Assembly: GCA_003605035.1 (NCBI GenBank) | Contig: QZKJ01000078.1 | Location: 163 to 64,162, forward strand | From: Desulfurivibrio sp. | GTDB lineage: Bacteria; Desulfobacterota; Desulfobulbia; Desulfobulbales; SURF-16 | Direction of reading: 5' to 3' | Length of the DNA stretch: 64,000 nucleotides | Shown here: positions 1 through 64,000 of the stretch, piece after piece | Layout of the letters: every line of letters starts with the position of its first letter | Position numbering within the stretch: position 1 is the first letter of the stretch | Translations under genes and position numbers: made by a program | The notes under the pieces: generated by a model | Told to the model about the DNA's origin: nothing | The model's input: only the letters and a program-made list of their open reading frames with translations | Database searches by the model: none

Positions 1-57
1 GGGTTATGATTTTTTTGTCATCCATGACATTCATTTTCTGGTTTTAGCTGATATAAA

Positions 58-73
58 AGCCAGTTTCGTGCCA
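58..73 (-). promoter_or_regulatory. candidate sigma54 -24/-12 promoter firing leftwards out of the window
   Basis: Reverse complement of 58..73 is TGGCACGAAACTGGCT. GG and GC are 12 nt apart, with one mismatch to TGGCAC-N5-TTGCW. It lies in the AT-rich spacer downstream of the pilY1 stop. Confidence 0.4.
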
Positions 74-199
74 CTGATCATTTTTCTTGCCTCAACAACC
101 ATAACCAGCCGTATTTAAAGTCAAAAATTATTAATTTTTCCTTCTCGAAACGTTTCAGAAACTTCATCGTTTCACATTGCTTCTTTTTCATTTATCCCT

Positions 200-239
200 G
201 TGACAATTTTTGTCACTTTGACGTGACATATTTTGTCAA
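200..239. promoter_or_regulatory. tandem GTGACA/TGTCAC palindromes, possible activator (bEBP/PilR-type) binding sites
   Basis: 200..216 GTGACAATTTTTGTCAC is a perfect 7-3-7 palindrome. 223..239 GTGACATATTTTGTCAA is an imperfect copy 23 bp away. A third site, TGTCAT-CC-ATGACA, is at 16..29. The tandem pair lies about 130-170 bp upstream (minus-strand sense) of the sigma54-like element at 58..73. Confidence 0.3.
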
Positions 240-302
240 TCCACGCCTCAAAAACATCATGTTCAGGCCAATCCGAACCAGGCGGCTTTAGCGCTGCGCT
301 GA

Positions 303-3300
303 TTACCATTCAAGCCATTTGTACTTCCCGGGCTTTGTAGCAAAGGGAAGGTTCTGCTGCTGAATTTCCTTGATCTCACCGGTACTGGTCTGGACAAATA
401 CCTTGGGTCCGGCGCCGGCATCTCCTTCATCGCCGGAACCGACATAAAGACTGGGGGTCATGGCAAGGCCGCGCCCAAGCGACATCTTCGCCTCAACATT
501 GCCAAGGATATCAATACCATAATCTCCAAAAATCCGCTGATGCCATGCGGTGCCGGTCTGATAATACACCCCATAGAGATAGGCCAGCCCCTCGGCGAGG
601 CAGGTATCCTCATATGGTTGATAGGTGGTAAAGGTCAGAAGACCGCCAAGCAGCGTGCCCTGGCCAAGGTTACGCTCACGATTAGTGTACGGATAGAAAT
701 CCCTGTACCAGCCGTCGGCGTAACCATTGTATCCAGCTGCGGTACACGCATAAGCACCGGCGAAATAATCAATCAGGATATTATAGGTACCGCCAGCGGC
801 AACAACACCCGCAGGAAGACAATCCGTTGTTCCGTCCACACAGGACAGCACAAAAGTAAACGGGGATGTTGATTCATGCACCTCGATCTCGTCAACCTTC
901 AACAACCCCATCTCACCGGGCACAGCGCCCGAAGCAGTAAGCTCAATTTCATTCCAGGTAAACGTTCTCAGACTGTTCGTGCAATCCAGAGGATTAACAA
1001 AGGTCATGGGTTCTTTTATGCCATAATAACTCTGCTGGGTGTCATCCGTCTTATCATTGGCATCAAAAAACCGGCCGGTGCCAAAATAGACCCAGAAATT
1101 TTTCCCATCGGTGCCGACTGAAGGAGAAGCGGTAATCGGCTGGGCTGGATGCAACGGATTTCCATCGGCGTCGAGCACATCACTGCTCAAGTCAATCAAT
1201 GTCTTGATTTGCCACTCATAGGGTTCCGTTGCCGGTTCAGATGCTCCAGTGCCATATTCTGATCGGCCAAAGAGATCGAGCTTTCTGGTCACCAGACGGT
1301 ACATCTTGCCGCCGCCGTCCCAGTAAGAACTTGTCGCATCAAAATCCCCTTCGACCGTGCCGAAATATATGGCGTCTGATTTGTAGTTCTCCATGCTTGG
1401 GTTGATGTCAAAATCCACCGTTATCGGGTCTGAAACAAAACCATGCGGCGATCCCGCAAGCTGAAATGTGCCATCCGGAGAGCCGGCGACTGGAGCAGCA
1501 GCACTTATCCGCAAAGACTTTACGGGCAGGTTGTTGCCATCCACCAAATTGTTCAGCGCGACAATGGAAATTCTGGCATCCTGGTCACTCACCCCTTTCA
1601 AGGCGTCACTGCCATGAGGTCCGCTGCCGAGAATGAGATACCATTTATTGACCTCCGGAGCGACGGAGGCGTCTTTCATGATCGACATGGTTGAGACAAC
1701 GGTGGAAAAACCAAGATCAACATAATTAGGAGAATCGGGGACAAGATTGCCATCGCTGTCAGACAGCGTCTGCGTCAACTCGCCAAGCAAAACAGGAGGT
1801 TTTTCGGGGTCCGTTATATCAAGAATAAAATAGGAAGAAATAAACTGCCTGTTGTCTGTGTTGGGTTGTCCCAGATCAGCCGCCGCGTCAACAGGTGCGC
1901 CTCCAAAACGCATGCCCCCGACAAGTATTGTCCCCCAGCCCTGGGGATGGGTACAGGCGGCATCATTATAATCAGCAGTACACGCGGCTTCTTCGCTGAA
2001 AATCTTGACATCGAAGAGCCGGGGTCTGAGATCAACATAATATTTATGTTTAGCGCCGGCATAATCTTTTTCAGTCAGACATTTCAGATGTGGCAGCAGA
2101 TTATACGGGACATACCCCCACATCTCCGCCCCAAGCGCCGGAGCGGCGGCAGCGGCGTCGCTGCAGGTTCCATCGGCGTTTAAGGAAACGAGACAGAACT
2201 TATTGTCTTTTTCGCTGTAGAAACCTCCGTTTACAGCGTGCAGCATCCCGTCATTTGCCCCCATATAGATCATATGCCTTCTGTTTTTGTATCTGGAGAC
2301 GAATTTGGCATACGATTTGTCATTATAAATGAGATGGAACCCTTCAGACGGAGCGGCAACCGTCATAGGAGTCGAGTGAATGATGTCACCAAGCCGCCAG
2401 GAGCTGAGCGTCCCGCTTCCTTCCGCAGCCGGGATCATTCTGTTTCTGACGGGAGATTCAAGCGACCCGTCGCCATCCACATCCTCCCCTGCATCGAGTA
2501 TTCCATTGCCATTGACGTCTTCAAACACATCAAGATGTCCATCGCCATCAAGGTCTTCCCCTGCATCGAGAATCCCATCCCCGTCAATATCCTCCGTGGT
2601 CCAGTCAGCCCCCCGGACCCAGCGGATGATCTGCCGGACTTCATCATTATCTGCGGCACTAAAATCCTTTGCCACCAAACCACGGTTACTCACGCCTAAG
2701 CCGGCCCAATTGATCGCATTTCCTGATCCGTCACGGTCAACAAAGGGCAGAACTTCCGTGGCGTAATCAACATCACCGTCGTTATTGAGATCAACCCAGG
2801 TAAAAATATAACGACGCTGCTCACTGGACAGATATGTGTTTCTATTATAAAAAACATCATTGGCGCCATAGGGAACCGAGGCATCGGCTGAAAGAACCAC
2901 GTTGGAGATTCTGGACAGCCAATCGTTGGCAGACCACAGATATTTTATTGCTGATAATTCCTTTGAATTCGTGCATGCTCCTGTATAGAAAATTGATGTG
3001 TTATAGCAACCCTTTGAACGGTTGGCGCTGGTATCAAAATAGATGATAACACGCTTATCGTCTCCATCTATAACGCCATCACTGTCCTTGTCCTCATAAA
3101 CATCAAGATGCCCGTCACTATCGGTGTCCTCCCCGGCATCCATGATACCGTTTGCATTCACATCCTCATCATTATCGAGTTTTCCATCACCGTCTACGTC
3201 TTCCGAGGGATTCATCATCCGATCGGAATTGGAATCTTCATACATTCTGCCATACTGATCGATGAAAAGGGAATGCACGTCACCAACCCAGTCAACGGCC

Positions 3301-6221
3301 CATTCTACCCCTGTGTTGTCCTGTCTTTTCAACTCAGGCCAGAAAATAGCCTGATAAATGGCGCCCTCACCGCCACGGGCCGATGAAATTACCGAAGCGG
3401 CGGAACCGGCCGAGGCTCTCTGGCGCAACTCATTGAATTTCTCCAGCAGATTTGATTCAAGCTCAGACGGATTGGCACTGACCAGGAGTTCGGTGCCGCC
3501 ATTGGTTGCAGCCGCCTCAATAATTTCATCAGGACTGCATTCGGTGTCACCGACATCTCTTAACGTACCAGTCACCACTATATGGGTGGTGATATTCTTT
3601 TTATCGTACATGGTGCCATCGTCAGAAGGGAGCTGGCTGTTTCCGGCAGGATAAAGAACGCTCGCATCCGCATGCTGGGCAAAATACGTCAGGTCGTCAA
3701 GGTAGGTGCTGCCGTCCAGGCCATCCGTGCATTTCGTATCACTCACCTGGTCACCATCATCAATAGGGGCACTGTTGACAAAATCAATGACATCCTGATT
3801 GATATCAGCAGTGGATGCGCCTTCAGTGATGATCAGCACATGATTTTCCTGACACCAGTTGGTAATGGGGTTTACCGTCGTATCGAAATCATCGACGCTC
3901 AGACGCATGGCCGTATTCTGGGTGTAGTAGCCTATGGCGTTGTACATGGCTTCGGCCAGCGGCGTCCAGGAGGTGGCCTGAATGCTGTTCACCTGTTGAA
4001 CGACATAATCGATATGACTGCCTGGACCGCTTGCCGCCACATCGGTTCCGAGCCTGATGCCGGCCAGGATTTTCGCGCCGTCCTTGTTGTCCGTCGGACA
4101 ATATTCCTGGATCGCGTCACTGGGGTCAACAGTCGTGCACTCGGTAAGGGCGCCCACGGCATTAAAGGCCATGACGCCGATGCGAAGATCCGCAGCAGTT
4201 CCCTGCAGCACCCCTTCAGGCTGCGTGGTCTGTTTCTTGTAACCTTTCATGACGATCAACGACCTGTCACCGCCGAAAAAGGAGGCAACGCCGGAGTCGA
4301 TCAGCACCGCGGGCATACTCCAGAACTCGCCGGTGTCAAAGATCTGATCCGAAGGATCAATGACTTCCGGAATCTCCATATAGCCGCAGTAATCCTCTAC
4401 AGCCTGCTGGATACAGGCATCAGCCGTGTTCGGGTTAAGATCATCCGTCCAATGGGCAGGAGCAGCCGCGGCAATATCAGCAGCGGTACAGGTGCCCGGA
4501 CCAGCTCCATCAGCATCGACGAGCACAAGGACCCAGGCCTTGTTACACTCGTCCTTGTTGCTGTTATAGTTTCCACTGCATTCATAAAGGTATCCATCCG
4601 TTCCACATCGCGGGTCGCCGATGGTCCCGACCGGCGGACCGCAGGAAACCGGCGCACACCCGGCCGGGATGGTGGCCGGCTCCCAGCAGCGCCCGATATA
4701 GCCGTCACGCAGATCATCCGGGATGCCAATGATATAGTCACCCGTGCAGATATAACCACTGCTTTCCGTCGTAATGGTTGCAGGGGGGATGTCGTGATCA
4801 TAGATATGTTCGCAGGAGGTTTTCACATCCGTTATGCCAACAGGAAAGGAGCCATGCTTCGAGTAATACCAGCAGTCATGCAGGGCATGGTTATAGGCGG
4901 CGTTTGACTCGGCCATGATATTGTTGGTCCCGCCGTAGTCAAGACAGTCGGTAATGTCCTGCTTGAGCGCACCCTGATTGACCACATCCTGCTGCAGCTC
5001 CGTAAGAGCGTCCTGGCAGGCTTGATATTGATCGCTGGCAATAAAACTACTGGCACTCAAGGCCAGGATGGAAATTCTGGTTGTGTCGTCTGTGCTGTCG
5101 ATCCAGTTCTCTTCACTCGCCCCCTGGATGGACAGAGTCAAAACCTTTCCATCAGACATGGTCACTTCCTTGAAGAAACCATGATCGGCGCAACCACGGT
5201 TCTGAGAAATAAGCCGCTGGGCGTCCTCATCAAATTTACCGCCGGTAAGAATTTTCTTCTGGATGTCAAATTTGGAAGAGGAGGCCCAGTTCAGAAAATT
5301 TCCTTTTGCTGCAAAAGCCGAAACCCGCGATTGGACATCTGAAGTACCGTCATTTACACTGACAATCTTCACGAAAAGATCGGTATGGCTTGAGGCAGCT
5401 CCCGGTTGAGCAGCAAAAGCAGTCGCGGCGTCGGCACTTGACGCATAAGCGGTTTCTTCGAAATAGCCTTCATCCAACCTGACCCAGTTCACGCCGGCAT
5501 CATCCCAGACGCCGGTGCCGTTTGATGTTCCGGAACTCGTTGCCTTGAAAAGCATGCCGCCATCACTGACAATGTCATTAACACTGTAGGCAGTGGTATT
5601 ACGCCAGGTTGAGTCAACAGAGACCCATGTCACTCCGGTATCTTCATAAATACTAAGACCGTTTGTCAGATCCGAATCACTGGCCGTGCCGCCGGCGACC
5701 GTATAAAAGAGTTGACCATCAAACTGGACGAAACTTTTGGCGGGATACACCTCACTGTGACGCCAGACATCAATGGTATAAACTGATGTCCACGTCACTT
5801 CGCTGTCAAAACCGATCTCAACGCCGGTGGAAGGACTGCCCGTGGCAGCAGTCGCTTTGTAGAAGACCCCCTCTGTATAGACAATATCCCCAACCGCATA
5901 AGTCGCTCCGCTCTTCCATGGCTGAACCCCTTCTGTCCATTTATACCATTTATCTGCCGTGTAATTTCCCGCATACTGGGTTCCTGATGCGTAACTGTTA
6001 TCAACGCACTCACCGGTGTTTGCAACATAAGCCATGTCGAGCATGGAGCCGGAATTATCAATCATCAGCAAAAGATTCGAGCGGACGCCGAAGGAAAGGA
6101 ACGGTGGCTCGCCAAGTCCGATGCCACAGGTATCCGCGTAGGATAAAGTCGGCGGAAGTACATGAATAACCAGTCCGAAGATCAGTAAATCAATGACAAG
6201 ATATCGTAGGAAAAGCCTCAT
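303..6221 (-). CDS. pilY1: giant PilY1-like type IV pilus tip adhesin (vWA-like MIDAS, CBM5/12-like repeats, Ca-binding DxDxDG blocks, C-terminal PilY1/PilC beta-propeller)
   Basis: 1972-aa ORF with an N-terminal hydrophobic signal-like segment. DNSGS MIDAS-type motif at nt 6045..6059. Three W-x5-Y-x2-(G/N)D-I-V...G-x-(F/L)(Y/F)-(K/T)-(A/V) repeats at about nt 5475..5918. Asp-rich blocks at 3056..3203 and 2461..2596. The C-terminal region carries WRLGDIIHSTP...YMGANDGMLHAVNGG...GWGTILVGGMRFGG, typical of PilY1/PilC. It is the last gene of the minor-pilin operon. Confidence 0.85.
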   Translation of the reverse strand: MRLFLRYLVIDLLIFGLVIHVLPPTLSYADTCGIGLGEPPFLSFGVRSNLLLMIDNSGSMLDMAYVANTGECVDNSYASGTQYAGNYTADKWYKWTEGVQPWKSGATYAVGDIVYTEGVFYKATAATGSPSTGVEIGFDSEVTWTSVYTIDVWRHSEVYPAKSFVQFDGQLFYTVAGGTASDSDLTNGLSIYEDTGVTWVSVDSTWRNTTAYSVNDIVSDGGMLFKATSSGTSNGTGVWDDAGVNWVRLDEGYFEETAYASSADAATAFAAQPGAASSHTDLFVKIVSVNDGTSDVQSRVSAFAAKGNFLNWASSSKFDIQKKILTGGKFDEDAQRLISQNRGCADHGFFKEVTMSDGKVLTLSIQGASEENWIDSTDDTTRISILALSASSFIASDQYQACQDALTELQQDVVNQGALKQDITDCLDYGGTNNIMAESNAAYNHALHDCWYYSKHGSFPVGITDVKTSCEHIYDHDIPPATITTESSGYICTGDYIIGIPDDLRDGYIGRCWEPATIPAGCAPVSCGPPVGTIGDPRCGTDGYLYECSGNYNSNKDECNKAWVLVLVDADGAGPGTCTAADIAAAAPAHWTDDLNPNTADACIQQAVEDYCGYMEIPEVIDPSDQIFDTGEFWSMPAVLIDSGVASFFGGDRSLIVMKGYKKQTTQPEGVLQGTAADLRIGVMAFNAVGALTECTTVDPSDAIQEYCPTDNKDGAKILAGIRLGTDVAASGPGSHIDYVVQQVNSIQATSWTPLAEAMYNAIGYYTQNTAMRLSVDDFDTTVNPITNWCQENHVLIITEGASTADINQDVIDFVNSAPIDDGDQVSDTKCTDGLDGSTYLDDLTYFAQHADASVLYPAGNSQLPSDDGTMYDKKNITTHIVVTGTLRDVGDTECSPDEIIEAAATNGGTELLVSANPSELESNLLEKFNELRQRASAGSAASVISSARGGEGAIYQAIFWPELKRQDNTGVEWAVDWVGDVHSLFIDQYGRMYEDSNSDRMMNPSEDVDGDGKLDNDEDVNANGIMDAGEDTDSDGHLDVYEDKDSDGVIDGDDKRVIIYFDTSANRSKGCYNTSIFYTGACTNSKELSAIKYLWSANDWLSRISNVVLSADASVPYGANDVFYNRNTYLSSEQRRYIFTWVDLNNDGDVDYATEVLPFVDRDGSGNAINWAGLGVSNRGLVAKDFSAADNDEVRQIIRWVRGADWTTEDIDGDGILDAGEDLDGDGHLDVFEDVNGNGILDAGEDVDGDGSLESPVRNRMIPAAEGSGTLSSWRLGDIIHSTPMTVAAPSEGFHLIYNDKSYAKFVSRYKNRRHMIYMGANDGMLHAVNGGFYSEKDNKFCLVSLNADGTCSDAAAAAPALGAEMWGYVPYNLLPHLKCLTEKDYAGAKHKYYVDLRPRLFDVKIFSEEAACTADYNDAACTHPQGWGTILVGGMRFGGAPVDAAADLGQPNTDNRQFISSYFILDITDPEKPPVLLGELTQTLSDSDGNLVPDSPNYVDLGFSTVVSTMSIMKDASVAPEVNKWYLILGSGPHGSDALKGVSDQDARISIVALNNLVDGNNLPVKSLRISAAAPVAGSPDGTFQLAGSPHGFVSDPITVDFDINPSMENYKSDAIYFGTVEGDFDATSSYWDGGGKMYRLVTRKLDLFGRSEYGTGASEPATEPYEWQIKTLIDLSSDVLDADGNPLHPAQPITASPSVGTDGKNFWVYFGTGRFFDANDKTDDTQQSYYGIKEPMTFVNPLDCTNSLRTFTWNEIELTASGAVPGEMGLLKVDEIEVHESTSPFTFVLSCVDGTTDCLPAGVVAAGGTYNILIDYFAGAYACTAAGYNGYADGWYRDFYPYTNRERNLGQGTLLGGLLTFTTYQPYEDTCLAEGLAYLYGVYYQTGTAWHQRIFGDYGIDILGNVEAKMSLGRGLAMTPSLYVGSGDEGDAGAGPKVFVQTSTGEIKEIQQQNLPFATKPGKYKWLEW

Positions 6222-6602
6222 ATCTTCACCCTATTGCAAGTAATGGATGGTAATAAACCTGAGAAAATAATTGACGATTTCGCCTAAAGCCACTTACCCG
6301 CAGTGCACCAGTCTAACTTCTTGATATTTCGTCAGGAGATGGTCAGTTTTCGAGCCTTTGCTGATAAAATTCTGCAAAACTAATAACTCAAGCTTCTGAT
6401 TTGTGGTAACATGTTGAAATTAAGCAAATATTTTCAGTCTGCCTGAAGATTATTTCCAGAGAATTCAGAAGCCTGAATAAAACGATATAAAATCAAACAT
6501 TCTGGATTCTGCCTCCTATCTTCGGAATTCCCATGACGGAGTTCAGAGCAGCAACTATGTCACAAAATACCGTGATAAAATAGATCAAGTCAGAAAGTTG
6601 AG

Positions 6603-7283
6603 CTAATAATTACAATCACCAGTCCAACCGACGGGAAAACGCCAGCCAAGCTGGATAATTGACCGGCTATCCACTCGTCCCTGATGAAGAGCGGTTACCT
6701 CATACAGTTTCAACACGCCGCCGCCGGCAGCGGATTTACCCTTCCCTTCATAGCCAGCGGCCATCTGTAACGCACCACCCGCCGCCATTTCAGTCCGACC
6801 GCCGATGTAAATATAAGAGACCCTCTGCGACCCGGCGGCATCCAGATCATCAAGATTTAACGTCGGGTCAACGGGCAAGGTGAACGAAACATCATTGAGA
6901 GCGTGGGCGTTGATATCGGCCTCGATAACGTTTTCGGCAAGGGAGGGATTTTGATACAACGCCAGTTCATTGCCATTGCGCTCGTAAACACGCACGACAC
7001 CTTCCAGATCGGCAACCGAGATACCACCGTCATCTGCCCCTGTTGATGAAAAACCCGTCGGGCAGTACAGATTCTGTTCAAGAACCTCCACGCCAACTGA
7101 AAGGCTGCCTTCCGCATTGTAAAAAGTCTCTTTGTGGACTTTCTCATTGCCCGCTATCTGCACCTCAATCGTCGTATTGGTTGTTGCCGCGACTCCGATA
7201 ATCACCAGAATCAGGAGAATAAGCAAGGAGGCGATCAGGACGAAGCCTCGCTCATTTTTTGCTATATTTTTCAGATGTATCAT
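6603..7283 (-). CDS. pilX: PilX-like type IV pilus minor pilin/assembly protein
   Basis: 226 aa. N-terminus MIHLKNIAKNERGFVLIASLLILLILVIIGVAA resembles the PilX N-terminal hydrophobic helix. Positioned between pilV and pilY1. Confidence 0.7.
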   Translation of the reverse strand: MIHLKNIAKNERGFVLIASLLILLILVIIGVAATTNTTIEVQIAGNEKVHKETFYNAEGSLSVGVEVLEQNLYCPTGFSSTGADDGGISVADLEGVVRVYERNGNELALYQNPSLAENVIEADINAHALNDVSFTLPVDPTLNLDDLDAAGSQRVSYIYIGGRTEMAAGGALQMAAGYEGKGKSAAGGGVLKLYEVTALHQGRVDSRSIIQLGWRFPVGWTGDCNY

Positions 7284-7290
7284 CGGGAAT

Positions 7291-7788
7291 TTATATGGAA
7301 TTTGATTTCATATAGGCCATGGTGACGGTACGTATCGTTCCGCCATCCTGCCTTTCAATAATTACATTAACCGTCTTGATATCAGGGAAAGGATAGTTCA
7401 CCGCAACATTCCAGTTAATTGTGTAATTACCGTCCGGAGAGGCTGATGTCCCATCCGCATTCGCACCGGTATCATCAAGACCGAAGTTGCCCCCGTCATC
7501 ATCTGTGCCGTCATTATTCGCATCCTCCCCAGTACCATCGCCGTCATCGTCATCAAGATCGGCGTCAGAATAGTTGAGCCCGATGAGCGTTTCGATGCGG
7601 TCGGATGCCCAAGACGATGACTCCGTTATCCTGTTCGCCGATGAATTGCCTTTTATGGCTGCTGTCTGCATGGCATTGACCGCCAGAATGCCGATGGTAA
7701 AAATAGCAACGGCAATCAAGACCTCGATGAGGGTAAAACCTGATTGACGGGAAGTCGCTATGGCCTGGGAAAAATTTCTCATGATCAC
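7291..7788 (-). CDS. pilV: PilV-like minor pilin (prepilin-type N-terminal cleavage/methylation domain)
   Basis: 165 aa. Leader ...SRQSG|FTLIEVLIAVAIF matches the class III signal (G/FTLIE). 4-nt ATGA overlap with pilW. Contains an Asp-rich DxDxDG insert. Confidence 0.8.
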   Translation of the reverse strand: MIMRNFSQAIATSRQSGFTLIEVLIAVAIFTIGILAVNAMQTAAIKGNSSANRITESSSWASDRIETLIGLNYSDADLDDDDGDGTGEDANNDGTDDDGGNFGLDDTGANADGTSASPDGNYTINWNVAVNYPFPDIKTVNVIIERQDGGTIRTVTMAYMKSNSI

Positions 7789-8405
7789 AAACCCATATTT
7801 CTGCAGTTGACCCTTTGGATCAACAGACGACGGCGAAGATAATCATTATAAGGCCCCCAAATTGTTCCTGAAAATGAAGCATATTGTTTCGAATTAAGAA
7901 AATTGGCATCAGAACCGCCAGCCCGGGCCAGAATCGAGATGACCACACTGCGAACTTCCTCAACGTCCGCGGTAACCGCATCGTCTTCATCAAGATATAC
8001 AAATTCAAGTTCTTCAATGTTCTGGGCGATGGGTTGAGTATTTCTTGTAATTTCCTTTTCTACAGTATCCAGAGCATAGGTAATATTTTCTCCAGAGTCG
8101 ACGACATCATCATCCTCATTGAGATCCATGCTAAAATTAATACTGGACGCAGTGATGGCAAGCAAAGCGGCTCCGGCTTTTCCTGTTGAATCATATCCTG
8201 CCATTTTTATCTCCCTGGTCATCATATCAAGTCCGGCACGGATATTCTGCTGCATTTCCGCAACCTGATCCTGAGCGGTATAACTGTTCTGCTGGGACTG
8301 AAACGCTGAATAAATTGAGGCTATAACAATACCGGAAATCAGCATGGTGATCAGTAATTCAATGAGGGTAAAACCCCTCTGCATATCTTCAACATGGGTT
8401 CTCAT
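7785..8405 (-). CDS. pilW: PilW-like minor pilin
   Basis: 206 aa. MRTHVEDMQRG|FTLIELLITMLISG prepilin motif. Gene order is GspH-like, W, V, X, Y1. Confidence 0.8.
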   Translation of the reverse strand: MRTHVEDMQRGFTLIELLITMLISGIVIASIYSAFQSQQNSYTAQDQVAEMQQNIRAGLDMMTREIKMAGYDSTGKAGAALLAITASSINFSMDLNEDDDVVDSGENITYALDTVEKEITRNTQPIAQNIEELEFVYLDEDDAVTADVEEVRSVVISILARAGGSDANFLNSKQYASFSGTIWGPYNDYLRRRLLIQRVNCRNMGL

Positions 8406-8451
8406 CTTTTAACATTTAACCCCGGTCTTATGAGATTCACGGTTGTCAACC

Positions 8452-8976
8452 TTATAACCTTTCCAAGGTCAAACCACCTGCAAGGGAAAGTGAAATCTGG
8501 TAACGTACATTATCATCGTTCCTCACTTGCACGTTACCAATTCGACTGCTCAACGGCAGCCCCCGCGCAGTAAAACCAGGAGTAGTGCTGCCTAAAGAAA
8601 AATTTACGCTATCCAGATCAACACTGGCAGGCATAGTGACATTGGCCAGAATTCTTTCATCCCCATTTTGCGTATCATCATCCGCGGTTCCGGTTGTTCC
8701 TCCATTATCAACAAAAACCTGATACGTTTCCGCACCGGCGTTAAAAGAGAGCACCACATTGCTGTTGGTTTTAATGGCCTCAATCCGGGCTTTCTGAAAA
8801 TTCGTATAAATCTCGCGGGCTGCTGCCTTGAGGCGATAATTGGCGATCCACTGAGAATAATTAGGTATCGCAATGGCCATCAGAACACCCATTATGGCCA
8901 TGACCACAATAAGCTCGACTGTCGTGAAGCCCTGACTGTTTCGATGCAATTTTGTTACTCGCTGGCGATATTTCAT
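8452..8976 (-). CDS. GspH/FimT/FimU-family minor pilin
   Basis: The ORF track extends to 9087, but the internal ATG at 8976 gives MKYRQRVTKLHRNSQG|FTTVELIVVMAIMG, a normal prepilin leader. First gene of the operon. Confidence 0.7.
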   Translation of the reverse strand: MKYRQRVTKLHRNSQGFTTVELIVVMAIMGVLMAIAIPNYSQWIANYRLKAAAREIYTNFQKARIEAIKTNSNVVLSFNAGAETYQVFVDNGGTTGTADDDTQNGDERILANVTMPASVDLDSVNFSLGSTTPGFTARGLPLSSRIGNVQVRNDDNVRYQISLSLAGGLTLERL

Positions 8977-9578
8977 GTTAAATTTTTTTTGTGGATTGCA
9001 TACCGCGTTTTCAAAATGCACAAATCGTACCTCCATGCAGCACACATAATTAGATGAAACAGCTTTTCCCATTTGATTGTCAAGCAAAAAGAAATACTTG
9101 CAAAATCAATGAGTCAGCCTGAATTTTCAAGAAAATTTCCTTTCCAATCGCCTCACCAGGGCGCAACTATAAAAAAAGTTTATCACGGTTGCCTGGCAAG
9201 CTACTAACAAAAAATTTTACCAGAGTAAGGGGTTGAAAAAGATTCACGGTCACGAGTACTTGACAAAAAACTGAGTGAGGGATGGCTATAATTCTTCAGA
9301 AAAACTACTGAAATTGCATGCAATTCCAAACAAAAGAATTTTCTGCTGGAAATGCTTTTTGCGTCTTCATGAGAAAAATGGACCCAACAATTTCCGTCTA
9401 AAAAATCTGCTCGAGTTATAATGAGTTACTGCAGTTCCTTGAAAGCTGTTGCTAGATTTTTTTAACGTCAACCCGGCCACAATGCTAAAAAAAATTAACA
9501 GTTTTTTTTGATGAAACAAATACAAATAAATGAAGGAAAAGCGGATACAGCAATCTGACAATAACAGGTAACGAATAT

Positions 9579-9755
9579 TCAAGTTTCCATCTGCACCTCA
9601 TCACTGCATCCGCAGCTGACGCTTTCCGCCTGGCACATGGGACACAAAAACGTTCCCTCCTCCTCATCCAGGCTCAGCACAGACCAATCATAATATTTGC
9701 CGCATCTGCCGCAGTCCACAGCATGATTATCCGCCCGCAGATCTTCGTCTTCCAT
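9579..9755 (-). CDS. 58-aa zinc-ribbon-like protein (CxxC ... CPxC), below the ORF-track size cutoff
   Basis: My own translation: MEDEDLRADNHAVDCGRCGKYYDWSVLSLDEEEGTFLCPMCQAESVSCGCSDEVQMET. AGGGAGAG Shine-Dalgarno just upstream of the ATG. Same strand as, and 79 nt downstream of, the DUF1566 gene. Confidence 0.4.
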   Translation of the reverse strand: MEDEDLRADNHAVDCGRCGKYYDWSVLSLDEEEGTFLCPMCQAESVSCGCSDEVQMET

Positions 9756-9834
9756 ACTCTCCCTGATTTCACTTCACGCGCCCGACAAGCACCTGAATTC
9801 ACATGAGACTGAAATATTATTTTACAGGGCTGCA

Positions 9835-10302
9835 TCAGGGTCGCACCGCCCGGACAAATCCTTGTTTCGCTTTGACATACTTAAATTCATTTCCTCCGCA
9901 GAGAGGATATGATTCCCACCTGCCGGCATTTACCTCCTGTGATGGACTGACGCTCCAGTAATTATAATTATTGCCAAGCTTCATCATACAGTCGTTGTCC
10001 CCCAGCGCAGCAAGATAATGCAGCATATAAAGCTCTTTTCTTGTCGGCAACCGCCAATCGCCATACCCACCCAGGTTCAACCTTTCCGCATACTCCCTTG
10101 CTTCCTGCCAGGTGGAATACCTGGGGCTTTTATCAATCTGCCACAGCAGACCGTTATTGCTCTGCCGGCAGACCCCGTTGCCGAGATCAACCAACCCGGC
10201 TTGACGCTCTGCCGCAGGGGATGACCGATTTTGACCTGCGCCGGCACAAGCTGCCAGAATTGACAGCAGGAGAATCAACACAATGGATTTCGTTGCAGGC
10301 AT
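9835..10302 (-). CDS. DUF1566 (Lcl C-terminal domain)-like lipoprotein
   Basis: The internal ATG at 10302 gives MPATKSIVLILLLSILAAC (lipobox LAAC). LLWQIDKS...TWQEAREYAERLNLGGYGDWRLPTRKELYML matches the DUF1566 signature. Confidence 0.7.
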   Translation of the reverse strand: MPATKSIVLILLLSILAACAGAGQNRSSPAAERQAGLVDLGNGVCRQSNNGLLWQIDKSPRYSTWQEAREYAERLNLGGYGDWRLPTRKELYMLHYLAALGDNDCMMKLGNNYNYWSVSPSQEVNAGRWESYPLCGGNEFKYVKAKQGFVRAVRP

Positions 10303-10344
10303 ATGCTCCCCTGTACACCGGCCAACCACTTCACTTTCCAACAA

Positions 10345-10848
10345 TCAGGCCACATTGTAATGATTGTAGCACACTTCAACCTGCAGAGGGAAATCCCCAT
10401 ATCTTTCCCCGCAAATTTTCCCATTAATCACATAAACAACCCCGGCCTGGTTATCCATTACCTTGAAATGACGCAGATATTCCTGGATGGAGACCATGCC
10501 CTGATCATAAAAATAAGTGGAAGCCAGAAAAAAGGCCGGGATGACCACACTGGCATTGTGCCGTAAAGTGACGGAGATGCTGACCATGCGACTCCGCATA
10601 TTGCCGATCAGTTCATTGCCGCTGAAGAGCAATATCTTCCAGGAGGAATTATTGGTGAGCTGCACATGGGGCACACCAGCAAAATGATCCACCTGGACAA
10701 CCTCGACCAATCCCTGAGCAAAAGCCTCGTCATATGGCAGCAATGCCTTATCGTCGTTAAGGATTATCGTGTTTTCAGCACTGTTAAAAAAACTGATTAC
10801 CGGCAGCAGTTCCGGTGTTTCTGTCCATGCCTGCATGATTCTTCCCAT
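10345..10848 (-). CDS. hypothetical protein, divergent ARPP-1/DUF6569-like
   Basis: ATG at 10848 is preceded by GGAGG with a 5-nt spacer. The pattern YDEAFAQGLVEVVQV..AGVPHVQLTNNSSWKILLFSGNELIGNMRSRMVSISVTL...VIPAFF parallels the ARPP-1 core (ldEAl..G.v.i.Ev...G.V..l.v.N....pvLll.GeeLvGakQNR.ln.sill....t..iPVsCvE), but QNR and CvE are not conserved. Confidence 0.45.
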   Translation of the reverse strand: MGRIMQAWTETPELLPVISFFNSAENTIILNDDKALLPYDEAFAQGLVEVVQVDHFAGVPHVQLTNNSSWKILLFSGNELIGNMRSRMVSISVTLRHNASVVIPAFFLASTYFYDQGMVSIQEYLRHFKVMDNQAGVVYVINGKICGERYGDFPLQVEVCYNHYNVA

Positions 10849-10940
10849 GATACCCTCCACTTTTTTATTTTTCTTGCATTCCTTCACCTTTTCTCTCACC
10901 ATACAGACAGAGGTAGGACAGATAGTGTCCGACCAGCTCA

Positions 10941-11960
10941 ATGAAAGAAAAAAAAATGCAAAAATTCAAACCGCAACACAGCCGTCTGCTCTTTATCGAC
11001 AAGAAGATCAGGGACAGAACCTATCCGAACTGCACATCACTGGCCGAGGAATGGGAAGTCAGCGCAAAAACGATCCAGCGTGATCTGGATTACATGCGGG
11101 CCATGCTTGACGCCCCCATGGCCTATGACGCCGGAAAGCGCGGCTACTACTATACGGAAGAGAGCTTTCACCTGCCGGCAATCGTCTTGACCGACAGCGA
11201 TCTCTTTGCCGTGTTCATTGCGGAAAAGGTCCTCCAGCAGTATGAAAACACGCCGATTTACCCCAGACTGCAATCTCTTTTCGCCAGGATTGCCGAATCC
11301 CTGCCGGACAAAATCACCATTGACCCGGCCCAGTTACATGACAGATTCTCCTTTTTCAGCAGCCCCCACAGCATGATAGCGACACAGGTATGGGAAACCG
11401 TCTTCACTGCCCTGCGCACCTCGCAATCCCTGCACATCAGCCATGCCAAACCGGGCGCAACCGATCTCGCGCAACGCACGATCGATCCCTACCATGTGGT
11501 CAATTACCAGGGGGAATGGTATGTGATTGCTTTCTGCCAGGCACGCCACGATATCCGCACCTTTGCCCTCTCCCGCATTGACAAGGCGCAGTTAGCCGGC
11601 GAGCATTTCACGGTTCCCGCGGATTTTGATTTTCAACAAACAACCCGGGATCGTTTTGGTATACAATGGAGTGATAAGCAGTATGCTGTCAGGATATGGT
11701 TTTCACCGGCGGCAGCGCCCTACATCCGGGAAAGGCAATGGCACCAGGGCCAGCAGATTCAGGAAAACAGCGATAAAAGCATTATGATGACGTTTACCGC
11801 GAGCCATCTGCTGGAGATTAAAAAATGGGTGCTCTCCTGGGGCTGTATGGCCCGGGTTCTCGCGCCCCGTACCCTGGCAGACGACATACGAAGAGAGCTT
11901 GCCTCAGCAATGGGAAATTATGGAGGAAATGATGAAGAAAGAGCTCATCAAACTGGTTGA
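10941..11960 (+). CDS. HTH-WYL-WCX transcriptional regulator (YafY/CapW/BrxR-like architecture)
   Basis: 339 aa. N-terminal HTH ([39 protein letters not shown]). WYL core [35 protein letters not shown]-like C-terminal domain. The start could instead be the ATG at 10956. Confidence 0.85.
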
Positions 11961-12441
11961 GACAGACATTACCACCCTGGCAGTTGATGCCATTGTCAAT
12001 GCCGCCAACTCTTCCCTGCTGGGAGGAGGCGGGGTCGACGGCGCGATCCACCGGGCCGCCGGGCCGGAACTGCTGGCCGAATGCCGCACCTTAGACGGCT
12101 GCCCCACCGGCGAGGCAAAGATCACCAAGGGCTACAGGCTGCCTGCCCGTTTTGTCATTCATACAGTGGGCCCGATCTGGCGGGGGGGCAAGCATGAGGA
12201 ACCACAGCTTCTGGCCGCATGCTATCGCAGCACCTTCAAGATTGTCCAGGCCAGACACCTTGAGACCATAGCCTTCCCGGCCATCAGCACCGGCGCCTAC
12301 GGCTTTCCGGGCAAGGAGGCGGCAAGGATTGCGGTGCGGGAAACCCTGATGGCGGCCGAGCAGCTCCCCTTTCTGCAACAGGTCATCTTCGTCTGTTTCA
12401 ACCCGGACACCAGAGAAGCCTATGAGGAAGCCCTGCAATGA
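11932..12441 (+). CDS. YmdB-type macrodomain protein (O-acetyl-ADP-ribose deacetylase / ADP-ribose-binding)
   Basis: [48 protein letters not shown]...[13 protein letters not shown] are canonical macrodomain motifs. GGAGG lies 5 nt upstream of the ATG at 11932. Overlaps the 3' end of the WYL gene. Confidence 0.9.
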
Positions 12442-13619
12442 CTAACCCGCTCAGCCCTGACGAGCAACTGCTGGCCTGGATGACGGATATCCGCAGGACT
12501 CTTCATCAGCATCCGGAACTTGCCCTGCAGGAATTCCGCACCGCGGAATATGTGTCCGCTAAACTTGCTGAACTCGGCATCGCCCATCAAAATGGGATAG
12601 CCGGCACCGGCATCGCGGCCTTTATCGGCGAAAAGAAAAACGGCGCCAGATCTGTGGCGCTGCGCGCCGATATGGACGCCCTGCCGATCACCGAAAAAAC
12701 CGGGCTGCCTTTTGCCTCGCAGCATGATGGCGTCATGCACGCCTGCGGCCATGACGGCCATATGGCCATGCTGCTGGGCGCCGCGGCACTCTTAAAAAAA
12801 CAGGCCCGGCTGCCTGGCCGGGTCGTGCTGCTCTTTCAGCCGGCCGAAGAGGATGAGGGCGGGGCGGAAAAAATGATTGCCGCCGGAGTGCTCATGGGAG
12901 TGGACGCCATCTTCGGCGGCCATATTGAGCGTCATTACGCGGTTGGCGAGATTGCCGTGCAGCCCGGCCTCATCTGCGCCTTTACCGATGAATTCCGGAT
13001 CAACATCCGCGGCCCGGGAGGACATGCGGCCAAACCCCATGAAAGCGCTGACTGTATTGTGGCCGCAGCCTTTCTGGTGACCAGCCTGCAGACCCTGGTC
13101 GCCAGGGAAACCAACCCGGTTTACCCGGCGGTGGTCACGGTGGGCAAAATCCATGGCGGCACCGCCTCCAATGTCATTGCCGACCAGGTCGTGCTGGAGG
13201 GCACCATCCGCACCACCCATATCGCAGCCCGGGAGAATATTTTCGAGAGCCTGCGCAGAATGGCGCTGGCGGTCCGGGATCTGTACAGGACGGAAACGGA
13301 ATTAACCCTGACCCCGGGCTACCCGCCGGTGATCAATGACCAGAAGATCGCCGAGGTGGCGCGACAGGCCGCCCGGCAGACGGTGGGAGAAAACGGGGTA
13401 AAAAGCCAGCCATACCCGAGTCTGGGCGGCGAGGATTTCTCTTTTTACCTCAAGCACATTCCAGGCTGTTTTGTCCGGTTTGGTGCCAGACGCGACGACC
13501 TTCCCCATGCCAATGCCCACAGCCCTGTCTTTGATTTTGATGAACGGGTACTGCCGGTCGGCGCCGAATTTCTGGCCCGCTGCGCCCTGCTCTTTCTGCA
13601 GCAGGCAGCCCGGGATTAA
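12438..13619 (+). CDS. M20D-family amidohydrolase (N-acyl-L-amino acid amidohydrolase/hippuricase-like)
   Basis: 393 aa. [22 protein letters not shown] and HACGHDGH metal-binding motifs. ATGA start/stop overlap with the macrodomain gene. Confidence 0.9.
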
Positions 13620-14941
13620 CAACGACACAGAGAAACAATGGTCTCCAGATGATGGGTCTGGGGAAACATATCCACCATCTGCATCTTTTCCACCCCATAC
13701 CCTTCCCTTTCAAGGATGACCAGATCCCGGCACAAGGTGGCCGGGTCGCAGGAGATATAGATGATCCGCGTGACCCCGAGTTCAGACAGGTAAGGGATGA
13801 CTTCAGCACATCCCTGCCGTGGCGGATCAAGCAGGGCCAGAGCAAACCTCTCCCCGCCTGCGGCAAGGCTCTTTGCCCCTGCCAGCGCTGAAGCCTGGGT
13901 GAAGATGCTGTTCTCAATGCCGTTTATCCCGGCATTGCGCCTGGCGCTGCGGATGGCTGAGCGCTGCAGGTCCATGCCGACAACGGATAGCGCCTGCCGG
14001 GCAAGAGGCAGGGAAAAATTCCCCATGCCGCAGAAGAGATCAAGAACCTTATGCCCGTCAGCAAGCTTTGCCCATTCCAGCACCAGGGCAATAAGCTGCT
14101 CATTCTGCTCGGCATTGACCTGGCAGAATCCCCCCGGCTCAATGCTCATCCTGAGGTGGTCACCAGCAGGCATGGCATGGGAGAAAGAGAGCAGAGACTG
14201 CTCATCACCGACCTGGCCGCCTGGAAAAACCTCAGCAATGGCTGAGTCCGCCGTCTTGGCGATCACCTGTTTGATGCTGCTGTGACCGGCAGCCAGCTCT
14301 TCAAGCACTTTCCGTTCAGCCGGCCTCGCTTTTCTGGACAGATGCAGGCAAATGACCACGAGTTCATCGGCCGCACTCAGTAACAGTTCGACCGAGGTGG
14401 TCAAAGCGGCAATGGCGGCAAGGGGAGACTGATTGATCAGGTAAGCCAGCACGTTATTCAGCGGCGGTCTGGCCAGCAGGCAGGCGCTGACTGGTATCAC
14501 CTCATGGGATTGACTGCGGTGAAAGCCGGGTTTTCCATCTTTTCCCACATGCAGCCTGATACGCTGCCGGTAATGAAATGCCTGCGGGGCAAGCAAGGGA
14601 GGAAGAAGAAATGCACTGCTGTCTTGTTGCAGGCCTGACCGCTCAAGCTGCTCACGCAGAATCCGGTTTTTCAGATCCGCCTGGTTTTCGGAAAGGACGT
14701 GCTGGAAATCGCAGCCGCCGCATTGGGGGAAATAAGGACAGGGAGGCTCGGTGCGATCTGCTGATGCCTGCAGAATTTTGACGGCACGCGCCTCGATGTA
14801 GTTCTTTTTTCTGCTGACCGGTCGAATTTCCACCTCCTCGCCGGGCAGGACATAAGGCACCAGCACCACCTTGCCGTCCGGCAGCCGGCCCAGGCCGCTG
14901 CCGCCGATCACCAGTTTTTCAATGTGTACGGTTAATGCCAT
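13616..14941 (-). CDS. rlmD: 23S rRNA (uracil-5)-methyltransferase, RumA/RlmD family
   Basis: 441 aa. N-terminal TRAM-like domain. CPYFPQCGGCDFQH Fe-S cysteines. SAM motif DLFCGMGNFSLPLA. LDPPRQG and ISCDPATLCRDL. Confidence 0.88.
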   Translation of the reverse strand: MALTVHIEKLVIGGSGLGRLPDGKVVLVPYVLPGEEVEIRPVSRKKNYIEARAVKILQASADRTEPPCPYFPQCGGCDFQHVLSENQADLKNRILREQLERSGLQQDSSAFLLPPLLAPQAFHYRQRIRLHVGKDGKPGFHRSQSHEVIPVSACLLARPPLNNVLAYLINQSPLAAIAALTTSVELLLSAADELVVICLHLSRKARPAERKVLEELAAGHSSIKQVIAKTADSAIAEVFPGGQVGDEQSLLSFSHAMPAGDHLRMSIEPGGFCQVNAEQNEQLIALVLEWAKLADGHKVLDLFCGMGNFSLPLARQALSVVGMDLQRSAIRSARRNAGINGIENSIFTQASALAGAKSLAAGGERFALALLDPPRQGCAEVIPYLSELGVTRIIYISCDPATLCRDLVILEREGYGVEKMQMVDMFPQTHHLETIVSLCRC

Positions 14942-15003
14942 TTACGGTATTTTGTCGCAAGAGAGCAAAAGTGTGAATACAACCATATAATATTATTGCG
15001 TTT

Positions 15004-15041
15004 AAAGCAAAAATCCCGTCAAACGCGACGTCCGACGGGAT
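15004..15041 (-). terminator. rho-independent terminator after the PEP-CTERM-like gene
   Basis: The minus strand reads ATCCCGTC-(13 nt)-GACGGGAT followed by TTTTGCTTT, 29 nt after the stop at 15070. Confidence 0.5.
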
Positions 15042-15069
15042 AGGTATTTATCTGTTTACAAAAGGTATA

Positions 15070-15615
15070 TCAGCGGGTTTTCCGTCTTAAGACAACCAGG
15101 CCGGCTAAACCAGAAGCGAGGAGCCATACTGTGCCAGGGAGAGGAACACTTGCACTGTAAGCATATGCCTTGCCCTCATCTCCAAAATTCATCGCTCTGA
15201 CCCGAAAACCTCCCGGATAGTAGCCATCTAGCTGCTCATCGCAAAACAAGGAAAAATTCACCAGAGAAAAGGGTGAATTGCCCGCCAACTTTAAAATAAC
15301 GCCTGCGGATAGATCTTCAGTTCCCCAGTTATTATATCCATACACACCACTCGAGGTTTTTACTATTTCCCACGAGTCAGCAGGGACAACCCCGGGAAAC
15401 CCCGCCCCGTCGACATCCGCGACAGATGAGTATTGAACCACCAAATCCAGATCATCAATAACAACGTCATTGGCGACATCTAACTGGAACCCATCAATAA
15501 GGGAATAATCAGAAAATGTATGATCAATACCTACATAAACAGTATAAGCAAAAACAGGAACGGAACTAAACAGCACGATGACCAATGAAGCAAATATCAT
15601 TTTTAAATTTTTCAT
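15070..15615 (-). CDS. secreted protein with PEP-CTERM/VPLPA-CTERM-like sorting signal
   Basis: 181 aa. Signal peptide MKNLKMIFASLVIVLFSSVPVFA. The C-terminus VPLPGTVWLLASGLAGLVVLRRKTR has the motif + TM + basic tail layout of exosortase substrates. Confidence 0.7.
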   Translation of the reverse strand: MKNLKMIFASLVIVLFSSVPVFAYTVYVGIDHTFSDYSLIDGFQLDVANDVVIDDLDLVVQYSSVADVDGAGFPGVVPADSWEIVKTSSGVYGYNNWGTEDLSAGVILKLAGNSPFSLVNFSLFCDEQLDGYYPGGFRVRAMNFGDEGKAYAYSASVPLPGTVWLLASGLAGLVVLRRKTR

Positions 15616-15659
15616 TTGTTTCTCCTTTTAATCATACATCCTGATGCTTCAAAAAATTA

Positions 15660-16442
15660 TCAATGAGTGATTTTATAAACGATGCAACTTCGATCAGCAC
15701 CATTAACTATGCCGTCGGCATTACAATCCATCCAGGGGTAAGCAACTCCACCATTTACCATATAATAGACAACGGCGCTTCTATCTGCTCCATTGATTAC
15801 CCCATCACCATTCGCATCCCCGCGTTCATAAATTTTCACACCAGGGAAAGCCACACCTGTCAAATCAAGCACGGCTTCACTGGTGGAAACAAAATTTGCA
15901 TACACATCAGGCGCAGGCCGCACAACACCGAGCCCGAGGGAAACGCCAAAATAGCCGCTTGCATTGCCGGTTGCTGCATCCTTGTCAGGGGTACTGTTTT
16001 CAGAACGGGCAAACGTAACCTTACCAAGCAGCTTCCGTGCCCCGGTGACCCCGGCAGTCGGGGCATTCTCATCAATTTTCCCGTTGATAAAAACCACTTC
16101 TCCCACATCGGTGTTGATCTGAGGGTCCTGATAGGGGTATTTGGCGCCATCGGGTGTACCGAAATACCAGTCAGCTTCATTTTTGATTGCGGTGGGGGCA
16201 GAACCGGCAGGATCAGTTGCCGGATCAACGGGATAAAATCTGCTTTTATCATAAGCCAGTTTTACTCCGGCGCTGACCAGAGGATCGGCATTGATGTCAA
16301 CGTAGAGGTAAATAACCAGATTCGTCTCCGTATATGCCCCTTCTGCGTAGACATCAACATCTGCGGCCATTGCCGTGCCGCCTGACCCAATGATGACAGC
16401 GGAAAGGATTGCCGCAATACCGAATGTTGTTTTCTTCTTCAC
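15660..16442 (-). CDS. secreted protein with cohesin-like N-terminal domain and C-terminal dockerin-type duplicated Ca-binding repeats
   Basis: 260 aa. GTG start with GGAGG upstream. Signal peptide ...GGTAMA. C-terminus GDANGDGVINGADRSAVVYYM...DCNADGIVNGADRSCIVYKI is the dockerin type I pattern (DxNxDGxIxxxD, twice). The cohesin call is weaker, resting on a beta-sandwich-like V.L.YD..F motif. Confidence 0.65.
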   Translation of the reverse strand: MKKKTTFGIAAILSAVIIGSGGTAMAADVDVYAEGAYTETNLVIYLYVDINADPLVSAGVKLAYDKSRFYPVDPATDPAGSAPTAIKNEADWYFGTPDGAKYPYQDPQINTDVGEVVFINGKIDENAPTAGVTGARKLLGKVTFARSENSTPDKDAATGNASGYFGVSLGLGVVRPAPDVYANFVSTSEAVLDLTGVAFPGVKIYERGDANGDGVINGADRSAVVYYMVNGGVAYPWMDCNADGIVNGADRSCIVYKITH

Positions 16443-16517
16443 CTCAGCCCCTCCAGAATTATGCTCCCTCTCCGTAATCCAGGTGTCGGTGGAACCTGAA
16501 CCTATCCAATTACTGAC

Positions 16518-16533
16518 AGCAAATCAGGTGCCA
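16518..16533 (-). promoter_or_regulatory. sigma54 promoter (perfect TGGCAC-N5-TTGCT) upstream of the cohesin/dockerin gene
   Basis: Reverse complement of 16518..16533 is TGGCACCTGATTTGCT. It lies about 75 nt upstream of the GTG start at 16442. A GGAATTA-N7-TAATTCC palindrome at 16649..16669 sits about 120 bp further upstream. Confidence 0.55.
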
Positions 16534-16772
16534 TTTGCTTCATTTGCACACCATCAAAAAATGTCTTTTATTTCAATGGGTAAATTAACCTGCAACGAAA
16601 ATGGGCCAGGAAAAGTCATAAAAAGCGGACAGTCTCATTCGTTTTTCTGGAATTAGTGGCGGTAATTCCGGGAAAAAGGAAACACCGTGACGCTAGGCCA
16701 GACTGAAAGGTCTGACAAGCAACTTGCCGGAAAATCTGATAAAAAAGACAAACCCTGCAGGTCCGACATTTT

Positions 16773-17288
16773 TTAATATTTCTTGTCGGCGTAGGCCAGC
16801 CAGCCGCCAGCCAGCACCAGGTCCTTGTCAAAGGAATTGAGCGTGAATTTACAGGTGAATTCCTTTGTTCCTCGGGCAATAAGGGTTTCCTTGTCCATGT
16901 CAATCGAAACGGTTACCTCAGGCCCGACAGCAAAAAGGGCGTCAATGTCTTTCTTGGGCAACTCAATGGCCAGCATGCCGCAGTTGAACATATTCTGCCG
17001 GAAAATCCTGGCAAAACTCTCGGCAATGACCACATTGATGTTATTCACCTCAAAGACCCAGACCGCGTGTTCCCGGGAGGAGCCGCAACCGAAATTGGCG
17101 CGGGTGACGATGACTCCGGCCCCTCTGGTATTGACCGCCGGATCAAAGCCAGGCAGTTTCAGATCCTCCAGGATAAAGGGTTTGAGGTCCTCCTTGGTGT
17201 TTTCCGTCAGATATTTCGCCGGAATAATCTCATCTGTATTGATATTGCTTCTGTCCAGAAAAAGGACCGGACCGCCGAATGTCTTCAT
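16773..17288 (-). CDS. leuD: 3-isopropylmalate dehydratase small subunit (archaeal/type-2 LeuD)
   Basis: MKTFGGPVLFLDRSNINTDEIIPAKYL...GCGSSREHAVW. The ATG at 17288 is preceded by GAGG. The track ORF extends to a GTG at 17399 through a 9-bp repeat array. Confidence 0.9.
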   Translation of the reverse strand: MKTFGGPVLFLDRSNINTDEIIPAKYLTENTKEDLKPFILEDLKLPGFDPAVNTRGAGVIVTRANFGCGSSREHAVWVFEVNNINVVIAESFARIFRQNMFNCGMLAIELPKKDIDALFAVGPEVTVSIDMDKETLIARGTKEFTCKFTLNSFDKDLVLAGGWLAYADKKY

Positions 17289-17300
17289 AACAACCTCGTA

Positions 17301-17390
17301 GGGTTTGTTGGGTTCGTTGGGTTTATTGAGTTTGTTGAGTTTGTTGAGTTTGTTGAGTTTGTTGGGTTTGTTGGGTTTGTTGGGTTGAGG
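17301..17390. repeat. 9-bp tandem repeat array, ten units (GGGTTTGTT/GAGTTTGTT), between leuC and leuD
   Basis: Units read directly: GGGTTTGTT GGGTTCGTT GGGTTTATT GAGTTTGTT x4 GGGTTTGTT x2 GGGTTGAGG. In frame with leuD this encodes (P/L)NK repeats. Confidence 0.9.
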
Positions 17391-17395
17391 CCGTT

Positions 17396-18679
17396 TCACA
17401 GCATCTCCCGGGGATCGGTGATGCAGCCTTTCACCGCCGCGGCGGCTGCGGCAAGCGGGCTCATCAGGTGAACCATGCCGCCCTTGCCCATGCGTCCGTT
17501 GAAATTGCGGTTGGTGGTGGAGGCACAGACCTCGCCCGGGGCCAGCACCCCGTTGCTCATGCCCAGACAGGCGCCGCAGGTGGGGTTGGTCACACAGAAG
17601 CCGGCCTCCATGAAAATCCTGATCAACCCCTCGTCCAGGGCCTGGCTGTAAACCTTGGGGGTGGCCGGCGAAAGGATGGCCCGTACATGGTCGGCGATTT
17701 TCCGGCCCTTGAGTATTTCCGCGGCCACCCGCAGATCTTCAATGCGGCCGTTGGTGCAGGAACCCATGTAAACCTGGTCGATTCTGGCCCCGGCCATGTC
17801 GGTGATGTCCTTGACCTCATCGGGCTTGTAGCCGTAAGTCACCTGCGGCGCCAGTCCGGTTACGTCAAAGGTCTTTTCCGCCGCATAGCCGGCATCGGCA
17901 TCGGAATGCCATTTGCGGAAATCAGCCACCGCCGCCTCGACATCTTGATACTGATCCTGGATAAAGGGCCAGAGGTACTCGGCGGTAACCCGGTCTGGCA
18001 GACACACCCCGCAGGTGGCGCCGGCCTCGATGGCCATGTTGCACACCGTCATGCGGCTCTCCATGCTCATGCCATCCACCACCGGGCCGCGGAACTCCAT
18101 CACCTTGTCGGTGGCGCCGTTTACGGTCAGTTCCTTGATGACCCTGAGGATGACATCCTTGGCATAAACCCCTTTGCCAAGTTTTCCGGCAATGGTGATC
18201 TTCATGGTTTCCGGCAGACGGAAGGAACAGACCCCCTTGAGAATGCCGACCTCCAGATCCGTGGTGCCGACGCCCGCGGCAAAGGCACCGAAGGCCCCGT
18301 GGGTGCAGGTGTGCGAGTCGCCCATGATCACCGTGTAACCGGGGCGGATAAATCCTTTTTCCGGAAACAGGGCATGGCAGATCCCGTTGGCGCCGATATC
18401 AAAAAAATCATTGATATGATTGCGCCTGGCCCAATCCCGCAGAATCTTGGCCTGGATGGCTGTCTTGGTATCCTTGGACGGCGTGACATGGTCAATCACC
18501 ACTTTAATCTTTGCCGGATCAAATACCCTGTCCATGCCTCTCGCCTTCAGATCATTGACGGCGATCGGGGTGGTAATTTCGTGGCACATGACCACATCTA
18601 TATCAAGCACGACGTTATGAGCCGAGGGAACGTCCCGTTGGTGGGCCTCAAAAATCTTCTCCGTGATGGTTTTACCCAT
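17396..18679 (-). CDS. leuC: 3-isopropylmalate dehydratase large subunit (aconitase family, archaeal-type LeuC)
   Basis: 427 aa. Aconitase-family Fe-S cysteines (GDSHTCTHGA, GSCTNGR, CGACLG). Directly upstream of leuD. Confidence 0.93.
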   Translation of the reverse strand: MGKTITEKIFEAHQRDVPSAHNVVLDIDVVMCHEITTPIAVNDLKARGMDRVFDPAKIKVVIDHVTPSKDTKTAIQAKILRDWARRNHINDFFDIGANGICHALFPEKGFIRPGYTVIMGDSHTCTHGAFGAFAAGVGTTDLEVGILKGVCSFRLPETMKITIAGKLGKGVYAKDVILRVIKELTVNGATDKVMEFRGPVVDGMSMESRMTVCNMAIEAGATCGVCLPDRVTAEYLWPFIQDQYQDVEAAVADFRKWHSDADAGYAAEKTFDVTGLAPQVTYGYKPDEVKDITDMAGARIDQVYMGSCTNGRIEDLRVAAEILKGRKIADHVRAILSPATPKVYSQALDEGLIRIFMEAGFCVTNPTCGACLGMSNGVLAPGEVCASTTNRNFNGRMGKGGMVHLMSPLAAAAAAVKGCITDPREML

Positions 18680-18704
18680 TGTTTCTTAACCTCCAGATTT
18701 ACAG

Positions 18705-18734
18705 TAAAAAAATCCCAGCCGTGACGACCGGGAT
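18705..18734 (-). terminator. terminator-like hairpin plus U-run inside the leuC 5' leader (possible attenuator)
   Basis: The minus strand reads ATCCCGG-TCGTCACGG-CTGGGAT (7 bp including one G-U) followed by TTTTTTT, about 25 nt upstream of the leuC ATG. No upstream co-directional gene needs terminating here. Confidence 0.3.
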
Positions 18735-18842
18735 ATACAGGAGTGTAACATTAATAGATACTGCAAAGTTAATCAATTTTTTTATCGTTTGTATCCTGCC
18801 AATAATATGCTATAAAAATCAATATATTGTCATTTAATACTC

Positions 18843-18980
18843 AATGTCATTAACTTAAGACCGGGAGACGGATTTAATTTTCCTCCCACCTGAGGGGACA
18901 GCACCTGAGGGGACAGAATTTTTTTTCGCATTTGTTTTGCGAAATCATTCTGTCCCCGGCTTCATAAGTTAATGGCATTG
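18843..18980. mobile_element. MITE-like element with terminal inverted repeats and 11-bp direct flanking duplication
   Basis: Left end is AATGTCATTAACTTAAG; right end is ATAAGTTAATGGCATT. Identical ATTTAATACTC flanks both sides (18832..18842 and 18981..18991). The interior has a long hairpin, GGGGACAGAAT...ATTCTGTCCCC. Confidence 0.6.
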
Positions 18981-19023
18981 ATTTAATACTCTTTGCTCCG
19001 CATATTTAAAGCCAAATTTCCGC

Positions 19024-20712
19024 ATGCTAAAAAAGAAGCAGCAGCAGCCCTTACCCGCAAATCTGCCGCCTGAACAATCGGATTCATCCCCACAGACCAT
19101 GATTGAGCAGATTTATGCCATTTACCGAACCCAGTACGGCGGTCGGATTGCCCCGAAACTGCAACAGCTCTTTGCCGATGTGACCGCCCTGTACGCCGGT
19201 CAGTGGCCGGAGTTCGAGGCCTGCCAGGTGGGCTATCACAATCTGCAGCACGGTCTGGCGGTTGCCCTGGCCACGGCCCGCATGACTGGCGGATGGAACA
19301 AAATCCATGGGGAGCGGCCCATTTCCAGGCCTGTATTTCTCGCCGGCATCGCCGCCTCGCTGCTGCATGACGCAGGCTACCTGAAGAATAAAAATGACCG
19401 TCAGGGCAAGGGCGGCAAGTATACCTTCACCCATGTCGGCCGCAGCAGAGAACTGGCCAGCCGTTATCTTAGCACAAAGAGATGGAGCAAAAAAGACATC
19501 ATCTTCATCAGCCGGATGATCGGGGCCACGGATTTCGGCGAACCGCCCGACATGTCCGTTTTCGCAAACGATGAGCAACTGGTCATGGCCCGGATGGTGG
19601 CCTCGGCCGATCTTATTGCCCAGATGGCGGATATCAACTATATCAGGCGGCTGCATGATCTCCATGATGAGTTCCTGGAGGCATACGAAAGGGAAGGCAG
19701 GGATAATCTGCGCAAGCGGGCGGTTCATGTCTACGATTCCTTCCAGGAAATGCTCAACACCACCCCGGAATTCTATGAGAATTTCATTCTGCCCAGACTG
19801 AAACTCTTCAACCGCATGGACAACTACCTGGTCTCCTTTTTTGCCGACGGCAGAAATCCTTATTTTGAAAGCATCACCGCCAATATTTCCGGGCAGCTGC
19901 TCAGCAACCGGTTGCAATGGCAGCGGCTCGGGGACATTCTGCAGGCGCTTGGCCTGGTAGATGCCGATGTTCTCGTTGAGGCCCTGGCCAGGCAGCAGCA
20001 GGGCAAGGCGGCCAGGACCATTGCCGCGCAACCGCCCCAGGCGGAGCAGGACATCGGCGCCCAGCTGCTGGACTGGCTGCAGGCAAGGGGCACGGAACGG
20101 ACCCGCCTGGGGGATATTCTCATGGAGATGAATGCGGTGGAGCCGCGCGCCCTCCGCACCGGACTGCTTTCCCAGCTGCTTCCGCCGCAGCTGACCGGCA
20201 AGCTGACCCGCGATGAACTGCTCACCCTGCTGCAGATATCGCTGCTGGCGCAGAACCTCTATGATGATCCCTGGGTGTTTGCTCAGATCATTGAGATGGC
20301 GATCAAGCTGCTGGGTGGAGAATCAGGCTCACTCATGCTGGCCCGCCGCGAAAAAAACGAAATGATCATCGCCATTCACTGCGGCCCCGATAAGGAGCAG
20401 CTTGAAGGCAGAGCCATTCCTGTTGACAAGGGGCTGGCCGGCTGGGTATATCGTCATGCCAAGGCCGCCTTTGTCATCCGATCCTCCATGGGGGATCCGG
20501 CCTGGGAAAATTCCTTGCCCGGCGGCGAGGAGATTCGCGCCATCCTTGCCGTTCCCCTGCATATCAATGGTGAAATCATCGGCGTTGCCGAGGTGATCAA
20601 CAAAAAACAGGGCAATTTCAACGAACATGACGCCGACATTCTCACCCTGCTCGCCAATGTCATGACCTGTTCCCTGTCCCTGGTCAAAAAATTACAGCTG
20701 AGCAAAAGATGA
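19024..20712 (+). CDS. signalling protein: HD-type domain + two T2SSE_N/MshEN-like modules + C-terminal GAF domain
   Basis: 562 aa. HNLQHG...LLHDAGY (HD). RLGDILQALGLVDADVLVEALARQ (nt 19924..19995) and RLGDILMEMNAVEPRALRTGLLSQ (20104..20175). GAF-like C-terminus (GLAGWVY...ILAVPLHINGEIIGVAEVINK). Confidence 0.7.
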   Translation: MLKKKQQQPLPANLPPEQSDSSPQTMIEQIYAIYRTQYGGRIAPKLQQLFADVTALYAGQWPEFEACQVGYHNLQHGLAVALATARMTGGWNKIHGERPISRPVFLAGIAASLLHDAGYLKNKNDRQGKGGKYTFTHVGRSRELASRYLSTKRWSKKDIIFISRMIGATDFGEPPDMSVFANDEQLVMARMVASADLIAQMADINYIRRLHDLHDEFLEAYEREGRDNLRKRAVHVYDSFQEMLNTTPEFYENFILPRLKLFNRMDNYLVSFFADGRNPYFESITANISGQLLSNRLQWQRLGDILQALGLVDADVLVEALARQQQGKAARTIAAQPPQAEQDIGAQLLDWLQARGTERTRLGDILMEMNAVEPRALRTGLLSQLLPPQLTGKLTRDELLTLLQISLLAQNLYDDPWVFAQIIEMAIKLLGGESGSLMLARREKNEMIIAIHCGPDKEQLEGRAIPVDKGLAGWVYRHAKAAFVIRSSMGDPAWENSLPGGEEIRAILAVPLHINGEIIGVAEVINKKQGNFNEHDADILTLLANVMTCSLSLVKKLQLSKR

Positions 20713-22544
20713 TAAAACGTGCTGAAAGGTTTGCCAAAATGAAAAACTGCTCCCATACCCTTCTTGCCTTGGTGCTCCTCAGCTGCTGGTCCTGCCTGCT
20801 TTTCCCCGGCACGGCCATGGCCGCCCACGGGGAAAGCATTGACGGCAAATTGAAATACCCTGCCGGTTTTAACCGCTTTGCCTACACCTCCGACAAGGCG
20901 GTCAAGGGCGGGGATGTCATCCTGCACGCCCTGGGCAGCTTTGATAAAATGAATCCCTTCACCCTGAAAGGCAACCCACCCGAGGGCATTGCCGAACTGG
21001 TCTTTGAAACGCTGGCCTCCTCCAGCCTGGATGAACCCTTTGCCGAATACGGTCTGCTGGCCAGAGATATCGAGCTTGCCCCGGACCGGCTGTCCGTCAC
21101 CTTTACCCTGCATGACCAGGCGCGCTTTTCCGACGGTTCCCCGGTTACCGCCGAAGACGTCAAGTTTTCCCTGGAAACCCTGAAAAGCCAGGATGCCCAC
21201 CCTTTTTTCGCCTCCTATTACCAGGACATCAGCCGGGCCGAGATCATCAGTCCCAATCAGATCCGTTTTCATTTCGCCCGGCCCAACCGGGAAATCCATA
21301 TGATTGCCGGCCAATTGCCGGTGTTTTCCAAGGCGTTTTACCAGAAACATCCCTTTGCCTCAGCGGGCATGACTCCGCCGGTGGGCAGCGGACCTTACAC
21401 GATCAGCGATTTCAAACAGGGGAAATCCATCACCTTCAAGAGAAACCCCACCTACTGGGGCAAGGATATCGCCTGCCGCCGGGGCATGTTCAATTTCGAC
21501 ACCATCACCTTCAAGTATTTCCAGGATCAGGTCGTGGCGGTGGAGGCCTTCAAGGCCGGCGAGTTTGACTTCATGCATGTCAACATCGCCAAGCAGTGGG
21601 CCCGGGATCTGGAGGGGTCGCAATTCGACAGCGGCAGGATCAAGAAGCAGCTCTTCCCCCACAAAAACAACCAGGGCATGCAGGCCTTTGTCTTCAATAT
21701 CCGCCGGCCGCTTTTCCAGGACGTCCGCGTCCGCCGGGCCCTGGGTATGGCCTTTGACTTTGCCCGCACCAACACCACCCTCTTTTTTGATCAGTACACC
21801 CAGACGCAGAGCTATTTCAGTAACTCCGACCTGGCTGCCACCGGCCTGCCCCAGGGCCTTGAGCTGGAAATGCTGCAGCCCTTCAAGGATCAGCTGCCGC
21901 CCGAGGTGTTTACCACCCCGCCCACCCCGGTTAGAACCGGCTCTCCCCAGGCCCTGCGCAATAATCTGCGCACGGCGCTGCAACTGCTGGCCGAGGCCGG
22001 CTGGACCGTGCAGAACGGCAAACTGACCAACCAGGAGGACAAACCCTTTGCCTTTGAGATCCTGCTCTCTTCCCCTTCCTTTGAACGGGTCATGGCGGAT
22101 TTTGCCAAGAATCTGCAGACCCTGGGCATCGACGCCTCCTACCGGACCATTGATCAGGCCCTCTATGTCCAGCGCCTGCAGGACTTCGACTTTGACATGA
22201 CCGTCGAGGTCTTCGGCCAGTCCCAGTCGCCTGGCAACGAACAGCGCGACTACTGGACCTCGGCGGCGGCGGACCGCAAGGGCTCCCGCAACATCATCGG
22301 CATCAGGAACCCGGTGGTGGACCAGCTGGTGGACCGCATCATCTACGCCACCACCCAGGAGGAGCTGACCGCCGCCTGCAGGGCCCTGGACCGGGTGCTC
22401 TGGTACAATTATTACCTGATCCCCAACTGGTATCTGGCCACCTACCGCATCGCCTTCTGGGACAAATTCGCCCGGCCGGAGACCCTGCCGGTCTATTACA
22501 ACCCCTTTCAACTGCTGATGACCTGGTGGGTGAAGGGTAAATGA
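20709..22544 (+). CDS. yejA: ABC transporter substrate-binding protein, family 5 (YejA-like)
   Basis: 611 aa with a signal peptide. Its size and position ahead of yejB/E/F-like genes match YejA. ATGA overlap with the preceding gene. Confidence 0.8.
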   Translation: MIKRAERFAKMKNCSHTLLALVLLSCWSCLLFPGTAMAAHGESIDGKLKYPAGFNRFAYTSDKAVKGGDVILHALGSFDKMNPFTLKGNPPEGIAELVFETLASSSLDEPFAEYGLLARDIELAPDRLSVTFTLHDQARFSDGSPVTAEDVKFSLETLKSQDAHPFFASYYQDISRAEIISPNQIRFHFARPNREIHMIAGQLPVFSKAFYQKHPFASAGMTPPVGSGPYTISDFKQGKSITFKRNPTYWGKDIACRRGMFNFDTITFKYFQDQVVAVEAFKAGEFDFMHVNIAKQWARDLEGSQFDSGRIKKQLFPHKNNQGMQAFVFNIRRPLFQDVRVRRALGMAFDFARTNTTLFFDQYTQTQSYFSNSDLAATGLPQGLELEMLQPFKDQLPPEVFTTPPTPVRTGSPQALRNNLRTALQLLAEAGWTVQNGKLTNQEDKPFAFEILLSSPSFERVMADFAKNLQTLGIDASYRTIDQALYVQRLQDFDFDMTVEVFGQSQSPGNEQRDYWTSAAADRKGSRNIIGIRNPVVDQLVDRIIYATTQEELTAACRALDRVLWYNYYLIPNWYLATYRIAFWDKFARPETLPVYYNPFQLLMTWWVKGK

Positions 22545-22551
22545 AGTGCCT

Positions 22552-22720
22552 AAAGTTTGATGGCGTCGCAAAAAGTCGCCAACTGCTTCGTTGCTGCAAA
22601 TTATCTCGTCATTGCGGCGTACCCAAGTACGCCTCACTCCTCGAAATTTGCGCGCCTCGCATTTGACGGTTTTTGCTTAGCCATCCCCGAAAATTGCTTT
22701 TTTACGAAATCATCAAGTTT
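22552..22720. repeat. ~170-bp nested imperfect palindrome (REP/MITE-like) in the yejA-yejB spacer
   Basis: Outer arms are AAAGTTTGATGGCGTCGCAAAAAG and CTTTTTTACGAAATCATCAAGTTT (about 18/24 matches). Middle arms are GCAAATT (22596..22602) and AATTTGC (22645..22651). Central hairpin is GGCGTAC-ccaa-GTACGCC (22616..22633). Confidence 0.5.
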
Positions 22721-22780
22721 AAAATGCATAAAGTTATGGTACCTTTTGATTTGAGAAAACCCTTTTCACTCAAGGCAGTT

Positions 22781-22847
22781 GCAACTTCAGCGCACTTCAG
22801 GCACTTCAGGCACTCTAGCGCACTCTAGGCACTTCAGGCACTTACCT
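22781..22847. repeat. 9-10-bp tandem repeat (GCACTTCAG/GCACTCTAG, ~7 units) abutting the yejB start codon
   Basis: Reads GCAACTTCAG-C-GCACTTCAG-GCACTTCAG-GCACTCTAG-C-GCACTCTAG-GCACTTCAG-GCACTTACC, then the ATG at 22848. Confidence 0.85.
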
Positions 22848-23903
22848 ATGTTTTCCTACATCCTCCGCCGCCTCCTGCTGATGATCCCCACCCTGTTCGG
22901 CATCATGCTGATCACCTTCACCGTCACCCAGTTCGTGCCGGGCGGGCCGGTGGAGAAAATGATCGCCGACATGCAGCGCTCCTCCCGGGGCGGGGCCGAG
23001 GTGAGCGGCGGCGGCTCGAATATCTACCAGGGCAACAAGGGCCTTGATCCGGAACGCATCCAGGAGATCCGGGCCATGTACGGCTTTGACCGGCCGCCGG
23101 TGGAACGCTTTGTTACCATGATGGGTAACTACCTGGTCTTTGACTTCGGCAGATCCTACTACCATCATCAGTCCGTGGTGGATCTGGTCATCGCCAAACT
23201 GCCGGTCTCCATGTCCCTGGGCCTCTGGTCCTTTCTCATCGTCTATGGGGTGTGCATCCCGCTGGGCATCAAGAAGGCGGTGCGCGACGGCTCCCGCTTC
23301 GATGTCTTTTCCAGCACCATGATCCTTATCGGCTATGCCATCCCCGGTTTTGTGCTGGCCATCCTGCTCATCGTCCTTTTCGGCGGCGGCAGTTTCTGGA
23401 ATATCTTTCCCCTGCGCGGACTGGTGTCGGACAACTGGTCTCAGCTGAGCATGCTTGACAAGGTGCTCGACTACCTGTGGCACATGGTGCTGCCCATCAC
23501 CTCGAGCGCGGTGGGCAGCCTGGCCGTCATGACCCTGCTCACCAAAAACAGCTTCCTGGAGGAGATCCGCAAACAGTACGTGCTCACCGCCCGGGCCAAG
23601 GGACTCAGCGAAAACCGGGTGCTCTACCGCCATGTGTTCAGAAACGCCATTATCCCGATCATCACCGGTTTCCCAGGTTCGTTTATCACCGCCTTTTTCA
23701 CCGGCAGTCTCTTGATCGAGACCATCTTTTCCCTGGACGGCATGGGCCTGCTGGCCTATCAATCGATTTTAAACCGCGATTATCCGGTGGTGCTGGGCAC
23801 CCTCTACTTTTTCACCATTATCGGGCTGATCTCCCGGCTGCTGTCCGACCTCAGCTATGTGGCGGTTGACCCGCGCATTACCTTTGAAAGCGTGGAGCAG
23901 TAA
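22848..23903 (+). CDS. yejB: ABC transporter permease (YejB-like)
   Basis: ATG at 22848 gives MFSYILRRLLLMIPTLFGIMLITF, the typical DppB/YejB N-terminus. The track ORF begins at an upstream TTG inside the repeat array. Confidence 0.9.
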   Translation: MFSYILRRLLLMIPTLFGIMLITFTVTQFVPGGPVEKMIADMQRSSRGGAEVSGGGSNIYQGNKGLDPERIQEIRAMYGFDRPPVERFVTMMGNYLVFDFGRSYYHHQSVVDLVIAKLPVSMSLGLWSFLIVYGVCIPLGIKKAVRDGSRFDVFSSTMILIGYAIPGFVLAILLIVLFGGGSFWNIFPLRGLVSDNWSQLSMLDKVLDYLWHMVLPITSSAVGSLAVMTLLTKNSFLEEIRKQYVLTARAKGLSENRVLYRHVFRNAIIPIITGFPGSFITAFFTGSLLIETIFSLDGMGLLAYQSILNRDYPVVLGTLYFFTIIGLISRLLSDLSYVAVDPRITFESVEQ

Positions 23904-23910
23904 GGAAAAT

Positions 23911-24948
23911 ATGACGGCACCGGCACCACGCAAAAACACCATCTTCCGGCGGCGCTGGCGGAAATTCAAAAATAACCGGCGCGGCTACTGGAGCCTGGTC
24001 ATCTTTTCGGTGCTTTTTGTCCTCAGCCTGGGCGCCGAGGTGATCAGCAACGACCGGCCCTTTCTCATCATCTACAACGGTTCCTTTTATTTTCCCCTGG
24101 TCAGATCCTATGCGGAAACCACCTTTGGCGGGGATTTCCCCACCGAAGCCGACTACCGGGATCCCTATATCCTGGAAAAGATCAGCACGGGCGGCAACCA
24201 GGCCTTTTTCCCGCCAAACCCGCACAGCTACTCCTCCATCAACCCCAACCTGGACGTGCCGGTCCCCTCTCCGCCCACCCGCGACAACCTGCTCGGCACC
24301 GATGACCGGGGCCGCGACGTGCTGGCCCGGCTGATCTACGGCTTCCGCCTTTCCGTCATCTTCGGCCTGCTGCTTACCGCGGTGGGCACCCTGCTGGGCA
24401 TCGCGGCCGGGGCCATCCAGGGCTATTTCGGCGGCAGGACCGACCTCTTCTGCCAGCGTTTCATCGAGATCTGGGGCTCCATGCCCGAACTCTATCTGCT
24501 GATCATCTTCTCCTCCATCTTCAAGCCGAGTCTCTTGCTGCTGCTCATCCTGCTCTCCATGTTCGGCTGGATGGGCCTGTCCGACTACGTGCGGGCGGAA
24601 TTTCTCAAAAGCCGCAACCTCGATTACGTCACCGCGGCCCGGGCCATGGGGGTGGGCAACGTAACCATCATGATCCGCCACCTGCTGCCCAACGGCATGA
24701 CCCCGGTCATCACCTTTCTGCCCTTTCGCATGTCAGGCGCGATCCTGGCCCTGACCAGCCTCGATTTCCTCGGCCTCGGCGTGCCGCCGCCCACCCCCAG
24801 CCTCGGAGAACTGCTGGCCCAGGGCAAGGCCAATATCGATGCCTGGTGGCTGTCGCTCAGCACCTTTGTTGTCCTGGTGGGCACCCTGATCCTGCTGATC
24901 TTCATCGGCGAGGCGCTGCGGGAAACCTTTGACCCGAGGAAGGTATGA
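23911..24948 (+). CDS. yejE: ABC transporter permease (YejE-like)
   Basis: ATG at 23911 follows AAGGA. It has the long N-terminal periplasmic segment typical of YejE. BPD_transp motifs are present. Confidence 0.88.
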   Translation: MTAPAPRKNTIFRRRWRKFKNNRRGYWSLVIFSVLFVLSLGAEVISNDRPFLIIYNGSFYFPLVRSYAETTFGGDFPTEADYRDPYILEKISTGGNQAFFPPNPHSYSSINPNLDVPVPSPPTRDNLLGTDDRGRDVLARLIYGFRLSVIFGLLLTAVGTLLGIAAGAIQGYFGGRTDLFCQRFIEIWGSMPELYLLIIFSSIFKPSLLLLLILLSMFGWMGLSDYVRAEFLKSRNLDYVTAARAMGVGNVTIMIRHLLPNGMTPVITFLPFRMSGAILALTSLDFLGLGVPPPTPSLGELLAQGKANIDAWWLSLSTFVVLVGTLILLIFIGEALRETFDPRKV

Positions 24949-26543
24949 ACACCCCGCTGCTCGCCATTCATGCGCTTAATGCCGGCTTTCACAGCCAGGA
25001 CGGTTTTGTCCCGGTCCTCCATGATGTCTCCTTGACCATCCGCCAGGGAGAGACCGTGGCCCTGGTGGGCGAATCCGGTTCGGGCAAATCCGTCACCGCC
25101 TTCTCCATCCTGCAACTGCTTGACCGCCACAGCTTCAGCTGCCGGGGAGAAATCCTGTTTAACGGCCAGGACCTGCTGAGCAGAAGCGAGGCCGAGCTGC
25201 AGCGGATCAGGGGCAATGATATCGCCATGATTTTTCAGGAGCCCATGACCTCGCTCAATCCGGTCTACCCCATCGGCCACCAGCTCATTGAACCGCTGAT
25301 GCTCCACCAGCATCTCGACCCGGAGCAGGCCAGAAGCAAGGCGGTGCAACTGCTTGCCAAGACCGGCATTGCCGACCCGGAAAGCCGGATGCACAGCTTT
25401 CCCCACCAGCTCTCCGGCGGCCAGCGGCAAAGGGTGATGATCGCCATGGCCCTGGCCTGCCGCCCCAAGCTGCTGATCGCCGATGAGCCGACCACGGCCC
25501 TTGACGTGACCATTCAGGCCCAGATCCTGGTCCTGCTGCAGGAGCTGCAGAAAGAGCTGGGCATGTCCGTGCTGCTCATCACCCATGATCTGCACATGGT
25601 GAGAAAGATCGCTGACACGGTCTGCATCATGCACCAGGGCCGCATCGTCGAGCGTGGCCCCTGTGCGGCCATCTTTGCCGCACCACAAGATCCCTACACC
25701 ATCAAACTGCTTGACAGTGTGCCCAAAGGGGAACCCGACCGCAAGCCGGGCGGCAGGCCGCTGCTCACCATTGCCGATCTCCATTGCCATTTCAGCATCA
25801 GAAGAGGTTTTTTCAAACGCAAGGTGGGCGAGATCAAAGCGGTCAACGGCGTCAGCCTGATGGTCCGGGAAGGGACCACCTATGGCATTGTCGGCGAATC
25901 AGGCTCCGGCAAAAGCACCTTGGGCCTGGGCATCCTGCGGCTCATTGAGGGCAGCGGCCGCATCACTTACGGCGAGACGGATCTGCTGGCCAGAAAGCGT
26001 GGCGAGATGCGCAGCCTGCGCCGGGAACTGCAGGTCGTTTTCCAGGACCCTTTTTCCTCGCTGTCCCCGCGCCTGACGATTTTTCAGATCATCGAGGAAG
26101 GGCTCAAGGTGCACCGCATCGGCCGGGATAAACAGCAGCGGCGGGAAATCGTCGAACGGGTTCTCCAGGAGGTGGGGTTGACCCGCGACATGCTGGACCG
26201 TTATCCCCACGAGTTCTCCGGCGGCCAGCGGCAGCGGATCGCCATCGCCCGGGCCATTGCCCTGCAGCCGAAATTCATCGTGCTCGACGAGCCCACCAGC
26301 GCCCTCGACATGACCATCCAGGCCCAGATCATCGAGCTGCTGCGCTCCCTGCAGGCAAAGTACGCCATCACCTATCTGTTCATCTCCCACGATCTGCGCG
26401 TGGTGCGGGCCCTGGCCGACGAGGTGGCGGTGATGAAGGACGGCGTGATCGTGGAAAGCGGGCCGGCGGCGGAAATTTTTGCCAACCCGGCCCACCCTTA
26501 TACCCGCAGGCTTTTCAGCGCTGCTTTTGAGCTCAAGGCGTAA
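24945..26543 (+). CDS. yejF: ABC transporter ATP-binding protein with duplicated ATPase domains (YejF-like)
   Basis: 532 aa. Two Walker A motifs (GESGSGKS twice) and two LSGGQRQR signatures. ATGA overlap with yejE. Confidence 0.92.
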   Translation: MNTPLLAIHALNAGFHSQDGFVPVLHDVSLTIRQGETVALVGESGSGKSVTAFSILQLLDRHSFSCRGEILFNGQDLLSRSEAELQRIRGNDIAMIFQEPMTSLNPVYPIGHQLIEPLMLHQHLDPEQARSKAVQLLAKTGIADPESRMHSFPHQLSGGQRQRVMIAMALACRPKLLIADEPTTALDVTIQAQILVLLQELQKELGMSVLLITHDLHMVRKIADTVCIMHQGRIVERGPCAAIFAAPQDPYTIKLLDSVPKGEPDRKPGGRPLLTIADLHCHFSIRRGFFKRKVGEIKAVNGVSLMVREGTTYGIVGESGSGKSTLGLGILRLIEGSGRITYGETDLLARKRGEMRSLRRELQVVFQDPFSSLSPRLTIFQIIEEGLKVHRIGRDKQQRREIVERVLQEVGLTRDMLDRYPHEFSGGQRQRIAIARAIALQPKFIVLDEPTSALDMTIQAQIIELLRSLQAKYAITYLFISHDLRVVRALADEVAVMKDGVIVESGPAAEIFANPAHPYTRRLFSAAFELKA

Positions 26544-26691
26544 TTTTCACTTGTTATCAACATTCCATAACGATATGATCATGATAAAAAGACTGCTTAA
26601 CAAACAATAACAGTCACAGGACAAGAGCGGCTTGCTCCCTGCCGCCCTGGGACCGCTGATAACCAACTACTAAAATGATCCGGTGCCGACT

Positions 26692-27549
26692 ATGAAAACA
26701 CGATTCACCCTGTTTCCGTTCTGCCTCTTTTTCAGCCTTATCCTCTGCACCAGCGCCTCTGCGGCAACACATCCCTGGGACATGAAACTGCCCTTCCAGG
26801 CGGCAACCATCCAGTACAGCATCTCAGGCCTCGAGACAGGCGCGGAGACCCTGTATATCCGCGATTATGGCAAAGAAAGAGCAAGCCACCGCAAATCAAC
26901 GACCAAAATGATGATGATGTCCACGGTGACGGATCAGATCGAGATCACCAATCCGGACTGGGTGTATACCATCGACCTGCAGGCCGGCACCGGCACCAGG
27001 GTAACCAACCCGCTGAAATTCATGATGGAGGAATACAACCGGCTCTCATCTGCGGAAAAGGAGATGGTCAATAAAAACGTTCAGGAAATGGGCGCTTCCT
27101 TCATGCAGGGCATGCAGGGCAGCGTCCAGCAGAATGCCGGGGACATCCTGGGTTACAGCTGTGATCGCGCCTCCGTGGCCGGCACCACCTCTTACTCCAT
27201 CCACGGCACGGATATCGCGCTGAAATCAGAGGGAAACATGATGGGCATGCATTTCTCCACCGTGGCCACCGGCATCACCGAGGGCTCAGTGCCCGGCGAC
27301 GTCTTTAACCCGCCTGCCGGCATCCAGATCACCCATGACCAGGAGGCTGATAACGCCGCCAGGACCATGGCCAGATCAACCATCGACACCTTGAAATCAC
27401 CGGACGCCTCCAGTAAAATGCAGCAACAGGCGGAAGGTGCCATGAACGAGGCCCAGTCCGCCGACCCGCAGGCTCCCCCGGCAAACCAGGGATCAGGCCA
27501 GGAAATGCAGCAGGCCATGGATGCCCTGAAAGGTCTTTTTGGTAAATAA
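26692..27549 (+). CDS. secreted hypothetical protein with Met/Gln-rich C-terminal tail
   Basis: ATG at 26692 gives MKTRFTLFPFCLFFSLILCTSASA (signal peptide). I recognise no family. Confidence 0.55.
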   Translation: MKTRFTLFPFCLFFSLILCTSASAATHPWDMKLPFQAATIQYSISGLETGAETLYIRDYGKERASHRKSTTKMMMMSTVTDQIEITNPDWVYTIDLQAGTGTRVTNPLKFMMEEYNRLSSAEKEMVNKNVQEMGASFMQGMQGSVQQNAGDILGYSCDRASVAGTTSYSIHGTDIALKSEGNMMGMHFSTVATGITEGSVPGDVFNPPAGIQITHDQEADNAARTMARSTIDTLKSPDASSKMQQQAEGAMNEAQSADPQAPPANQGSGQEMQQAMDALKGLFGK

Positions 27550-27697
27550 GCCCTTGTAAAAAAACAACATGGTCAGAGAAATGCGCGGAACGGCACTCTT
27601 TTCAGTACCCCCTTGAGGGTTATAAGGAGTCGTACCGAAATTGAGAAAATGGCCATGTTATTTCGTAACGGCTTCTAACCTTAACTGAGAGAACCCC

Positions 27698-29440
27698 ATG
27701 ACGGAAGATATCTACGCCTTCAAATACGGCGAGTTCGGCAACACCGAGGCGATTATTGCCAGAAAACCGGGCCTGGCCCTGCAATACTTCAATTTCGTCA
27801 ACAAAGGCACGGCCTTCACCGGGGAGGAACGGCGCAGGCTGGGTCTGGACGGCGCCCTGCCGCCCTCGCCCCGCTCCCTGGCCAACCAGGTGATCAACAG
27901 CGCCGAAAAGGTGAAGAACAAGGAAGATGACATTGAGCGCTTCATCTATATCCGCGCCCTGTTCGATCGCAACGTCACCCTGGCCCACGCCCTGATCCGC
28001 AGCGATATCAAAAACTACATGGGCATCATCTATACCCCCACCGTGGGGCTCGCCTGTCAGCGCTATTCGTCGATCTTCCGCAATGCCAACGGCATTCACT
28101 TCTATCCCGGCAACATCGAGCGGGCTGAAGAGATCCTGCGCCGCTATGTACACCAGGGCATCAGGGTGGCGGTGGTGACGGACAACCAGGGCATCCTGGG
28201 CATCGGCGACCAGGGGGCCGGCGGCATCGCCATCTGCCTCGGCAAACTGATGCTCTACACCCAGGGGGCTGGCATCGCCCCCTGGCACTGCCTGCCCATC
28301 TCCCTGGACGTGGGCACCAACAACAAGGCCCTGCTTGCCGATGATTTCTACCTGGGCTGGCGGCATGAAAGGCTCTCCGGCAGCGAATATCTGCGTTTCG
28401 TACAGCGCTTTGCCAAGGCCTTCCGGGCGGTTTTCCCCAACGCCCTCTGCCAGTGGGAGGACTTTTCCAAACAGAACGCCTTTGCCATCCGGGACTCTTA
28501 CCTGCACGACCTGATTTCCTTCAATGATGATATCCAGGGCACCGGGGCGGTCACCCTGGCCGGCATCCTCACCGCCATGCGCATCAAAAAGGAGAGACTG
28601 GAGGATCAGGTCTACCTGATCCACGGGGCCGGGGCCGGCGGGGTGGGCGTTGCCGAACAGATCGAAACCGCCCTGATTGAAAACGGGTTAAGCACGGAAG
28701 CGGCGCGCAGCCGCATCTATACCCTGGACAGCCAGGGGCTGGTCACCTCGGACCGCAAACTCGAACCCTACAAGGAAAAATTCGCCAAGGACCCCTCCCG
28801 GCTGCCCTGGCTGAAAAAGGCCGGCGACGGCAGCCTGGAAAACGTGGTTAAGCACGAGAAGGTGACGGTGCTGATCGGCACCTCAGGCCAGGCGGGCTGC
28901 TTCACGAAAGAGGTGGTGCAGGCAGCGGCGGCCAATACCCCGCGGCCGGTCATCCTGCCGCTCAGCAACCCCACCTCCATGACCGAGGCCCTGCCGGAGG
29001 ATATCTACAAATGGACCGAAGGCCGGGCCCTGGTGGCCACCGGCAGCCCGTTTGCGCCGGTAAACCACAACGGCAGGACCTACACCATCGGTCAGTGCAA
29101 CAATGTTTTTGTTTTTCCCGGGGTGGGCCTTGGCATCATTGCCTCAGGGGCCAAGGAGGTGCTGCCCTCCTTTTTCACCGCGGCGGCCCATGCGGTTTCC
29201 CAGTGCGTCCAGCCCGACGCCATGGACAGGGGCGAGCTGCTGCCGCCGGTGGCGGAGCTGCAGAACGTCAGCCTCAAGGTGGCCCAGGCCGTGGGGCTCA
29301 CCGCCATCCGGGCCAATGTCGGTCATCTCTGCGCCTTCAGCGACTTCCAGCATGACAATGATGAGGAAAAACTGGACAAACTGATCACCGGCATGCGCTG
29401 GCAGCCGGAGTATCTGCCCATCGAGCTGGCCTCGCCGTAA
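27698..29440 (+). CDS. maeA: NAD(P)-dependent malic enzyme
   Basis: 580 aa. IYTPTVGLACQ, VVTDNQGILGIGDQGAGGIAICLGKLMLYT and the HGAGAGGVGVA Rossmann motif. Confidence 0.9.
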   Translation: MTEDIYAFKYGEFGNTEAIIARKPGLALQYFNFVNKGTAFTGEERRRLGLDGALPPSPRSLANQVINSAEKVKNKEDDIERFIYIRALFDRNVTLAHALIRSDIKNYMGIIYTPTVGLACQRYSSIFRNANGIHFYPGNIERAEEILRRYVHQGIRVAVVTDNQGILGIGDQGAGGIAICLGKLMLYTQGAGIAPWHCLPISLDVGTNNKALLADDFYLGWRHERLSGSEYLRFVQRFAKAFRAVFPNALCQWEDFSKQNAFAIRDSYLHDLISFNDDIQGTGAVTLAGILTAMRIKKERLEDQVYLIHGAGAGGVGVAEQIETALIENGLSTEAARSRIYTLDSQGLVTSDRKLEPYKEKFAKDPSRLPWLKKAGDGSLENVVKHEKVTVLIGTSGQAGCFTKEVVQAAAANTPRPVILPLSNPTSMTEALPEDIYKWTEGRALVATGSPFAPVNHNGRTYTIGQCNNVFVFPGVGLGIIASGAKEVLPSFFTAAAHAVSQCVQPDAMDRGELLPPVAELQNVSLKVAQAVGLTAIRANVGHLCAFSDFQHDNDEEKLDKLITGMRWQPEYLPIELASP

Positions 29441-29443
29441 GCG

Positions 29444-29477
29444 CAGGAGACAGGAGACGGGAGACAGAAGGAGAGAC
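29444..29477. repeat. short heptamer array CAGGAGA x2, CGGGAGA, then degenerate units
   Basis: Starts 4 nt after the maeA stop. The units are the reverse complement (circular permutation) of the TCCTGNC array at 30022..30091. Confidence 0.6.
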
Positions 29478-29511
29478 TGCTGTATTCTGACTCCCGGCTT
29501 CCTCTCCGCCC

Positions 29512-30018
29512 TCACTCCTTGCCGTGCCGGCGTAAAAACGGCACCCGGTCAATGTCCGCCACCCGGGAACTGCCGTTGGCCCTGATCAGCCAGTAGCGTT
29601 GCGGGTTTGCGCCGATCTCCTGCAGCAGGAGGTCGGACACCCAGTGCGAGTCGTCAATCAGGTTATAGAAGGTCGAATCTATCCCGAAAAAACCGTCCAG
29701 CAGATGGGCGATCTCATGGACGGTTTTGCTGGGATAACCCTGGGGCATGGTCGTCCAGTTGCCCAGATCGCCGAAGCCCTCCTGCCGCAGTTCCGCGAGC
29801 AACTGCTCCACCCGCTGACGGTTTTGCGCCACCCCGTCCGCCAGTCTGGCCCTGAACTCATCCTGCAGAGCGGACAGCGATTCTTCGGCAATAACGCTCA
29901 CCCGGTCATATTTGACCAGAATGGTATTGGCAAAAAAACGCAGCGCATTGTCGCGGCAACCCGCAAAATCCTCTCCGGCCACCAGCAGCAGATGCGAGCT
30001 TATCAATTCCGAATCCAT
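29512..30018 (-). CDS. hypothetical protein (168 aa)
   Basis: ATG at 30018 gives MDSELISSHLLLVAGEDFAG.... The upstream part of the track ORF is a translated heptamer repeat. I recognise no family. Confidence 0.5.
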   Translation of the reverse strand: MDSELISSHLLLVAGEDFAGCRDNALRFFANTILVKYDRVSVIAEESLSALQDEFRARLADGVAQNRQRVEQLLAELRQEGFGDLGNWTTMPQGYPSKTVHEIAHLLDGFFGIDSTFYNLIDDSHWVSDLLLQEIGANPQRYWLIRANGSSRVADIDRVPFLRRHGKE

Positions 30019-30021
30019 GTC

Positions 30022-30091
30022 TCCTGCCTCCTGTTTCCTGTCTCCTGACTCCTGTCTCCTGACTCCTGTCTCCTGACTCCTGACTCCTGTC
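30022..30091. repeat. heptanucleotide tandem array, 10 units of TCCTGNC
   Basis: TCCTGCC TCCTGTT TCCTGTC TCCTGAC TCCTGTC TCCTGAC TCCTGTC TCCTGAC TCCTGAC TCCTGTC. It fills nearly the whole spacer between the antiporter stop (30101) and the next ATG (30018). Confidence 0.9.
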
Positions 30092-30100
30092 TCGAGCAAC

Positions 30101-32251
30101 TCACTGCAGCTTTCTGCCGGCCAGCAGGGCCTCGTTGGCCGGCCGGTAAACGATCAGCAAAGGCTTGCGGATCCTCCGGGAAACCGTCTCCACCAGCGAG
30201 CCGAAAAACAGTTTTTTCAGCATATTCTTTTTCGATGTGCCCATGACCACCAGATCATGCTTTCCCGACTCCTTGAGAATGGTTTCCTGCCTGGCCTCGG
30301 TCTTTTCGATCTGAAAGGTGATCCGGGCGGTGATTTTCAGCCTTTTCAGCCAGTCTGCAAGCTGCCGCTTCTTGAATTCCACTCTCTCATCAGATTCATC
30401 AGCGGACAGCAGGTAGAGGATGGTCAGCTGATGCTCACCCACCCGTGACAGGGCGTGGACCACCGGGGCTACATCACCCAGTTCCTCCAGACTGCGCACC
30501 GGCACCAGGATTTTCTCCGTGTGCAGCTCACCATAGAACCTGACCAGCACCACCGGGCAGGCGACGTTTTTGGCCACCTTCTCCAGGATCTCCTGGAAGC
30601 TCTGAAAGGTTCCTTCAATGGGATAACCGAGCACCACCGCCCGGGCATCGTTGAATTCCACCGCCGCCACCAGACCGGAGGCGACATCCTCGTCCGGCAC
30701 CAGTTCGGTCTGCAGTTCGTAGCCGAGCTGCTCCACCTCGTCCCGCTCCAGGTAGAAAAGGGCACCCGCGGTCCCGGGCAGGACATACTCCATGCCGGAG
30801 GGGGGCACCACCCGGACCGACATGGGCAGAGCGTTATAATGATGGGCCAGGATGGTCGCCATGCGGGCCAGCCCCTTGACCTTGGCCGACTGCTTGGCCC
30901 CGAAGGCCACCACCCCCTCCGGGATGGGGTGAGGGATCAGTTTTTCCCAGCTCCATGGGGTGAGGGCAAAGGCCTCCTGCCCCCTGATGCCGTTGTTCCC
31001 TCCTTTTTCTACCCTGCCGGAGGGGGCCTGGTCCCGGTCCTCGCCGGACTCCCCGGCCCTGGCCACCGCCAGCCGGGCGCAGACCGGGCCGCTCAGCTCG
31101 GAGAGCACCACCCCGGCCAGCACCACCGGGGTGATGATGGCGGAAAAGGCGACCAGGTCCTGGTCGCTGCTGATCAGAAAGATGAGACCGATGGCCACCC
31201 CGGCCTGGGGGATGAGGGCCAGGCCCAGATAATTGCGCACCGCAGGCGAAGCGCCGGTGAAAAACGCCCCGGCATAGGCCCCGCCGTATTTGCCGATGAT
31301 CCTGCACAGGAAATAGACCAGGCCGAGCCAGCCCGCGCTGCCCAGCGAAGAGAGATCGAGGTGGCTGCCGGCCAGGGTGAAGAAGAGCACGTAAATGGGG
31401 GGCTCGAAGGCGTTCAGGGCCCGGAAGAGCCGGACGTCCCTGGTCACCCGGTTGATCACGGTAAAGCCGGCAGCCATGCCGGCCAGCAGCGGGGAAAGAT
31501 GAAAATAGCGGCACCCTTCGCCGGAGAGCAGCAGCAGGGCCAGACCGGCGGTCAGCATCTCGTCCTGGCGCTTGAGATGATGCAGCACAAAGGAGAGGGC
31601 CAGACCGGTGAGCAATCCGGCCGAGAGCGAAAAAGAGATCTCCAGCAGGCTGCCGAGCATGGCGGAGGCCACGGAACCGCTGCCGCTGGCGGCAATCTGT
31701 CCGGCAAAAGACATGGCCAGACCAAAAAAGATGATGGCCAGCCCGTTGTTAATGGCCACCACGGCCATCAGGGTTGAGGTCAGCGGCCCCTTTGCCTTCA
31801 GCTCCCGCATGACGTGCAGGGTGGTGGCGGGGGCGGTGGCCACGGAAACCGCCCCCAGCAGCAGGGCCAGAGCCAGGTATTCGTCCGTGCTCCAACCGGC
31901 CTGCAGACCGCCCAGGCGGGCCGCGAAAAAGGAGGCGAACGCCACGAAAATCAAGGCGCCGGCAGCCTCGGCCACCCCGATCACCCCGATGCTCCTGGCT
32001 GACTGGCGCAGCCGTTTGACCTCGATCTGTTCGCCGATGCCGAAGGCAATCAGCATGAGGGCAATCTGGGTAAAATGGTGCAGCTTATCGCCCACCGACT
32101 CCATGGTGACGATGCCGAAGCCGGAGGGGCCAAGCAGCAGACCGGCCAGGATGTAGCCGGTGACCGATGGCAGCTTCAGCAACTGTCCAACCTTGGCCGT
32201 CAGCATGCCGGCAGCCAGCAGTACGGCCAGGGCCAGGGTAACGTTTTCCAT
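30101..32251 (-). CDS. CPA2-family cation:proton antiporter fused to tandem universal-stress-protein-like domains
   Basis: 716 aa. N-terminus ...LPSVTGYILAGLLLGPSGFG and about 12 TM segments, typical of Kef/NapA-type exchangers. The C-terminal ~300 aa contains two Usp-like modules (ILVPV..., DLVVMGTSKK...VSRRIRKPLLIV). Confidence 0.85.
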   Translation of the reverse strand: MENVTLALAVLLAAGMLTAKVGQLLKLPSVTGYILAGLLLGPSGFGIVTMESVGDKLHHFTQIALMLIAFGIGEQIEVKRLRQSARSIGVIGVAEAAGALIFVAFASFFAARLGGLQAGWSTDEYLALALLLGAVSVATAPATTLHVMRELKAKGPLTSTLMAVVAINNGLAIIFFGLAMSFAGQIAASGSGSVASAMLGSLLEISFSLSAGLLTGLALSFVLHHLKRQDEMLTAGLALLLLSGEGCRYFHLSPLLAGMAAGFTVINRVTRDVRLFRALNAFEPPIYVLFFTLAGSHLDLSSLGSAGWLGLVYFLCRIIGKYGGAYAGAFFTGASPAVRNYLGLALIPQAGVAIGLIFLISSDQDLVAFSAIITPVVLAGVVLSELSGPVCARLAVARAGESGEDRDQAPSGRVEKGGNNGIRGQEAFALTPWSWEKLIPHPIPEGVVAFGAKQSAKVKGLARMATILAHHYNALPMSVRVVPPSGMEYVLPGTAGALFYLERDEVEQLGYELQTELVPDEDVASGLVAAVEFNDARAVVLGYPIEGTFQSFQEILEKVAKNVACPVVLVRFYGELHTEKILVPVRSLEELGDVAPVVHALSRVGEHQLTILYLLSADESDERVEFKKRQLADWLKRLKITARITFQIEKTEARQETILKESGKHDLVVMGTSKKNMLKKLFFGSLVETVSRRIRKPLLIVYRPANEALLAGRKLQ

Positions 32252-32452
32252 TTACAGGTATCCCGGTTGCGCGCAGGTGAGTTCGTCGGAAAAATACTTT
32301 ACCCATTGTAATGGCAATGGCGGAAATTCACCATAATTAGATGAATATGCAGGCAAACTTCTTCTTTCGCTCACCAATCTTTCTGTGCTAGTATCAGCCA
32401 ATACTTTACGGATATTCGCGTAGTTTTACCCTTTTTACCAGGTGTGTCCAGA

Positions 32453-33802
32453 ATGAATGAGCTGATGCAGAAGATCAAGGAGCGGGACCCGGCCGAGAAG
32501 GAATTTCACCAGGCGGTCTTCGAGGTGCTGGAGACCGTCAAACCGGTGCTGGACCGTTATCCCCAGTACCGCCAGAGCGCGGTGCTGGAGCGGATCACCG
32601 AACCGGAGCGGGTGATCATGTTCCGGGTGCCCTGGATGGATGACCGGAACCAGGTCCAGGTCAACCGCGGTTTCCGGGTGGAGATGAACAGCGCCCGGGG
32701 CCCCTATAAGGGCGGGCTGCGCTTTCATCCCTCGGTCAATCTCGGCATCGTCAAATTCCTGGCCTTTGAACAGGTCTTCAAAAACAGCCTGACCACCCTG
32801 GCCATGGGCGGCGGCAAGGGCGGCTCGGATTTCAATCCCAAGGGCAGATCGGACAACGAGGTGATGCGCTTCTGCCAGAGTTTCATGGCCGAGCTCTTCC
32901 GCCATATCGGCGCAAGCACCGATATCCCGGCCGGCGACATCGGCGTCGGCGCCAGGGAGATCGGCTTTCTCTTCGGCATGTATAAAAAGCTGCGCAATGA
33001 ATTCACCGGCGTGCTTACCGGCAAGGGCCTCAACTGGGGCGGCAGCCTGATCCGGCCGGAGGCCACCGGCTACGGCAACGTCTATTTTGCCGCGGAAATG
33101 CTGGCCACCAGAAACCAGACCTTTGCCGGCAAAAGCTGTCTGATATCCGGGGCCGGCAACGTGGCTCAGTTTACCGCGGAAAAAGTGCTGGAGCTGGGCG
33201 GCAAAGTGCTGACCCTGTCCGACTCATCCGGCTACATCCATGATGAGCAGGGCATTGATGCGGAGAAACTCGCCTTTGTGAAAACCTTGAAGAATATCCG
33301 GCGGGGCCGGATCCGGGAATATGCCGAGCAATACCCGGAGGCGGTGTATACGGAAAGAGATCCTGGCGCAGACTTTAATCCCCTGTGGAACCACCGGGCG
33401 GACTGCGCCCTGCCCTGCGCCACGGAAAACGAGATCAGCCGGCAGGATGCCCGGAACCTGGTGCGCAACGGCGTCAGCCTGGTCAGCGAAGGGGCCAATA
33501 TGCCGTCCACCCCGGAGGCCATCGACATCTTTCTGGAACACAAGCTCCTCTATGCCCCGAGCAAGGCGGCCAATGCCGGCGGGGTGGCGGTTTCCGGCCT
33601 GGAGATGGCCCAGAATTCCATGCGCATCAACTGGCCCCGGCAGGAGGTGGACGAGCGGCTGAAGATCATCATGAAATCCATCCACAAAACCTGTCTCGAG
33701 GCGGCGGCGGAATATAATGAACCCGGCAATTACCTGGCCGGGGCCAATATCGCCGGCTTTGTCAAGGTGGTGGACGCCATGCTCGATCAGGGCCTGGTGT
33801 AA
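32453..33802 (+). CDS. gdhA: NADP-specific glutamate dehydrogenase
   Basis: MNELMQKIKERDPAEKEFHQAV..., KGGLRFHPSVNL, GGGKGGSDFNPKG and GAGNVAQ are hallmark GdhA motifs. Confidence 0.95.
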   Translation: MNELMQKIKERDPAEKEFHQAVFEVLETVKPVLDRYPQYRQSAVLERITEPERVIMFRVPWMDDRNQVQVNRGFRVEMNSARGPYKGGLRFHPSVNLGIVKFLAFEQVFKNSLTTLAMGGGKGGSDFNPKGRSDNEVMRFCQSFMAELFRHIGASTDIPAGDIGVGAREIGFLFGMYKKLRNEFTGVLTGKGLNWGGSLIRPEATGYGNVYFAAEMLATRNQTFAGKSCLISGAGNVAQFTAEKVLELGGKVLTLSDSSGYIHDEQGIDAEKLAFVKTLKNIRRGRIREYAEQYPEAVYTERDPGADFNPLWNHRADCALPCATENEISRQDARNLVRNGVSLVSEGANMPSTPEAIDIFLEHKLLYAPSKAANAGGVAVSGLEMAQNSMRINWPRQEVDERLKIIMKSIHKTCLEAAAEYNEPGNYLAGANIAGFVKVVDAMLDQGLV

Positions 33803-34009
33803 GGGACTCGGAAAATACTAATATACCTGGATCGCGCCCGGATTTGGGTTGGATTTGGCTGCACCGATTGAGCACCCCAAGGGTATTTGCTTCGCGGCAC
33901 AAAACCGCAGGTGTAGCAGGGCTACGGTGAGGATTTTGCGATTGAGGCGCAGCCAAAGACGGCCCGAAGACGGGATGCGTTATGCTAAATTGGTATTTTC
34001 CGAGTCCCT
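33802..34009. repeat. 208-bp element bounded by perfect 17-bp inverted repeats (AGGGACTCGGAAAATAC / GTATTTTCCGAGTCCCT)
   Basis: Arms are at 33802..33818 and 33993..34009. Central hairpin GTAGC-agg-GCTAC is at 33913..33925. The element starts within the gdhA stop codon. Confidence 0.7.
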
Positions 34010-34119
34010 AAGACTTTTCACCACGGAAAGCACGGAAGGTACAGAATTTTTTTCTCGCCGCCACCAACTTCGTGCAGAGAAATTCAGGTTTGGCCGGCAA
34101 TGCCGGGAACGTCACGGCC

Positions 34120-36222
34120 TCAGGGCGATTTGGGGAACAACTGCATCCAGAAGGGATTGACTCCCTGCCTGGCCAGCAGATACCAGGCGGTTGCCCCGAT
34201 ATGCAGCCGCCGGGGATAGGTCCACTGCCCTGACCACTCACCGATCTCTTTCATAAAACCCGTCTCGGCCTTATCCGGGCAGGAGGCCTGGATGCCCGTG
34301 CCCCGGCCGCTGCCCGGCTGGATCTCAGCGGCAAAAACCGGACCGGCCAGAGAGCTGAGGATCTGCTCGGCCGGCTCCCTGCTGCCGAGAAAGTTGTAGA
34401 CCGCCGCCACCTGGGCCGTGCCCTCAGCCCAGATCCCGCTGCCCTCCCGGCTGAACCGGTAACCACGGGAGCCGGCGCAGGCGGGGTGGGGCTGCACTTC
34501 CCGCACATTATCTTCAAGCCAGCGGATGGGGGCCGGCAGCGCGGCATCATCCTGCCAGCCGATGACCCGGCGAAACTCGGGGTCATGGCCCATGGCCAGC
34601 AGGCTCCAGGTCTGCACATCCAGCGGGACCACCTCCCGGTTGACCGTGCCTTCGAGATCAATGGCGCCTGCCAGAAAATGCCCCTGCTCAGGGTCATACA
34701 TCTTCAGGACAAAGCTGCGGGCGTGCCTGGCCCGCTCAAGCCAGACCGGATCATTGGTGAGATCGGCCAACTGCATGAAGGCAACAAAGAGATCGATGTT
34801 ATGCTCGGTGCTGCGCCACAGTAAACGCTGCGGCCCGCTGCCGCTGGCGTCGTTCCCCCAGCCGTCAAAGCCGCCGCTGTAGCCGCCGCCTTTGCCTGTC
34901 AGGACATCAGGACTGGCGGCCATCTCCTCAATCCGGCAATTGCGCTCAATCCACTCCGCCCCCTGCAGGGCTGCATGCAGGTAATGATGCTCCCGGCCCG
35001 GCAGCGAATACTTGCGATGGGCGGCCAGCAGGGAGATGACGGCCCAGGCCATATTGCCCGTATCCGTACTGACCTGGTAGCGGTCCTCCACCCAGGCGGC
35101 CACGGCGCTGCCTGACCCGTCACCGGCCGGAACCTGCCACCAGCCGGGCAAACGGGCCGGGTCCGCGGCAAGCAGATCGATCGGCACGGCCAGGTAGGCG
35201 TTGCGCCACCTGCCGTCCCGGTAATAGCGGTCATGATTCTGCAGCCAGACCAGGGTATCGGCCAGGATTTTCCCCCGCCTGGCGCTGTCCGGGTCCCCTT
35301 TGGCCAGATAGGCCAGCAGAGCCAGGGCATTGTCATAAAGAAAGGCGGCATTGCGCAGTGATTTGTCCTCGTCGGCCATGGTTGCCCGGTATGATCTGAC
35401 CAGCCGCAGCATGTTCGGGTCCGCGTTGTTGTATCTGACATCATCAAGATAAACGGTGGCGCCCTGACGATTTTTGCCGGCATCAAAGTAGATGGAAAAC
35501 CCGCCGATTACCCCGGTGAGGTTTGAGCCTGGCGGGATAACAAGCTTAAACGGCTGCCAGCTGGTGGTCAGCTTCAACAGTTTCGGTTCGTATTTCAACA
35601 GGGTCAGGGTATCACGGTGCGGCAGGCCGGCATCGCCCTCCTCATTCACCCCGCCGGCCTCGATCCTGACCAGCTCACCGCCGACCTTGCCGCGGATCCA
35701 GCCGGTCAGCTCGGTGGCCCCCACCAGGACCCGGCCATGCCGTTCCCCCCAGTTACCGCCGCTTACATTGGGATAGACCCAGGTCACTCCGGCCCAGCCT
35801 CTTTTTTTCGCCGGCTGATAGGTGATACGCAGGCAGGTTTTGCCGGCAAAGGGGCTATCCCAGCTGTCAGGGGCCAGGGTAAGATCCTTCACATCACCCG
35901 ACCAGTTGACGGGATAAAAACCGGCGGCCCCGCTGTCATACTCGTCATAAACCACCGTGCCATCGGTCAGGCGGTCCATCTCCCGGGCCAGATAGCCATA
36001 GAGGGCGTCAAGCTGGACCGGCGGGACGGTGCTCGGGGTCGCGACTGTTTCGCTGGTTGGAGCTGGGGAAAGGATTGTTTCCTGCTGCCCGGCTTCCTGG
36101 GCAAGCAGGCTGCCGCCCAGGCCGGCCAGAGGCGGAGAAAAAAGGCAGAGGATGATGAGGGCCTGCAGGAGGCGGGTTGGCGACGGTAAAAGGAGTCGAA
36201 ACGCAGCGGATAATTTTTTCAT
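34120..36222 (-). CDS. secreted protein with probable (alpha/alpha)6 six-hairpin glycosidase-like C-terminal domain
   Basis: ATG at 36222 gives MKKLSAAFRLLLPS...LCLF (signal). Motifs such as RNAAFLYDNALALLAYLAKGDPDSARRGKILADTLVWLQ resemble six-hairpin/GH-like toroid repeats. The function is not established. Confidence 0.5.
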   Translation of the reverse strand: MKKLSAAFRLLLPSPTRLLQALIILCLFSPPLAGLGGSLLAQEAGQQETILSPAPTSETVATPSTVPPVQLDALYGYLAREMDRLTDGTVVYDEYDSGAAGFYPVNWSGDVKDLTLAPDSWDSPFAGKTCLRITYQPAKKRGWAGVTWVYPNVSGGNWGERHGRVLVGATELTGWIRGKVGGELVRIEAGGVNEEGDAGLPHRDTLTLLKYEPKLLKLTTSWQPFKLVIPPGSNLTGVIGGFSIYFDAGKNRQGATVYLDDVRYNNADPNMLRLVRSYRATMADEDKSLRNAAFLYDNALALLAYLAKGDPDSARRGKILADTLVWLQNHDRYYRDGRWRNAYLAVPIDLLAADPARLPGWWQVPAGDGSGSAVAAWVEDRYQVSTDTGNMAWAVISLLAAHRKYSLPGREHHYLHAALQGAEWIERNCRIEEMAASPDVLTGKGGGYSGGFDGWGNDASGSGPQRLLWRSTEHNIDLFVAFMQLADLTNDPVWLERARHARSFVLKMYDPEQGHFLAGAIDLEGTVNREVVPLDVQTWSLLAMGHDPEFRRVIGWQDDAALPAPIRWLEDNVREVQPHPACAGSRGYRFSREGSGIWAEGTAQVAAVYNFLGSREPAEQILSSLAGPVFAAEIQPGSGRGTGIQASCPDKAETGFMKEIGEWSGQWTYPRRLHIGATAWYLLARQGVNPFWMQLFPKSP

Positions 36223-36468
36223 TTTTTTATTCTCGGTGCGGGATATTGGGCAATAGGCCAGGAGTGGCAAGGGTCGGAGCGAATTGAGGCATGATTTCCG
36301 GTTCGAGATTTTTTCATCAATGATTGAAACGAAATTTGTCTGGTTCCCCTGCATTCCTGGTGCTCAACTAACAATCATATGGTTTCCAGATAACTATCAC
36401 ATCCTAAAAAGATTGCCAAACGATATTGTCAGAGCTGCTGTTTTTCTGCCTCTTGCTACCTCCCAATC

Positions 36469-36619
36469 AATGTCATTAACTTTAGCTTTTTCTAATGGCA
36501 GAAGCCTCGGGATGTCATTCCGGCGAAGGCCGGAATCCAGAGATTTGAAGAAGTTCTGGACCCCGGCCTTCGCCGGGGTGACGGCGGGAAACTTCGAATA
36601 CTCTTAAGTTAATGACATT
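36469..36619. mobile_element. second copy of the AATGTCATTAACTT...AAGTTAATGACATT-terminated MITE-like element, with a different core
   Basis: Left end is AATGTCATTAACTTTAG (from 36469). Right end is CTTAAGTTAATGACATT (36603..36619). The core carries GTCATTCCGGCGAAGGCCGGAATCCAG and CCCCGGCCTTCGCCGGGG REP-type hairpins. Confidence 0.6.
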
Positions 36620-36676
36620 GCCCTCCGATATACACCATAAAAAAGGATTCTCGCATTACCCCATATCAGAATTGTC

Positions 36677-36705
36677 TTGACACAATTCAAGACCCTCTCT
36701 ATTAT
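36677..36705 (+). promoter_or_regulatory. sigma70-type promoter for the TetR/RND operon
   Basis: TTGACA (36677..36682), 17-nt spacer, TATTAT (36700..36705), 44 nt upstream of the tetR-family ATG. Confidence 0.5.
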
Positions 36706-36736
36706 TAAACACGTTTAACCAACAAACACATTTAAC
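36705..36736 (+). promoter_or_regulatory. putative TetR operator(s) overlapping the -10/TSS
   Basis: TTAAAC-AC-GTTTAA palindrome at 36705..36718. The direct repeat AAACACGTTTAAC / AAACACATTTAAC occurs at 36707..36719 and 36724..36736. Confidence 0.35.
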
Positions 36737-36748
36737 TCTGTTTACCCC

Positions 36749-37372
36749 ATGAGCCGCCGCGAAACCACCAAACTTGAGACCCGGCAACTGATCCTGGAGG
36801 CTGCCCGCAAACTTTTTCACCGCAGGGGGCCCGAGTTGTGCACCATGCGGGACATTGCCAGGGAGGCCGGGGTGTCGCCGGCCTCGGTGGTGGTCCACTT
36901 CAAAAACAAGACCGCCCTGCTGGAAGTGGCCCTGTATGAAGACATTGAACAGACCATTGCCAAGGCAGTTGCCACCATGCCGCAGGCGGGGGCCTCCCTG
37001 CATGGGCGGCTCATGCACATCGCCCGCTGCATGTATGGTTTTTATGATAACGACCGCGAGCTCTACCGGGTGCTGATTCGCGATACGACATTTGAGAAGG
37101 CAGGGGAAAACCCCTATCTGACCAGGCAACTGCAGGAGTATCTGCAGTTTTTCGGGGCCCTCATCGAACAGGAAAAGGAACGGGGCAAGGTACGGCCTGG
37201 TGCGGATGCCCGAATTGCCGCCTCCTCGCTTTTTTCCCTCTATTTCAGTGTACTCATGGAGTTTCTGCGCAGTCCCGACCTGACCCCGGACATGGCGCTC
37301 GGCTGGCTTTCGGAAGCAGTACGCCAGCATTTGACCGGCATTGTGCCGCCGGAAGGAGACAAGGGTAAATGA
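36749..37372 (+). CDS. TetR/AcrR-family transcriptional regulator
   Basis: 207 aa. RQLILEAARKLFHRRGPELCTMRDIAREAGVSPASVVVHFKNKTALL is a canonical TetR HTH. ATGA overlap with the RND gene. Confidence 0.9.
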   Translation: MSRRETTKLETRQLILEAARKLFHRRGPELCTMRDIAREAGVSPASVVVHFKNKTALLEVALYEDIEQTIAKAVATMPQAGASLHGRLMHIARCMYGFYDNDRELYRVLIRDTTFEKAGENPYLTRQLQEYLQFFGALIEQEKERGKVRPGADARIAASSLFSLYFSVLMEFLRSPDLTPDMALGWLSEAVRQHLTGIVPPEGDKGK

Positions 37373-40300
37373 CCGCGGTCCATAAAAAATTCGAAAACTG
37401 GTTCGCCCGGCTCGCGGCCCTGGTTTACCGGCACCCCTATGCAGCCCTGCTCTTTATTTTTCTGTTGACCGCCGCCCTGGCCGGCCAGATGGCAAAACTC
37501 ACCATCGATACCCGAGATGAAAGTTTTTTCGGCGAAGATGACCCGGCCCTGATCGCCTACAACGGTTTCCGGGACACCTTCGGCCAGGATGACATGTTCA
37601 TCATCTCCATGCGCCCCCACCATGGCCTGACCCGGGATTTTCTTGCCACGCTGACTGAACTGCACCACCAACTGGAGGCAAAGGTCCCCTATCTTGCCGA
37701 CATCACCAGTCTGGTCAACGGCCGCATCGTCTACGGCCAGGGCGACACCCTGGTGGTCGACGAACTGATGACAGAGCCGCCCCGGACAGAGGCGGAACGA
37801 GAGCTGCTGCTTGCCCAGATCGACCGTTATCCGCTCTATGAAAAGCTGCTGGTCTCCACAGACAGGTCCATGACCTCAATCCTCATCAAGGCCCAGGCGA
37901 TCAAGCCGGTGGCGGAAAAGGATCTGCTGGCCGGCTTTGCCGATGATGCCCCGTCCCCAGCCCCGGCAGCGCACCGCTACCTCAGCAATGAGGAGAGCAT
38001 CGAAATCTCCCGGGCGATCAGCCAGGTGGTGGCCGGCTTCCAGGGCCGGGGCATCGACTTTCATCTGAGCGGCACCCCTTTGGTGGTGGCCGAACTGACC
38101 AGCACTATTAATGATGATCTGCGCACCATGGTGCCGCTCTCCTTTCTGCTCATCGTCCTGTTTCTTGCCGTGTTGTTCCGCCGCATCTCCGGGGTGCTCT
38201 ATCCCCTGCTGATCGTGTTGCTGTCGCTGATTGCCACCCTGGGACTCATGGGCCTGTGCCGCATCCCCATCACCATGGTCATGCAGATCCTGCCCTCCTT
38301 TCTGGTGGTAGTTGGCATCGGCGACAGCGTGCACATTCTGACCATTTTCTACCGCCTGTATCGCCGGAGCGGCGACAAGGAGCAGGCCATTGTCCAGGCC
38401 ATGGGCTTTGCCGGCCTGCCGGTGCTGATGACCAGCGTTACCACCGCCTGCGGTCTGCTCTCCTTTGCCTGGGCTGATCTGAACAATGTGGCCCAGCTCG
38501 GTTACATGGCGCCGGCAGGGGTGATGCTGGCCCTGCTCTATACCGTGATGCTGCTGCCGGCGCTGATCGCCATCTTCCCGATCAGCCCGGGCCGCGATGC
38601 CGCAGCCGCACGGCTGCCCCTGGCCGACCGGATTTTTACCTGGATCGCCGCGGTCACCACCCGGCGGCCGCTGCTGATATGCCTTATCTCTGCCATCATG
38701 GTCAGTCTCGCCCTGTGGAGCGCGCTTTCCGTCAGGTTTGCCCATAACGCCCTCACCTGGTTCCCCCGGGACTCTCCCACCCGGGTGGCCACTGAACTGC
38801 TGGATCGGGTCAACGGCGGTACAGTCATGCTTGAGGCGCTGGTGGATACGGGCCGGGAAACCGGACTGCATGAACCTGACCTGCAGCGCCGCCTGAGCGA
38901 GGCGGCCCAGACCATCCCGACCCTGGAGGCCCATGGCATCCGGGCGGCCAAGGCCTGGTCCCTGGCCGATGTGCTGAAAGAAACCAACCGGGCCCTGCAT
39001 GAGGGCCGGGATGAGGCTTACCGGGTGCCCGAGAGCCGTGAGCTGATCGCCCAGGAACTCATTCTCTTTGAATCGGGCGGCAGCGACGACCTGGAGGATG
39101 TCGCGGACAGCACCTATCAGACCGGACGCCTCTCCATCCTGGCCCCGTGGACCGATGCGGTTCTGTACAAGGATTACATTGACCGGGTCTCAGAGTATCT
39201 GGCCAGCCAGTTTCCCCATGAGCAGGTGCGGCTCACCGGCCACATCGTCCTGTTCATGCAGATCATTAAAAAGGTCATCACCAGCATGGCCAAGAGCTAT
39301 GCCTTTGCCCTGGTGGTGATCTCGCTGCTCATGGTGCTGCTGGTGGGCCGGGTGCGCATCGGCCTGCTCAGCATGATTCCCAATGTGGTGCCGATCATTT
39401 TTATCCTGGGGCTGATGGGCCGGCTCGCTATCCCCCTGGACCTGAGCACCATGCTGATCGGCAGCATTGTCCTGGGTCTGGTGGTGGATGACACCATCCA
39501 CTTTCTGCACCATTTCCGCCGGGCCTTTGAGGAGAGCGGCGAGGTGGAAACCGCAGTGCGCGAGACCATGCTCACCACCGGCCGGGCCATGGTGATCACC
39601 AGCATCGTGCTGTGCGGCGGTTTCTTCATCTACACCACCGCTTATCTGGCCAGCAGCGTGCGTTACGGCCTGCTCACCGGCAGCGCGGTGCTCTTTGCCC
39701 TGGCCGCCGATTTCTTCCTGGTGCCGGCCCTGCTCAGTCTGGTCAGTCTGAATAGCCCTACTGGTCCGACCAGTCGGACCAGCAAGACCGTTCCCATCAT
39801 CTTTTTATTATGCCTGCTGCCGATACTGGCCCACGCCGGAAACGATGCTAACCGGGCCAGATCCATCATGCAACAGGTGGACGCCCGGGACGACGGGGAC
39901 CACTCCATTGCCGACATGCAGATGCTTCTCATCGACCGACACGGCAGGAAACGCAGCCGCACCATCCGTTCCTTCGGCCTGGACCGGGGCAAGGACCGCT
40001 GCAATCTGATGTTCTTCCTCGCCCCGGCCGATGTCAAGGATACCGGCTTTCTCACCTATGACTACGATGAGGGGGGTAAAGACGATGACCAGTGGCTCTA
40101 TCTGCCGGCCCTGAAAAAAACCAAACGCATTGCGGCAAGCGACCGGAGCGGCAGTTTCATGGGTTCTGATTTCAGCTATGCCGATCTGACCAAACGGCGG
40201 CTCGACGATTACACCTACTCATTCAACCAGGAACAGCGGGAGGCCAGGGTGTACGGGCAACAGACCTGGGTTATCGATTCCCTGCCGGCCAATACCAGAG

Positions 40301-40590
40301 TGCTTGAGGAAACCGGCTACAGCCGTTCGATCCTCTTTGTCAGGCAGGACAACTTCATGGTGGTGCGCGCCATCCACTTTGCCACGGAGGGCGGTTTGCG
40401 CAAGTATTTTGATGTGAAGCGGATGGAGCTGGTGGACAATATCTGGACCAGCCTGGAGATCCATATGAGCGCGAGAAAGGGGGATGAGCTGGTGCACCGG
40501 ACCATTCTCACCCTAGACAATGTCCGCTATAACCAGGAAGCGGTGGATGACCAGCTGTTCACGGTCCGTACCCTTGAAAAAGGGCTGTAA
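37369..40590 (+). CDS. RND-superfamily (MMPL-type) transporter fused to a C-terminal LolA-like 'outer membrane lipoprotein-sorting' domain
   Basis: 1073 aa with two 6-TM bundles and large loops. After the last bundle come a PTGPTSRTS linker and an extra hydrophobic segment, VPIIFLLCLLPILAHA. The next ~270 aa carry IMQQVDARDDGD...RTIRSF...LMFFLAPADVKDTGFL...WLYLPALKKTKRIA...SFMGSDFSYADL, typical of LolA-like sorting proteins. Confidence 0.8.
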   Translation: MTAVHKKFENWFARLAALVYRHPYAALLFIFLLTAALAGQMAKLTIDTRDESFFGEDDPALIAYNGFRDTFGQDDMFIISMRPHHGLTRDFLATLTELHHQLEAKVPYLADITSLVNGRIVYGQGDTLVVDELMTEPPRTEAERELLLAQIDRYPLYEKLLVSTDRSMTSILIKAQAIKPVAEKDLLAGFADDAPSPAPAAHRYLSNEESIEISRAISQVVAGFQGRGIDFHLSGTPLVVAELTSTINDDLRTMVPLSFLLIVLFLAVLFRRISGVLYPLLIVLLSLIATLGLMGLCRIPITMVMQILPSFLVVVGIGDSVHILTIFYRLYRRSGDKEQAIVQAMGFAGLPVLMTSVTTACGLLSFAWADLNNVAQLGYMAPAGVMLALLYTVMLLPALIAIFPISPGRDAAAARLPLADRIFTWIAAVTTRRPLLICLISAIMVSLALWSALSVRFAHNALTWFPRDSPTRVATELLDRVNGGTVMLEALVDTGRETGLHEPDLQRRLSEAAQTIPTLEAHGIRAAKAWSLADVLKETNRALHEGRDEAYRVPESRELIAQELILFESGGSDDLEDVADSTYQTGRLSILAPWTDAVLYKDYIDRVSEYLASQFPHEQVRLTGHIVLFMQIIKKVITSMAKSYAFALVVISLLMVLLVGRVRIGLLSMIPNVVPIIFILGLMGRLAIPLDLSTMLIGSIVLGLVVDDTIHFLHHFRRAFEESGEVETAVRETMLTTGRAMVITSIVLCGGFFIYTTAYLASSVRYGLLTGSAVLFALAADFFLVPALLSLVSLNSPTGPTSRTSKTVPIIFLLCLLPILAHAGNDANRARSIMQQVDARDDGDHSIADMQMLLIDRHGRKRSRTIRSFGLDRGKDRCNLMFFLAPADVKDTGFLTYDYDEGGKDDDQWLYLPALKKTKRIAASDRSGSFMGSDFSYADLTKRRLDDYTYSFNQEQREARVYGQQTWVIDSLPANTRVLEETGYSRSILFVRQDNFMVVRAIHFATEGGLRKYFDVKRMELVDNIWTSLEIHMSARKGDELVHRTILTLDNVRYNQEAVDDQLFTVRTLEKGL

Positions 40591-41923
40591 GAAGGCCGCT
40601 CTGGCCTGCCTGCCGGGGCTCCTGCTTCTGCAGGCGGTTGCGGCGGCGGGCGAGGCTGAGCTGTTCAGCGGCTTTGAGGATGGGGCAGCATTCGGCCCGG
40701 AAACGGTCAGCGAAGGCAGGGATGCCCTTCTTTTCAGCGGCTATGCCAAGCTGGGCGCCACCTGGAATATCGCCCACCACGCCCCGGCGGCGGGCGAGAC
40801 CGACTGGCGCGGCCTGTCACGACTGCGGACCGAGCTGCAGCTGGAGGCGGATTACCGGCATCAGCAGTGGCGACTTTTTGCCTCGGCCAAGGGGTTCTAT
40901 GATTATGCCTATGCCATCAACGGCCGCAGCGACTATACGGCTGCCGTGCTGGATGAGTATGAATGGGAGGCCCAACTGCGCGAGGCCTTTGTGCAGGGGG
41001 CGCTCAGCGACAGCCTCGACCTGAAGCTCGGCCGCCAGACCGTGGTCTGGGGCCGCTCCGACAACTTCCGGGTCACCGATCTGCTCAACCCCCTGGACAA
41101 CCGGGAGCCGGGACTCACCGATCTCGAGGACCTGCGGCTGCCCACCACCATGAGCAAAATCGATTACTTTCGCGGCAACTGGCAGCTTGCCCTGATCGGC
41201 ATCCACGAACATCGTTTTGACAAGCTGCCGCCCTTCGGCTCTGATTTCTACCCCGCCCCCCTGCCAGCCCCGTCCGAGGAGAAACCGGCCGCCACTCTGG
41301 GCAACACAGGCCTGGCCCTTGAGGTGCAGGGCATCTTTTCCGGCTGGGACATCTCCTTTTACGGGGCGGATGTCTATAACGACCAGGCTACTATCGTTCC
41401 TTCCGCCCCCCTGACCCGGGAGCATCGCCGCATCAAGATGGCCGGCGCAGCCATCAACCTGGCCAGGGGAAATTTCCTCTACCTTTTTGAAGCTGCCCAT
41501 CGCCGCGGCCTGCGCTTCCTGAGCGATTACCAGACGGATTACCGCCGCACCGACCTGCTGGCCGGCATCGAATACCGCGGCTTTACCGACACCGCGGTCA
41601 GCGTGGATCTGGTCAACCGCCATCTGCACCACTATCAGTCAGAGCTGAACGACTCTCCGGAATTTCCGCAACGAGACGCGCCCCAGGCAGCGCTGCGCCT
41701 CAGCCGCGAGCTGTTTCACCAGAGGCTTGACCTCACCGCCCTGCTGATCGTCCTGGGTGAACGGGCCCGGGACGGTGCCTTGGCGCGTTTCACCGCCACC
41801 TATGATCTGGCCGACAACTGGAGCCTGACCGGCGGCCTGATCTTTTATCAATCCGGCAGCGGGACAATGGCCACTGCCGGTGAGAATGACCGGCTCCTCC
41901 TGGAAATCCGCCGCGATTTCTGA
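40547..41923 (+). CDS. DUF1302-family outer-membrane beta-barrel protein
   Basis: LREAFVQGALSDSLDLKLGRQTVVWGRSDNFRVTDLLNPLDNREP is the DUF1302 signature. The protein has a signal peptide and a C-terminal ...EIRRDF with terminal Phe. The start is uncertain: ATG 40547 has an AGGAAG SD, and ATG 40520 is the alternative. Either overlaps the RND gene. Confidence 0.72.
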   Translation: MTSCSRSVPLKKGCKKAALACLPGLLLLQAVAAAGEAELFSGFEDGAAFGPETVSEGRDALLFSGYAKLGATWNIAHHAPAAGETDWRGLSRLRTELQLEADYRHQQWRLFASAKGFYDYAYAINGRSDYTAAVLDEYEWEAQLREAFVQGALSDSLDLKLGRQTVVWGRSDNFRVTDLLNPLDNREPGLTDLEDLRLPTTMSKIDYFRGNWQLALIGIHEHRFDKLPPFGSDFYPAPLPAPSEEKPAATLGNTGLALEVQGIFSGWDISFYGADVYNDQATIVPSAPLTREHRRIKMAGAAINLARGNFLYLFEAAHRRGLRFLSDYQTDYRRTDLLAGIEYRGFTDTAVSVDLVNRHLHHYQSELNDSPEFPQRDAPQAALRLSRELFHQRLDLTALLIVLGERARDGALARFTATYDLADNWSLTGGLIFYQSGSGTMATAGENDRLLLEIRRDF

Positions 41924-42211
41924 GCAGAGGCCGCCGCTCTAACCCTCTTCTTCGCCGGACCTGTCCTGTTCTGCCCCGCCTGGCTGTTTTGCCGGGTCAA
42001 TCTGCCCCGCATCTCTTGCCGCCTTTCCCGCCGCCATCCTGACCTGATCCAGTGAGCAGACTGCCGCTGCTGATGGCTGCCTGCCCCAGCTTTTCCAGGA
42101 CAGAAAGCCCCAGTGCACCGAAAACCTTCCGCCAGGAGCATCACGGCGACAACATAAATAACTATCTGACATTACTCATATAAGCTCATAGGCGAAAATT
42201 ATTATCACGCC

Positions 42212-42227
42212 TGGCACACCGCCTGCT
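42212..42227 (+). promoter_or_regulatory. candidate sigma54 promoter (TGGCACACCGCCTGCT)
   Basis: GG at 42213-14 and GC at 42225-26 are 12 nt apart. The -12 box is CTGCT versus the TTGCW consensus. It lies 245 nt upstream of the OMP gene, with a MITE in between. Confidence 0.4.
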
Positions 42228-42241
42228 ATACAGAGGGCCAA

Positions 42242-42411
42242 CCTAAGAGTCTGTCGGACTTAGACATAAATCTACTGCAAACCCGAGAAATCGGCCCATA
42301 TTTCCATGGTTTTTCGTTAAATAGCCCAACTATTCGCCTCAAACCCATGAAAATCTGGTCTCGATTTCTCGATTTTTCGCTACGATTCTCTAAGTCCGAC
42401 AGACTCATAGG
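42242..42411. mobile_element. 170-bp MITE-like element with 23-bp terminal inverted repeats (1 mismatch)
   Basis: CCTAAGAGTCTGTCGGACTTAGA at 42242..42264 pairs with TCTAAGTCCGACAGACTCATAGG at 42389..42411. The inner 18 bp are perfect. Confidence 0.7.
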
Positions 42412-42471
42412 GGTTTCATCGATGAATTTGAACTTGCCGCTCACATTGAACTATGGAAAAAGGAGAAAAGC

Positions 42472-43350
42472 ATGAAAAATCCGGGAACACAGTCACTGCT
42501 CCTGGCAGGCTCCCTCATACTGGCGTTTCATACCCCGGTGCTGGCTGATAACGACGCCCGGGATTACATCCCCCTGGAACCCGGCACCACCTTGATCGCC
42601 GCCTATTACAATTACATCAGCGCCACCGATTTTTACGCGGATGGCGACAAAATCAACAGTGACACAAATCTAAGTGCCAATATCGGCATATTAAGGCCTG
42701 TTTATTATACCAAGCTGGGTCCCTTTGTCATCGACCCCCAGATGCTGATCCCCTTTGGTGAGCAATCACTGGATGGCGACGGAGTGGGCGGAGTGGAAAT
42801 CAGCTCATCAGGCCTGGCTGACCCCATTGTCACTGCCACCATCTGGCTGGTCAACGATCCCGCATCAAAGACCTGGCTTGGCTTCACCCCCTTCATCACC
42901 GTGCCGCTGGGTGAATATGACGAGGATAAGGCATTGAATATGGGGGCAAACCGCTGGGCCTTCAAACCGGAGGTCGGTTTTGTCAAAGGCTTTGGCAACT
43001 ATTTTTTTGAACTCACCGGCAACTGCGAATTTTATACGGACAACGATGACTTTTCCGCGCAGTCACTCACCCTGGAACAGGATCCCGTCTATACCCTGGA
43101 AAGTCATCTGAGTTATAATTTCAGCGATGCTTTTTATATCTCCGGCGATTACTTCTACCACAACGGCGGCGAGACCACCCTTGCCGGCATTGATCAACAT
43201 GATGAGAAAGATGATCATGCCGTGCAGCTTACCCTGGGTTTCCTGCTTAATCCCTCCTATCAGCTGCTTCTGAAATACAAAACTGATATCGAAGTGGAAA
43301 ACGGCCTGAAAACCAACACCGTCGGGCTGCGTTTCGCCCATTTCTTTTAA
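42472..43350 (+). CDS. outer-membrane beta-barrel protein (MetA-pathway/'transporter' OMP family-like)
   Basis: 292 aa with a signal peptide ...HTPVLA. DARDYIPLEPGTTLIAAYYNY is the N-terminal motif of that family. Alternating beta-strand pattern, and a C-terminal GLRFAHFF beta-signal. Confidence 0.6.
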   Translation: MKNPGTQSLLLAGSLILAFHTPVLADNDARDYIPLEPGTTLIAAYYNYISATDFYADGDKINSDTNLSANIGILRPVYYTKLGPFVIDPQMLIPFGEQSLDGDGVGGVEISSSGLADPIVTATIWLVNDPASKTWLGFTPFITVPLGEYDEDKALNMGANRWAFKPEVGFVKGFGNYFFELTGNCEFYTDNDDFSAQSLTLEQDPVYTLESHLSYNFSDAFYISGDYFYHNGGETTLAGIDQHDEKDDHAVQLTLGFLLNPSYQLLLKYKTDIEVENGLKTNTVGLRFAHFF

Positions 43351-43397
43351 GCTGTACCCTGTCGCAACGATCTCGCTCATCGGACAGGTTTCATAAT

Positions 43398-43431
43398 CCC
43401 CCTGCAGGAAACACCGTTTTCCTGCAGGGGG
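43398..43431 (+). terminator. strong hairpin downstream of the OMP gene (terminator-like, no U-run)
   Basis: CCCCCTGCAGGAAA-caccgt-TTTCCTGCAGGGGG is a perfect 14-bp stem, 48 nt after the stop codon. Confidence 0.45.
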
Positions 43432-43610
43432 ACCCTTCCCGCTTCCTTTTCCCTCTCCCTCCTTCTTCTCCCCTGCTGGAAATTGTCCTGATCCGGGCCG
43501 GCAAACCTGACAGATAAATAAATTTAAAATCCCGCTTCTTTTTTCCATTACATTTCCCCGTTTAATGAGTATTTTTTATAAAAATGGCATACCATGGGAG
43601 AAGGATTTAC

Positions 43611-44288
43611 ATGAAACAGCAGCAGGTGCAGGAACATTTTGGCCGCCAGGCGGATGAATACGAAGAACTGATGGTGAGGCTTGTCCCGCAATATCTGTTT
43701 CAGCACCAGATCATCGAGGATCTGCTGCCGGATGAGGACAGAGCGTACCGGGTTCTTGACCTGGGCTGCGGCAACGGCGTTCTCTCGGAACTGGTTTTCC
43801 GCAGGCTTCCCCGGGCCCAGGTCGTCGGCTTTGATCTGACGGAAAAGATGCTTGCGGCCTACCGGAAAAAACTGGCCGGCTTTACTGACAGGTTTACCCT
43901 GCAGGCCGGGGATTTCCGGGTTGATCCCCTCGGCAGCGATTATGATCTCATCCTGGCCGGGCTTACCCTGCACCATCTCACCTGGCCGGAAAGAGAGGCA
44001 TTTTACCGGCGCCTTTACGCGGCCCTGCGGAGCGGCGGCAGATTCATCGCCCGGGACATCATCATCGATGAGGAGCCTGAGGTGACCGGGGATCATTACC
44101 TGCTGTGGAAGAAATTCATGCAGTCCCGGGGAGAGGATCCGGAATTCTGGTACGCCAGACATGTGGAAAAAGACCACCCCATGACCCTGACGGACCATTT
44201 TTCCTGGCTGAGGGAGGCGGGATTCACCAAAACAGCCTGCCACTGGCGGCTGTATAATTTTGCCGTCACCTCGGCCGAAAAACCATAA
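43611..44288 (+). CDS. class I SAM-dependent methyltransferase
   Basis: VLDLGCGNGVLSE motif I. The ATG at 43611 is preceded by GGGAGAAGGA. Confidence 0.8.
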   Translation: MKQQQVQEHFGRQADEYEELMVRLVPQYLFQHQIIEDLLPDEDRAYRVLDLGCGNGVLSELVFRRLPRAQVVGFDLTEKMLAAYRKKLAGFTDRFTLQAGDFRVDPLGSDYDLILAGLTLHHLTWPEREAFYRRLYAALRSGGRFIARDIIIDEEPEVTGDHYLLWKKFMQSRGEDPEFWYARHVEKDHPMTLTDHFSWLREAGFTKTACHWRLYNFAVTSAEKP

Positions 44289-44365
44289 ACAGAAGCAGAT
44301 CCGGCCGACGTTCTCGCGAAAGCGGCCGGCCATTGTGCAATTGAAAAAATCGAAAGGAGGCCATC

Positions 44366-44554
44366 ATGACTCAGGAAAAAAATACCAGCATATGCCCCAC
44401 CTGCGAGGGGAAAAAAGTGATCGCCGGCACCTGCGAATGCAACATGGAATGGCGCGGCACTCAGAAAGGCGACAACTGGGAGGACTGCCAGTGCACCCCG
44501 GAGGTCGAGTGTCCGACCTGTCACGGTACCGGCCTTATCAAGTCCGGCAAGTGA
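44366..44554 (+). CDS. 62-aa cysteine-rich protein with DnaJ-type CxxCxGxG zinc-finger motifs
   Basis: CPTCEGKK ... CECN ... CQC ... CPTCHGTG. Strong SD (AAAGGAGG) 7 nt upstream of the ATG. Confidence 0.6.
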   Translation: MTQEKNTSICPTCEGKKVIAGTCECNMEWRGTQKGDNWEDCQCTPEVECPTCHGTGLIKSGK

Positions 44555-44622
44555 TCCCGGTTGCGGCAGTTTTCCGCCAATGCAATGATGATGAATGTCC
44601 GGCAGTCAGATAGAATGGTGAA

Positions 44623-44991
44623 ATGATGAGAGCCCAGCTGAAAAAAGGCTCATCGGTCAAGGAATGCATGACCGATGAGCGCTGCTTTATTGCCGAGATC
44701 GCCAACGATGCGGACGATGAGCAGGTTTCCATCGCCCGCGCCCGGGTAAGACCAGGCATTGCCACGGCCTGGCATCGGGTGCGCGGCACCTGTGAGCGTT
44801 ACCTCATTGTTGCCGGCCAGGGCCGGGCCGAGGTTGAAGGGCTGGAACCGCTGGAGGTGAGCGCCGGCGATGTGGTGCGAATACCCGCTCGCTGCGCCCA
44901 GCGGATCATCAATACCGGCGACAGCGATCTCATCTTCTACTGTGTCTGTTCACCACGCTTCCGGCAGGAAAATTATGAAAGTCTTGAGTAA
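44623..44991 (+). CDS. cupin-domain protein
   Basis: 122 aa. WHRVRGTCERYLIVAGQG...VSAGDVVRIPARCAQRIINTG fits the two cupin motifs. Confidence 0.7.
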   Translation: MMRAQLKKGSSVKECMTDERCFIAEIANDADDEQVSIARARVRPGIATAWHRVRGTCERYLIVAGQGRAEVEGLEPLEVSAGDVVRIPARCAQRIINTGDSDLIFYCVCSPRFRQENYESLE

Positions 44992-45108
44992 CTCCTTCCT
45001 GCCCGCTGCCTGCGGGCGGGGCAAATCCACCGCTGGCAAGCGCCCGGCCGCCAGACTCTGTCCCGCACGGACAGACACCCGATCCCCCATCCCTGTTGCA
45101 GGTCGCCC

Positions 45109-45780
45109 ATGACCATCCCTGCGTACTCCGTCCTCTCCGTGCCCCAGGACCTTGAACTGCAGCAGGAGTGGGACAGCCCGGTCTGGCGGCAGGTCCCTGC
45201 CTTGACCATTGCCGCCTTCCGGCCGGAAAGCAGCGGCCATCGTCCGCTGACCGAAGTCAAGCTGCTCGCCGGGCCTCTGTCCCTGCATGGTTTTTTCCGG
45301 GTCAGGGACCGCTATGTCCGCTGCGTCCACGACCGCTTTCAGCAACCGGTCTACCAGGACAGCTGCGTGGAGTTTTTCGTCCAACCCAAGGCAGACGCCG
45401 GCTACTTTAATTTTGAGTTCAACTGCGGCGGGACCCTGCTTGCCTCCTACATCGTCGATCCCACCCGGGTGGAAAACGGCTTCAGGGATTTTAGCCGCCT
45501 GACCGGGGAGCAGGGCAGCCAGCTCGACATTTATCATTCCCTGCCGGCTCCGGTCGAGCCGGAGATCAGCCGCGACATCACCTGGTTCATTGAGTTTCGC
45601 CTACCCTTCAGCCTGCTGGAACAGTATGTTGGATCGCTGGGAGAGATCAGGGGGCAGGTCTGGCGGGCCAATTTTTACAAATGCGGGGATGCGACCTCCC
45701 ACCCGCACTGGGCAGCCTGGTCGCCGGTTGATGCGTTGAATTTCCACCTGCCGCGCTGTTTCGGCAGGATATGTTTTTAA
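45109..45780 (+). CDS. carbohydrate-binding family 9-like (CBM9_2/DOMON-like) protein, no signal peptide seen
   Basis: DSCVEFFVQPKADAGYFNFEFNCGGTLL...WFIEFRLPFSLL...WRANFYKCGD matches the CBM9-like pattern. Confidence 0.6.
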   Translation: MTIPAYSVLSVPQDLELQQEWDSPVWRQVPALTIAAFRPESSGHRPLTEVKLLAGPLSLHGFFRVRDRYVRCVHDRFQQPVYQDSCVEFFVQPKADAGYFNFEFNCGGTLLASYIVDPTRVENGFRDFSRLTGEQGSQLDIYHSLPAPVEPEISRDITWFIEFRLPFSLLEQYVGSLGEIRGQVWRANFYKCGDATSHPHWAAWSPVDALNFHLPRCFGRICF

Positions 45781-45921
45781 GGGACTCGGCCAGGAAGAAA
45801 AACGTATCTCGCCACTGTTTTCAGCAGTTTACCTCTTGCCTTTTGCCATGCAAAACTACTAGTGTTTGACAAGGAGCAACGAAGCGAATCCCAAAAAATA
45901 TAATGATGAGAGAGGTGCCCC

Positions 45922-46698
45922 ATGACATTTCCGCTAAAATGTTTTCAGAAATCAGCAGTTGTAATCGCCATATCAGGTTGCCTGACCATTCCCCTCTTCT
46001 CCCCCGCGGACCAGGTGCAGGCCCAGGGCAGCTGGCTTGAGCAGGGATCAAAAATTCTCGGCACCGTACAGTCGAAAAAAGGGGGAAGCAGCCTTTCCAA
46101 TGCAGAAATCGGCGGGGCATTCAAGGATGCGCTGCACATCGGCACGGCAAACGTGGTGAGCAGACTGGGCAGTCTTGACGGTTTCAATGCCGACCCCGCC
46201 ATCCATATTCCCTTGCCCTCGCAACTCGATACGGCCAAAAAAATGCTGTCCCAGGTCGGCATGTCCCATCTGCTCGACGATCTCGAACTGAAACTGAACC
46301 GGGCGGCCGAGGCTGCTACGCCCAAGGCCAAGGAACTCTTCTGGCAGGCCATCAATGACATGACCTTTGATGATGTCATGAAAATCTATAAAGGCCCGAA
46401 AGATTCGGCCACCCAATATTTTCAGCGCAAGATGACCCCTGCCCTGACCAGGGAGATGCAGCCCATCGTCCAACAGAGCCTGTCCGAGGTCGGGGCGGTG
46501 CAATCCTATGACAATGTCATGGCAAAATACAAGACCCTGCCATTCGTGCCGGATGTCAACGCCGATCTGACCAGCTACACAGTAGAAAAAGGGCTGAACG
46601 GCATTTTCCATTATGTGGCCAGCGAGGAGGCCGCCATCCGTGAAAATCCCGCCAGACAGACCACGGATCTGCTGAAAAAGGTGTTCGGAGGCAAATAG
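45922..46698 (+). CDS. DUF4197-family periplasmic protein
   Basis: IGGAFKDALHIGTANVVSRLGSLDGFNADPAIHIPLP...LNRAAEAATPKAKELFWQAINDMTFDDVMKIYKG...ATQYF...VASEEAAIRENP follows the DUF4197 consensus. Confidence 0.75.
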   Translation: MTFPLKCFQKSAVVIAISGCLTIPLFSPADQVQAQGSWLEQGSKILGTVQSKKGGSSLSNAEIGGAFKDALHIGTANVVSRLGSLDGFNADPAIHIPLPSQLDTAKKMLSQVGMSHLLDDLELKLNRAAEAATPKAKELFWQAINDMTFDDVMKIYKGPKDSATQYFQRKMTPALTREMQPIVQQSLSEVGAVQSYDNVMAKYKTLPFVPDVNADLTSYTVEKGLNGIFHYVASEEAAIRENPARQTTDLLKKVFGGK

Positions 46699-46729
46699 CT
46701 GCAGGCAGCAGGGGATGGCCTGATCTTAC

Positions 46730-48748
46730 TTACAACGCCTCGCCCATAGCGATGTCGCAGGTGGAAAGGTCCACTGTACCGCCTGCTTCCAGCCCCTGGT
46801 AGATGGTCCAGAACCTGTCATCAATCCGTTTCTCCCGGGAGGAACCGCCCTTCAGGAAACGCCGGGCCGCGCGGGGCCCGGCGTTGTAAGCCGAATAGGT
46901 GGCGCGGGCCGCGTACTTGATCTCATGATTTTTGTCCGCAACCGTGATGCCGTATTGCGTGAGATAAAGCATGAGAATCTGGGCCCCCGCCCGGACATTG
47001 TAAGGGACCTCCCAGCGCAGCCGTTCCAGATTATAGAAGCCGCGCCAGACATGCTGATTAATCTGCATGAGGCCGATACTGCCGGCAGGTGAACGTAGGA
47101 AGGTGACCTGATCGCCCTCTGCCACGAACTGCCGCCAGCAGCTTTCAATCAGGGCGGTGGCCGGCACCAGATGCTGGAAAATCTCGACATAGCGGGGGTC
47201 GAGCTTGCTGCGCTTTATCTCCTCATCAGCAGCGGACTGCAGCAGCTGGCCGATCTGCTGCCGGTAGGCATCCAACTCCTCGGGGCGGGGAATCCAGCGG
47301 TCCAGCGACCGGCTGATCCGCACCTCATCAGCATAAACCATTGGCAGGAGAAAGTCCCAGAGAAGCTGGCTGAGCGGCGGCAGTGACTGCGGGGCTGTCT
47401 CCGGCACAGGTTCAGGCGCCGATTCGAGTACGGGTTCAGGTGCGGATGCAGGCGTCTGTTCGAGTGCGGGTTCAGGTGCCGATTCAGGCAACGGTTCAGG
47501 TGCTGTCTCCGGCACCGGTTCAGGCGCCGGTTCCGGGGCAAAATGAAAAAGCTCTCGCAGGGCGGGGTCAACCTCCCAGTCAAAGTACAGCGGATCGGTC
47601 GTGGCTGTCGGCTCCAGGGTCCGGGCCAGGCGGCGCAGACCATCGGTGGTGATCTGCATGCCGAGTCGCGGCGCTGCCGCATCCAGGGCGAGCAGGGCAT
47701 CGCCGGCGTTGACGAATGTCATGTAGCGAAGCGGCTGGGCCTGGATCAGACCACGCTCTTCGGCCTCTTCAATGATCACTCGCAGCTGATGCCAGGCATC
47801 GACAAACAGGGTCCGCAGCGGATCACCCGGCTCCGGGGTCGTCTCGCCGGAGAGGATCGGCAGCAGCTGATAACGGCTGGATATCAGCAGATCAAAGAGC
47901 TGCTCGCGCATTTTCGTATCGACCAGATCGGCGCCGGCGCTCTTGATGACAAAGACCATAAATGCATCCCAGGGCTCCAGCACCTTCTGAAAATTCTCCA
48001 TTTCAACAGCATCAAGCGGCGCTTCGGCAGGCAGAGCCATCTCGGCAGCAGGCGCACTGTCCGGCACGGCAAGCATCAGCGGCACCACTATGCCGTTGGC
48101 GTCAACCCGCAGCCGGCCGGCAAGCATCGAACGTAAGGCAGACTCGACCTGATTTATCTCATCCGGTGAGGCACAGGCCTTGAGGAAGGCGATAATCTCC
48201 TGCTGCGGGGGCTTGAGATCAAGAGAGAAATTCTCCAGCCGTGGGTGGAGATAGCGTTTTACCAGGTTCCAGACCAGGCTCGACATCATCGGCTTGGTAC
48301 CGTCTTTATCGTAAATGATCGAATCAACAATATGATAACGCAACTGCCACTTTTCATCCACATACGGGGTAAGACTCATGTCGATGGAACCGACCCACTT
48401 CAGACCCACCGGCCATTTGCCCAGCAGGCTGAAGCCGAGACTGGCGTAAATACGTGACGAGAAGTGCGGCTGTCCGCCGCGGATAGAGAGACGGGGCTGG
48501 TCTGAATGCAGAAAACGGTAAGGCCCTTCCTGATAAAGAACCGCGGGCTGGTCGAGCTGCGGATTCAGATACCTGGCAATAGAGTGCTGCAGCAACGCCG
48601 TGCGCAGCGTCAGCGGCAGTTCGATGGAATCGGCTGCCGCAGCCCTGGCAGGTGCCGCAAGCAGGCAGATCATGGTGCAGATCAGCGCCAGGCCCCGGCC
48701 CATCATGGTCAGTTGCGCAGCCCTCTTGTATGATGATGATTGTTGCAT
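46730..48748 (-). CDS. large periplasmic protein with C-terminal lytic transglycosylase (SLT) domain and Pro/Glu-rich linker
   Basis: 672 aa with a signal peptide. C-terminus ESCWRQF...GSIGLMQIN...YNVRAGAQIL...AYNAGPRAA has the SLT catalytic Glu and motifs. Confidence 0.8.
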   Translation of the reverse strand: MQQSSSYKRAAQLTMMGRGLALICTMICLLAAPARAAAADSIELPLTLRTALLQHSIARYLNPQLDQPAVLYQEGPYRFLHSDQPRLSIRGGQPHFSSRIYASLGFSLLGKWPVGLKWVGSIDMSLTPYVDEKWQLRYHIVDSIIYDKDGTKPMMSSLVWNLVKRYLHPRLENFSLDLKPPQQEIIAFLKACASPDEINQVESALRSMLAGRLRVDANGIVVPLMLAVPDSAPAAEMALPAEAPLDAVEMENFQKVLEPWDAFMVFVIKSAGADLVDTKMREQLFDLLISSRYQLLPILSGETTPEPGDPLRTLFVDAWHQLRVIIEEAEERGLIQAQPLRYMTFVNAGDALLALDAAAPRLGMQITTDGLRRLARTLEPTATTDPLYFDWEVDPALRELFHFAPEPAPEPVPETAPEPLPESAPEPALEQTPASAPEPVLESAPEPVPETAPQSLPPLSQLLWDFLLPMVYADEVRISRSLDRWIPRPEELDAYRQQIGQLLQSAADEEIKRSKLDPRYVEIFQHLVPATALIESCWRQFVAEGDQVTFLRSPAGSIGLMQINQHVWRGFYNLERLRWEVPYNVRAGAQILMLYLTQYGITVADKNHEIKYAARATYSAYNAGPRAARRFLKGGSSREKRIDDRFWTIYQGLEAGGTVDLSTCDIAMGEAL

Positions 48749-48867
48749 ATAGGTTACGGGGAAATGGGTTTACAGAGAAGATTGAGAGACAGGTGCAGAT
48801 TTACCTGTTCACAGGCAGGACGGCAGCGGGAGCAGATCAGCCCCCAACCTGTCTGCCCTCCCCTCAA

Positions 48868-49494
48868 TCAAGGCGATTTATAGACCCTGGGAATCATCTT
48901 GATCACCATTGCCCCCTTCACGGTCTGAATATCAGCCGGCATCAGCTTGACCGGGATAGTGCGGTCACCCACCCTGAAAAGAAAAGGCTCGATGGAATCA
49001 AGGGCAATCGGGTATTCCCTGCCGCCAAGTGAGTGCAGCAACGGCAGCAGGATGTCCGCGGAGTCGGCAGACGCATCTTTTTCCGCTTCAGGGAAAACCG
49101 GGGTGACGAACAGGATCTTCTGCTGTTTATCGAAGCGCAGGAAAAGCTCGCATCGCACCGGCAGCTTGACGCTGCCCAGCTTCATCTTGACGTCCTGGCC
49201 GGCGATCCTGGTTTTCATGGCAATATCCCGGCCCAGCACAACCCCCTGCAGAAAGATCGATTTGCCGTTTATCTGCAGTTTCTCCAGGGAATCAACGACA
49301 ATACTCCCTTCCATGTAATGGTTCTGCGGTTCGATGGGCAGGGGCAGGGAGTCGCTGATCGTCTGCCGCAGAACTTCGGCAGGCATGGTGATGGATACTA
49401 CCTGCTCGCTGGAAACAGCCGGCCTGCTGCCGGCCAGAACAAGCAAAAATACCAGAACAGCAAAGTGGAAAAATCCGGTTCCCGTTGGTTTCAT
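48868..49494 (-). CDS. secreted hypothetical protein
   Basis: 208 aa. Signal peptide MKPTGTGFFHFAVLVFLLVLAGSRPAVS. I recognise no family. Confidence 0.55.
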   Translation of the reverse strand: MKPTGTGFFHFAVLVFLLVLAGSRPAVSSEQVVSITMPAEVLRQTISDSLPLPIEPQNHYMEGSIVVDSLEKLQINGKSIFLQGVVLGRDIAMKTRIAGQDVKMKLGSVKLPVRCELFLRFDKQQKILFVTPVFPEAEKDASADSADILLPLLHSLGGREYPIALDSIEPFLFRVGDRTIPVKLMPADIQTVKGAMVIKMIPRVYKSP

Positions 49495-49673
49495 GAGAGA
49501 TATCCCTTTATCGCAAGCGATGGCAAGTTGATAGAAAACGCAACCCGCTGACCTGCTGTATTTTCCTTTGATGACATTTTACAACTTTTTTCATACACTT
49601 CCTGTTTACTGCTGCGGACGGCGGGAGTCAAGCATTCTGCGGCCGCCTTGTCTGTCGCCGGGAATTGCGGCTG

Positions 49674-50333
49674 TCAGGGATCAAGCCTTGCCAGCGCCAC
49701 ATTATAGCCGATGACCATCAGCGTATCGTCTGTTTCAAGGATAAGATCCGCCTTGGGAATAAATGAAAACTTGCGATCCCCCTTTTTTTTGATGGATATG
49801 ACCTGCACATTGAAGCGGTTGGTCAGGTCGATCTGGCGCAGGGTTTTACCGGCCCAGCGCGCGACGGTCAGCTCCTTGATCGACATGTCGGGGGCAAACG
49901 GCAGCTCGCTGATAAAGCCTGGCATGGCCACCCGGTTGGCGAGCTGCCGGGCGGCCAGATGCTCGGGGATAAAAACCTCGTCAACCCCGATTTTCAGCAG
50001 CAGTTTCTGGTGATCGCCGTTGATCGCCTTCACCCAGACCTGGGGCACCCCCAGTTCCTTGAGATACATGGAGATCATCGAACTGGCAGCAATGGAATCC
50101 CCCACGCTGACCAGCACATGACTCATGTCGCCGAAGCCGAGCTGCTGCAGGGCTTCCTTGTCCGTGGCATCGGTCTGATAGACATAGGGAATGACATGTT
50201 GCGCCTTCTTGATATTTTCCGGGTTGGAATCAACGCCGATGACCTTCCTGCCAAGTTCGACCAGGGTCTGGCCGAACTGAAAGCCGAACTTGCCCAGCCC
50301 TATTATCCCGATATCTGATACGTTCACTTTCAT
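49674..50333 (-). CDS. trkA: potassium uptake protein, NAD-binding subunit (TrkA/KtrA)
   Basis: 219 aa. IGLGKFG Rossmann motif (TrkA-N) plus a TrkA-C domain. Adjacent to trkH. Confidence 0.9.
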   Translation of the reverse strand: MKVNVSDIGIIGLGKFGFQFGQTLVELGRKVIGVDSNPENIKKAQHVIPYVYQTDATDKEALQQLGFGDMSHVLVSVGDSIAASSMISMYLKELGVPQVWVKAINGDHQKLLLKIGVDEVFIPEHLAARQLANRVAMPGFISELPFAPDMSIKELTVARWAGKTLRQIDLTNRFNVQVISIKKKGDRKFSFIPKADLILETDDTLMVIGYNVALARLDP

Positions 50334-50404
50334 TTCTGACCTGTCCTCACGGCATCACGGCCCGGCATTACCTGCATTTCCAGCAATACCCGCCACCGGC
50401 CTCA

Positions 50405-51757
50405 TCAGCCGATCATCATTTTTTCTTCGGGATGGGTGTAATAACGCTCCCGGTAAAGACTGTTCATGGCATCCAGAAAGATGAGCGGCCCGAGGCGGCC
50501 GATAAACATCAGCAGGATGACAATACATTTCCCTGCCAGGGAAAGTTTGGGCGTCAGACCGGTGGTCAACCCCACCGTCCCGAAAGCCGAGGTCGCCTCA
50601 AAAAGGGCATCAAGAAACAAGCCGCCGATGTCCTGGTGGGAAGCCCCGCCCCCCTCGGTGATGTTGAGCAGAATTGTAGCGCAAAAAATAATAGTTACCG
50701 CAAAAATCAGCAAGGTGAAGGCCTTGTTCATCGTTTCCTCTTCAATGCCGTACCCCTGCACCACAGACTGCCTGCGCCTGAGGATCTGCGCCCAGGCGAA
50801 GGCCGCCAGGACCCGGAAAGTGGTCACCTTGATGCCGCCGGCACAGGAACCGGGAGCGCCGCCGATGAACATGAGAATCAGCATGATGAGCAGCGACACA
50901 TTGGTCATGCCAGCGATGTCCAGGGTGTTGAACCCGGCGGTGCGGCAGGTGACGGATTGGAAAAGGGACGACAGTACGGCCTCTACCAGGGGCAGCGGCC
51001 GGCTGGGGATATACTCGGCCAGGCAGATGCAGAACCCGCCGGTTACGATGAGAAACATGGATGTTTTCATGACCACCCGGCAATACCAGCTAACCGGTCT
51101 GACCGGCTTGTTCCGCAAACGTTTGCCGGTCCAGCTGCCCAGTTCCACCAGAACTGAAAAACCGATGCCGCCGGAAATAATCAGCGCCATGATGAGGGTG
51201 TTGACGACAAAATCACCCCGCCAGCCCATGAGATTATCGGGGAAAAGGCCAAAGCCGGCGTTGCAGAAGGCGGAAACGGCATGAAAAAGGGCGGAGAAAG
51301 GATGGAAAGCGATGGGACTGCGCAGATAGAGCAGAAACGCCCCGGCAATTTCGATGGAAAAGGTCCAGAGCATGATCTGCACGAGAAAATGGCCGAGATG
51401 AAAACTCCTGTCATGCAGCAATCCCTGGCCGATGATGATTCTGTCAGTCATGGAAACCTTGTGGCGCCAGAGATAAAAGGCCAGGGCGCTGAAGGTCATG
51501 ATACCCAGACCGCCAAGCTGAATGAGCAGCAGAATCACGCTTTGCCCCAGCAGATTGTAACTCGTGCCGGTATCGACCACCGTAAGGCCGGTGACGCAGG
51601 TTGCCGAGGTGGCGGTGAACAGGGCATCGATGAAAGATACCTCCCTGCCCGGCTGGCAGCACTGCGGCTGATGCAGAGCAGTGGCGCCGGTCAGGATAAC
51701 CAGACCGAAAAAAATGATCGGCAGCCAGATTACCGGCAGCAGAAAGCGTTTTTTCAT
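50405..51757 (-). CDS. trkH: potassium transporter membrane subunit (TrkH/KtrB family)
   Basis: ATG at 51757 gives MKKRFLLPV.... The repeated M1-P-M2 motifs with selectivity-filter glycines (TGLT, NAGF, RTAGF, TVGLT) are typical of the family. Confidence 0.9.
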   Translation of the reverse strand: MKKRFLLPVIWLPIIFFGLVILTGATALHQPQCCQPGREVSFIDALFTATSATCVTGLTVVDTGTSYNLLGQSVILLLIQLGGLGIMTFSALAFYLWRHKVSMTDRIIIGQGLLHDRSFHLGHFLVQIMLWTFSIEIAGAFLLYLRSPIAFHPFSALFHAVSAFCNAGFGLFPDNLMGWRGDFVVNTLIMALIISGGIGFSVLVELGSWTGKRLRNKPVRPVSWYCRVVMKTSMFLIVTGGFCICLAEYIPSRPLPLVEAVLSSLFQSVTCRTAGFNTLDIAGMTNVSLLIMLILMFIGGAPGSCAGGIKVTTFRVLAAFAWAQILRRRQSVVQGYGIEEETMNKAFTLLIFAVTIIFCATILLNITEGGGASHQDIGGLFLDALFEATSAFGTVGLTTGLTPKLSLAGKCIVILLMFIGRLGPLIFLDAMNSLYRERYYTHPEEKMMIG

Positions 51758-51840
51758 AGCAGTTGACCTGCTCCAGGGCAATCCCGCCGGCGGCGCCGGC
51801 GGGATGCCCGTTTGGTTTCGGGAGTCAGTTTCTTTCCCTC

Positions 51841-53187
51841 CTACTGCAACAGCGGCATCATCAGCGTGGCCAGGCTGAGGAAAACGAAAAAGCCGCTGAC
51901 ATCGGTGGCTGCCGTGATGAAAACGCTGGAACCGAGGGCCGGATCAAGCTTTAAGGCCTTGAGAGCCAGCGGAATGGCGGAACCGATCAGACCGGCGATG
52001 ATGAGATTGCAGACCATGGCCAGCAGCATGATCAGCCCCAGCCACGGCTTATGAAAACCGAACATGGCAATGGCGCCGACCAGCAGGCCGATTAAGGCGC
52101 CATTGAGCAGGCCCACCCCTGCCTCCCGCATGATGACCTTGCGGCCGAAACCCAGCGGCACCTTGCCCAGGGCGATGCCGCGCACGGTGACCGCCAGGGT
52201 CTGGGTGCCGGCGTTGCCGCCGAGACCGGCGATGATCGGCATGAGGGCGGCCAGAATGACGTAATGGGAGATGGTATCCTGAAAACGGCTGACCGTATAC
52301 GATGAGAGCATGGCGGTGGCAAGATTCAAGGTCAGCCACGGGCTGCGCAGGCGGATACTCTGCAGAATGGAGGTATTTTCATATTCCTCCGAGTCGGTGC
52401 TGGCCATGCGCAGCATGTCCTCGGTGGCCTCTTCGGTGACCACGTCCAGGGCATCGTCATGGGTGATGATGCCGACCAGGGCGGCCCCGCCGTTGACCAC
52501 GGGCAGGGCGATCAGATCATACTTGGCGATCAGTTCCGCCGCCTTTTCGCGGGGATCAACGGCGCGGACGTAAATCACCTCAGCCTTCATGATGTCCCCC
52601 ACATAGGCGGACGGTTTGGACAGAATGAGTTTGCGCAGGGAGACAAAGCCGAGCAGCCGTCTGCCTTCTCCGATGACATAGGCGTAATAGATGGTCTCCT
52701 TGCCGGGCCATTGGCGGCGGAGCTTTGCCAGGGCCTCGGTTGCGGTGATATCGGGGGTCAGGGTGACATATTCCGAGGTCATGACCGAACCGGCCATGTT
52801 TTCCTCATAGGAACTGAGTTTGCGGATATCCTCCCGCTCAGCCTTGGCCAGCAGGGGGAACACCGACTCCTTGGCCTCATCCGGCAGACGCTTGAACAGA
52901 TCGACCCGCTCGTCGGCCGACATCTCGGTGAGCAGGTCGGCCAGCTCGTCTCTGTTGATATTCTCGGTAAGATAGACCTGAAAATCGAGATTGAAGTAGC
53001 CGAATACCGCAGCCCGCTTCCACGGCCGCATCAGGGAAAGCAACTCCCAGACAGCCTGGGGGGACTCGCCGGTCAGCATCTCGGCAAGGGTAGCCTCGGG
53101 AAGCTCACTGCAGAGATCGCGGCGGGCTTCGGCCTCGCCGCTGAGAAGAAGGATGCGCAGATCCTGCGCGTATTCAGGAGTGGTCAT
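51841..53187 (-). CDS. mgtE: magnesium transporter MgtE
   Basis: 448 aa with an N domain, tandem CBS domains, and a C-terminal 5-TM MgtE domain (PIIAGLGGNAGTQ...ATDVSGF). Confidence 0.95.
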   Translation of the reverse strand: MTTPEYAQDLRILLLSGEAEARRDLCSELPEATLAEMLTGESPQAVWELLSLMRPWKRAAVFGYFNLDFQVYLTENINRDELADLLTEMSADERVDLFKRLPDEAKESVFPLLAKAEREDIRKLSSYEENMAGSVMTSEYVTLTPDITATEALAKLRRQWPGKETIYYAYVIGEGRRLLGFVSLRKLILSKPSAYVGDIMKAEVIYVRAVDPREKAAELIAKYDLIALPVVNGGAALVGIITHDDALDVVTEEATEDMLRMASTDSEEYENTSILQSIRLRSPWLTLNLATAMLSSYTVSRFQDTISHYVILAALMPIIAGLGGNAGTQTLAVTVRGIALGKVPLGFGRKVIMREAGVGLLNGALIGLLVGAIAMFGFHKPWLGLIMLLAMVCNLIIAGLIGSAIPLALKALKLDPALGSSVFITAATDVSGFFVFLSLATLMMPLLQ

Positions 53188-53621
53188 TGTTCACCTCCAG
53201 TCTGGACAGCAACAAAAAGACTGACTGGAGGAGGAGCGGGTAAAAACGAGCGGGTCAGGGAATCATGCTTGAGACCCCGCCACCTTTCGCATGCCGCCAC
53301 TGCAGTCGGTCAGCTTCCGGGCTTGCTGCCAGCAATTTATGCCTACCAGGGCTAGGGTCGTCCATTGAGAAACCTTTTTACACATTTAAAAAAAAATCCA
53401 GGAAGGGGCTGGCCTGAGCGGCACTCCATGTCCTGGGTTTCATCGCACGCAAAAACGTGGTCATTATAGCTCGTAAGATCAGAATGTCAAAAGAATTTTA
53501 ACCGGAAAATAATCAACAATACGTGGAGGCGATCCCCCGTGCACAGGCCGATTTCAGCCGTTATGCCCGCAAACGCCGTAAGTGCCGGCCGTGCGCAAAA
53601 AAACGTGAGGCGCGCTTAAGC

Positions 53622-55316
53622 TTATTGCCCGCCGAAATGATAAGCGATCAGTTTTTTTGAGGGTTTCTGCCAGGCAAAAGATTCTTCCGCCAAACCCGGC
53701 TGCAGACCGGCAAGCTGCGGCAGAGTTGCGACCAGCGATTCCATGGTCTTGCGCCTGATCACCAGAATATACTCATCCCGGCTCTTTTCCATGAAATCCC
53801 GCAGCTGCTCAGGATTTTCGATGAGCGTGGCCGGCCGTGGCAGACCAAGATAAAACAGCACGTTCGGTTCGGGTTTCTCGTAAAAGACGAGACGCTCAGG
53901 CGGCAGATCGCCCAGCCTGCTTTTCAGCTGCAGGGCAAAGGGGCGCTCGGTGCGGTAGATTTCCAGGGGCCTGGTTTGCCAGCAGAAATAACCGCCGAGA
54001 ATGATGGAGACCGCCACCAGCAGCCCGCCGATGCCTGCCGGGGTTCCGGTCAGGCGGGCCAGCCAGTCCGGCCTCCGCCAGTCAAGCAGCAACACGCCAA
54101 GCGTGGCTGTGCCGGTGAGCAGGGTGGCCAGCGGCAGACCGGCAGGAACAACAAACCCGGTTTTCTCCGCAACCAGCGGCAGGAGCAGCGGGCTGGCAAG
54201 TTCGAGCAGGGCCAGCAGGTAGATCAGCAGCTGCTGCAGCCAGCGCAGCAGACGACCGATGGCCTGACTGGACAGGGCCCCGCAGCCGCCGGCATTGCCG
54301 ACATAAACGGCCAGCCAGAGAGCGATAAACGGTACAATGGGCAGGATATAGTAGCTGCGGCGGGAGCCGGAGGCGCTGAAGAAAAGAAAGATCATGGCCA
54401 CGGCCTTGATCAGCCAGCGGGTCTGGCTATCCAGCTGCCGCCAGCGGGGCAGCCCGGCAAGCAGGGCCCCGGCGAACAGGGGTACCCACGGCAGCAGCAG
54501 AATGGGCACCTCGTAAAAATAGATATAAAAGGGCTCCACATGATCAATGGGGTCGAAGTAACGCTGGATGTTCTCCTGGAAAACCAGGGCCAGGCCGCTT
54601 GACTGGTAATCCGGCCTGGTCATGGAGGCATAGAAAAACGGCGCCAGGTAACAGAGACTGCCAAGAAGCAGGGCAAGAACATGGGAAAAGCTCAGATAGC
54701 TCCGCCAACGCCTCTCGCGCACCACATCGGGCAGCAAAGCGGCAATGGGCACCACCACGGCGGTCAACCCCTTCAGCTGGGCGCCGATGAAGAGGATCAG
54801 ATAAAAAACCAGAAAAGAGAGGAAATTCGGCCGGTCGCGCCAGGCCCAGTACCAGGCCACGGCCAGCAGGATGACGGCAAGATTTTCCACATCGGCGACA
54901 CCGGTGCGGGACCAGAACAGGATGCTGTAGGTGCTCAGCAGAAACCAGCCGGCGGTCAGGCCAACCTGACGGGACCATAATTTCAGGCCCAGCCAGACCG
55001 TGATCGCCACGGCAACCAGCAGCGAGAGGGCGCTGGGGAGGCGGACGGCCCATTCATTGAGCTGGCCGGTGACCAGGGAGGCGGCGGCCACCAGCCAGTA
55101 GGTCAGCAGCGGCTTGTCAAAATAGGGCTGGCCGTTGATGTTGGGGTGGAAGAAATCCCCGCTCTGCAGCATCTCACGGGTCACCTCGGCCCAGCGCCCC
55201 TCGGAAGCCCACAGCCCCCGATACCCCAGGGACCACAGCGACAGCAGCACTGCCGCCAGGCCCAGCACAATATATGCGCCATAGCCAGCTTGTTTTTTCT
55301 GCATGACATCATCCAT
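53622..55316 (-). CDS. GT39/ArnT-like membrane glycosyltransferase (GT-C fold)
   Basis: GLWASEGRWAEVTREMLQSGDFFHPNINGQPYFDKPLLTYW is the typical ArnT/PMT N-terminal loop. More than 10 TM segments. ATG 55316 was chosen over the upstream track start. Confidence 0.78.
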   Translation of the reverse strand: MDDVMQKKQAGYGAYIVLGLAAVLLSLWSLGYRGLWASEGRWAEVTREMLQSGDFFHPNINGQPYFDKPLLTYWLVAAASLVTGQLNEWAVRLPSALSLLVAVAITVWLGLKLWSRQVGLTAGWFLLSTYSILFWSRTGVADVENLAVILLAVAWYWAWRDRPNFLSFLVFYLILFIGAQLKGLTAVVVPIAALLPDVVRERRWRSYLSFSHVLALLLGSLCYLAPFFYASMTRPDYQSSGLALVFQENIQRYFDPIDHVEPFYIYFYEVPILLLPWVPLFAGALLAGLPRWRQLDSQTRWLIKAVAMIFLFFSASGSRRSYYILPIVPFIALWLAVYVGNAGGCGALSSQAIGRLLRWLQQLLIYLLALLELASPLLLPLVAEKTGFVVPAGLPLATLLTGTATLGVLLLDWRRPDWLARLTGTPAGIGGLLVAVSIILGGYFCWQTRPLEIYRTERPFALQLKSRLGDLPPERLVFYEKPEPNVLFYLGLPRPATLIENPEQLRDFMEKSRDEYILVIRRKTMESLVATLPQLAGLQPGLAEESFAWQKPSKKLIAYHFGGQ

Positions 55317-55457
55317 ATCGATCTCTTCTCCCACAGCGAAAACCGGCCAGCCTGAGCGCGGAACTGCCATCAGCGCTGGTGGCCGGCGAAAATAACATAC
55401 AAATTCCGCAAACACAAGCAAACATCGGAGCCGGCTTGCCGGCAGGCAAGCCGCCGG

Positions 55458-56498
55458 TTACCTGACATTTTCGTAAAAACAGGTCCTGCCGCAGTAATTG
55501 GTAAAGACCAGCCGGTCGCCATCCTCGCTTACATAATCCGGCAGCAGGGGGATTTTGCCCCCGCCGCCCGGCGCATCCAGGGCATACATCGGCACCGCCA
55601 GCCCCGAGGTGAAGCCGATCAGGGAGCGCATGATCTGCCGGCCGGTGGCAATGGAGGTGCGGAAATGATTGGTGCCGCGGGTCATGTCCCCCTGGAACAG
55701 ATAATAGGGCCGCACCCTGATGCGCAGCAGCCGGTGCATGAGTTCCCGCATGGTTTGCGGGTCGTCGTTGATGCCGCGCAGCAGCACGGTCTGGCAGCTC
55801 AGCGGAATACCGGCGTCGGCCAGCCGGCCGCAGGCCCGCGCCGCCTCCGCGGTGATCTCCGCCGGATGGTTGAAATGGGTGTTGATGTACAGGGGATGAA
55901 ATTTCTTCAGCAGCCTGGCCAGCCTCAGCGTAACCCGCATGGGCAGGGTGCAGGGCACCCTGGTGCCGATGCGGATGATTTCCACCGAGGGGATGGCCCG
56001 CACCGCGGTCAGAATTTCCGCAAGCCGCTCATCGGCCAGCAGCAGCGGATCGCCGCCGGAGATCAGCACGTCCCTGATTTCCGGATGCGTTTTGATATAA
56101 TCAATACCCGCGGCAAGCGTCTCCCTGCTGATCACCATCCGTTCGGTGCCCACCTTGCGCTTGCGGGTGCAGAAACGGCAGTACATGGCACACTGGGAGC
56201 AGACCAGAAAGAGCACCCGGTCCGGATACTTGTGGATCAGATTGGGCACCGGGCTGAGATTTTCCTCATCCAGGGGGTCCGCCACGCAGACCTCGTCCTG
56301 CAGCTCTTCAGGCGAGGGTACCGCCTGTTTCCACAGGGGGTCGTCTTTCTCCCGGATGAGTCCCAGATAGTAGGGATTGATCCGCATGGGGAAGACCGCG
56401 GCCGCCCGGGCAATGCCATCGACATCCGGGGCGAAGTGTTCCGGAATATCGCCGGCCCTGGTGATGCTTTTTTTCAGTATTTCTTGCCATCCCGGCAT
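55458..56498 (-). CDS. KamA-family radical SAM aminomutase (lysine 2,3-aminomutase/EpmB-like)
   Basis: 346 aa. CAMYCRFCTRKR radical-SAM cluster motif, and HKYPDRVLFLV. The size is nearer EpmB than the long KamA/AblA forms. Confidence 0.85.
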   Translation of the reverse strand: MPGWQEILKKSITRAGDIPEHFAPDVDGIARAAAVFPMRINPYYLGLIREKDDPLWKQAVPSPEELQDEVCVADPLDEENLSPVPNLIHKYPDRVLFLVCSQCAMYCRFCTRKRKVGTERMVISRETLAAGIDYIKTHPEIRDVLISGGDPLLLADERLAEILTAVRAIPSVEIIRIGTRVPCTLPMRVTLRLARLLKKFHPLYINTHFNHPAEITAEAARACGRLADAGIPLSCQTVLLRGINDDPQTMRELMHRLLRIRVRPYYLFQGDMTRGTNHFRTSIATGRQIMRSLIGFTSGLAVPMYALDAPGGGGKIPLLPDYVSEDGDRLVFTNYCGRTCFYENVR

Positions 56499-56587
56499 GG
56501 ACAGGTTCCCTTCATTCCTGTTAAGATTGTCTCCAATACAACATCAGCAACGGAAAGCCACACTAGCATTTTTGCCGTGTCCATGAA

Positions 56588-57541
56588 ATGACAAAAAACA
56601 AAAAAACAGCAGGCTATCTCGCCCTGCAGCAGGCAGGCGAGCTGGGTAAACGAATCGAACAGCTTAGCACAATTCTTGCCGATTGTACACTCTGCCCGCG
56701 TCGCTGCCAGGTGAACAGGCCGGCCGGCGAGCTGGGTTTCTGCCGTACCGGCAAGGAGGCGGTGGTGGCGAGTTACTGCCCCCATTTCGGCGAGGAATCC
56801 TGTCTGGTAGGGGTCAGCGGCTCCGGGACGATTTTTTTTACCAACTGCAATCTTGGCTGCGTCTTCTGCCAGAATTACAGCATCAGCCACCAGGGTGAAG
56901 GGATCGAGGTGGACAGCGGCCAGCTGGCGGCCATCATGCTCAGCCTGCAGAAACAGGGCTGCCACAACATCAACCTGGTCACCCCCAGCCATGTGGTGCC
57001 GCAGATTGTCGCGGCCCTGCCCGCGGCCATTGACAAGGGGCTCACCCTGCCCCTGGTTTACAACAGCAGCGGCTACGACACGGTGGATACCCTGCGGCTG
57101 CTGGAAGGCATTGTCGACATCTACATGCCGGACTTCAAGTTCTGGAACAGCGAGTCAGCCAGACGTTTTGCCAATGCCCCTGATTACCCGGACAGGGCCA
57201 GAGAGGCCATCAGCGAAATGCACCGGCAGGTCGGCAATCTCCAGCTGGATGACCAGGGCCTTGCCGTCAGGGGTCTACTGGTCCGCCATCTGGTCATGCC
57301 CGGCGGCCTTGCCGAAACGGCGGAAATCATGCATTTCCTGGCAAAACTCTCCAGCCAGACCTTTGTCAATGTCATGGAACAGTACCGCCCCCTGTACAAG
57401 GTAAACAAATACCCGCCCATCGACAAGCCGCTGGCCCATGCCGAGTACGCGCAGGCCGTCAGCCTGGCATGCCAGGCCGGGCTCACAAGACTTGAACAGA
57501 ACGGCCTGCTCTATCTCCTGAAAAAAATGATGCCCCGCTGA
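56588..57541 (+). CDS. radical SAM protein, PflX-like (PFL-activase homolog, COG1313-like)
   Basis: 317 aa. CTLCPRRCQVNR N-terminal Cys motif plus CNLGCVFCQN (CxxxCxxC). Divergent from the KamA-family gene across an 89-bp spacer. Confidence 0.78.
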   Translation: MTKNKKTAGYLALQQAGELGKRIEQLSTILADCTLCPRRCQVNRPAGELGFCRTGKEAVVASYCPHFGEESCLVGVSGSGTIFFTNCNLGCVFCQNYSISHQGEGIEVDSGQLAAIMLSLQKQGCHNINLVTPSHVVPQIVAALPAAIDKGLTLPLVYNSSGYDTVDTLRLLEGIVDIYMPDFKFWNSESARRFANAPDYPDRAREAISEMHRQVGNLQLDDQGLAVRGLLVRHLVMPGGLAETAEIMHFLAKLSSQTFVNVMEQYRPLYKVNKYPPIDKPLAHAEYAQAVSLACQAGLTRLEQNGLLYLLKKMMPR

Positions 57542-57823
57542 AGGGCCCGCACGTCTTCCACCTGCGTGCCACGGCTGCAACCCCTGCCGCTGCGGCCCTT
57601 TGCCTTACTCATAAATTTTGTCAAAAATATTGCCAGGAATCCCTGTAATTTTATATAACAATTCCGGCACAGACTGCACAACCCTGTTTCATCGCCTTGC
57701 AGGCTCGCCAACAAAATAGGTAAATCTACTGGTTTTTTATGACCCGATGCTATATATAGTAAACTAACTCGTATTTCCAGCAGCCCTTAGCCGACCCCTT
57801 TTTTTTGATAACAACTTTCAGTC

Positions 57824-58471
57824 ATGACGCTCAGCCAGACATTACGGTCATCGGTAGGCCAGAAGATTCTCATGGCAGTCAGCGGGGCAATACTCAGCCT
57901 GTTCCTGGTGGCCCACGGCATAGGCAACTCCATGACATTCTTCGGCAGCGAAGCCTTCAACTCCTATGCCGAAAAACTGCATTCCCTCGGCTTCCTGGTC
58001 CCCCTGTTTGAGCTCGGCCTGCTTGCCGCTTTTCTGCTGCACATTTTTCTCGGCCTCACCCTTTTTCTGCAGAACAATCAGGCCAGACCCGTCCGCTACC
58101 AGGTGGAAAAATCCTCCGGCGGCCGCACCCCGGGCTCACGCACCATGCCCTATACCGGGGTGGTTATCCTGATCTTTCTGGCGGTGCACCTGGTGAACTT
58201 TCACTTCACGGATCGCGCCATTCCCATTTCTGAAATTGTCAGAAACGTACTGCGCCAGCCTCTCTACGCGCTGTTCTATATCTCCGCCATGGCTGTACTC
58301 GCCCTGCATATCAGCCACGGCTTCTGGAGCCTGTTCCAGAGCCTGGGCATCAACCATCCGAAATATAATGCAGCGCTGCGCCACGGCAGCCTGGGGGCGG
58401 CAGTGGTGCTCTCCGCCGTCTTCATGTTCATTCCGCTCTGCACCTTGCTGATCAAAGAGTTTCTGCGCTAA
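57824..58471 (+). CDS. sdhC: succinate dehydrogenase/fumarate reductase cytochrome b subunit (type B, 5-TM)
   Basis: 215 aa. Conserved His-containing TM helices. Immediately upstream of sdhA/B. Confidence 0.85.
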   Translation: MTLSQTLRSSVGQKILMAVSGAILSLFLVAHGIGNSMTFFGSEAFNSYAEKLHSLGFLVPLFELGLLAAFLLHIFLGLTLFLQNNQARPVRYQVEKSSGGRTPGSRTMPYTGVVILIFLAVHLVNFHFTDRAIPISEIVRNVLRQPLYALFYISAMAVLALHISHGFWSLFQSLGINHPKYNAALRHGSLGAAVVLSAVFMFIPLCTLLIKEFLR

Positions 58472-58484
58472 AGGGTGAGACCAG

Positions 58485-60398
58485 ATGACACTTGATGCCA
58501 GAATACCGGACGGCCCCCTGGCGGAAAAATGGGACAGACACCGTTTTGCCGGCAGGCTGATCAATCCGGCCAACAAGAGAAAGTACAGCATTATTGTGGT
58601 CGGCTCCGGTCTGGCCGGCGCTTCCGCCGCCGCCACCCTGGCCGAACTCGGCTACCGGGTGCGGGTTTTCACCATGCATGACAGCCCCCGCCGGGCCCAC
58701 AGCATCGCGGCCCAGGGCGGCATCAATGCCGCCAAGAACTACCAGAACGACGGCGACAGCATCTTCCGTCTCTTCTATGACACCATCAAGGGCGGCGACT
58801 TCCGGGCCCGGGAGGCCAATGTCTACCGGCTGGCCCAGCTCAGCAACAACATCATTGATCAATGCGTGGCCCAGGGGGTGCCTTTTGCCAGGGAATACGG
58901 CGGTTCGCTGGCCAACCGCTCCTTCGGCGGGGCCCAGGTCTCCCGCACCTTCTACGCCAGAGGGCAGACCGGCCAGCAACTTCTCCTTGGCGCTTACGGC
59001 GCCCTGATGCGCCAGGTGCAGCTGGGCAAGGTGAGCATCCACAGCCGCCAGGAGATGATGGATCTGGCGGTGGAGGACGGCAGGGCAAAAGGCATTGTCA
59101 CCCGGGACATGCGGACCGGCGCCATCGCCTCCCATGCGGCCCATGCCGTGGTGCTGGCCACCGGCGGCTACGGCAACGTCTACTATCTTTCCACCAACGC
59201 CATGGCCTCCAACGTCACCGCGGTCTGGCGAGCCTATAAGCGGGGGGCGTTTTTCGCCAATCCCTGTTTCGTGCAGATCCACCCCACCTGCATCCCGGTG
59301 CATGGCGACTACCAGTCCAAGCTGACCCTGATGAGCGAAAGCCTGCGCAACGACGGCCGGGTCTGGGTGCCGAAAAAATCAGGAGACAAAAGACCGGCCG
59401 GCGAGATCCCGGAAGCGGAGCGCGATTACTACCTGGAGAACAGATACCCCGCTTTCGGCAATCTGGTGCCGCGGGACGTGGCCTCCCGCAATGCCAAGGA
59501 GGTGTGCGACCGCGGCCGGGGGGTGGGCGAGACCGGCCTGGCCGTCTATCTGGACTTTGCCGATGCCGTCAGACGGGACGGCATGGAGACCATTTACCGC
59601 AAGTACGGCAACCTCTTCCAGATGTATGAAAAGATCACGGCCCGGAACCCGCTCAAACAGCCCATGATGATCTACCCTGCCGTACACTATACCATGGGCG
59701 GCCTGTGGGTTGATTATGATCTGATGAGCACCGTCCCCGGCCTCTTTGTGCTCGGTGAAGCGAATTTTTCCGACCACGGCGCCAATCGTCTCGGGGCAAG
59801 CGCGCTGATGCAGGGGCTGGCCGACGGTTACTTCATCCTGCCCAACACCATCGGCACGTATCTCTCCTGCTGCGCGCCCGGTGAACCGGACGGATCGGCC
59901 AGCCTCTTTGCCGATACCGAAAAAGAGGTCGAGGCACACCTGGCCAGACTGCTGGCAGTGCAGGGGAAACGGACCGTGGACGATATCCACCGGGAACTCG
60001 GCAGGCTGCTGTGGGACCATTGCGGCATGGCCCGCAATAGCGCCGGCCTGCAGCAGGCCCAGGCCCGCATCCCGCAGATCCGCGAGGAATTCTGGCACAA
60101 TGTGCTGATCCCCGGCAGCGGCCGACAGCTCAATCAGTCCCTGGAGCGGGCGGGCAGACTGGCTGATTTTCTTGAATTTGCCGAACTGCTGGTCATGGAC
60201 GCCCTGCACCGGCAGGAATCCTGCGGCTGCCATCTGCGGGAGGAAAGCCAGACCGAAGAACACGAGGCCAGGCGGGATGATGAAAGGTATGCCTATGTGG
60301 CCGCCTGGCAGTACCGGGGTACAACTGAGAGGCCCATGCTGCACCAGGAACCGCTCACCTTTGAGAATGTCACGCCCAGCCAGCGCAGTTATAAATAG
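58485..60398 (+). CDS. sdhA: succinate dehydrogenase/fumarate reductase flavoprotein subunit
   Basis: 637 aa. [15 protein letters not shown] motif, [12 protein letters not shown] (covalent FAD His), and HYTMGG. Confidence 0.95.
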
Positions 60399-61154
60399 AT
60401 GCAGAGCAGAAAAATAAACATAAGCCTGGAAATCTGGCGGCAGGAAAACCCGGAGGCCCCGGGAAGCTTTCAACGTTACAGCCTTGCCGGCCTGTCAGCC
60501 GACATGTCTTTTCTGGAGATGCTTGATGTGCTCAATGAAAGGCTGACCCTGGAAGGACAGGAACCGGTGGCCTTTGACCATGACTGCCGGGAGGGGATCT
60601 GCGGCATGTGCGGGGCGGTGGTCAACGGCCAGCCCCACGGGCCGGAACCGGGCACCACCCTCTGCCAGCTGCACCTGCGCCACTTCAAAGACGGCGATCA
60701 TCTGGTGATCGAACCGTTCCGCGCCAGGGCCTTCCGCATCGAAAAGGACCTGGTGGTGGACCGTAGCAGCCTGGATCAGATCATCCAGGCCGGCGGCTAT
60801 GTCTCGGTCAACACCGGAGGGGCGCCGGACGCCAACACCATTGCCATCCCCCAGCAGACCGCGGAACAGGCCATGGACGCCGCCGCCTGCATCGGTTGCG
60901 GCGCCTGCGTGGCGGCCTGCCCCAATGCCTCTGCCATGCTCTTTGTCAGCGCCAGGGTTTCCCAGCTGGCCCTGCTGCCCCAGGGACAGCCGGAACGCAG
61001 GCTGCGGGCCCTGAACATGGTCGGCAGCATGGACGAACTCGGTTTCGGCAACTGCAGCAACGAGCGGGAATGCGAGGCCGCCTGCCCGAAAGGCATATCC
61101 ATCCGGCATATTGCCCGGTTGAACAGAGAATTTCTCAAGGCGGCCCTTTTTTAA
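60399..61154 (+). CDS. sdhB: succinate dehydrogenase/fumarate reductase iron-sulfur subunit
   Basis: 251 aa. [10 protein letters not shown] (2Fe-2S), [12 protein letters not shown] (4Fe-4S), and [10 protein letters not shown]. Confidence 0.95.
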
Positions 61155-61217
61155 TCAGCAGACAGGAGACCGAAAGGAACCCTTACCGCATTTACTTAAC
61201 GCGCATAACTGAGAACC

Positions 61218-62189
61218 ATGAAGAATCTTTTCCTGAAATACCTGGCCAGAACAGGCGCCCTGCTGGCGCTTTTCCTGACTTGCTGCCCTGCCGCCCTGGC
61301 CGGGGACATCTATATTTTCGGCGGCGGCCCGGCCGGCGGCACCTTCCAGTTCATGGCCGCCGGCATCGCCGCCTACGAGACGGTCAGACAGATCCCGGAT
61401 TTCAAGGTGCAGGCCAGGGCCTCGGCCGGCTCGGTGGAAAATCTGCACAAGGTCCATGCAGGCGCCTATGCCATGGCCGTGGTCTACTCCGGCGAGCTGT
61501 ACATGGGACGCAACGGCCTGCTGAAAGACGACCCGAATCGCTATGAAAATGTGCTGGCGGTCGGCTACTTCTATGGCGCTCCGGCCCAGCTCATTGTCCG
61601 CAAGGATTCGGGGATAACCAGACTCAGCCAGCTTGCCGGCCTCGATGTGGGGGTAGGCAATCAGGGCTCCGGCGCCTACGCCAACTGTGAACGTCTCTTC
61701 AGCCACCTGGGCCTGTGGAACGCTATCCACCGACACCCCATGGGCTATAACGATGCGGCATTCTCCTTCGGCCACAAGCAGCTCGACGCCTTCTGGCTGT
61801 TTGTCGGTTTTCCCAGCGACGCGGCGGTCATGGCCGCCGACAACAACGACATTGATCTGGTCGATCTCTACCAGACCGCGGAGACCAACGGCTTTTTCAA
61901 GAAATACCCGTTTTTCTCCAAGGTCGTCATCCCGGCCGGCACTTACCGGGGGGTGAACCGGGATGTTGAATCATACCAGGATTCCGCGCTGTGGGTAGCC
62001 AACCGGGACGTACCGGCGGAGGTTGTCTATACCCTGCTCTCCCTGATCTATACCGATGAGGGACTGGCCTACATGCGCAGCCTGAAAAAGACCGCGGGGG
62101 CAATGTCCGTCAAGGACGGCATCAAGGGCATCGTCACCCCTCTCCATCCCGGCGCCATCAGATTCTGGCAGGAAAAAGGCATCCTGTAA
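61218..62189 (+). CDS. TAXI-family TRAP transporter solute receptor
   Basis: 323 aa with a signal peptide. GGGPAGGTFQFMAAGIA..., ...SAGSVENL and ...HPGAIRFWQEKG match the TAXI (TIGR02122-like) pattern. There is no adjacent permease in the window. Confidence 0.8.
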   Translation: MKNLFLKYLARTGALLALFLTCCPAALAGDIYIFGGGPAGGTFQFMAAGIAAYETVRQIPDFKVQARASAGSVENLHKVHAGAYAMAVVYSGELYMGRNGLLKDDPNRYENVLAVGYFYGAPAQLIVRKDSGITRLSQLAGLDVGVGNQGSGAYANCERLFSHLGLWNAIHRHPMGYNDAAFSFGHKQLDAFWLFVGFPSDAAVMAADNNDIDLVDLYQTAETNGFFKKYPFFSKVVIPAGTYRGVNRDVESYQDSALWVANRDVPAEVVYTLLSLIYTDEGLAYMRSLKKTAGAMSVKDGIKGIVTPLHPGAIRFWQEKGIL

Positions 62190-62228
62190 GCCCGGCCCTG
62201 CCAGGCCGCCCTGCCTCCCCTTTCCCTG

Positions 62229-62684
62229 CTATTCCTCTTCCTGGTAAGTATTGACCACCAGCACCGGACAGGGAGCCATTTTGAGGACCTTTTCCGCTAC
62301 GCTGCCGAAAATCATCCGATCAAGCCCGGTAAAACCGTGGGTGCCGATGATAATCAGATCGATCTTTTCCCGCGCCGCAAAGTTGATGATTTCCCGGGCA
62401 GGATGACCGGTGAGTACGACGCTTTCATATTCCCCCGTGACATGTCCTCGATTTTCCTCGAAAAAATTTTTCATACTGCGCCGGGCGAAGGCCTCAACGT
62501 TCTCATCAAACGGATCGAGCCGGATTTCAACGGGAACCCCCGTATAACTGAAAGGGTCTTCCGCCACGAAAAGAAAAACCAGTCCCGCCGCAAATTTCTC
62601 GGCAAAGGCATTGGCATATTGCAGAAGCACGGTAGAAGCGCGGGACAAATCCACGGGCACCAGAATTCTTTTCACATCATCCAC
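62229..62684 (-). CDS. universal stress protein (UspA family)
   Basis: 151 aa. ILVPVDLS..., DLIIIGTHGFTGLDRMIFGSVAEKVLKMAPCPVLVV. Confidence 0.9.
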   Translation of the reverse strand: MDDVKRILVPVDLSRASTVLLQYANAFAEKFAAGLVFLFVAEDPFSYTGVPVEIRLDPFDENVEAFARRSMKNFFEENRGHVTGEYESVVLTGHPAREIINFAAREKIDLIIIGTHGFTGLDRMIFGSVAEKVLKMAPCPVLVVNTYQEEE

Positions 62685-63084
62685 AGTCTGCTCCTTTCTA
62701 TTTATTCCCTGTTGTCATCATGACCCTGCCTTAGAAAAATGCTAACAAACAGTACGGCTGAAAATAAAGAAAAAATACAAAAAAACAAAGAAATTCGCTT
62801 GGTAATGAATTTTTAATTAACTCCTAACACAAATCTATCCCCCTCTTTATCAAAATCTCATACTCCCCTTTTACCATGACGGCAACCCACAGGCACAGGG
62901 GAATCAGCGTGTCATTCTGCCGGCAAAACCGGCGCGAGCCAGAACCCAACCGGAATTTCCGGATGAACATTGATAAGAAAAACTGACATGGATGAGGAGG
63001 TGACCCCAGACAGCTTGACCAAGGAGGAGAGGAGTATTCAAGGAGTGTTTCATCATCAAATTATGCACTAAAAGGAATAAAGCA

Positions 63085-64000
63085 ATGAAGAGATCTCTGA
63101 AAGCAATTGCCTTGACGGCAACCCTGGCTGTACCGTTCATGATGTCCGCCACCGCCTTTAGCGGTGACCATGACTACGACAAGCGCCATGACCACAAAAA
63201 AGGGGTGAGCAACTGGCTGGCCGGCGATTTTCATCAGCACACCTTCTACACGGACGGCAAAACCGCCTTTGATTACGTCATGGGGAAAAACAACGAGTTC
63301 GGTCTTGACTGGTGGGCCAACTCCGAGCATGGCGGAGCGCGGCCTACCGACGGCGAGGGCGTGAAATGGCTTGACACCAGCAAATATCCGGTCAACCCGA
63401 TCCTGGGCGACTTCCCGGAAAAGGGTTTGATGTACCGCTGGCAGTCCCTGCGGGATTTCGTCTATCCGGATATCGAGCGCAATCGCGACCTCTATGCGGA
63501 CAGAAAGATCGCTTCGGGGGTGGAATGGAACGTCCCCGGCCATGAGCATTGCAGCACCGGCATCGTTGCCGAGGATGCCGGCGCCATCAGCGCCTTCGAG
63601 TTCATCTTCGACAAATCCGACGACGACACCAGCCGGGTGGGCGAAGAGACCCCCTACGGCGTGCTGGCCAAGCAAAACGGCAAGATCTATGAGTGGGTTG
63701 ACGGCAGCAAGATCATCACCAGCAAATCAGTGGAGGAGCAGCACGCCGATGCGGTGGCCGGCTGCGCCTGGATGCAGCAGCAGCTCGATGCGGACAGAAT
63801 CGACAACGGCTGGATCATTTTCGCCCATATAGAAAGAAACGGCGCCTGGAGCACCGGCGGCTACGACATCAATAATTTCCGGGATCTGAACAACGCCGGA
63901 CCCGACGTCTGTTTCGGCTTTGAAGGCGCACCGGGCCATCAGGTCAACAGCGACCGCGGCGGCTTCGACACCGCCGAGGCCTTCGGCGGCACCTACGGCG
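63085..64000 (+). CDS. secreted PHP-domain-like metal-dependent phosphoesterase (3'-truncated by window end)
   Basis: Not in the ORF track because the frame is open-ended. My translation: MKRSLKAIALTATLAVPFMMSATAFSGDHDYDKRHDHKKGVSNWLAGDFHQHTFYTDG...NSEHGG...WNVPGHEH.... GDFHQHTxxTDG resembles PHP motif I (DxHxHTxxSDG). The frame stays open to nt 64000. Confidence 0.6.
   Translation, partial: MKRSLKAIALTATLAVPFMMSATAFSGDHDYDKRHDHKKGVSNWLAGDFHQHTFYTDGKTAFDYVMGKNNEFGLDWWANSEHGGARPTDGEGVKWLDTSKYPVNPILGDFPEKGLMYRWQSLRDFVYPDIERNRDLYADRKIASGVEWNVPGHEHCSTGIVAEDAGAISAFEFIFDKSDDDTSRVGEETPYGVLAKQNGKIYEWVDGSKIITSKSVEEQHADAVAGCAWMQQQLDADRIDNGWIIFAHIERNGAWSTGGYDINNFRDLNNAGPDVCFGFEGAPGHQVNSDRGGFDTAEAFGGTYG

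Follow-up and report, generated by a model that had tools for sequence, protein, structure and literature searches.

A PilY1-Type Gene Downstream of Four Minor Pilin Genes

The window analysed here is a 64,000-nucleotide stretch of one Desulfurivibrio sp. contig. Near its start lies a pilY1-type gene, an intact ORF with an ATG start whose product is 100% identical to the deposited 'hypothetical protein C4531_11670 [Desulfurivibrio sp.]'. Directly upstream and on the same strand, Pfam matches identify fimU/pilV/pilW/pilX-like minor pilin genes, and this arrangement shows the pilY1-type gene as the last of a predicted fimU-pilV-pilW-pilX-pilY1 operon (Table 1). The spacer between pilX and pilY1 measures 381 nt, so the pilY1-type gene may have a promoter of its own; no similarity to this spacer was found across 81 related loci. 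A terminator-like hairpin follows the gene, from a consensus scan that found 16 such sites where 10.0 ± 3.8 are expected. An Rfam search of the window found nothing. The protein contains 34 cysteines, a motif scan found it to be free of RGD, and an NCBIfam search of its full length gave no match.

Table 1. Features of the pilY1-type gene, its product and the adjoining genes (residue numbers refer to the 1972-aa protein).
Feature	Position (nt)	Strand	Evidence
Terminator-like hairpin and T-run, ~25 nt past the pilY1 stop	261..278	-	Consensus scan only, weak
pilY1-type gene, 1972 aa	303..6221	-	Intact ORF; colinear homologs
Predicted Sec signal peptide, residues 1-29 (hydrophobic helix 2-19, then ...SYA|D)	6135..6221	-	Sequence reading; AF2 model helix
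vWA strand beta1 and MIDAS-type loop LLLMIDNSGS, residues 49-59 (predicted)	6045..6077	-	Conservation; model strand E49-54
CBM5/12-type module 1, residues 98-148	5778..5930	-	Pfam CBM_5_12 E 2.4e-5; hhalign to modules 2 and 3
CBM5/12-type module 2, divergent, residues 149-202	5616..5777	-	hhalign; no Pfam match of its own
CBM5/12-type module 3, residues 203-250	5472..5615	-	Pfam CBM_5_12 E 5.8e-4
Helices 307-326 (NFLNWASSSKFDIQKKILTG), probable vWA helix alpha1, invariant motif	5244..5303	-	Conservation and model
Second large vWA insertion (predicted), residues 330-655: beta-sheet unit, helical bundle 397-475, Cys-rich region	4257..5234	-	AF2 secondary structure and conservation
vWA core (predicted), strands beta2-beta6 and helices, residues 656-935, including T753 (SWTPLAEA) and E800 (IITEGAST)	3417..4256	-	Foldseek and conservation
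Putative Ca-loop array 1: four head-to-tail 12-residue EF-hand-type loops, residues 1008-1055	3057..3200	-	Motif, 36-nt period
'Mid' domain, conserved and folded, residues 1056-1210; contains EF-type loop DLNNDGDVD (1144-1152, nt 2766-2792)	2592..3056	-	Length, pLDDT, motif
Putative Ca-loop array 2: three full loops and one degenerate loop, residues 1211-1253	2463..2591	-	Motif, TRF
PilY1 C-terminal beta-propeller, residues ~1262-1972	306..2438	-	Pfam T4P_PilY1, 3HX6, Foldseek
pilX-like minor pilin gene	6603..7283	-	Pfam PilX_N E 1.9e-9
Minor pilin gene, N-terminal methylation motif	7291..7788	-	Pfam N_methyl E 1.1e-9
pilW-like minor pilin gene	7785..8405	-	Pfam N_methyl E 5e-9; PilW E 1.6e-4, under the Pfam cut-off
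fimU/gspH-like minor pilin gene	8452..9087	-	Pfam GspH E 2.2e-10; N_methyl E 8.9e-7

C-Terminal Propeller and Predicted vWA Head

The C-terminal β-propeller of the protein is homologous to that of Pseudomonas aeruginosa PilY1. Pfam T4P_PilY1 (PF05567) matches it with an E-value of 2.4e-11 (43.7 bits, cut-off 28.1), and the P. aeruginosa structure 3HX6 is found both by sequence (E 5.5e-8 with the single sequence, 9e-14 with the family profile) and by fold (Foldseek E 2.6e-16, TM(target) 0.64). An earlier, sequence-only reading of this DNA had called the ORF a PilY1 of 1972 aa with a PilY1/PilC C-terminal domain, and it was right on both counts. At the P. aeruginosa propeller Ca site (D851-D859) the two sequences did not align, as 3HX6 chain positions 171-324 remained outside the alignment. 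A candidate family motif in this region, V-D-x-D-I-(8-17 aa)-Y-K-x-D-A-V-Y-F-G-T, also given as VDFDINPS..YKSDAIYFGT, holds an insertion.

The same reading had placed a MIDAS-type DNSGS motif directly after the signal sequence and its matching late vWA strand, HVLIITEGAST, about 740 residues further on. Both lie where it put them, DNSGS at residues 55-59 (nt 6045-6059) and HVLIITEGAST at residues 794-804 (nt 3810-3842), 739 residues past DNSGS. Among 63 family members, D55, N56, S57, G58, S59 and M60 are each kept in at least 90%, as is E800, while T753 and G801 are invariant. The final MIDAS position is Glu (E800) instead of Asp in most members, and at least one homolog has TDG for TEG. Also invariant in these 63 members are N311, W312, S316, K317, D319, K322, L325, T326, G327, G328 and K329, which fall in or directly behind two model helices (307-314 and 317-326) that probably form vWA helix α1.

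The AF2 model of the N-terminal half is confident (pLDDT 80.9, pTM 0.81). Its strands 49-54, 680-686, 716-724, 793-799, 877-884 and 913-915 alternate with helices, and strand 49-54 is predicted to belong to the vWA sheet. Foldseek aligned the model with the A3 domain of von Willebrand factor (1ATZ; prob 1.00, TM(target) 0.52), BatB (3IBS; prob 0.99) and the integrin α1 I domain (4A0Q; TM 0.50), and the TM-scores for 3IBS, 1AO3, 4A0Q and 5IVW range from 0.47 to 0.52; the E-values of these vWA matches are weak, all being above 0.001 (~5e-3). Every PDB match of the model was to a CBM or a vWA, and none was to the fold of the second insertion.

Pfam searches of the whole protein gave no vWA match. 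Both insertions were spliced out of 13 family members, and the result was searched against PDB and Pfam: the spliced family profile found no vWA in PDB, and VWA_2 appeared in 3 of the 13 sequences with a best E-value of 0.13. Six shorter, distant homologs (from Nitrospira, Geobacter, Geomonas and Deferribacter) likewise gave no vWA profile match. The checks that the sequence-only reading had proposed for its vWA domain thus divide: structure prediction returned a confident model with vWA fold matches and a conserved motif, but every sequence-profile test was negative. Predicted fold and motif support a split vWA in which the MIDAS strand would be parted from T753 and E800 by two insertions, and the N-terminal half is predicted to form a single compact unit built on this fold. 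The first insertion consists of three CBM5/12-type modules directly past the MIDAS loop. The second is a Cys-rich segment of ~330 residues that has ~15 invariant cysteines in the 63 family members and no Pfam match. Foldseek also matched SpaC (6M48, prob 0.96) and, weakly, GBS104 (3TXA, prob 0.35, E 0.088), in which a vWA/MIDAS domain with inserted 'arms' sits at a pilus tip; as these belong to an unrelated, sortase-assembled pilus, the likeness is an analogy only.

CBM5/12-Type Modules at the MIDAS Loop

The three repeats begin at W102, W153 and W206, with spacings of 51 and 53 aa. They are mutually homologous (hhalign prob 98.6-98.9%, E 1e-15 to 1e-17), including the divergent module 2, which alone has no Pfam match and pairs with modules 1 and 3 at prob 98.6-98.7% and E-values of 9e-16 and 2e-16. 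For the protein as a whole, the Pfam CBM_5_12 score of 29.7 bits exceeds the cut-off (26.2 bits). The family profile matches the CBM12 pair of Vibrio chitooligosaccharide deacetylase (COD) at E 6.3e-6, where module 2 aligns to the second CBM12, and the chitin-binding domain (ChBD) of Pyrococcus furiosus chitinase (2RTS) at residues 198-252. A profile of the repeats matches COD CBM12 (E 3.4e-8), 2RTS (3.1e-5), the ChiA1 ChBD (1ED7, 0.002) and 4TX8 (0.005), and Foldseek matches the modules to COD with a prob of ~1. The three ~52-aa repeats and the CBM5/12 identity first proposed for them are therefore both upheld, the latter for the N-terminal two-thirds of the module.

The modules resemble the COD pair (4NZ1, 3WX7, 8YH4) and ChiA1 ChBD in profile, fold and tandem arrangement. 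Unlike these, they are carried by a predicted pilus adhesin and not by an enzyme, their C-terminal third is family-specific, and their ligand is a candidate only. Tandem modules of CBM5/12 type are also common in receptor-binding proteins of phage tail fibres and baseplates.

From these likenesses we infer that the modules may bind polysaccharide. Alternatively, they could serve as a rigid spacer or 'stalk', or recognise a non-glycan target, be it a protein or, in keeping with a sulfur-cycling host, elemental sulfur or some iron mineral, which we regard as the less likely option but the strongest of the alternatives considered here. Matches of the repeat profile to solved CBM5/12 structures span profile positions 2-35 of 51 only (stopping at 33-35), the Pfam match of repeat 1 ends at position 27 of 44, and the C-terminal 'SxGxxIxxDTGVxW' part belongs to this family; because the match is limited in this way, the ligand can be named as a candidate only. 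In classical CBM5/12 modules an aromatic pair after 'YxA' binds chitin. The corresponding segments of all three repeats (KATAAT, YTVAGG and KATSSG) are reported to be devoid of aromatic residues, so that the classical pair appears to be absent, and nothing in the window indicates the use of chitin. Against this stand the nearest solved relatives, all of which are chitin-active or phage receptor-binding proteins, and the invariance of the initial W and Y, as well as of the final W, across 32 repeat copies. The position of the modules next to the MIDAS loop further suggests a ligand-contacting role.

Putative Calcium-Loop Arrays around a Conserved Mid Domain

A conserved domain of ~140 residues with an EF-type loop of its own separates the predicted vWA from the propeller, and loop arrays flank it on both sides. 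This mid domain has no Pfam match, measures 123-170 aa in all 62 homologs compared and is modelled with a pLDDT of ~79-92. The arrays correspond to two Asp-rich blocks with dense DxDxDG loops that had been noticed from the sequence. The protein contains seven loops that fit the strict pattern D-x-[DN]-x-[DN]-G-x-[ILVM]-D-x-x-[ED], where 5000 shuffles give an expectation of 0.0018.

Two further statements about these blocks did not hold. Their DNA had been described as sharing near-identical stretches, but the 36-nt units are 61-73% identical in pairs, with a mean column identity of 70% and 63% matches by TRF. They had also been labelled thrombospondin-type-3-like. The Pfam TSP_3 profile (PF02412) gave an E-value of 2.3 on block 2 and no match on block 1, and residues 1008-1055 and 1211-1253 contain no cysteine; the blocks are instead of EF-hand type with a period of 12 residues. 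EF-hand_1, which together with FG-GAP is the best of the profiles on the Asp blocks, stays below threshold as well (E 0.0066 on array 2, 16.4 bits, cut-off 25.4). As TSP_3 and EF-hand profiles both fall short, we propose Ca2+ binding by the arrays on the strength of their motif. The AF2 model, calculated without ions, has both arrays as coil with no helices (pLDDT ~50-57 in array 1); without flanking helices, these are not helix-loop-helix EF-hands. With the thrombospondin type 3 'calcium wire' and with EF-hand loops they share contiguous DxDxDGxxDxxE/D and the EF-loop consensus positions 1, 3, 5, 6, 8, 9 and 12, from which one ion per loop would be expected; they differ in having no cysteines, disulfides or flanking helices, and in their sub-threshold profile scores.

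It is also conceivable, if unlikely, that the arrays are fast-evolving linkers, acidic and of low complexity, which determine how far the head reaches, or nonspecific binders of cations or minerals, and not regulated Ca sensors. Their variability would fit such a role. Across the 62 homologs, the array 1 site ranges from 22 to 96 aa with 0-6 loops and the array 2 site from 15 to 66 aa with 0-4 loops; array 2 is missing (15 aa) in the closest relative among the homologs listed (P0002, 74% identical), and some homologs have more than 20 loops, at times at other positions in the protein. The low-confidence coil of the model and the lack of any profile over threshold point the same way. Conversely, the EF-loop register (positions 1, 3, 5, G6, hydrophobic 8, D9 and E12) is retained despite ~70% DNA identity, which argues for selection on the Ca-coordinating pattern and not on acidity as such.

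Comparison with Characterised PilY1 Proteins

Like P. aeruginosa PilY1 (PA4554; 3HX6), the protein combines a homologous propeller and a minor-pilin operon with a predicted vWA-type N-terminus, a MIDAS-type motif, many cysteines and putative EF-hand-like Ca sites, one of them just upstream of the propeller (PMC3248442, PMC13190605). It is ~800 residues longer and contains no RGD motif, and the propeller Ca-site region could not be aligned. Three CBM5/12-type modules and the ~330-aa Cys-rich insertion interrupt its predicted vWA. In place of the two isolated 9-residue Ca sites of P. aeruginosa PilY1, functional at 600-608 and 851-859 (PMC3248442), it has two arrays that together comprise 7-8 contiguous EF-type loops.

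Roughly one in three published PilY1s has a vWA domain at its N-terminus, and besides vWFA and DUF4114 no N-terminal domains have been identified in published PilY1/PilC proteins (PMC13190605). Myxococcus xanthus PilY1.1 and PilY1.2, with a DUF4114 sugar-binding-type N-terminus, and PilY1.3, with a vWA, share with our protein the plan of a constant propeller and a swappable N-terminal adhesion module, as well as a high cysteine content (34 here, medians of 17-41 in myxobacterial PilY1 clades; PMC13190605). Here, the sugar-binding-type module is CBM5/12 and not DUF4114, and it is combined with a predicted vWA in the same protein.

The protein had been described as unusually large for a PilY1. 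This is correct relative to characterised PilY1/PilC proteins but not within its own clade, where such lengths are normal: of 282 word-indexed homologs, the 120 listed are 1516-2468 aa long. Homologs of the N-terminal half alone form 673 clusters at 50% identity, and colinear relatives of 1600-2470 aa number in the hundreds within Desulfobulbales. While CBM5/12-type modules and Ca-loop runs are typical of this clade, the module set is not described in the searchable PilY1 literature. We found no paper joining PilY1 with Desulfobulbaceae, cable bacteria or Desulfurivibrio, none describing a PilY1 with a chitin-binding domain, and none mentioning 'PF28373' (PilY1_homolog_dom).

Proposed Function at the Pilus Tip

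We consider it likely that the gene encodes a PilY1-type, tip-associated adhesin and priming factor of the type IVa pilus of a Desulfurivibrio-like Desulfobulbales bacterium, with a split vWA head, CBM-type modules and Ca-loop arrays. At the pilus tip, the propeller would dock onto the complex of minor pilins; for PilX and PilY1, β-strand complementation has been predicted (PMC13190605). The vWA/MIDAS head and the CBM-type modules may together act as a multivalent adhesin for a surface that is solid or made of glycan, and chitin or another crystalline polysaccharide, or a cell-surface glycan, is our first guess for the ligand. On binding Ca2+, the loop arrays would fold and stiffen, so that the connection from the adhesive head to the pilus anchor would depend on Ca2+, as perhaps would pilus extension and retraction. 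P. aeruginosa PilY1 works in this manner through its pair of single Ca sites.

A bolder form of this proposal, which we think has only a slim chance of being correct, sees the helix-less EF-loop arrays as a Ca-set 'tendon' around a conserved hinge, whose stiffness and reach are tuned by the number and occupancy of the loops. Since the MIDAS loop is where the CBM-type modules sit, touching a crystalline surface would couple mechanically to the vWA. If true, the type IV pilus tips of sediment sulfur bacteria, cable bacteria among them, would have a mechanosensory design that is both new and tunable.

That the protein is not part of a pilus, and instead is a free secreted or outer-membrane adhesin sharing the PilY1 propeller fold, is very improbable. 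The possible promoter in the spacer would allow for it, and its localisation to the pilus is predicted. Yet the gene order with the four minor pilin genes is kept in distant relatives, including the complete genome of Desulfosediminicola ganghwensis, and the propeller resembles that of PilY1 specifically, with semaphorins and plexins as the nearest other PDB folds (E > 5e-4).

Although the sequence comes from a metagenome-assembled genome and the ORF contains internal repeats, an artefact (a chimera joined through repeats, as the sequence-only reading had cautioned, or two fused genes) is effectively refuted: the repeats, 61-73% identical in DNA, are too diverged to make mis-assembly likely, both protein halves give high-pTM models, and colinear homologs of at most 74% identity span 100% of the protein among those listed, with full-length relatives in Desulfobulbales from independent assemblies and isolate or complete genomes including Desulfosediminicola, Desulfopila sp. 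IMCC35008 and Ca. Electrothrix YB6.

PilY1 proteins determine the targets to which a type IV pilus adheres and the way in which cells sense that contact. The present insight is one of annotation, with no new principle demonstrated: it adds CBM5/12-type modules embedded in a predicted vWA, and variable arrays of EF-type putative Ca loops, to the building blocks of PilY1. Copy-number variation of the loop arrays forms a natural series for the effect of linker length and Ca2+ on pilus-tip mechanics, and the family offers constructs for binding and Ca-titration work. It is widespread in Desulfobulbales, including cable bacteria and the sulfide-oxidising or disproportionating Desulfurivibrio, for which attachment to particles, minerals or partner cells is of central ecological importance and has hardly been studied.

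Gene and operon

The pilY1-type ORF is intact, and its 1972-residue product is 100% identical to the deposited 'hypothetical protein C4531_11670' of a Desulfurivibrio sp. metagenome-assembled genome. Four minor-pilin genes lie directly upstream on the same strand. The closest relative and Desulfosediminicola ganghwensis (complete genome) both share the order fimU-pilW-pilin-pilX-pilY1. The pilX-pilY1 spacer is AT-rich (GC about 0.42), non-coding and 381 nt long, compared with about 50 nt in D. ganghwensis and about 229 nt in the closest relative. It matched no Rfam family and had no sequence similarity across 81 related loci; it may contain a separate promoter or regulatory region. A weakly supported terminator-like hairpin lies 3' of the pilY1 stop codon.

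Beyond this operon, the window is chromosomal context of an unremarkable kind. Adjoining the pilin operon, Lcl_C- and ARPP-1-domain ORFs are divergent to a WYL/WCX/HTH regulator, in what looks like a small WYL-controlled module. Elsewhere, we observed a 744-aa ORF without a Pfam match at E <= 1e-5 and a 1073-aa MMPL/RND-type transporter with a fused C-terminal LolA_like domain (E 7e-48).

Features of the window and segments of the PilY1-type protein
Feature	Position (nt)	Residues	Strand	Source
PilY1-type ORF	303-6221	1-1972	-	
pilX-pilY1 spacer	6222-6602			
PilX_N minor pilin	6603-7283		-	Pfam
N-methyl pilin	7291-7788		-	Pfam
PilW-like minor pilin	7785-8405		-	Pfam
GspH/FimU-like minor pilin	8452-9087		-	Pfam
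Lcl_C-domain ORF	9835-10344		-	
ARPP-1-domain ORF	10345-10941		-	
WYL/WCX/HTH regulator	10941-11960		+	
744-aa ORF	34120-36354		-	
MMPL/RND-type transporter	37369-40590		+	
DNSGS motif	6045-6059	55-59		
Cysteine-rich insertion 2		330-655		
HVLIITEGAST motif		794-804		
Near-invariant linker	3363-3419	935-953		
Asp-rich array 1		1008-1055		
Asp-rich array 2		1211-1253		

The N-terminal half

The three repeats noted in a sequence-only reading lie where it had placed them, beginning at W102, W153 and W206, and its CBM5/12 assignment withstood profile searches. Pfam CBM_5_12 scored 29.7 bits on the whole protein against a cut-off of 26.2, from repeats 1 and 3; repeat 2 on its own had no CBM_5_12 match in Pfam. 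Per-repeat profiles (about 60 homologs each) matched one another with probabilities of 98.6-98.9%; repeat 2 is a diverged copy. The family profile matched the tandem CBM12 pair of Vibrio chitooligosaccharide deacetylases (COD; 6.3e-6). Against the PDB, a profile of 32 repeat copies matched COD (3.4e-8), the chitin-binding domains of P. furiosus chitinase (2RTS, 3.1e-5) and B. circulans ChiA1 (1ED7, 0.002), chitinase 4TX8 (0.005) and, more weakly, Agrobacterium phage tail spike and fibre proteins (E 0.01 and 0.016). Residues 1-960, modelled with AlphaFold2 (pLDDT 80.9, pTM 0.81), likewise resembled the COD CBMs (Foldseek probability ~1), as well as many phage baseplate/tail proteins whose annotation includes chitin-binding type 3 domains. 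The fold family is established as CBM5/12-type. None of the sequence matches extends beyond about position 35 of the 51-position profile, and the C-terminal part of the module, 'SxGxxIxxDTGVxW', is specific to this protein's family. The modules have no aromatic residue in the segment following 'YxA', the place of the chitin-stacking aromatic pair in classical CBM5/12. A non-glycan or purely structural role is the rival to weigh against the likeness to chitin-binding domains.

The DNSGS and HVLIITEGAST motifs, read earlier as parts of one split vWA domain with a MIDAS, were likewise confirmed in position. Every sequence profile failed to find the domain: neither the whole protein nor six shorter distant homologs had a vWA match, nor did the family profile stripped of its two insertions, where VWA_2 appeared for three of the 13 members at a best E of 0.13. 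The predicted fold and the conserved motif support it. In the model, strands 49-54, 680-686, 716-724, 793-799, 877-884 and 913-915 alternate with helices; CBMs and phage fibres aside, the top Foldseek matches were vWF-A3 (prob 1.00, TM 0.52), BatB, the integrin alpha1 I domain, TFIIH p44 and SpaC, a pilus tip adhesin of Gram-positive bacteria (prob 0.96). GBS104 matched weakly (prob 0.35). D55, S57 and S59 are at least 90% conserved, T753 is invariant and E800-G801 is conserved, with TDG at this position in one homolog. At the level of the predicted fold, this supports a vWA split by two insertions, one holding the three CBMs and lying between beta1 and the invariant helix 307-326, the other containing about 15 invariant cysteines in a region whose fold could not be recognised. 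The predicted domain agrees with published PilY1 N-termini, about a third of which carry a vWA with MIDAS (PMC13190605).

The C-terminal half

Both Asp-rich blocks lie where first described and consist of 12-residue units arranged head to tail, D-x-[DN]-x-[DN]-G-x-[ILVM]-D-x-x-[ED], in the register of a canonical EF-hand loop; seven copies fit this pattern strictly, where 0.0018 would be expected. There are also one degenerate copy and an isolated conserved loop, DLNNDGDVD (1144-1152), in the intervening domain. The earlier label of thrombospondin-type-3-like calcium blocks holds for the contiguous calcium-loop pattern and can stand solely by analogy of function (a calcium wire), with no membership of that family implied: TSP_3 gave E 2.3, the best Pfam matches, EF-hand_1 (0.0066) and FG-GAP, were sub-threshold, and the arrays contain no cysteines or flanking helices. 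AlphaFold2 predicted them as low-confidence coil, which is what one would expect if the loops fold only on binding ions. The near-identical DNA once ascribed to the two blocks was not found; their 36-nt units share 61-73% identity (mean column identity 70%, TRF 63% matches).

In 62 aligned homologs the arrays occupy fixed sites around a constant domain of 123-170 residues, with 22 to 96 aa and 0-6 loops at the first site and 15 to 66 aa and 0-4 loops at the second. Among the matches listed, array 2 is entirely missing in the 74%-identical nearest relative; other homologs have 22-27 loops. The arrays could be merely acidic linkers of variable length, but the coordinating pattern has been retained in DNA that now shares only about 70% identity, which points to selection for binding metal.

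Membership of PilY1/PilC, proposed earlier from the C-terminal domain, is secure because three results coincide: Pfam T4P_PilY1 matched (E 2.4e-11); the P. aeruginosa PilY1 structure 3HX6 was the sole PDB sequence match of the single protein and ranked first with the family profile (9e-14); and the model of residues 940-1972 (pLDDT 82, pTM 0.87) matched 3HX6 in fold (Foldseek E 2.6e-16, TM 0.64). Any reading of the protein as lacking pilus association has to be set against this membership and the adjacent minor-pilin genes. The P. aeruginosa propeller Ca site (851-859) could not be aligned onto the Desulfurivibrio protein; its likely equivalent is VDFDINPSMENYKSDAIYFGT, kept across the family but with an insertion of 8-17 residues. 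The linker joining the vWA to the C-terminal half, RASAGSAASVISSxRxGEG, had low pLDDT in both models and is a candidate interaction strand, e.g. for minor-pilin beta-strand complementation. An assembly artefact is effectively refuted, as the repeats are too diverged for repeat-mediated mis-assembly.

Distribution and proposed function

A word-indexed search returned 282 homologs. Among the matches listed, their sources include Desulfopila, Desulfosediminicola, Desulfoprunum, Desulforhopalus, Thiovibrio, 'Desulfobulbus sp. F1' and many Desulfobulbaceae MAGs; names, if any, are 'pilus assembly protein' or 'PilC/PilY family', about half have precomputed CBM_5_12 matches and most have PF28373 (PilY1_homolog_dom). 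The large size pointed out earlier stands out against studied PilY1/PilC, yet is typical for the clade, the 120 homologs listed spanning 1516-2468 aa. Exhaustive HMMER with residues 1-960 gave 673 50%-identity clusters (274 at E <= 1e-30), many without the first ~250 residues, and hence CBMs, or without the 300-600 insertion. In species-representative genomes, full-length N-terminal matches occurred in Desulfocapsa, Desulfogranum, Desulfopila and Ca. Electrothrix, and shorter, more distant versions in Geobacter/Geomonas, Nitrospirota and others.

Module shuffling within the family was seen in the homologs P0107, P0117 and P0010 and in three spliced homolog sequences. Some homologs have an additional CBM5/12-like unit directly before vWA strand beta4, and P0107 has about 20 DxDxDG loops within its N-terminal half (the maximum in one family protein is 27). 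In D. ganghwensis (CP050699.1), a second PilY1_homolog_dom protein (1646 aa; 17577-19826 of locus L001) lies 5 kb downstream of the CBM-bearing PilY1, with a sigma54 response-regulator/histidine-kinase pair in between. The longest contig is 5,653,142 bp for both D. ganghwensis homologs P0050 and P0086, consistent with one chromosome. Paralogous tip proteins with differing N-termini seem common in the clade.

From the domain identities and operon demonstrated here, we infer that the propeller would anchor the protein to the minor-pilin tip complex, and that the vWA/MIDAS head and three CBM-type modules would adhere multivalently to a surface, either solid or glycan. The EF-loop arrays and hinge domain would form a Ca2+-dependent connection, modelled on P. 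aeruginosa PilY1, in which two Ca sites modulate pilus dynamics and ligand binding (PMC3248442). No paper in the searchable literature tied PilY1 to chitin-binding modules, or to Desulfobulbaceae, cable bacteria or Desulfurivibrio, and a 2026 survey gives vWFA and DUF4114 as the only N-terminal domains known in published PilY1s (PMC13190605). Automated pipelines have already tagged the component domains; the protein is therefore of a known kind, in an architectural variant that is undescribed, and not a new system.

What the first reader, a model, noticed from the sequence alone, without database searches (positions are those of the whole stretch)
9579..13619. Divergent locus: ARPP-1-like + DUF1566 lipoprotein + zinc ribbon versus WYL regulator-macrodomain-M20 amidohydrolase (candidate ADP-ribose-linked module)
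Seen:
- The plus-strand genes are translationally coupled. The WYL 3' end overlaps the macrodomain start, and the macrodomain stop and M20 start share ATGA at 12438..12441.
- On the other side of a 92-bp spacer, three small minus-strand genes run in series, each with its own SD: a 167-aa ARPP-1/DUF6569-like protein, a DUF1566 lipoprotein, and a 58-aa CxxC/CPxC protein.

Established: HTH-WYL-WCX regulators (CapW, BrxR, PafBC) switch on defence or damage operons after binding nucleic-acid-derived ligands. Macrodomains bind and hydrolyse ADP-ribose conjugates. ARPP-1 was named for its association with ADP-ribosylglycohydrolase and NAD-derived nucleotide systems.

Inference: the combination does not correspond to a named defence or TA system that I know (there is no DarT, no Thoeris/CBASS/BREX parts). 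It could be a previously undescribed ADP-ribose/NAD-metabolite sensing and detoxification module.
Basis: partly seen in the sequence, partly recalled or inferred. Interest (0 to 1): 0.7.

Follow-up and report, generated by a model that had tools for sequence, protein, structure and literature searches.

The report
WYL regulator wired to degenerate ARPP
A WYL-type transcription factor in a sulfur bacterium is paired, through a conserved DNA palindrome placed like the mycobacterial PafBC site, with a shortened and probably non-catalytic ARPP protein; the macrodomain is an optional add-on, and the amidohydrolase and lipoprotein are neighbours, not parts of a six-gene ADP-ribose machine.

Summary
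All six genes exist, at the stated coordinates, and all are under purifying selection. They are not one co-conserved unit.

- **Conserved core.** Across about 17 related Desulfobulbales loci the core is an HTH-WYL-WCX regulator plus a divergent 160-175-aa ARPP-1 derivative. This short form has lost the family's invariant Cys and Gln and the C-terminal half. A 4-Cys zinc ribbon accompanies it in about half of the loci.
- **Regulatory link.** A 23-bp palindrome (window 10912-10934) lies exactly 8 nt from a TATnnT -10 box of the ARPP promoter in every locus. This holds even in one genome where the ARPP gene is unlinked from the regulator. The geometry matches the PafBC/SiwR "-26 element".
- **Macrodomain.** It is a generic YmdB type and is present in about two thirds of loci.
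- **M20 amidohydrolase.** It is a vertically inherited gene, elsewhere found in an M20-GCS2-GGT operon without any WYL.
- **DUF1566 lipoprotein.** It occurs only in the closest relatives.
- **Prior description.** ARPP + WYL pairs and ARPP/Macro links were already predicted by Iyer et al. 2022.

Verdict: a new variant of a computationally known kind. Its regulatory architecture is well supported; its biochemical role is unknown.

The parts
9579..9755 (-). 58-aa 4-Cys zinc-ribbon protein (CxxC...CPxC, C-terminal CGC); a frequent but not obligate partner of the short ARPP
   Evidence: sub-threshold Zn-ribbon Pfam hits. Homologues lie directly downstream of the short ARPP in L004, L008-10, L013 and L174, with a fused remnant in L005/6. 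dN/dS is 0.22-0.40.
9835..10302 (-). Lcl_C/DUF1566 lipoprotein (signal peptide plus LAAC lipobox); a recent insertion between the ARPP and the Zn ribbon, probably not part of the module
   Evidence: PF07603 at 61.4 bits. Present only in the window and L008-L010 among about 17 orthologous loci.
10345..10848 (-). Short, degenerate ARPP-1 (DUF6569) protein, 167 aa. It keeps the beta-barrel core but lacks the invariant GAKQNR Gln, the VSC.E.GRW Cys, the helical insert and the C-terminal half
   Evidence: PF20208 at 61.9 bits, profile positions 23-98 of 297. Alignments with full-length ARPPs. A distinct subfamily of about 9 clusters at 50% identity. AF2 core pLDDT is about 80, with no PDB fold match. 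dN/dS is 0.14-0.28.
10898..10903 (-). Predicted -10 box (TATGGT on the minus strand) of the ARPP promoter, exactly 8 nt from the palindrome; no -35-like hexamer at the usual spacing
   Evidence: TATnnT lies at offset 8 in all 17 orthologous loci, including the unlinked L173. In 35 of 46 paralogue loci TAnnnT lies at offset 8 on the distal side, against 1 of 46 on the proximal side.
10912..10934 (.). 23-bp palindrome GGTAGGACA-GATAG-TGTCCGACC, the predicted operator of the WYL regulator. It spans about -43..-21 of the ARPP promoter and ends 21 nt before the WYL ATG
   Evidence: Conserved block in the intergenic alignment. Unique in the window, with 0.02 expected by chance. Present upstream of the WYL gene in 58 of 81 family loci, against 0.06 expected.
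10956..11960 (+). HTH-WYL-WCX transcription factor (334 aa from the revised start)
   Evidence: PF13280 at 67.9 bits, PF25583 at 64.5 bits, weak HTH_11. 100% identical to a Desulfurivibrio sp. MAG protein. Closest solved relatives are PafB/PafC (E 6e-14) and DriD (E 7e-10).
11932..12441 (+). YmdB/MacroD-type macrodomain (Nx6GGVD and GAYG motifs intact), translationally coupled to WYL and M20; an accessory component
   Evidence: PF01661 at 161 bits. NF001664 at 235 bits against a cutoff of 200. Present in 11 of about 17 orthologous loci. Close homologues elsewhere have no WYL or ARPP nearby.
12438..13619 (+). M20 amidohydrolase (TIGR01891 subfamily), co-transcribed by ATGA overlap; a lineage-inherited gene captured downstream of the regulator
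   Evidence: Orthologues at 62-64% identity lie in M20-GCS2-GGT operons, or alone, without WYL. Absent from L014 and L023.

Best explanation
This is a lineage-specific (Desulfobulbales) regulatory module, not a six-gene machine.

**Core.** An HTH-WYL-WCX transcription factor and a divergently transcribed, catalytically degenerate short ARPP, often followed by a 4-Cys zinc-ribbon protein.

**Wiring (shown).** A 23-bp palindrome sits 8 nt upstream of the ARPP promoter's -10 box, at about -43..-21, with GTC at -28..-26. No -35-like hexamer is visible at the usual spacing.

**Mode of action (inferred).**
- The regulator, probably a homodimer, binds this site. After its WYL domain binds a nucleic-acid- or nucleotide-derived ligand (ssDNA or an ADP-ribose-type molecule), it switches the ARPP(-Zn-ribbon) transcript on in the PafBC/SiwR '-26 element' manner. 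Less likely, it represses by occlusion.
- The regulator's own gene starts 21 nt beyond the other end of the palindrome, so it is probably autoregulated.
- The regulator gene is translationally coupled to a YmdB/MacroD-type macrodomain (optional) and to an M20 amidohydrolase. The amidohydrolase is an ancestral housekeeping gene that normally heads an M20-GCS2-GGT operon.
- The short ARPP cannot perform the Cys-dependent chemistry proposed for ARPP. It most likely acts as a binding or adaptor protein for a sugar or ADP-ribose-bearing target, while the macrodomain, where present, removes ADP-ribose or O-acetyl-ADP-ribose.
- The DUF1566 lipoprotein is a recent passenger.
For: - Pair conservation: the short ARPP lies divergent from the WYL orthologue in the window, L001-L014, L023, L171, L172 and L174.
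- The pair is kept in a different context without macro or M20 (L012/L023).
- Operator: the conserved palindrome is unique in the window.
- PAL-N8-TATnnT is invariant in 17 of 17 loci.
- In the Desulfobia MAG the ARPP gene is on another contig from the WYL-M20 genes, yet keeps a perfect palindrome + N8 + TATGAT.
- The same geometry holds family-wide: 35 of 46 loci on the distal side against 1 of 46 on the proximal side.
- PafBC promoters lack -35 and carry a -26 element (-23..-28) with a GTC triplet (PMC8635444). Homodimeric SiwR also needs a -26 region (PMC10693628).
- PafB/PafC are the closest solved relatives.
- ARPP degeneracy is shown.
- Purifying selection on all genes is shown.
- The accessory status of macro, M20, DUF1566 and the Zn ribbon is shown.
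- The ARPP-Macro functional link rests on the fusion protein P0322 and on Iyer et al. 2022.
Against: - No experiment exists. The TSS, the -10 assignment and activator-versus-repressor are inferred from sequence geometry only.
- BrxR and CapW, also WYL regulators, are repressors that bind palindromes.
- Most orthologous loci share the same chromosomal synteny (type IV minor pilins on one side, RlmD/LeuCD on the other). Some co-occurrence therefore reflects shared descent within a narrow clade.
- Desulfobia WYL genes (L015/L016) lack the palindrome upstream of themselves, so autoregulation is not universal.
- The ligand and the biochemical role of the short ARPP and the Zn ribbon are unknown. 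The AF2 model is only moderate (pLDDT 62).
Confidence: 0.6

Rival explanations
1. All six genes form one ADP-ribose/NAD-metabolite sensing and detoxification module: WYL senses, ARPP and Macro process ADP-ribose, M20 cleans up, and the lipoprotein and zinc ribbon assist.
For: - Translational coupling of WYL-Macro-M20.
- All six genes are present together in the window and L008-L010.
- ARPP and Macro belong to the ADPr-centred systems of Iyer et al. 2022.
- An ARPP+Macro fusion exists.
Against: - The six co-occur only in the closest relatives.
- M20 and Macro have closer or equally close relatives with no such partners.
- The ARPP lacks its catalytic Cys and Gln.
- The lipoprotein is exported, whereas the other proteins are cytoplasmic.
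- There is no ARG, phosphatase, ART or sirtuin in the locus.
Confidence: 0.07
2. An SOS-independent DNA-damage or genotoxic-stress response of the PafBC/DriD/SiwR type. The WYL domain senses ssDNA and induces the short ARPP + Zn ribbon as damage-response effectors. The macrodomain reverses ADP-ribosylation of DNA or protein.
For: - The closest solved relatives are PafB/PafC and DriD.
- The promoter geometry is of the -26 type, as in PafBC and SiwR.
- In paralogue loci the divergent cargo is often a small membrane protein, as DidA is for DriD (the DidA comparison is from my own knowledge).
Against: - No DNA-repair gene lies in the locus.
- The ligand is untested.
- The short ARPP lacks the Cys needed for SRAP-like cross-linking.
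- This rival differs from the best explanation only in the inducing signal and the physiological role.
Confidence: 0.2
3. No functional unit beyond an autoregulated orphan regulator. The adjacency of ARPP, Macro and M20 is inherited synteny in a narrow clade and has no mechanistic meaning.
For: - Nearly all loci share the same flanks, pilins and RlmD-LeuCD.
- The short ARPP family is tiny and clade-restricted.
- Macro and M20 are generic.
Against: - The operator-to-ARPP -10 spacing is invariant and persists when ARPP is unlinked from WYL.
- The pair was relocated together in L012/L023.
- Full-length ARPP is also paired with three other branches of this WYL subfamily (L017, L020, L037) and in the literature.
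- Stop/start overlaps are maintained whether or not macro is present.
Confidence: 0.08
4. An anti-phage defence or abortive-infection system regulated by a BrxR/CapW-like WYL repressor, with ARPP/Zn ribbon as the effector.
For: - PADLOC's generic WYL models hit the regulator.
- Paralogues of this WYL subfamily sit next to Cas3, vWA and other variable cargo.
- Iyer et al. interpret ARPP systems as conflict systems.
Against: - No PADLOC system component matches any other gene.
- The locus sits in a stable housekeeping context, not a variable island.
- dN/dS shows ordinary purifying selection, not rapid evolution.
- There is no short ARPP in viral contigs.
- There is no recognisable toxic effector domain.
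Confidence: 0.05

Closest known systems
ARPP + WYL-TF two-gene neighbourhoods and ARG-centred ADPr-countering systems (Iyer, Burroughs, Anantharaman, Aravind 2022, Viruses 14:1977; computational prediction)
   Same: An ARPP-family gene lies next to an HTH-WYL one-component regulator. A macrodomain is an optional ADPr-processing accessory. The core is conserved and the accessories vary.
   Different: There is no ARG and no rhodanese-type or other phosphatase. The ARPP is a roughly half-length form lacking the invariant Cys and Gln on which the proposed chemistry rests. There is an extra Zn-ribbon partner. The context is stable and chromosomal, and the genes are under purifying selection. The operator and promoter architecture are defined here.
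PafBC (mycobacterial DNA-damage activator; sigma adaptation) and SiwR
   Same: All are WYL-domain transcription factors. The target promoter has a canonical -10, no -35, and a factor-specific element around -26 containing GTC/GGA. SiwR is a homodimer that controls an adjacent operon.
   Different: Sequence similarity is only distant (E 6e-14, outside the HTH). The site here is a full 23-bp palindrome rather than a single -26 element. The phylum differs (Desulfobacterota). The cargo differs. Activation is not shown.
BrxR / CapW WYL repressors of defence systems
   Same: The HTH-WYL-WCX architecture is shared. A palindromic operator lies next to the regulator's own gene. Paralogues sit beside variable cargo.
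   Different: Similarity is very weak (CapW E 3e-5). There is no BREX or CBASS here. The promoter geometry argues for activation rather than simple repression.
YmdB / MacroD-type O-acetyl-ADP-ribose deacetylases
   Same: The macrodomain passes the NCBIfam equivalog cutoff and keeps the catalytic motifs.
   Different: Here the gene overlaps a WYL regulator gene and an M20 gene. Such coupling was not seen in 80 loci of close homologues.

Membership tests
HTH-WYL-WCX transcription factors | WYL domain followed by a WCX domain | tested here: met
   PF13280 at 67.9 bits (cutoff 21.8) and PF25583 at 64.5 bits (cutoff 23.9).
HTH-WYL-WCX transcription factors | N-terminal (w)HTH DNA-binding domain | tested here: inconclusive
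   HTH_11 scores only 17.1 bits, below the cutoff of 25. The N-terminal 100 residues are, however, the most conserved part of the family, and a conserved palindrome lies next to the gene.
HTH-WYL-WCX transcription factors | Ligand binding by the WYL domain controls activity | not testable with these tools
   Needs binding assays with ssDNA, ADPr and cyclic nucleotides.
PafBC/SiwR-type '-26 element' (sigma-adaptation) promoters | Canonical -10, no -35, and a factor site centred near -26 | tested here: met
   PAL-N8-TATnnT occurs in 17 of 17 loci. The proximal half-site lies at -29..-21, with GTC at -28..-26. No TTGACA-like hexamer lies at 16-18 nt. The geometry rests on a predicted, not a mapped, TSS.
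PafBC/SiwR-type '-26 element' (sigma-adaptation) promoters | The factor activates transcription by contacting sigma region 4 / RNAP | not testable with these tools
   Needs in vitro transcription or a structure.
ARPP-1 (PF20208 / DUF6569) | Significant match to the family profile | tested here: met
   61.9 bits against a gathering score of 27. NCBI names close homologues 'DUF6569 family protein'.
ARPP-1 (PF20208 / DUF6569) | [quoted passage not shown] | tested here: not met
   Only profile positions 23-98 match. The helical insert and the C-terminal repeat are absent.
ARPP-1 (PF20208 / DUF6569) | Absolutely conserved Cys and Gln (GAKQNR ... VSC.E.GRW) | tested here: not met
   Both are present in 14 of 14 full-length representatives and absent from 9 of 9 short-form representatives and from all loci of the clade.
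ARG-centred ADPr-countering systems (Iyer et al. 2022) | An ADP-ribosylglycohydrolase (ARG) core gene | tested here: not met
   None of the seven proteins of the locus has an ARG domain.
ARG-centred ADPr-countering systems (Iyer et al. 2022) | A WYL or Nudix one-component regulator, with ARPP and Macro as accessories | tested here: met
DarTG toxin-antitoxin | A DarT ADP-ribosyltransferase next to the macrodomain | tested here: not met
   No DarT or other ART appears among the neighbours.
Known anti-phage defence systems (PADLOC-DB v2) | A match of system-specific components | tested here: not met
   Only generic WYL models hit, and RlmD hits methyltransferase models. There are no hits for ARPP, the Zn ribbon, DUF1566, Macro or M20.
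MacroD/YmdB O-acetyl-ADP-ribose deacetylase | Equivalog-level profile match and the Nx6GGVD / G[AVI][YF]G motifs | tested here: met
   NF001664 at 234.7 bits against a cutoff of 200. The motifs [11 protein letters not shown] and GAYG are invariant in the alignment.

The most novel reading that the evidence does not exclude
A WYL-regulator subfamily is spread over Desulfobacterota, Spirochaetota, Verrucomicrobiota and Lentisphaerota. It would use a PafBC-like mechanism, with a factor-bound element replacing the -35 box, but as a homodimer on a 23-bp palindrome, to switch on a divergent cargo gene. In this clade the cargo is a catalytically dead ARPP plus a zinc-ribbon partner. That pair would act as a sensor or adaptor for ADP-ribosylated or sugar-modified targets, working with the macrodomain encoded in the regulator's own operon. 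This would extend 'sigma adaptation' beyond Actinobacteria and give the uncharacterised ARPP family its first tractable regulatory handle.
Probability: 0.25. Interest if true: 0.7.

Novelty: new variant of a known kind. Interest (0 to 1): 0.45.

Why it matters
ARPP (DUF6569) is an uncharacterised family, predicted only by comparative genomics to act on ADP-ribose or sugar moieties. This locus shows a compact, strongly conserved, Cys-less derivative under the control of a WYL regulator with a precisely defined operator. That gives simple, testable reagents: one protein, one 23-bp site and one promoter. The operator/-10 geometry is shared by relatives in four phyla. If it reflects PafBC-type activation, sigma adaptation would be far more widespread than the Actinobacteria in which it was discovered. 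The analysis also corrects an attractive but over-inclusive 'six-gene ADP-ribose module' reading.

Tried and rejected
1. PADLOC scan: no system found.
3. Simple promoter/terminator scan and inverted-repeat finder on the region: uninformative. They missed the palindrome because of its one mismatch and the seed length.
4. Literature searches for DUF6569, for the operator sequence, and for WYL + macrodomain: nothing beyond Iyer et al. 2022.
5. Viral contigs:
   - Seven exact copies of the palindrome, but no WYL homologue beside them. My own rough estimate puts this near what chance would give for a collection of this size.
   - No short ARPP.
6. Idea that the full-length-ARPP-associated WYLs are the sister group of this clade: rejected by the NJ tree, in which they lie on other branches.
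7. Idea that the M20 is a dedicated partner: rejected by its orthologues' contexts.
8. Idea that the L007 macro is a pseudogene: more likely long-read homopolymer errors.

Full report
**Source and observation.** The window is a contig of a Desulfurivibrio sp. MAG; the WYL and M20 proteins are 100% identical to NCBI MAG proteins on a 64,633-bp contig.

Pfam, NCBIfam and PADLOC give the following:
- a 58-aa Cys-rich zinc ribbon (sub-threshold hits only);
- an Lcl_C/DUF1566 lipoprotein;
- a 167-aa ARPP-1 hit (61.9 bits, but only profile positions 23-98 of 297);
- an HTH-WYL-WCX regulator;
- a YmdB/MacroD-type macrodomain (NF001664, 235 bits against a cutoff of 200);
- a TIGR01891 M20 amidohydrolase;
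- no defence-system match other than generic WYL models.

The ATGA overlap at 12438-12441 and the overlap of the macro start with the WYL 3' end are real. Two starts need revision. The WYL gene most likely begins at ATG 10956, because M6 is invariant and orthologues begin MxKFKPQ. The macro gene most likely begins at 11932. The divergent spacer is then 107 bp, not 92. Pairwise dN/dS against orthologues is 0.14-0.40 for all six genes, so all are real and under purifying selection.

**Are the six genes a unit?** I collected 86 loci with relatives of the regulator from genomes and further loci by exact-protein look-ups. I scored presence of each window protein with phmmer and by direct inspection.

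The regulator's orthologues (at least 61% identical; a monophyletic clade in an NJ tree) occur only in Desulfobulbales-like MAGs. Within this clade:
- The short ARPP lies divergent from the regulator in the window, L001-L014, L023, L171, L172 and L174.
- The Zn ribbon follows the ARPP in the window, L004, L008-10, L013 and L174, and a remnant is fused to the ARPP in L005/6.
- The DUF1566 lipoprotein is found only in the window and its three closest relatives, L008-10.
- The macrodomain is absent from L004-6, L015/16 and L023.
- M20 is absent from L014 and L023.
- In L012/L023 the ARPP-WYL pair sits in a different genomic context with neither macro nor M20.

M20 orthologues at 62-64% identity in other Desulfobulbales stand alone or head an M20-GCS2-GGT operon with no WYL, ARPP or macro nearby. 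The same M20-GCS2-GGT arrangement follows the regulator in L001, L013 and L016. M20 is therefore an inherited gene that the regulator came to precede.

Eighty metagenomic loci with macro homologues 55-70% identical contain none of the partners, so the macrodomain is a generic YmdB type. The six-gene module is not supported. The conserved core is regulator + short ARPP, often with the Zn ribbon.

**What the 'ARPP-like' protein is.** Iyer et al. 2022 defined ARPP as a beta-meander duplication with an inserted beta-barrel bearing an absolutely conserved Cys and Gln. They had already reported ARPP + WYL-TF two-gene neighbourhoods, and Macro/NADAR as accessories of ARG-ARPP systems (PMC9503650).

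- Full-length ARPPs all carry GAKQNR and VSC.E.GRW: 14 representatives, plus those next to WYL paralogues in L017, L020 and L037.
- The short form replaces VSC.E.GRW by PA-FFLAST, has no conserved Gln, and lacks the helical insert and the whole C-terminal half.
- A profile search of 1.84 billion representatives finds about 9 short-form clusters, sharply separated from about 1,000 full-length relatives.
- The AF2 model is moderate (pLDDT 62; core about 80) and has no PDB fold match.

The protein is therefore a conserved but almost certainly non-catalytic derivative. A natural ARPP-1+Macro fusion (P0322) independently supports a functional link between ARPP and macrodomains.

**The regulatory link.** Aligning the divergent spacers revealed a 23-bp palindrome, GGTAGGACA-N5-TGTCCKACC, at window 10912-10934. 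It is unique in the window, with 0.02 matches expected by chance.

- It occurs once per orthologous locus. In slightly variant form it lies upstream of the WYL gene in 58 of 81 family loci from four phyla, against 0.06 expected.
- On the ARPP side the palindrome is followed, at exactly 8 nt, by TATnnT in 17 of 17 loci.
- This includes L173. In that Desulfobia MAG the short ARPP lies on a different contig from the WYL-M20 genes (L015) but keeps a perfect palindrome + N8 + TATGAT.
- In paralogue loci TAnnnT sits at offset 8 on the side distal to the WYL gene in 35 of 46 cases, against 1 of 46 on the proximal side. No more than 8 of 46 are found at any other offset.

Taking TATGGT (10898-10903, minus strand) as the -10 box places the palindrome at -43..-21 and its GTC at -28..-26. 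No -35-like hexamer lies at the usual spacing. This is the geometry of PafBC-dependent promoters, which have a canonical -10, no -35, and a -26 element with a GTC triplet (PMC8635444). It is also the geometry of homodimeric SiwR (PMC10693628). PafB/PafC are the closest solved relatives of the regulator, though distantly.

The conserved spacing and its persistence in the unlinked case are direct observations. The TSS, the activator mode and the ligand are inferences.

**Most likely mechanism.** The regulator binds the palindrome. On ligand binding to its WYL domain it turns on the ARPP(-lipoprotein-Zn-ribbon) transcript, and it probably also modulates its own operon, whose ATG lies 21 nt beyond the palindrome. 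The macrodomain, when present, supplies ADPr or O-acetyl-ADPr hydrolysis. M20 is co-transcribed but is not a dedicated partner. The short ARPP probably binds, rather than modifies, a sugar or ADPr-bearing molecule.

I give about 0.6 to this architecture as a whole. The ADP-ribose-specific part is considerably less certain. A DNA-damage-type signal (ssDNA, as for PafBC, DriD and SiwR) is the main alternative. Pure synteny, a dedicated defence system and the six-gene model are less likely.

**Novelty.** The pairing of ARPP with WYL regulators, and the ARPP/Macro theme, are already in the literature as predictions. The new elements are:
- the degenerate short ARPP subfamily;
- its Zn-ribbon partner;
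- the operator;
- the -26-type promoter geometry, shared by a multi-phylum WYL subfamily.

I rate this a new variant of a known kind, of moderate interest.

Noticed in passing
L017-L086 (WYL paralogue loci from Desulfobacterota, Spirochaetota, Verrucomicrobiota, Lentisphaerota): The whole WYL subfamily (about 50% identity) carries the same palindrome (GGTrGGACAAATAGyGwCCyACC). Its 5' end usually lies 41-45 nt upstream of the regulator's ATG, and a TAnnnT box lies exactly 8 nt from its distal end. Several loci have a second copy 1-6 kb away (L019, L025, L059, L060, L064, L078), which may mark further targets.
   Followed up: partly
L052, L070-L072, L079, L080, L083, L085 (divergent from WYL; several lie near a Cas3-like gene); also L017, L022, L025, L056, L084: In many paralogue loci the first gene on the divergent transcript is a small predicted membrane protein. 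Examples are a conserved ~70-aa family MGYxIAYLLLALxIDLL...RRRLWSDxxFDC, or acidic proteins with a C-terminal hydrophobic tail. Other cargo includes vWA proteins, a 130-aa family and full-length ARPP.
   Followed up: partly
L088-L090, L001, L013, L016: An M20 amidohydrolase - GCS2 (carboxylate-amine ligase, PF04107) - gamma-glutamyltranspeptidase (PF01019) operon is conserved across Desulfobulbales. It may be a gamma-glutamyl or thiol-compound cycle. The window's lineage has kept only M20.
   Followed up: no
P0322 (490 aa, from the representative library): A natural fusion of a full-length ARPP-1 domain (337 bits) with a C-terminal Macro domain (81 bits).
   Followed up: partly
L173 (GCA_030608985.1, JAUWDC010000106.1) against L015 (same MAG, JAUWDC010000281.1): In this Desulfobia MAG the short ARPP is unlinked from the WYL-M20 genes but keeps the operator. 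The WYL genes of Desulfobia (L015, L016) lack the palindrome upstream of themselves.
   Followed up: partly
window 303-9087 (- strand): A type IV pilus minor-pilin operon (FimT/GspH-like, PilW, PilV, PilX) ends in a 1972-aa PilY1-like protein. The same operon flanks the module in most relatives.
   Followed up: no
window 16773-17399 (- strand), N-terminus of the LeuD-like ORF: The longest ORF begins with a KPNKPNKLNKLNKLNK... repeat encoded by a short tandem DNA repeat. It is probably upstream repeat DNA rather than a true N-terminus.
   Followed up: no
window 15070-16442 (- strand): Two secreted proteins lie between RlmD and LeuCD. One has a PEP-CTERM-like C-terminus (VPLPGTVWLL...RRK). The other has dockerin-like DxNxDGxIN repeats.
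   Followed up: no
L007:1146-1700: The macro gene of this long-read MAG is split over three frames at G/C homopolymers. These are probably sequencing errors rather than a pseudogene.
   Followed up: partly
L005:7311-7922 and L006:3080-3691: In Desulfobulbaceae DB1 the short ARPP carries a C-terminal extension ending ...ACGKCGDLLPPA. It looks like the first CxxC knuckle of the Zn-ribbon gene fused in frame.
   Followed up: partly

Follow-up and report, generated by a model that had tools for sequence, protein, structure and literature searches.

A two-gene unit on the minus strand of a Desulfurivibrio-type (Desulfobulbaceae) genome encodes a protein that combines a cohesin-like domain with a dockerin and, directly downstream, a protein that ends in an exosortase-type sorting signal. 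This cassette resembles a minimal docking system of the cell surface that has no connection with cellulose degradation, and on balance we consider, with modest confidence, that it specifies an anchor-plus-adaptor surface module whose regulation depends on sigma-54 and is probably of the PrsR type. The features on which this reading is built are collected in Table 1; the window referred to throughout is the whole 64 kb stretch of DNA that was analysed.

Table 1. Features of the cassette and its flanks, in window coordinates and in the order of transcription
Feature	Position	Strand	Remarks
Upstream terminator-like hairpin and T run	16749..16765	-	3' of the aconitase-small-subunit-like gene
Palindrome GGAATTA-CCGCCAC-TAATTCC, candidate activator (enhancer-binding protein) site	16649..16669	-	Centre about 127 nt upstream of the -24 element
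Conserved block TTTACCCATTGAAATAAAAGACATTTTTT	16556..16584	-	Near-invariant in the alignment of related loci
Sigma-54 -24/-12 element TGGCACCTGATTTGCT	16518..16533	-	Exact TGGCAC-N5-TTGCT; predicted transcription start near 16507
Shine-Dalgarno GGAGG	16450..16454	-	7 nt before the gene 1 GTG start (16442)
Gene 1	15660..16442	-	260 aa, GTG start
Gene 1 signal peptide, residues 1-26, MKKKTTFGIAAILSAVIIGSGGTAMA	16365..16442	-	Putative cleavage site, placed by inspection
Gene 1 cohesin-like beta-sandwich domain, residues 27-206	15825..16364	-	AlphaFold2 model and Foldseek
Gene 1 dockerin, residues 207-260	15663..15824	-	Two calcium-loop-plus-helix repeats, DANGDGVINGAD and DCNADGIVNGAD
Gene 2	15070..15615	-	181 aa; begins 44 nt downstream of gene 1; signal peptide 1-23, fast-evolving beta-rich body 24-156, sorting signal 157-181
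Gene 2 C-terminal sorting signal, residues 157-181, VPLPGTVWLLASGLAGLVVLRRKTR	15073-15147	-	VPLPA/PEP-CTERM type
Intrinsic terminator after gene 2	15013..15041	-	13-bp stem, 7 GC pairs, then TTTTTGCTTT

Every feature listed in the initial annotation of this DNA is present in the sequence. The exact sigma-54 motif and the good GGAGG lie where they had been reported, the 3' end of the motif being 75 nt from the GTG start of gene 1, and the GGAATTA-N7-TAATTCC palindrome, which had been placed about 120 bp further upstream, is centred about 127 nt upstream of the -24 GG. The second gene with its given spacing and C-terminal end, the terminator that follows it and the AT-richness of both genes were likewise read correctly, GC content being 0.41-0.52 across the two genes as against 0.57-0.62 in their neighbours. 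The intergenic region upstream of gene 1 measures 330 nt. Because a hairpin and T run isolate the cassette from the aconitase-small-subunit-like gene, it can be regarded as a transcription unit of its own; and as an Rfam scan of positions 14900-16900 returned a chance match to rox1 alone (E 0.4), the leader holds no known RNA element.

Assignment of the promoter to the sigma-54 class rests on an exact match to the 16-nt consensus, in which the GG and GC dinucleotides are exactly 10 nt apart, in an intergenic position and in sense orientation. No second exact TGGCAC-N5-TTGCW occurs in the window. The exact motif alone is not significant, since 0.15 such matches are expected per window by chance and 15 of 100 shuffles contained at least one; it gains weight from its position, orientation and conservation. 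In eight related Desulfobulbaceae loci the motif is invariant whilst the remaining intergenic alignment averages 63% column identity, and in the wider family a good -24/-12 match (a score of at least 5 of 7) is found on the sense strand of 16 of 28 loci, compared with 2 of 28 in the antisense control. In the 16 matching loci the motif precedes the YAEGAY motif by 157-368 nt, and in 14 of them by 157-221 nt. This conservation across related loci bears out the sigma-54 promoter that had been proposed. It could still be argued that the motif is fortuitous and that transcription either begins at a sigma-70-type promoter that has escaped recognition or reads through from the aconitase-like genes, given the chance expectation and the fact that about 40% of family loci are without a recognisable -24/-12 motif. 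That reading is, however, highly improbable in view of the invariance of the motif inside an otherwise diverged intergenic region, its strand-specific enrichment, the upstream terminator and a simple scan of the 330-nt intergenic region in which no sigma-70-like site was found.

Two elements upstream of the promoter are candidate regulatory sites. A palindrome of 7+7 nt is not rare by chance; the arms of this one are kept, around a variable spacer, in seven of the eight related Desulfobulbaceae loci. In the conserved block, a TTTACC is separated from TGGCAC by 45 nt; the block is a candidate PEP-CTERM-box-like motif 1 or, alternatively, a candidate site for DNA bending of the IHF type. Of 12 non-redundant upstream regions, 6 contain TTTAC[AC], where 1.8 would be expected (p about 0.006). 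An upstream activator sequence would be sought at about 80-150 nt; relative to the -24 element, the palindrome is at about -127 and the TTTACC block at about -51. Pfam annotation of about 40 of the 50 long ORFs in the 64 kb window yielded no exosortase, rpoN, PrsK/PrsR or other sigma-54 activator gene. Likewise, the called genes of 10 relatives, covering 6-10 kb either side of the cassette (less at contig ends), included no exosortase and, with respect to rpoN and activators, nothing other than one Sigma54_activat gene. This gene lies 8.4 kb from the cassette in locus L045 and looks unrelated to it. Exosortase sorting and enhancer dependence are accordingly both matters that we infer.

The product of gene 1 begins with a predicted signal peptide, the mature N-terminus that follows, ADVDVYAEGAYT, hardly varies within the family, and its C-terminal end carries DANGDGVINGADRS and DCNADGIVNGADRS, with both calcium loops intact. 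Here two repeats of about 22 residues each comprise a D-x-N-x-D-G-x-(I/V)-x-x-x-D loop followed by a helix (residues 218-230 and 248-259 in the model), and repeat 2 contains the conserved pair Cys240/Cys253. The dockerin repeats named in the initial annotation stand as repeats and as a family trait, 37 of 42 family members matching Pfam Dockerin_1 (PF00404) at E <= 0.01 (best E 4e-11), but the window protein itself, at 17.9 bits, falls below the gathering threshold of 22.9. The family profile also matches dockerins in the PDB (E 4e-5), and on these sequence grounds the dockerin is real at the family level. EF-hand models, too, match a few family members, and no other two-repeat dockerin or PEP-CTERM motif is found elsewhere in the window. 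At dockerin positions 9, 10, 11, 13, 14, 17, 18 and 20, the two repeats are identical within a protein in 72-96% of cases, whereas identity between proteins is 15-38%, the putative recognition positions varying widely between orthologues. Recent gene conversion between the repeats is rejected, because 42 of 88 (48%) identical repeat 1/repeat 2 residue pairs are encoded by different codons, which argues for selection on the protein.

A cohesin had been claimed for gene 1 without supporting evidence, and that claim survives in terms of structure but not of sequence profile. On the AlphaFold2 model (pLDDT 86, pTM 0.82) the N-terminal domain has the fold of a cohesin, for which a nine-stranded beta-sandwich with jelly-roll topology is typical. 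The 22 best Foldseek matches of the model in the PDB are without exception cohesins; types I, II and III are represented, E values range from 4e-6 to 1e-3, and target-normalised TM scores from 0.33 to 0.66. Since Pfam Cohesin (PF00963) matches none of the 42 family members at E <= 0.01, the resemblance is structural only, and of the outcome that the initial annotation had named as refuting, namely a lack of cohesin or dockerin profile matches, the cohesin half has come about. A search with a profile of the domain returns, at E <= 0.001, 278 clusters (50% identity), all from the domain's own family, a number far smaller than would be expected if canonical cohesins were also matched. The N-terminal domain occurs, too, in longer relatives, where it is joined to Calx-beta, PKD, TSP3 or FG-GAP modules. 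No dockerin was detected in these proteins, from which it follows that the domain does not need a dockerin in the same polypeptide. It is also the best-conserved part of gene 1, with a mean pairwise identity of 0.50 compared with 0.43 for the dockerin.

Gene 2 displays the layout of an exosortase substrate, namely an N-terminal signal peptide and a C-terminal motif, hydrophobic helix and basic cluster. Its earlier description as PEP-CTERM-like is upheld by Pfam PEP-CTERM (PF07589; 23.6 bits against a threshold of 20.7) and by TIGR03370 VPLPA-CTERM, for which its score of 25.5 is barely above the cut-off of 25.35; the latter model matches 11 of 13 relatives. The Pro-Glu-Pro motif itself is absent from the family, which instead carries VP(L/I/V)P, with no Glu, the VPLPA-CTERM variant. 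The body of the protein gave a poor AlphaFold2 model (pLDDT 59). No relation of this body to cohesins, or to the gene 1 domain as a paralogue, was detectable: hhalign against that domain gave a probability of 0.1, a PDB profile search returned no cohesins and only chance matches to rotavirus VP4 and FABP, and the best Foldseek match of the poor model had an E value of 0.3. Cohesins do recur among the weak Foldseek matches of the body, none of which is below E 0.3.

The two genes stand together in about 30 of 33 loci, whose genomic surroundings are unrelated, so that the two-gene module first proposed from this one locus proves to be a conserved cassette. In most of these loci the gene 2-type gene lies 11-64 nt downstream of gene 1, three having a spacing of 133-201 nt. 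Members of the family occur widely among Desulfobacterota, at least one of them in a cultured strain whose genome is complete, and one locus (L032) comes from the Seep-SRB2 E20 MAG. Complete genomes with the cassette include that of Desulfosarcina variabilis Montpellier (NZ_CP159846.1, cassette near 6.60 Mb), OY761554.1 and OY759748.1, and paralogous cassettes are represented, for example, by loci L020 and L021. Mantel tests across 22 loci revealed a correlation between dockerin identity and gene 2 body identity (rs 0.42, p 0.0002), which persists as a partial correlation of 0.41 given the cohesin domain. The cohesin domain and gene 2 are not correlated in this way (rs 0.08, p 0.19), and the dockerin is only weakly correlated with its own cohesin-like domain (rs 0.17, p 0.03). 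Dockerin similarity tracks the gene 2 body and not the cohesin-like domain of the same protein, although such a correlation could come from physical linkage, as the dockerin is encoded beside gene 2 and recombination would move both.

In the mechanism that we favour, transcription would start from the sigma-54 -24/-12 promoter and require an upstream-bound AAA+ activator, most likely of the PrsR/'PEP-CTERM-box' type, with the palindrome and the TTTACC block possibly acting as activator and/or DNA-bending sites, and would end at the hairpin after gene 2. Both products would be exported via their Sec signal peptides. The VPLPA/PEP-CTERM-type tail of gene 2 would then be recognised by an exosortase-family enzyme, so that the protein would stay fixed to the cell surface or within the exopolysaccharide layer. 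Gene 1 would serve as the adaptor, its calcium-dependent, internally symmetric dockerin plugging into the cognate gene 2 body in a pairing that may be lineage-specific, and its conserved cohesin-fold domain would be displayed outward, where it could bind a ligand that is itself conserved and may consist of dockerin-bearing proteins or of matrix components.

The same two proteins could be arranged otherwise. The presence of both modules within one polypeptide, as in an Archaeoglobus fulgidus protein with both cohesin and dockerin, would allow head-to-tail self-assembly, in which gene 1 molecules are linked into chains or a lattice, each dockerin binding the cohesin-like domain of a neighbouring molecule. 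A symmetric dockerin is compatible with such bridging, and gene 2 would then be merely a co-expressed surface or matrix protein, or else the terminal anchor of the chain. We nevertheless regard self-assembly as rather unlikely, as the putative recognition residues of the dockerin are variable and the cohesin-like domain is the most conserved part of the protein, the two co-vary weakly, and the N-terminal domain occurs in longer relatives in which no dockerin was detected.

It is also conceivable that the dockerin has no specific partner and that its repeats are calcium-binding, stabilising or polysaccharide-contacting loops of EF-hand type, the two genes encoding independent biofilm or floc matrix proteins, like PepA, that are merely co-regulated. 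The EF-hand matches of a few members agree with this, as does the fact that PepA and other PEP-CTERM proteins act in floc formation with no protein partner known, together with the match between the gene 2 tail and that of the floc_PepA model. This explanation is improbable in our estimation. Selection maintains symmetry exactly at those positions of the helix face that differ from one orthologue to the next, a pattern that is difficult to account for unless a partner surface evolves along with them. Two further observations oppose it, namely that the genes remain strictly adjacent in unrelated surroundings and that dockerin and gene 2 co-vary. The anchor-plus-adaptor reading may be taken one step further, to the more speculative and in our view doubtful proposal that the dockerin and gene 2 body form a fast-diversifying, exosortase-displayed lock-and-key pair. 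Each lineage, or each of several paralogous cassettes within one genome, would thereby possess an orthogonal surface 'address', which could serve sulfate-reducing and sulfur-cycling Desulfobacterota, those of syntrophic consortia among them, as a code for aggregation and for the recognition of kin or partners. Were this true, the cassette would be the first cohesin-dockerin-type system with an exosortase-signal anchor and a receptor that is no recognisable cohesin.

That PEP-CTERM genes are controlled by sigma-54 is well established (Haft 2006, PMC1569441; Aquincola pepA, PMC9850573), with experimental support in Aquincola (PMC9850573) and Desulfovibrio vulgaris; such control would be no novelty here. 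In the PEP-CTERM regulon, a long upstream region carries a 17-nt motif 1, which terminates in TTTACA and is separated by a spacer of 32-92 nt from a sigma-54 motif at a mean of 71 nt from the start (Haft 2006, PMC1569441). The cassette resembles this PrsK-PrsR-RpoN arrangement in its tripartite C-terminal sorting signal, its 330-nt non-coding upstream region and its sigma-54 motif about 75 nt before the start; its TTTACC block may correspond to motif 1, and the 45-nt spacer falls inside the published range. It differs in that the signal is VP(L/I/V)P rather than PEP, the PEP-CTERM gene is the second of a two-gene operon and not a single-gene operon, the promoter directly precedes a protein that is not PEP-CTERM, and no PrsK, PrsR, PrsT or exosortase is seen in the available sequence. 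PepA of Zoogloea and Aquincola (PMC9850573) is likewise a small, secreted, RpoN-dependent protein with a PEP-CTERM-type tail, and the PepA model, NF033554, matches the gene 2 tail over the last ~26 positions of the model. The similarity does not extend beyond the ~27 C-terminal residues of gene 2, and with a score of 24.8 bits against a cut-off of 80, gene 2 is no PepA equivalog.

With cellulosomal cohesin-dockerin systems, in particular adaptor scaffoldins that carry both modules, the cassette shares the two-calcium-loop dockerin, a two-fold sequence symmetry like that of dual-binding-mode type I dockerins, a cohesin-fold beta-sandwich and the logic of adaptor plus anchor. Unlike a cellulosome, however, it contains no carbohydrate-binding module and no multi-cohesin scaffoldin, its single cohesin-like module is undetectable by Pfam Cohesin, and Pfam annotation of the window ORFs found no glycoside hydrolases near it. 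Its host is a Gram-negative member of the Desulfobacterota, and the proposed anchor has an exosortase-type signal in place of SLH domains or a sortase signal, and a body that is not recognisably cohesin. The 'cellulosome-like' scaffold of the initial annotation is consequently an overstatement for a single cohesin-like module with neither enzymes nor a carbohydrate-binding module. Its description of the lineage as essentially unexplored in this respect also goes too far, since cohesin/dockerin proteins have been noted as expressed adhesins in syntrophic Desulfobacterota (PMC10553843). Those of ANME and Seep-SRB, proposed as adhesion or partner-recognition factors (PMC9012536, PMC10553843), are, like the products of the cassette, small secreted proteins with cohesin and/or dockerin modules from anaerobic sediment organisms. 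They were found, however, by standard cohesin/dockerin annotation and reported to be without close homologues in other Desulfobacterota, in contrast to the cassette family, which is widespread in this phylum and has a fixed partner gene. Within the literature library searched, no paper joins cohesin, dockerin and PEP-CTERM.

Cohesin-dockerin pairs are textbook high-affinity protein connectors. To our knowledge, their partners and anchors outside cellulosomes are mostly unknown, and we know of very few PEP-CTERM proteins with an assigned role. The cassette links the two in a minimal, compact and widespread case, in which the partner of the dockerin is suggested by adjacency and co-variation. 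If the pairing is confirmed, it would constitute a new tether of dockerin proteins to Gram-negative cells and would provide a panel of naturally orthogonal dockerin-receptor pairs for protein engineering, as well as a candidate mechanism of aggregation or partner recognition in sulfate-reducing communities.

The two genes lie on the minus strand with a terminator upstream and another downstream of the cassette and none between them, and their GC content is 0.41-0.52 against 0.57-0.62 in the flanks. The individual elements listed in the initial annotation (sigma-54 motif, Shine-Dalgarno sequence, palindrome, dockerin repeats, C-terminal tail, terminator and base composition) are each correct in the sequence.

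Features of the cassette and of the surrounding window, with positions in the window
Feature	Position	Strand	Remarks
Gene 1	16442..15660	minus	260 aa; GTG start, GGAGG 7 nt upstream
Gene 2	15615..15070	minus	181 aa; begins 44 nt past the gene 1 stop
Terminator upstream of cassette	16765..16749	minus	
Terminator downstream of cassette	15041..15013	minus	
Sigma-54 motif TGGCACCTGATTTGCT	16533..16518	minus	3' end 75 nt before the GTG
Palindrome GGAATTA-N7-TAATTCC	16669..16649	minus	inside the 330-nt upstream region of gene 1
Codons of Cys240 and Cys253, gene 1	15723-15725, 15684-15686	minus	second dockerin repeat
9-nt tandem repeat GGGTTTGTT	17301-17386		9.6 copies, 92% matches; in minus-strand ORF 16773..17399
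Minor-pilin cluster	303-9087	minus	GspH-like, two N_methyl pilins, PilX_N, 1972-aa PilY1-like
Single calcium loop DKDSDGVIDGDD	3057-3092		dockerin-like or EF-hand; pilin-cluster region
Lcl_C, ARPP-1, WYL/WCX regulator and Macro-domain genes	9835-12441		adjoin M20 peptidase
Near-consensus sigma-54 motif TGGCACACCGCCTGCT	42212-42227	plus	intergenic
Phenol_MetA_deg-family outer-membrane channel gene	42472-43350		about 245 nt downstream of TGGCACACCGCCTGCT

The initial description of gene 1 as cohesin/dockerin-like holds for the dockerin across the family and for the cohesin in its fold, but not in two of the Pfam scores, as Pfam Cohesin matches none of 42 family members and the only Pfam match of gene 1 itself, to Dockerin_1 (E 0.0037, 17.9 bits), falls under the 22.9 threshold. 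No match was found for gene 1 in NCBIfam. Dockerin_1 matches 37 of the 42 members (best E 4e-11), the best PDB matches of the family profile are type I dockerins (E 4e-5) and both calcium loops of gene 1 are canonical, D-x-N-x-D-G-x-(I/V)-x-x-x-D; at the family level the dockerin assignment is secure. An AlphaFold2 model built from the 42 sequences (pLDDT 86, pTM 0.82) predicts a beta-sandwich at residues 29-206 followed by two dockerin helices, and the top 22 Foldseek matches of this model in the PDB are all cohesins, of types I, II and III (E 4e-6 to 1e-3). Together, the dockerin matches, the model and the Foldseek result argue for a protein composed of a signal peptide, a cohesin-fold domain and a dockerin, in which the predicted resemblance to cohesins is structural only.

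Full-length relatives of gene 1 number 144, at about 240 aa; every one comes from a metagenome or MAG and is of Desulfobacterota type. A scan of one genome per species added 29 loci, 26 of them matched over nearly the full length; represented among the 29 are Desulfobulbaceae, Desulfobacteraceae, Desulfatitalea, Desulfospira, Desulfobacter and the cultured Desulfosarcina variabilis Montpellier. When the N-terminal domain on its own was used in an exhaustive profile search, 278 clusters at 50% identity were recovered at E <= 0.001, of which 233 reach E <= 1e-10; almost all are 230-250 aa long with the domain right behind the signal peptide. In a few long relatives this domain is fused to Calx-beta, PKD, TSP3, FG-GAP, CARDB, fn3 or LamG, and one VWA-containing relative carries a gene 1-type domain near its C-terminus; the fused modules are all extracellular adhesion or calcium-binding modules. 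Close relatives share the order aconitase large and small subunits, gene 1, gene 2, RlmD-like methyltransferase, M20 peptidase, Macro and WYL, whilst distant relatives keep the gene pair in wholly different neighbourhoods. A 9-nt tandem repeat adds an N-terminal 'NKPNKPNKLNKLNKL...' extension to the aconitase-small-subunit-like gene when its longest ORF is taken; because relatives are 171 aa long, the true start is probably the internal MKTFGG, and the repeat would therefore fall in the spacer separating two aconitase-family genes. Several MAGs harbour two cassette copies on separate contigs (locus pairs L020/L021, L017/L031 and L028/L038, of which the L038 copy is truncated), which differ in dockerin recognition residues and gene 2 bodies, for example DTRD/DTRD in L020 versus an NVAD-type repeat in L021.

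Of the 33 loci for which enough sequence is available, about 30 encode a gene 2-type protein after gene 1, usually at a gap of 11-64 nt. These partners are 156-219 aa long, with a signal peptide and the C-terminus (V/I/T)P(I/V/L/M)P-x2-4-(W/L)LL-GxGL-x5-8-RRK. The PEP-CTERM-like assignment made at the outset is borne out, the gene 2 tail scoring 23.6 against a Pfam PEP-CTERM threshold of 20.7 and passing, barely, TIGR03370 VPLPA-CTERM (25.5 against 25.35), which matches 11 of 13 relatives; the identical NCBI entry is a PEP-CTERM sorting domain protein from a Desulfurivibrio sp. MAG (Desulfobulbaceae, Thermodesulfobacteriota). Gene 2 is by far the faster-evolving of the two genes, its body having a mean pairwise identity of 0.25 versus 0.50 for the N-terminal domain of gene 1, and a single-sequence search recovered two relatives where a profile recovered 14. 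The body is predicted to be beta-rich, in a poor model (pLDDT 59) for which Foldseek returned nothing significant, cohesins recurring among the weak matches, and its profile was negative against both the gene 1 domain and the PDB. Since neither the profile nor the Foldseek comparisons gave support, the gene 2 body is not called a cohesin.

Type I dockerins touch the cohesin through positions 10, 11, 17 and 18 of each repeat, and the duplication of these contact residues underlies a dual binding mode. When both 22-residue repeats were taken from 50 family members, the two repeats within a protein agreed at positions 9, 10, 11, 13, 14, 17, 18 and 20 in 72-96% of cases, whereas these eight positions were identical in only 15-38% across different proteins. 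The window has NGADRS/NGADRS and other members NFQDML/NFQDML, TPADMI/TPADMI or TNSDFF/TNSDFF. Different codons are used in 42 of 88 identical residue pairs (14 loci), which argues that the symmetry is held by protein-level selection and not by recent gene conversion. Symmetry within proteins, coupled with variation between them, points to a lineage-specific partner surface, and the gene 1 dockerin looks both functional and specific. Cys240 and Cys253 in the second repeat (DCN...xxC) form a pair that at least 90% of family members retain and that repeat 1 lacks; a disulfide between them might break the two-fold symmetry, which is otherwise strict.

The identity of the partner was addressed through pairwise identities at 22 loci, calculated for the cohesin-like domain, the dockerin and the gene 2 body minus its signal peptide and sorting tail. 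Dockerin similarity follows that of the gene 2 body (Spearman 0.42; Mantel p 0.0002, 5000 permutations), with a partial correlation of 0.41 given the cohesin domain and still 0.38 once close pairs are removed. Across these loci the cohesin-like domain shows no correlation with gene 2 (0.08, p 0.19) and is weakly related to the dockerin (0.17, p 0.03). Identities for cohesin, dockerin and gene 2 are 0.50, 0.80 and 0.53 between loci L006 and L025, and 0.47, 0.75 and 0.43 between L028 and L030. Co-variation of this kind would be expected of a cognate dockerin-gene 2 pair. Linkage could equally produce the correlation: the dockerin-coding part directly adjoins gene 2, and recombination may exchange the 3' end of gene 1 along with gene 2; if occurring, this co-transfer would itself suggest a functional unit. 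At the distant locus L005, which shares its contig region with L020, the cassette is immediately preceded by an S8 peptidase (3332-5221) that gives a faint Dockerin_1 match, amid very large surface proteins carrying TSP3, CarboxypepD_reg and Lcl_C domains; this peptidase might be a dockerin-bearing client of the cohesin-like domain.

The sigma-54 motif proposed initially is exact and lies at the stated position, but taken alone the match is weak, as 0.15 exact TGGCAC-N5-TTGCW sites are expected per window by chance; with one mismatch allowed, three are seen against 3.5 expected, which is chance level. In all eight Desulfobulbaceae loci compared, the -24/-12 element is invariant as TGGCA[CT]-N5-TTGCT within intergenic regions that have otherwise diverged (63% mean column identity, many indels). 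Across the family, GG-N10-GC sites within 450 nt upstream of 28 non-redundant loci were scored at seven further consensus positions, and at least 5/7 was reached by 16 loci on the sense strand but by only two when the antisense strand of these regions was scored. Fourteen of the 16 sense-strand sites lie 157-221 nt before YAEGAY, a conserved motif, and the others at 304 and 368 nt. The eight close loci also conserve the palindrome arms (GGAAT.A/TAATT.C, spacer free) and a second block, TTTACCCnTTGAAATAAAAGnnTTTTTT, ending 45 nt before TGGCAC. A simple scan of the upstream region found no sigma-70-type site, and an Rfam search of the region gave no match. In the alignment of related upstream regions (A4), the 5' leaders of L002, L012, L014 and L015 contain two inverted repeats, TGGCA...TGCCA and CCCCAAC...GTTGGGG, directly upstream of the ribosome-binding site; a 20-nt deletion removes the former from the window's leader. 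A second near-consensus motif, TGGCACACCGCCTGCT, precedes an outer-membrane channel gene elsewhere in the window.

Sigma-54 control of PEP-CTERM genes is already known: RpoN dependence has been shown for Aquincola pepA, with the start mapped at TGGCAC/CTGCTT (PMC9850573), and DVUA0057, the Desulfovibrio vulgaris PrsR homologue, binds PEP-CTERM gene promoters in DAP-chip. For most proteobacterial PEP-CTERM genes the upstream region exceeds 200 nt and contains a 17-nt motif ending TTTACA, then a spacer of 62.8 +/- 10.6 nt (range 32-92) and a sigma-54 motif, with the start a mean of 71 nt beyond it; this DNA pattern is found together with three proteins, the sigma-54 activator PrsR, the kinase PrsK and PrsT, a TPR protein (Haft et al. 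2006, PMC1569441). The cassette fits this layout: its upstream region measures 330 nt, TTTACC is separated from the sigma-54 motif by a 45-nt spacer, and the start follows 75 nt later. TTTAC[AC] occurs in six of 12 non-redundant upstream regions versus 1.8 expected (p about 0.006). Because PrsR and rpoN are absent from the available sequence, membership of the PrsR-type PEP-CTERM regulon is something we infer from this likeness.

Pfam annotation, which covered about 40 of the 50 long ORFs in the window, detected no exosortase, rpoN or sigma-54 activator. In ten relatives, no exosortase lies in the 6-10 kb flanking the cassette on each side, a stretch that is shorter where a contig ends. The Pfam content of the window includes type IV pilus minor pilins, a 1972-aa PilY1-like protein that also matches CBM_5_12, a WYL/Macro/ARPP-1 group, an oligopeptide ABC transporter, and central metabolism and ion transport genes. 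The Lcl_C/ARPP-1/WYL/Macro group, syntenic in loci L001-L003, looks defence- or stress-related from its composition.

The best-supported reading is that the cassette is a sigma-54-dependent bicistronic operon for a minimal surface docking system, probably under PrsR-type regulation. Gene 2 would provide an exosortase-sorted, fast-evolving anchor, and gene 1 a secreted adaptor whose symmetric, calcium-dependent dockerin would pair with that anchor and leave the conserved cohesin-fold domain presented outward. The cassette is not a cellulosome, as it lacks enzymes, a carbohydrate-binding module and a multi-cohesin scaffoldin. Non-cellulosomal cohesin/dockerin proteins are already known; the literature searched contains no report of a fixed, widespread cohesin/dockerin and PEP-CTERM cassette, and no precedent for an exosortase-anchored dockerin partner not recognisable as a cohesin. 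What appears new here is this fixed and widespread combination, together with evidence suggesting that a dockerin may have such a partner.
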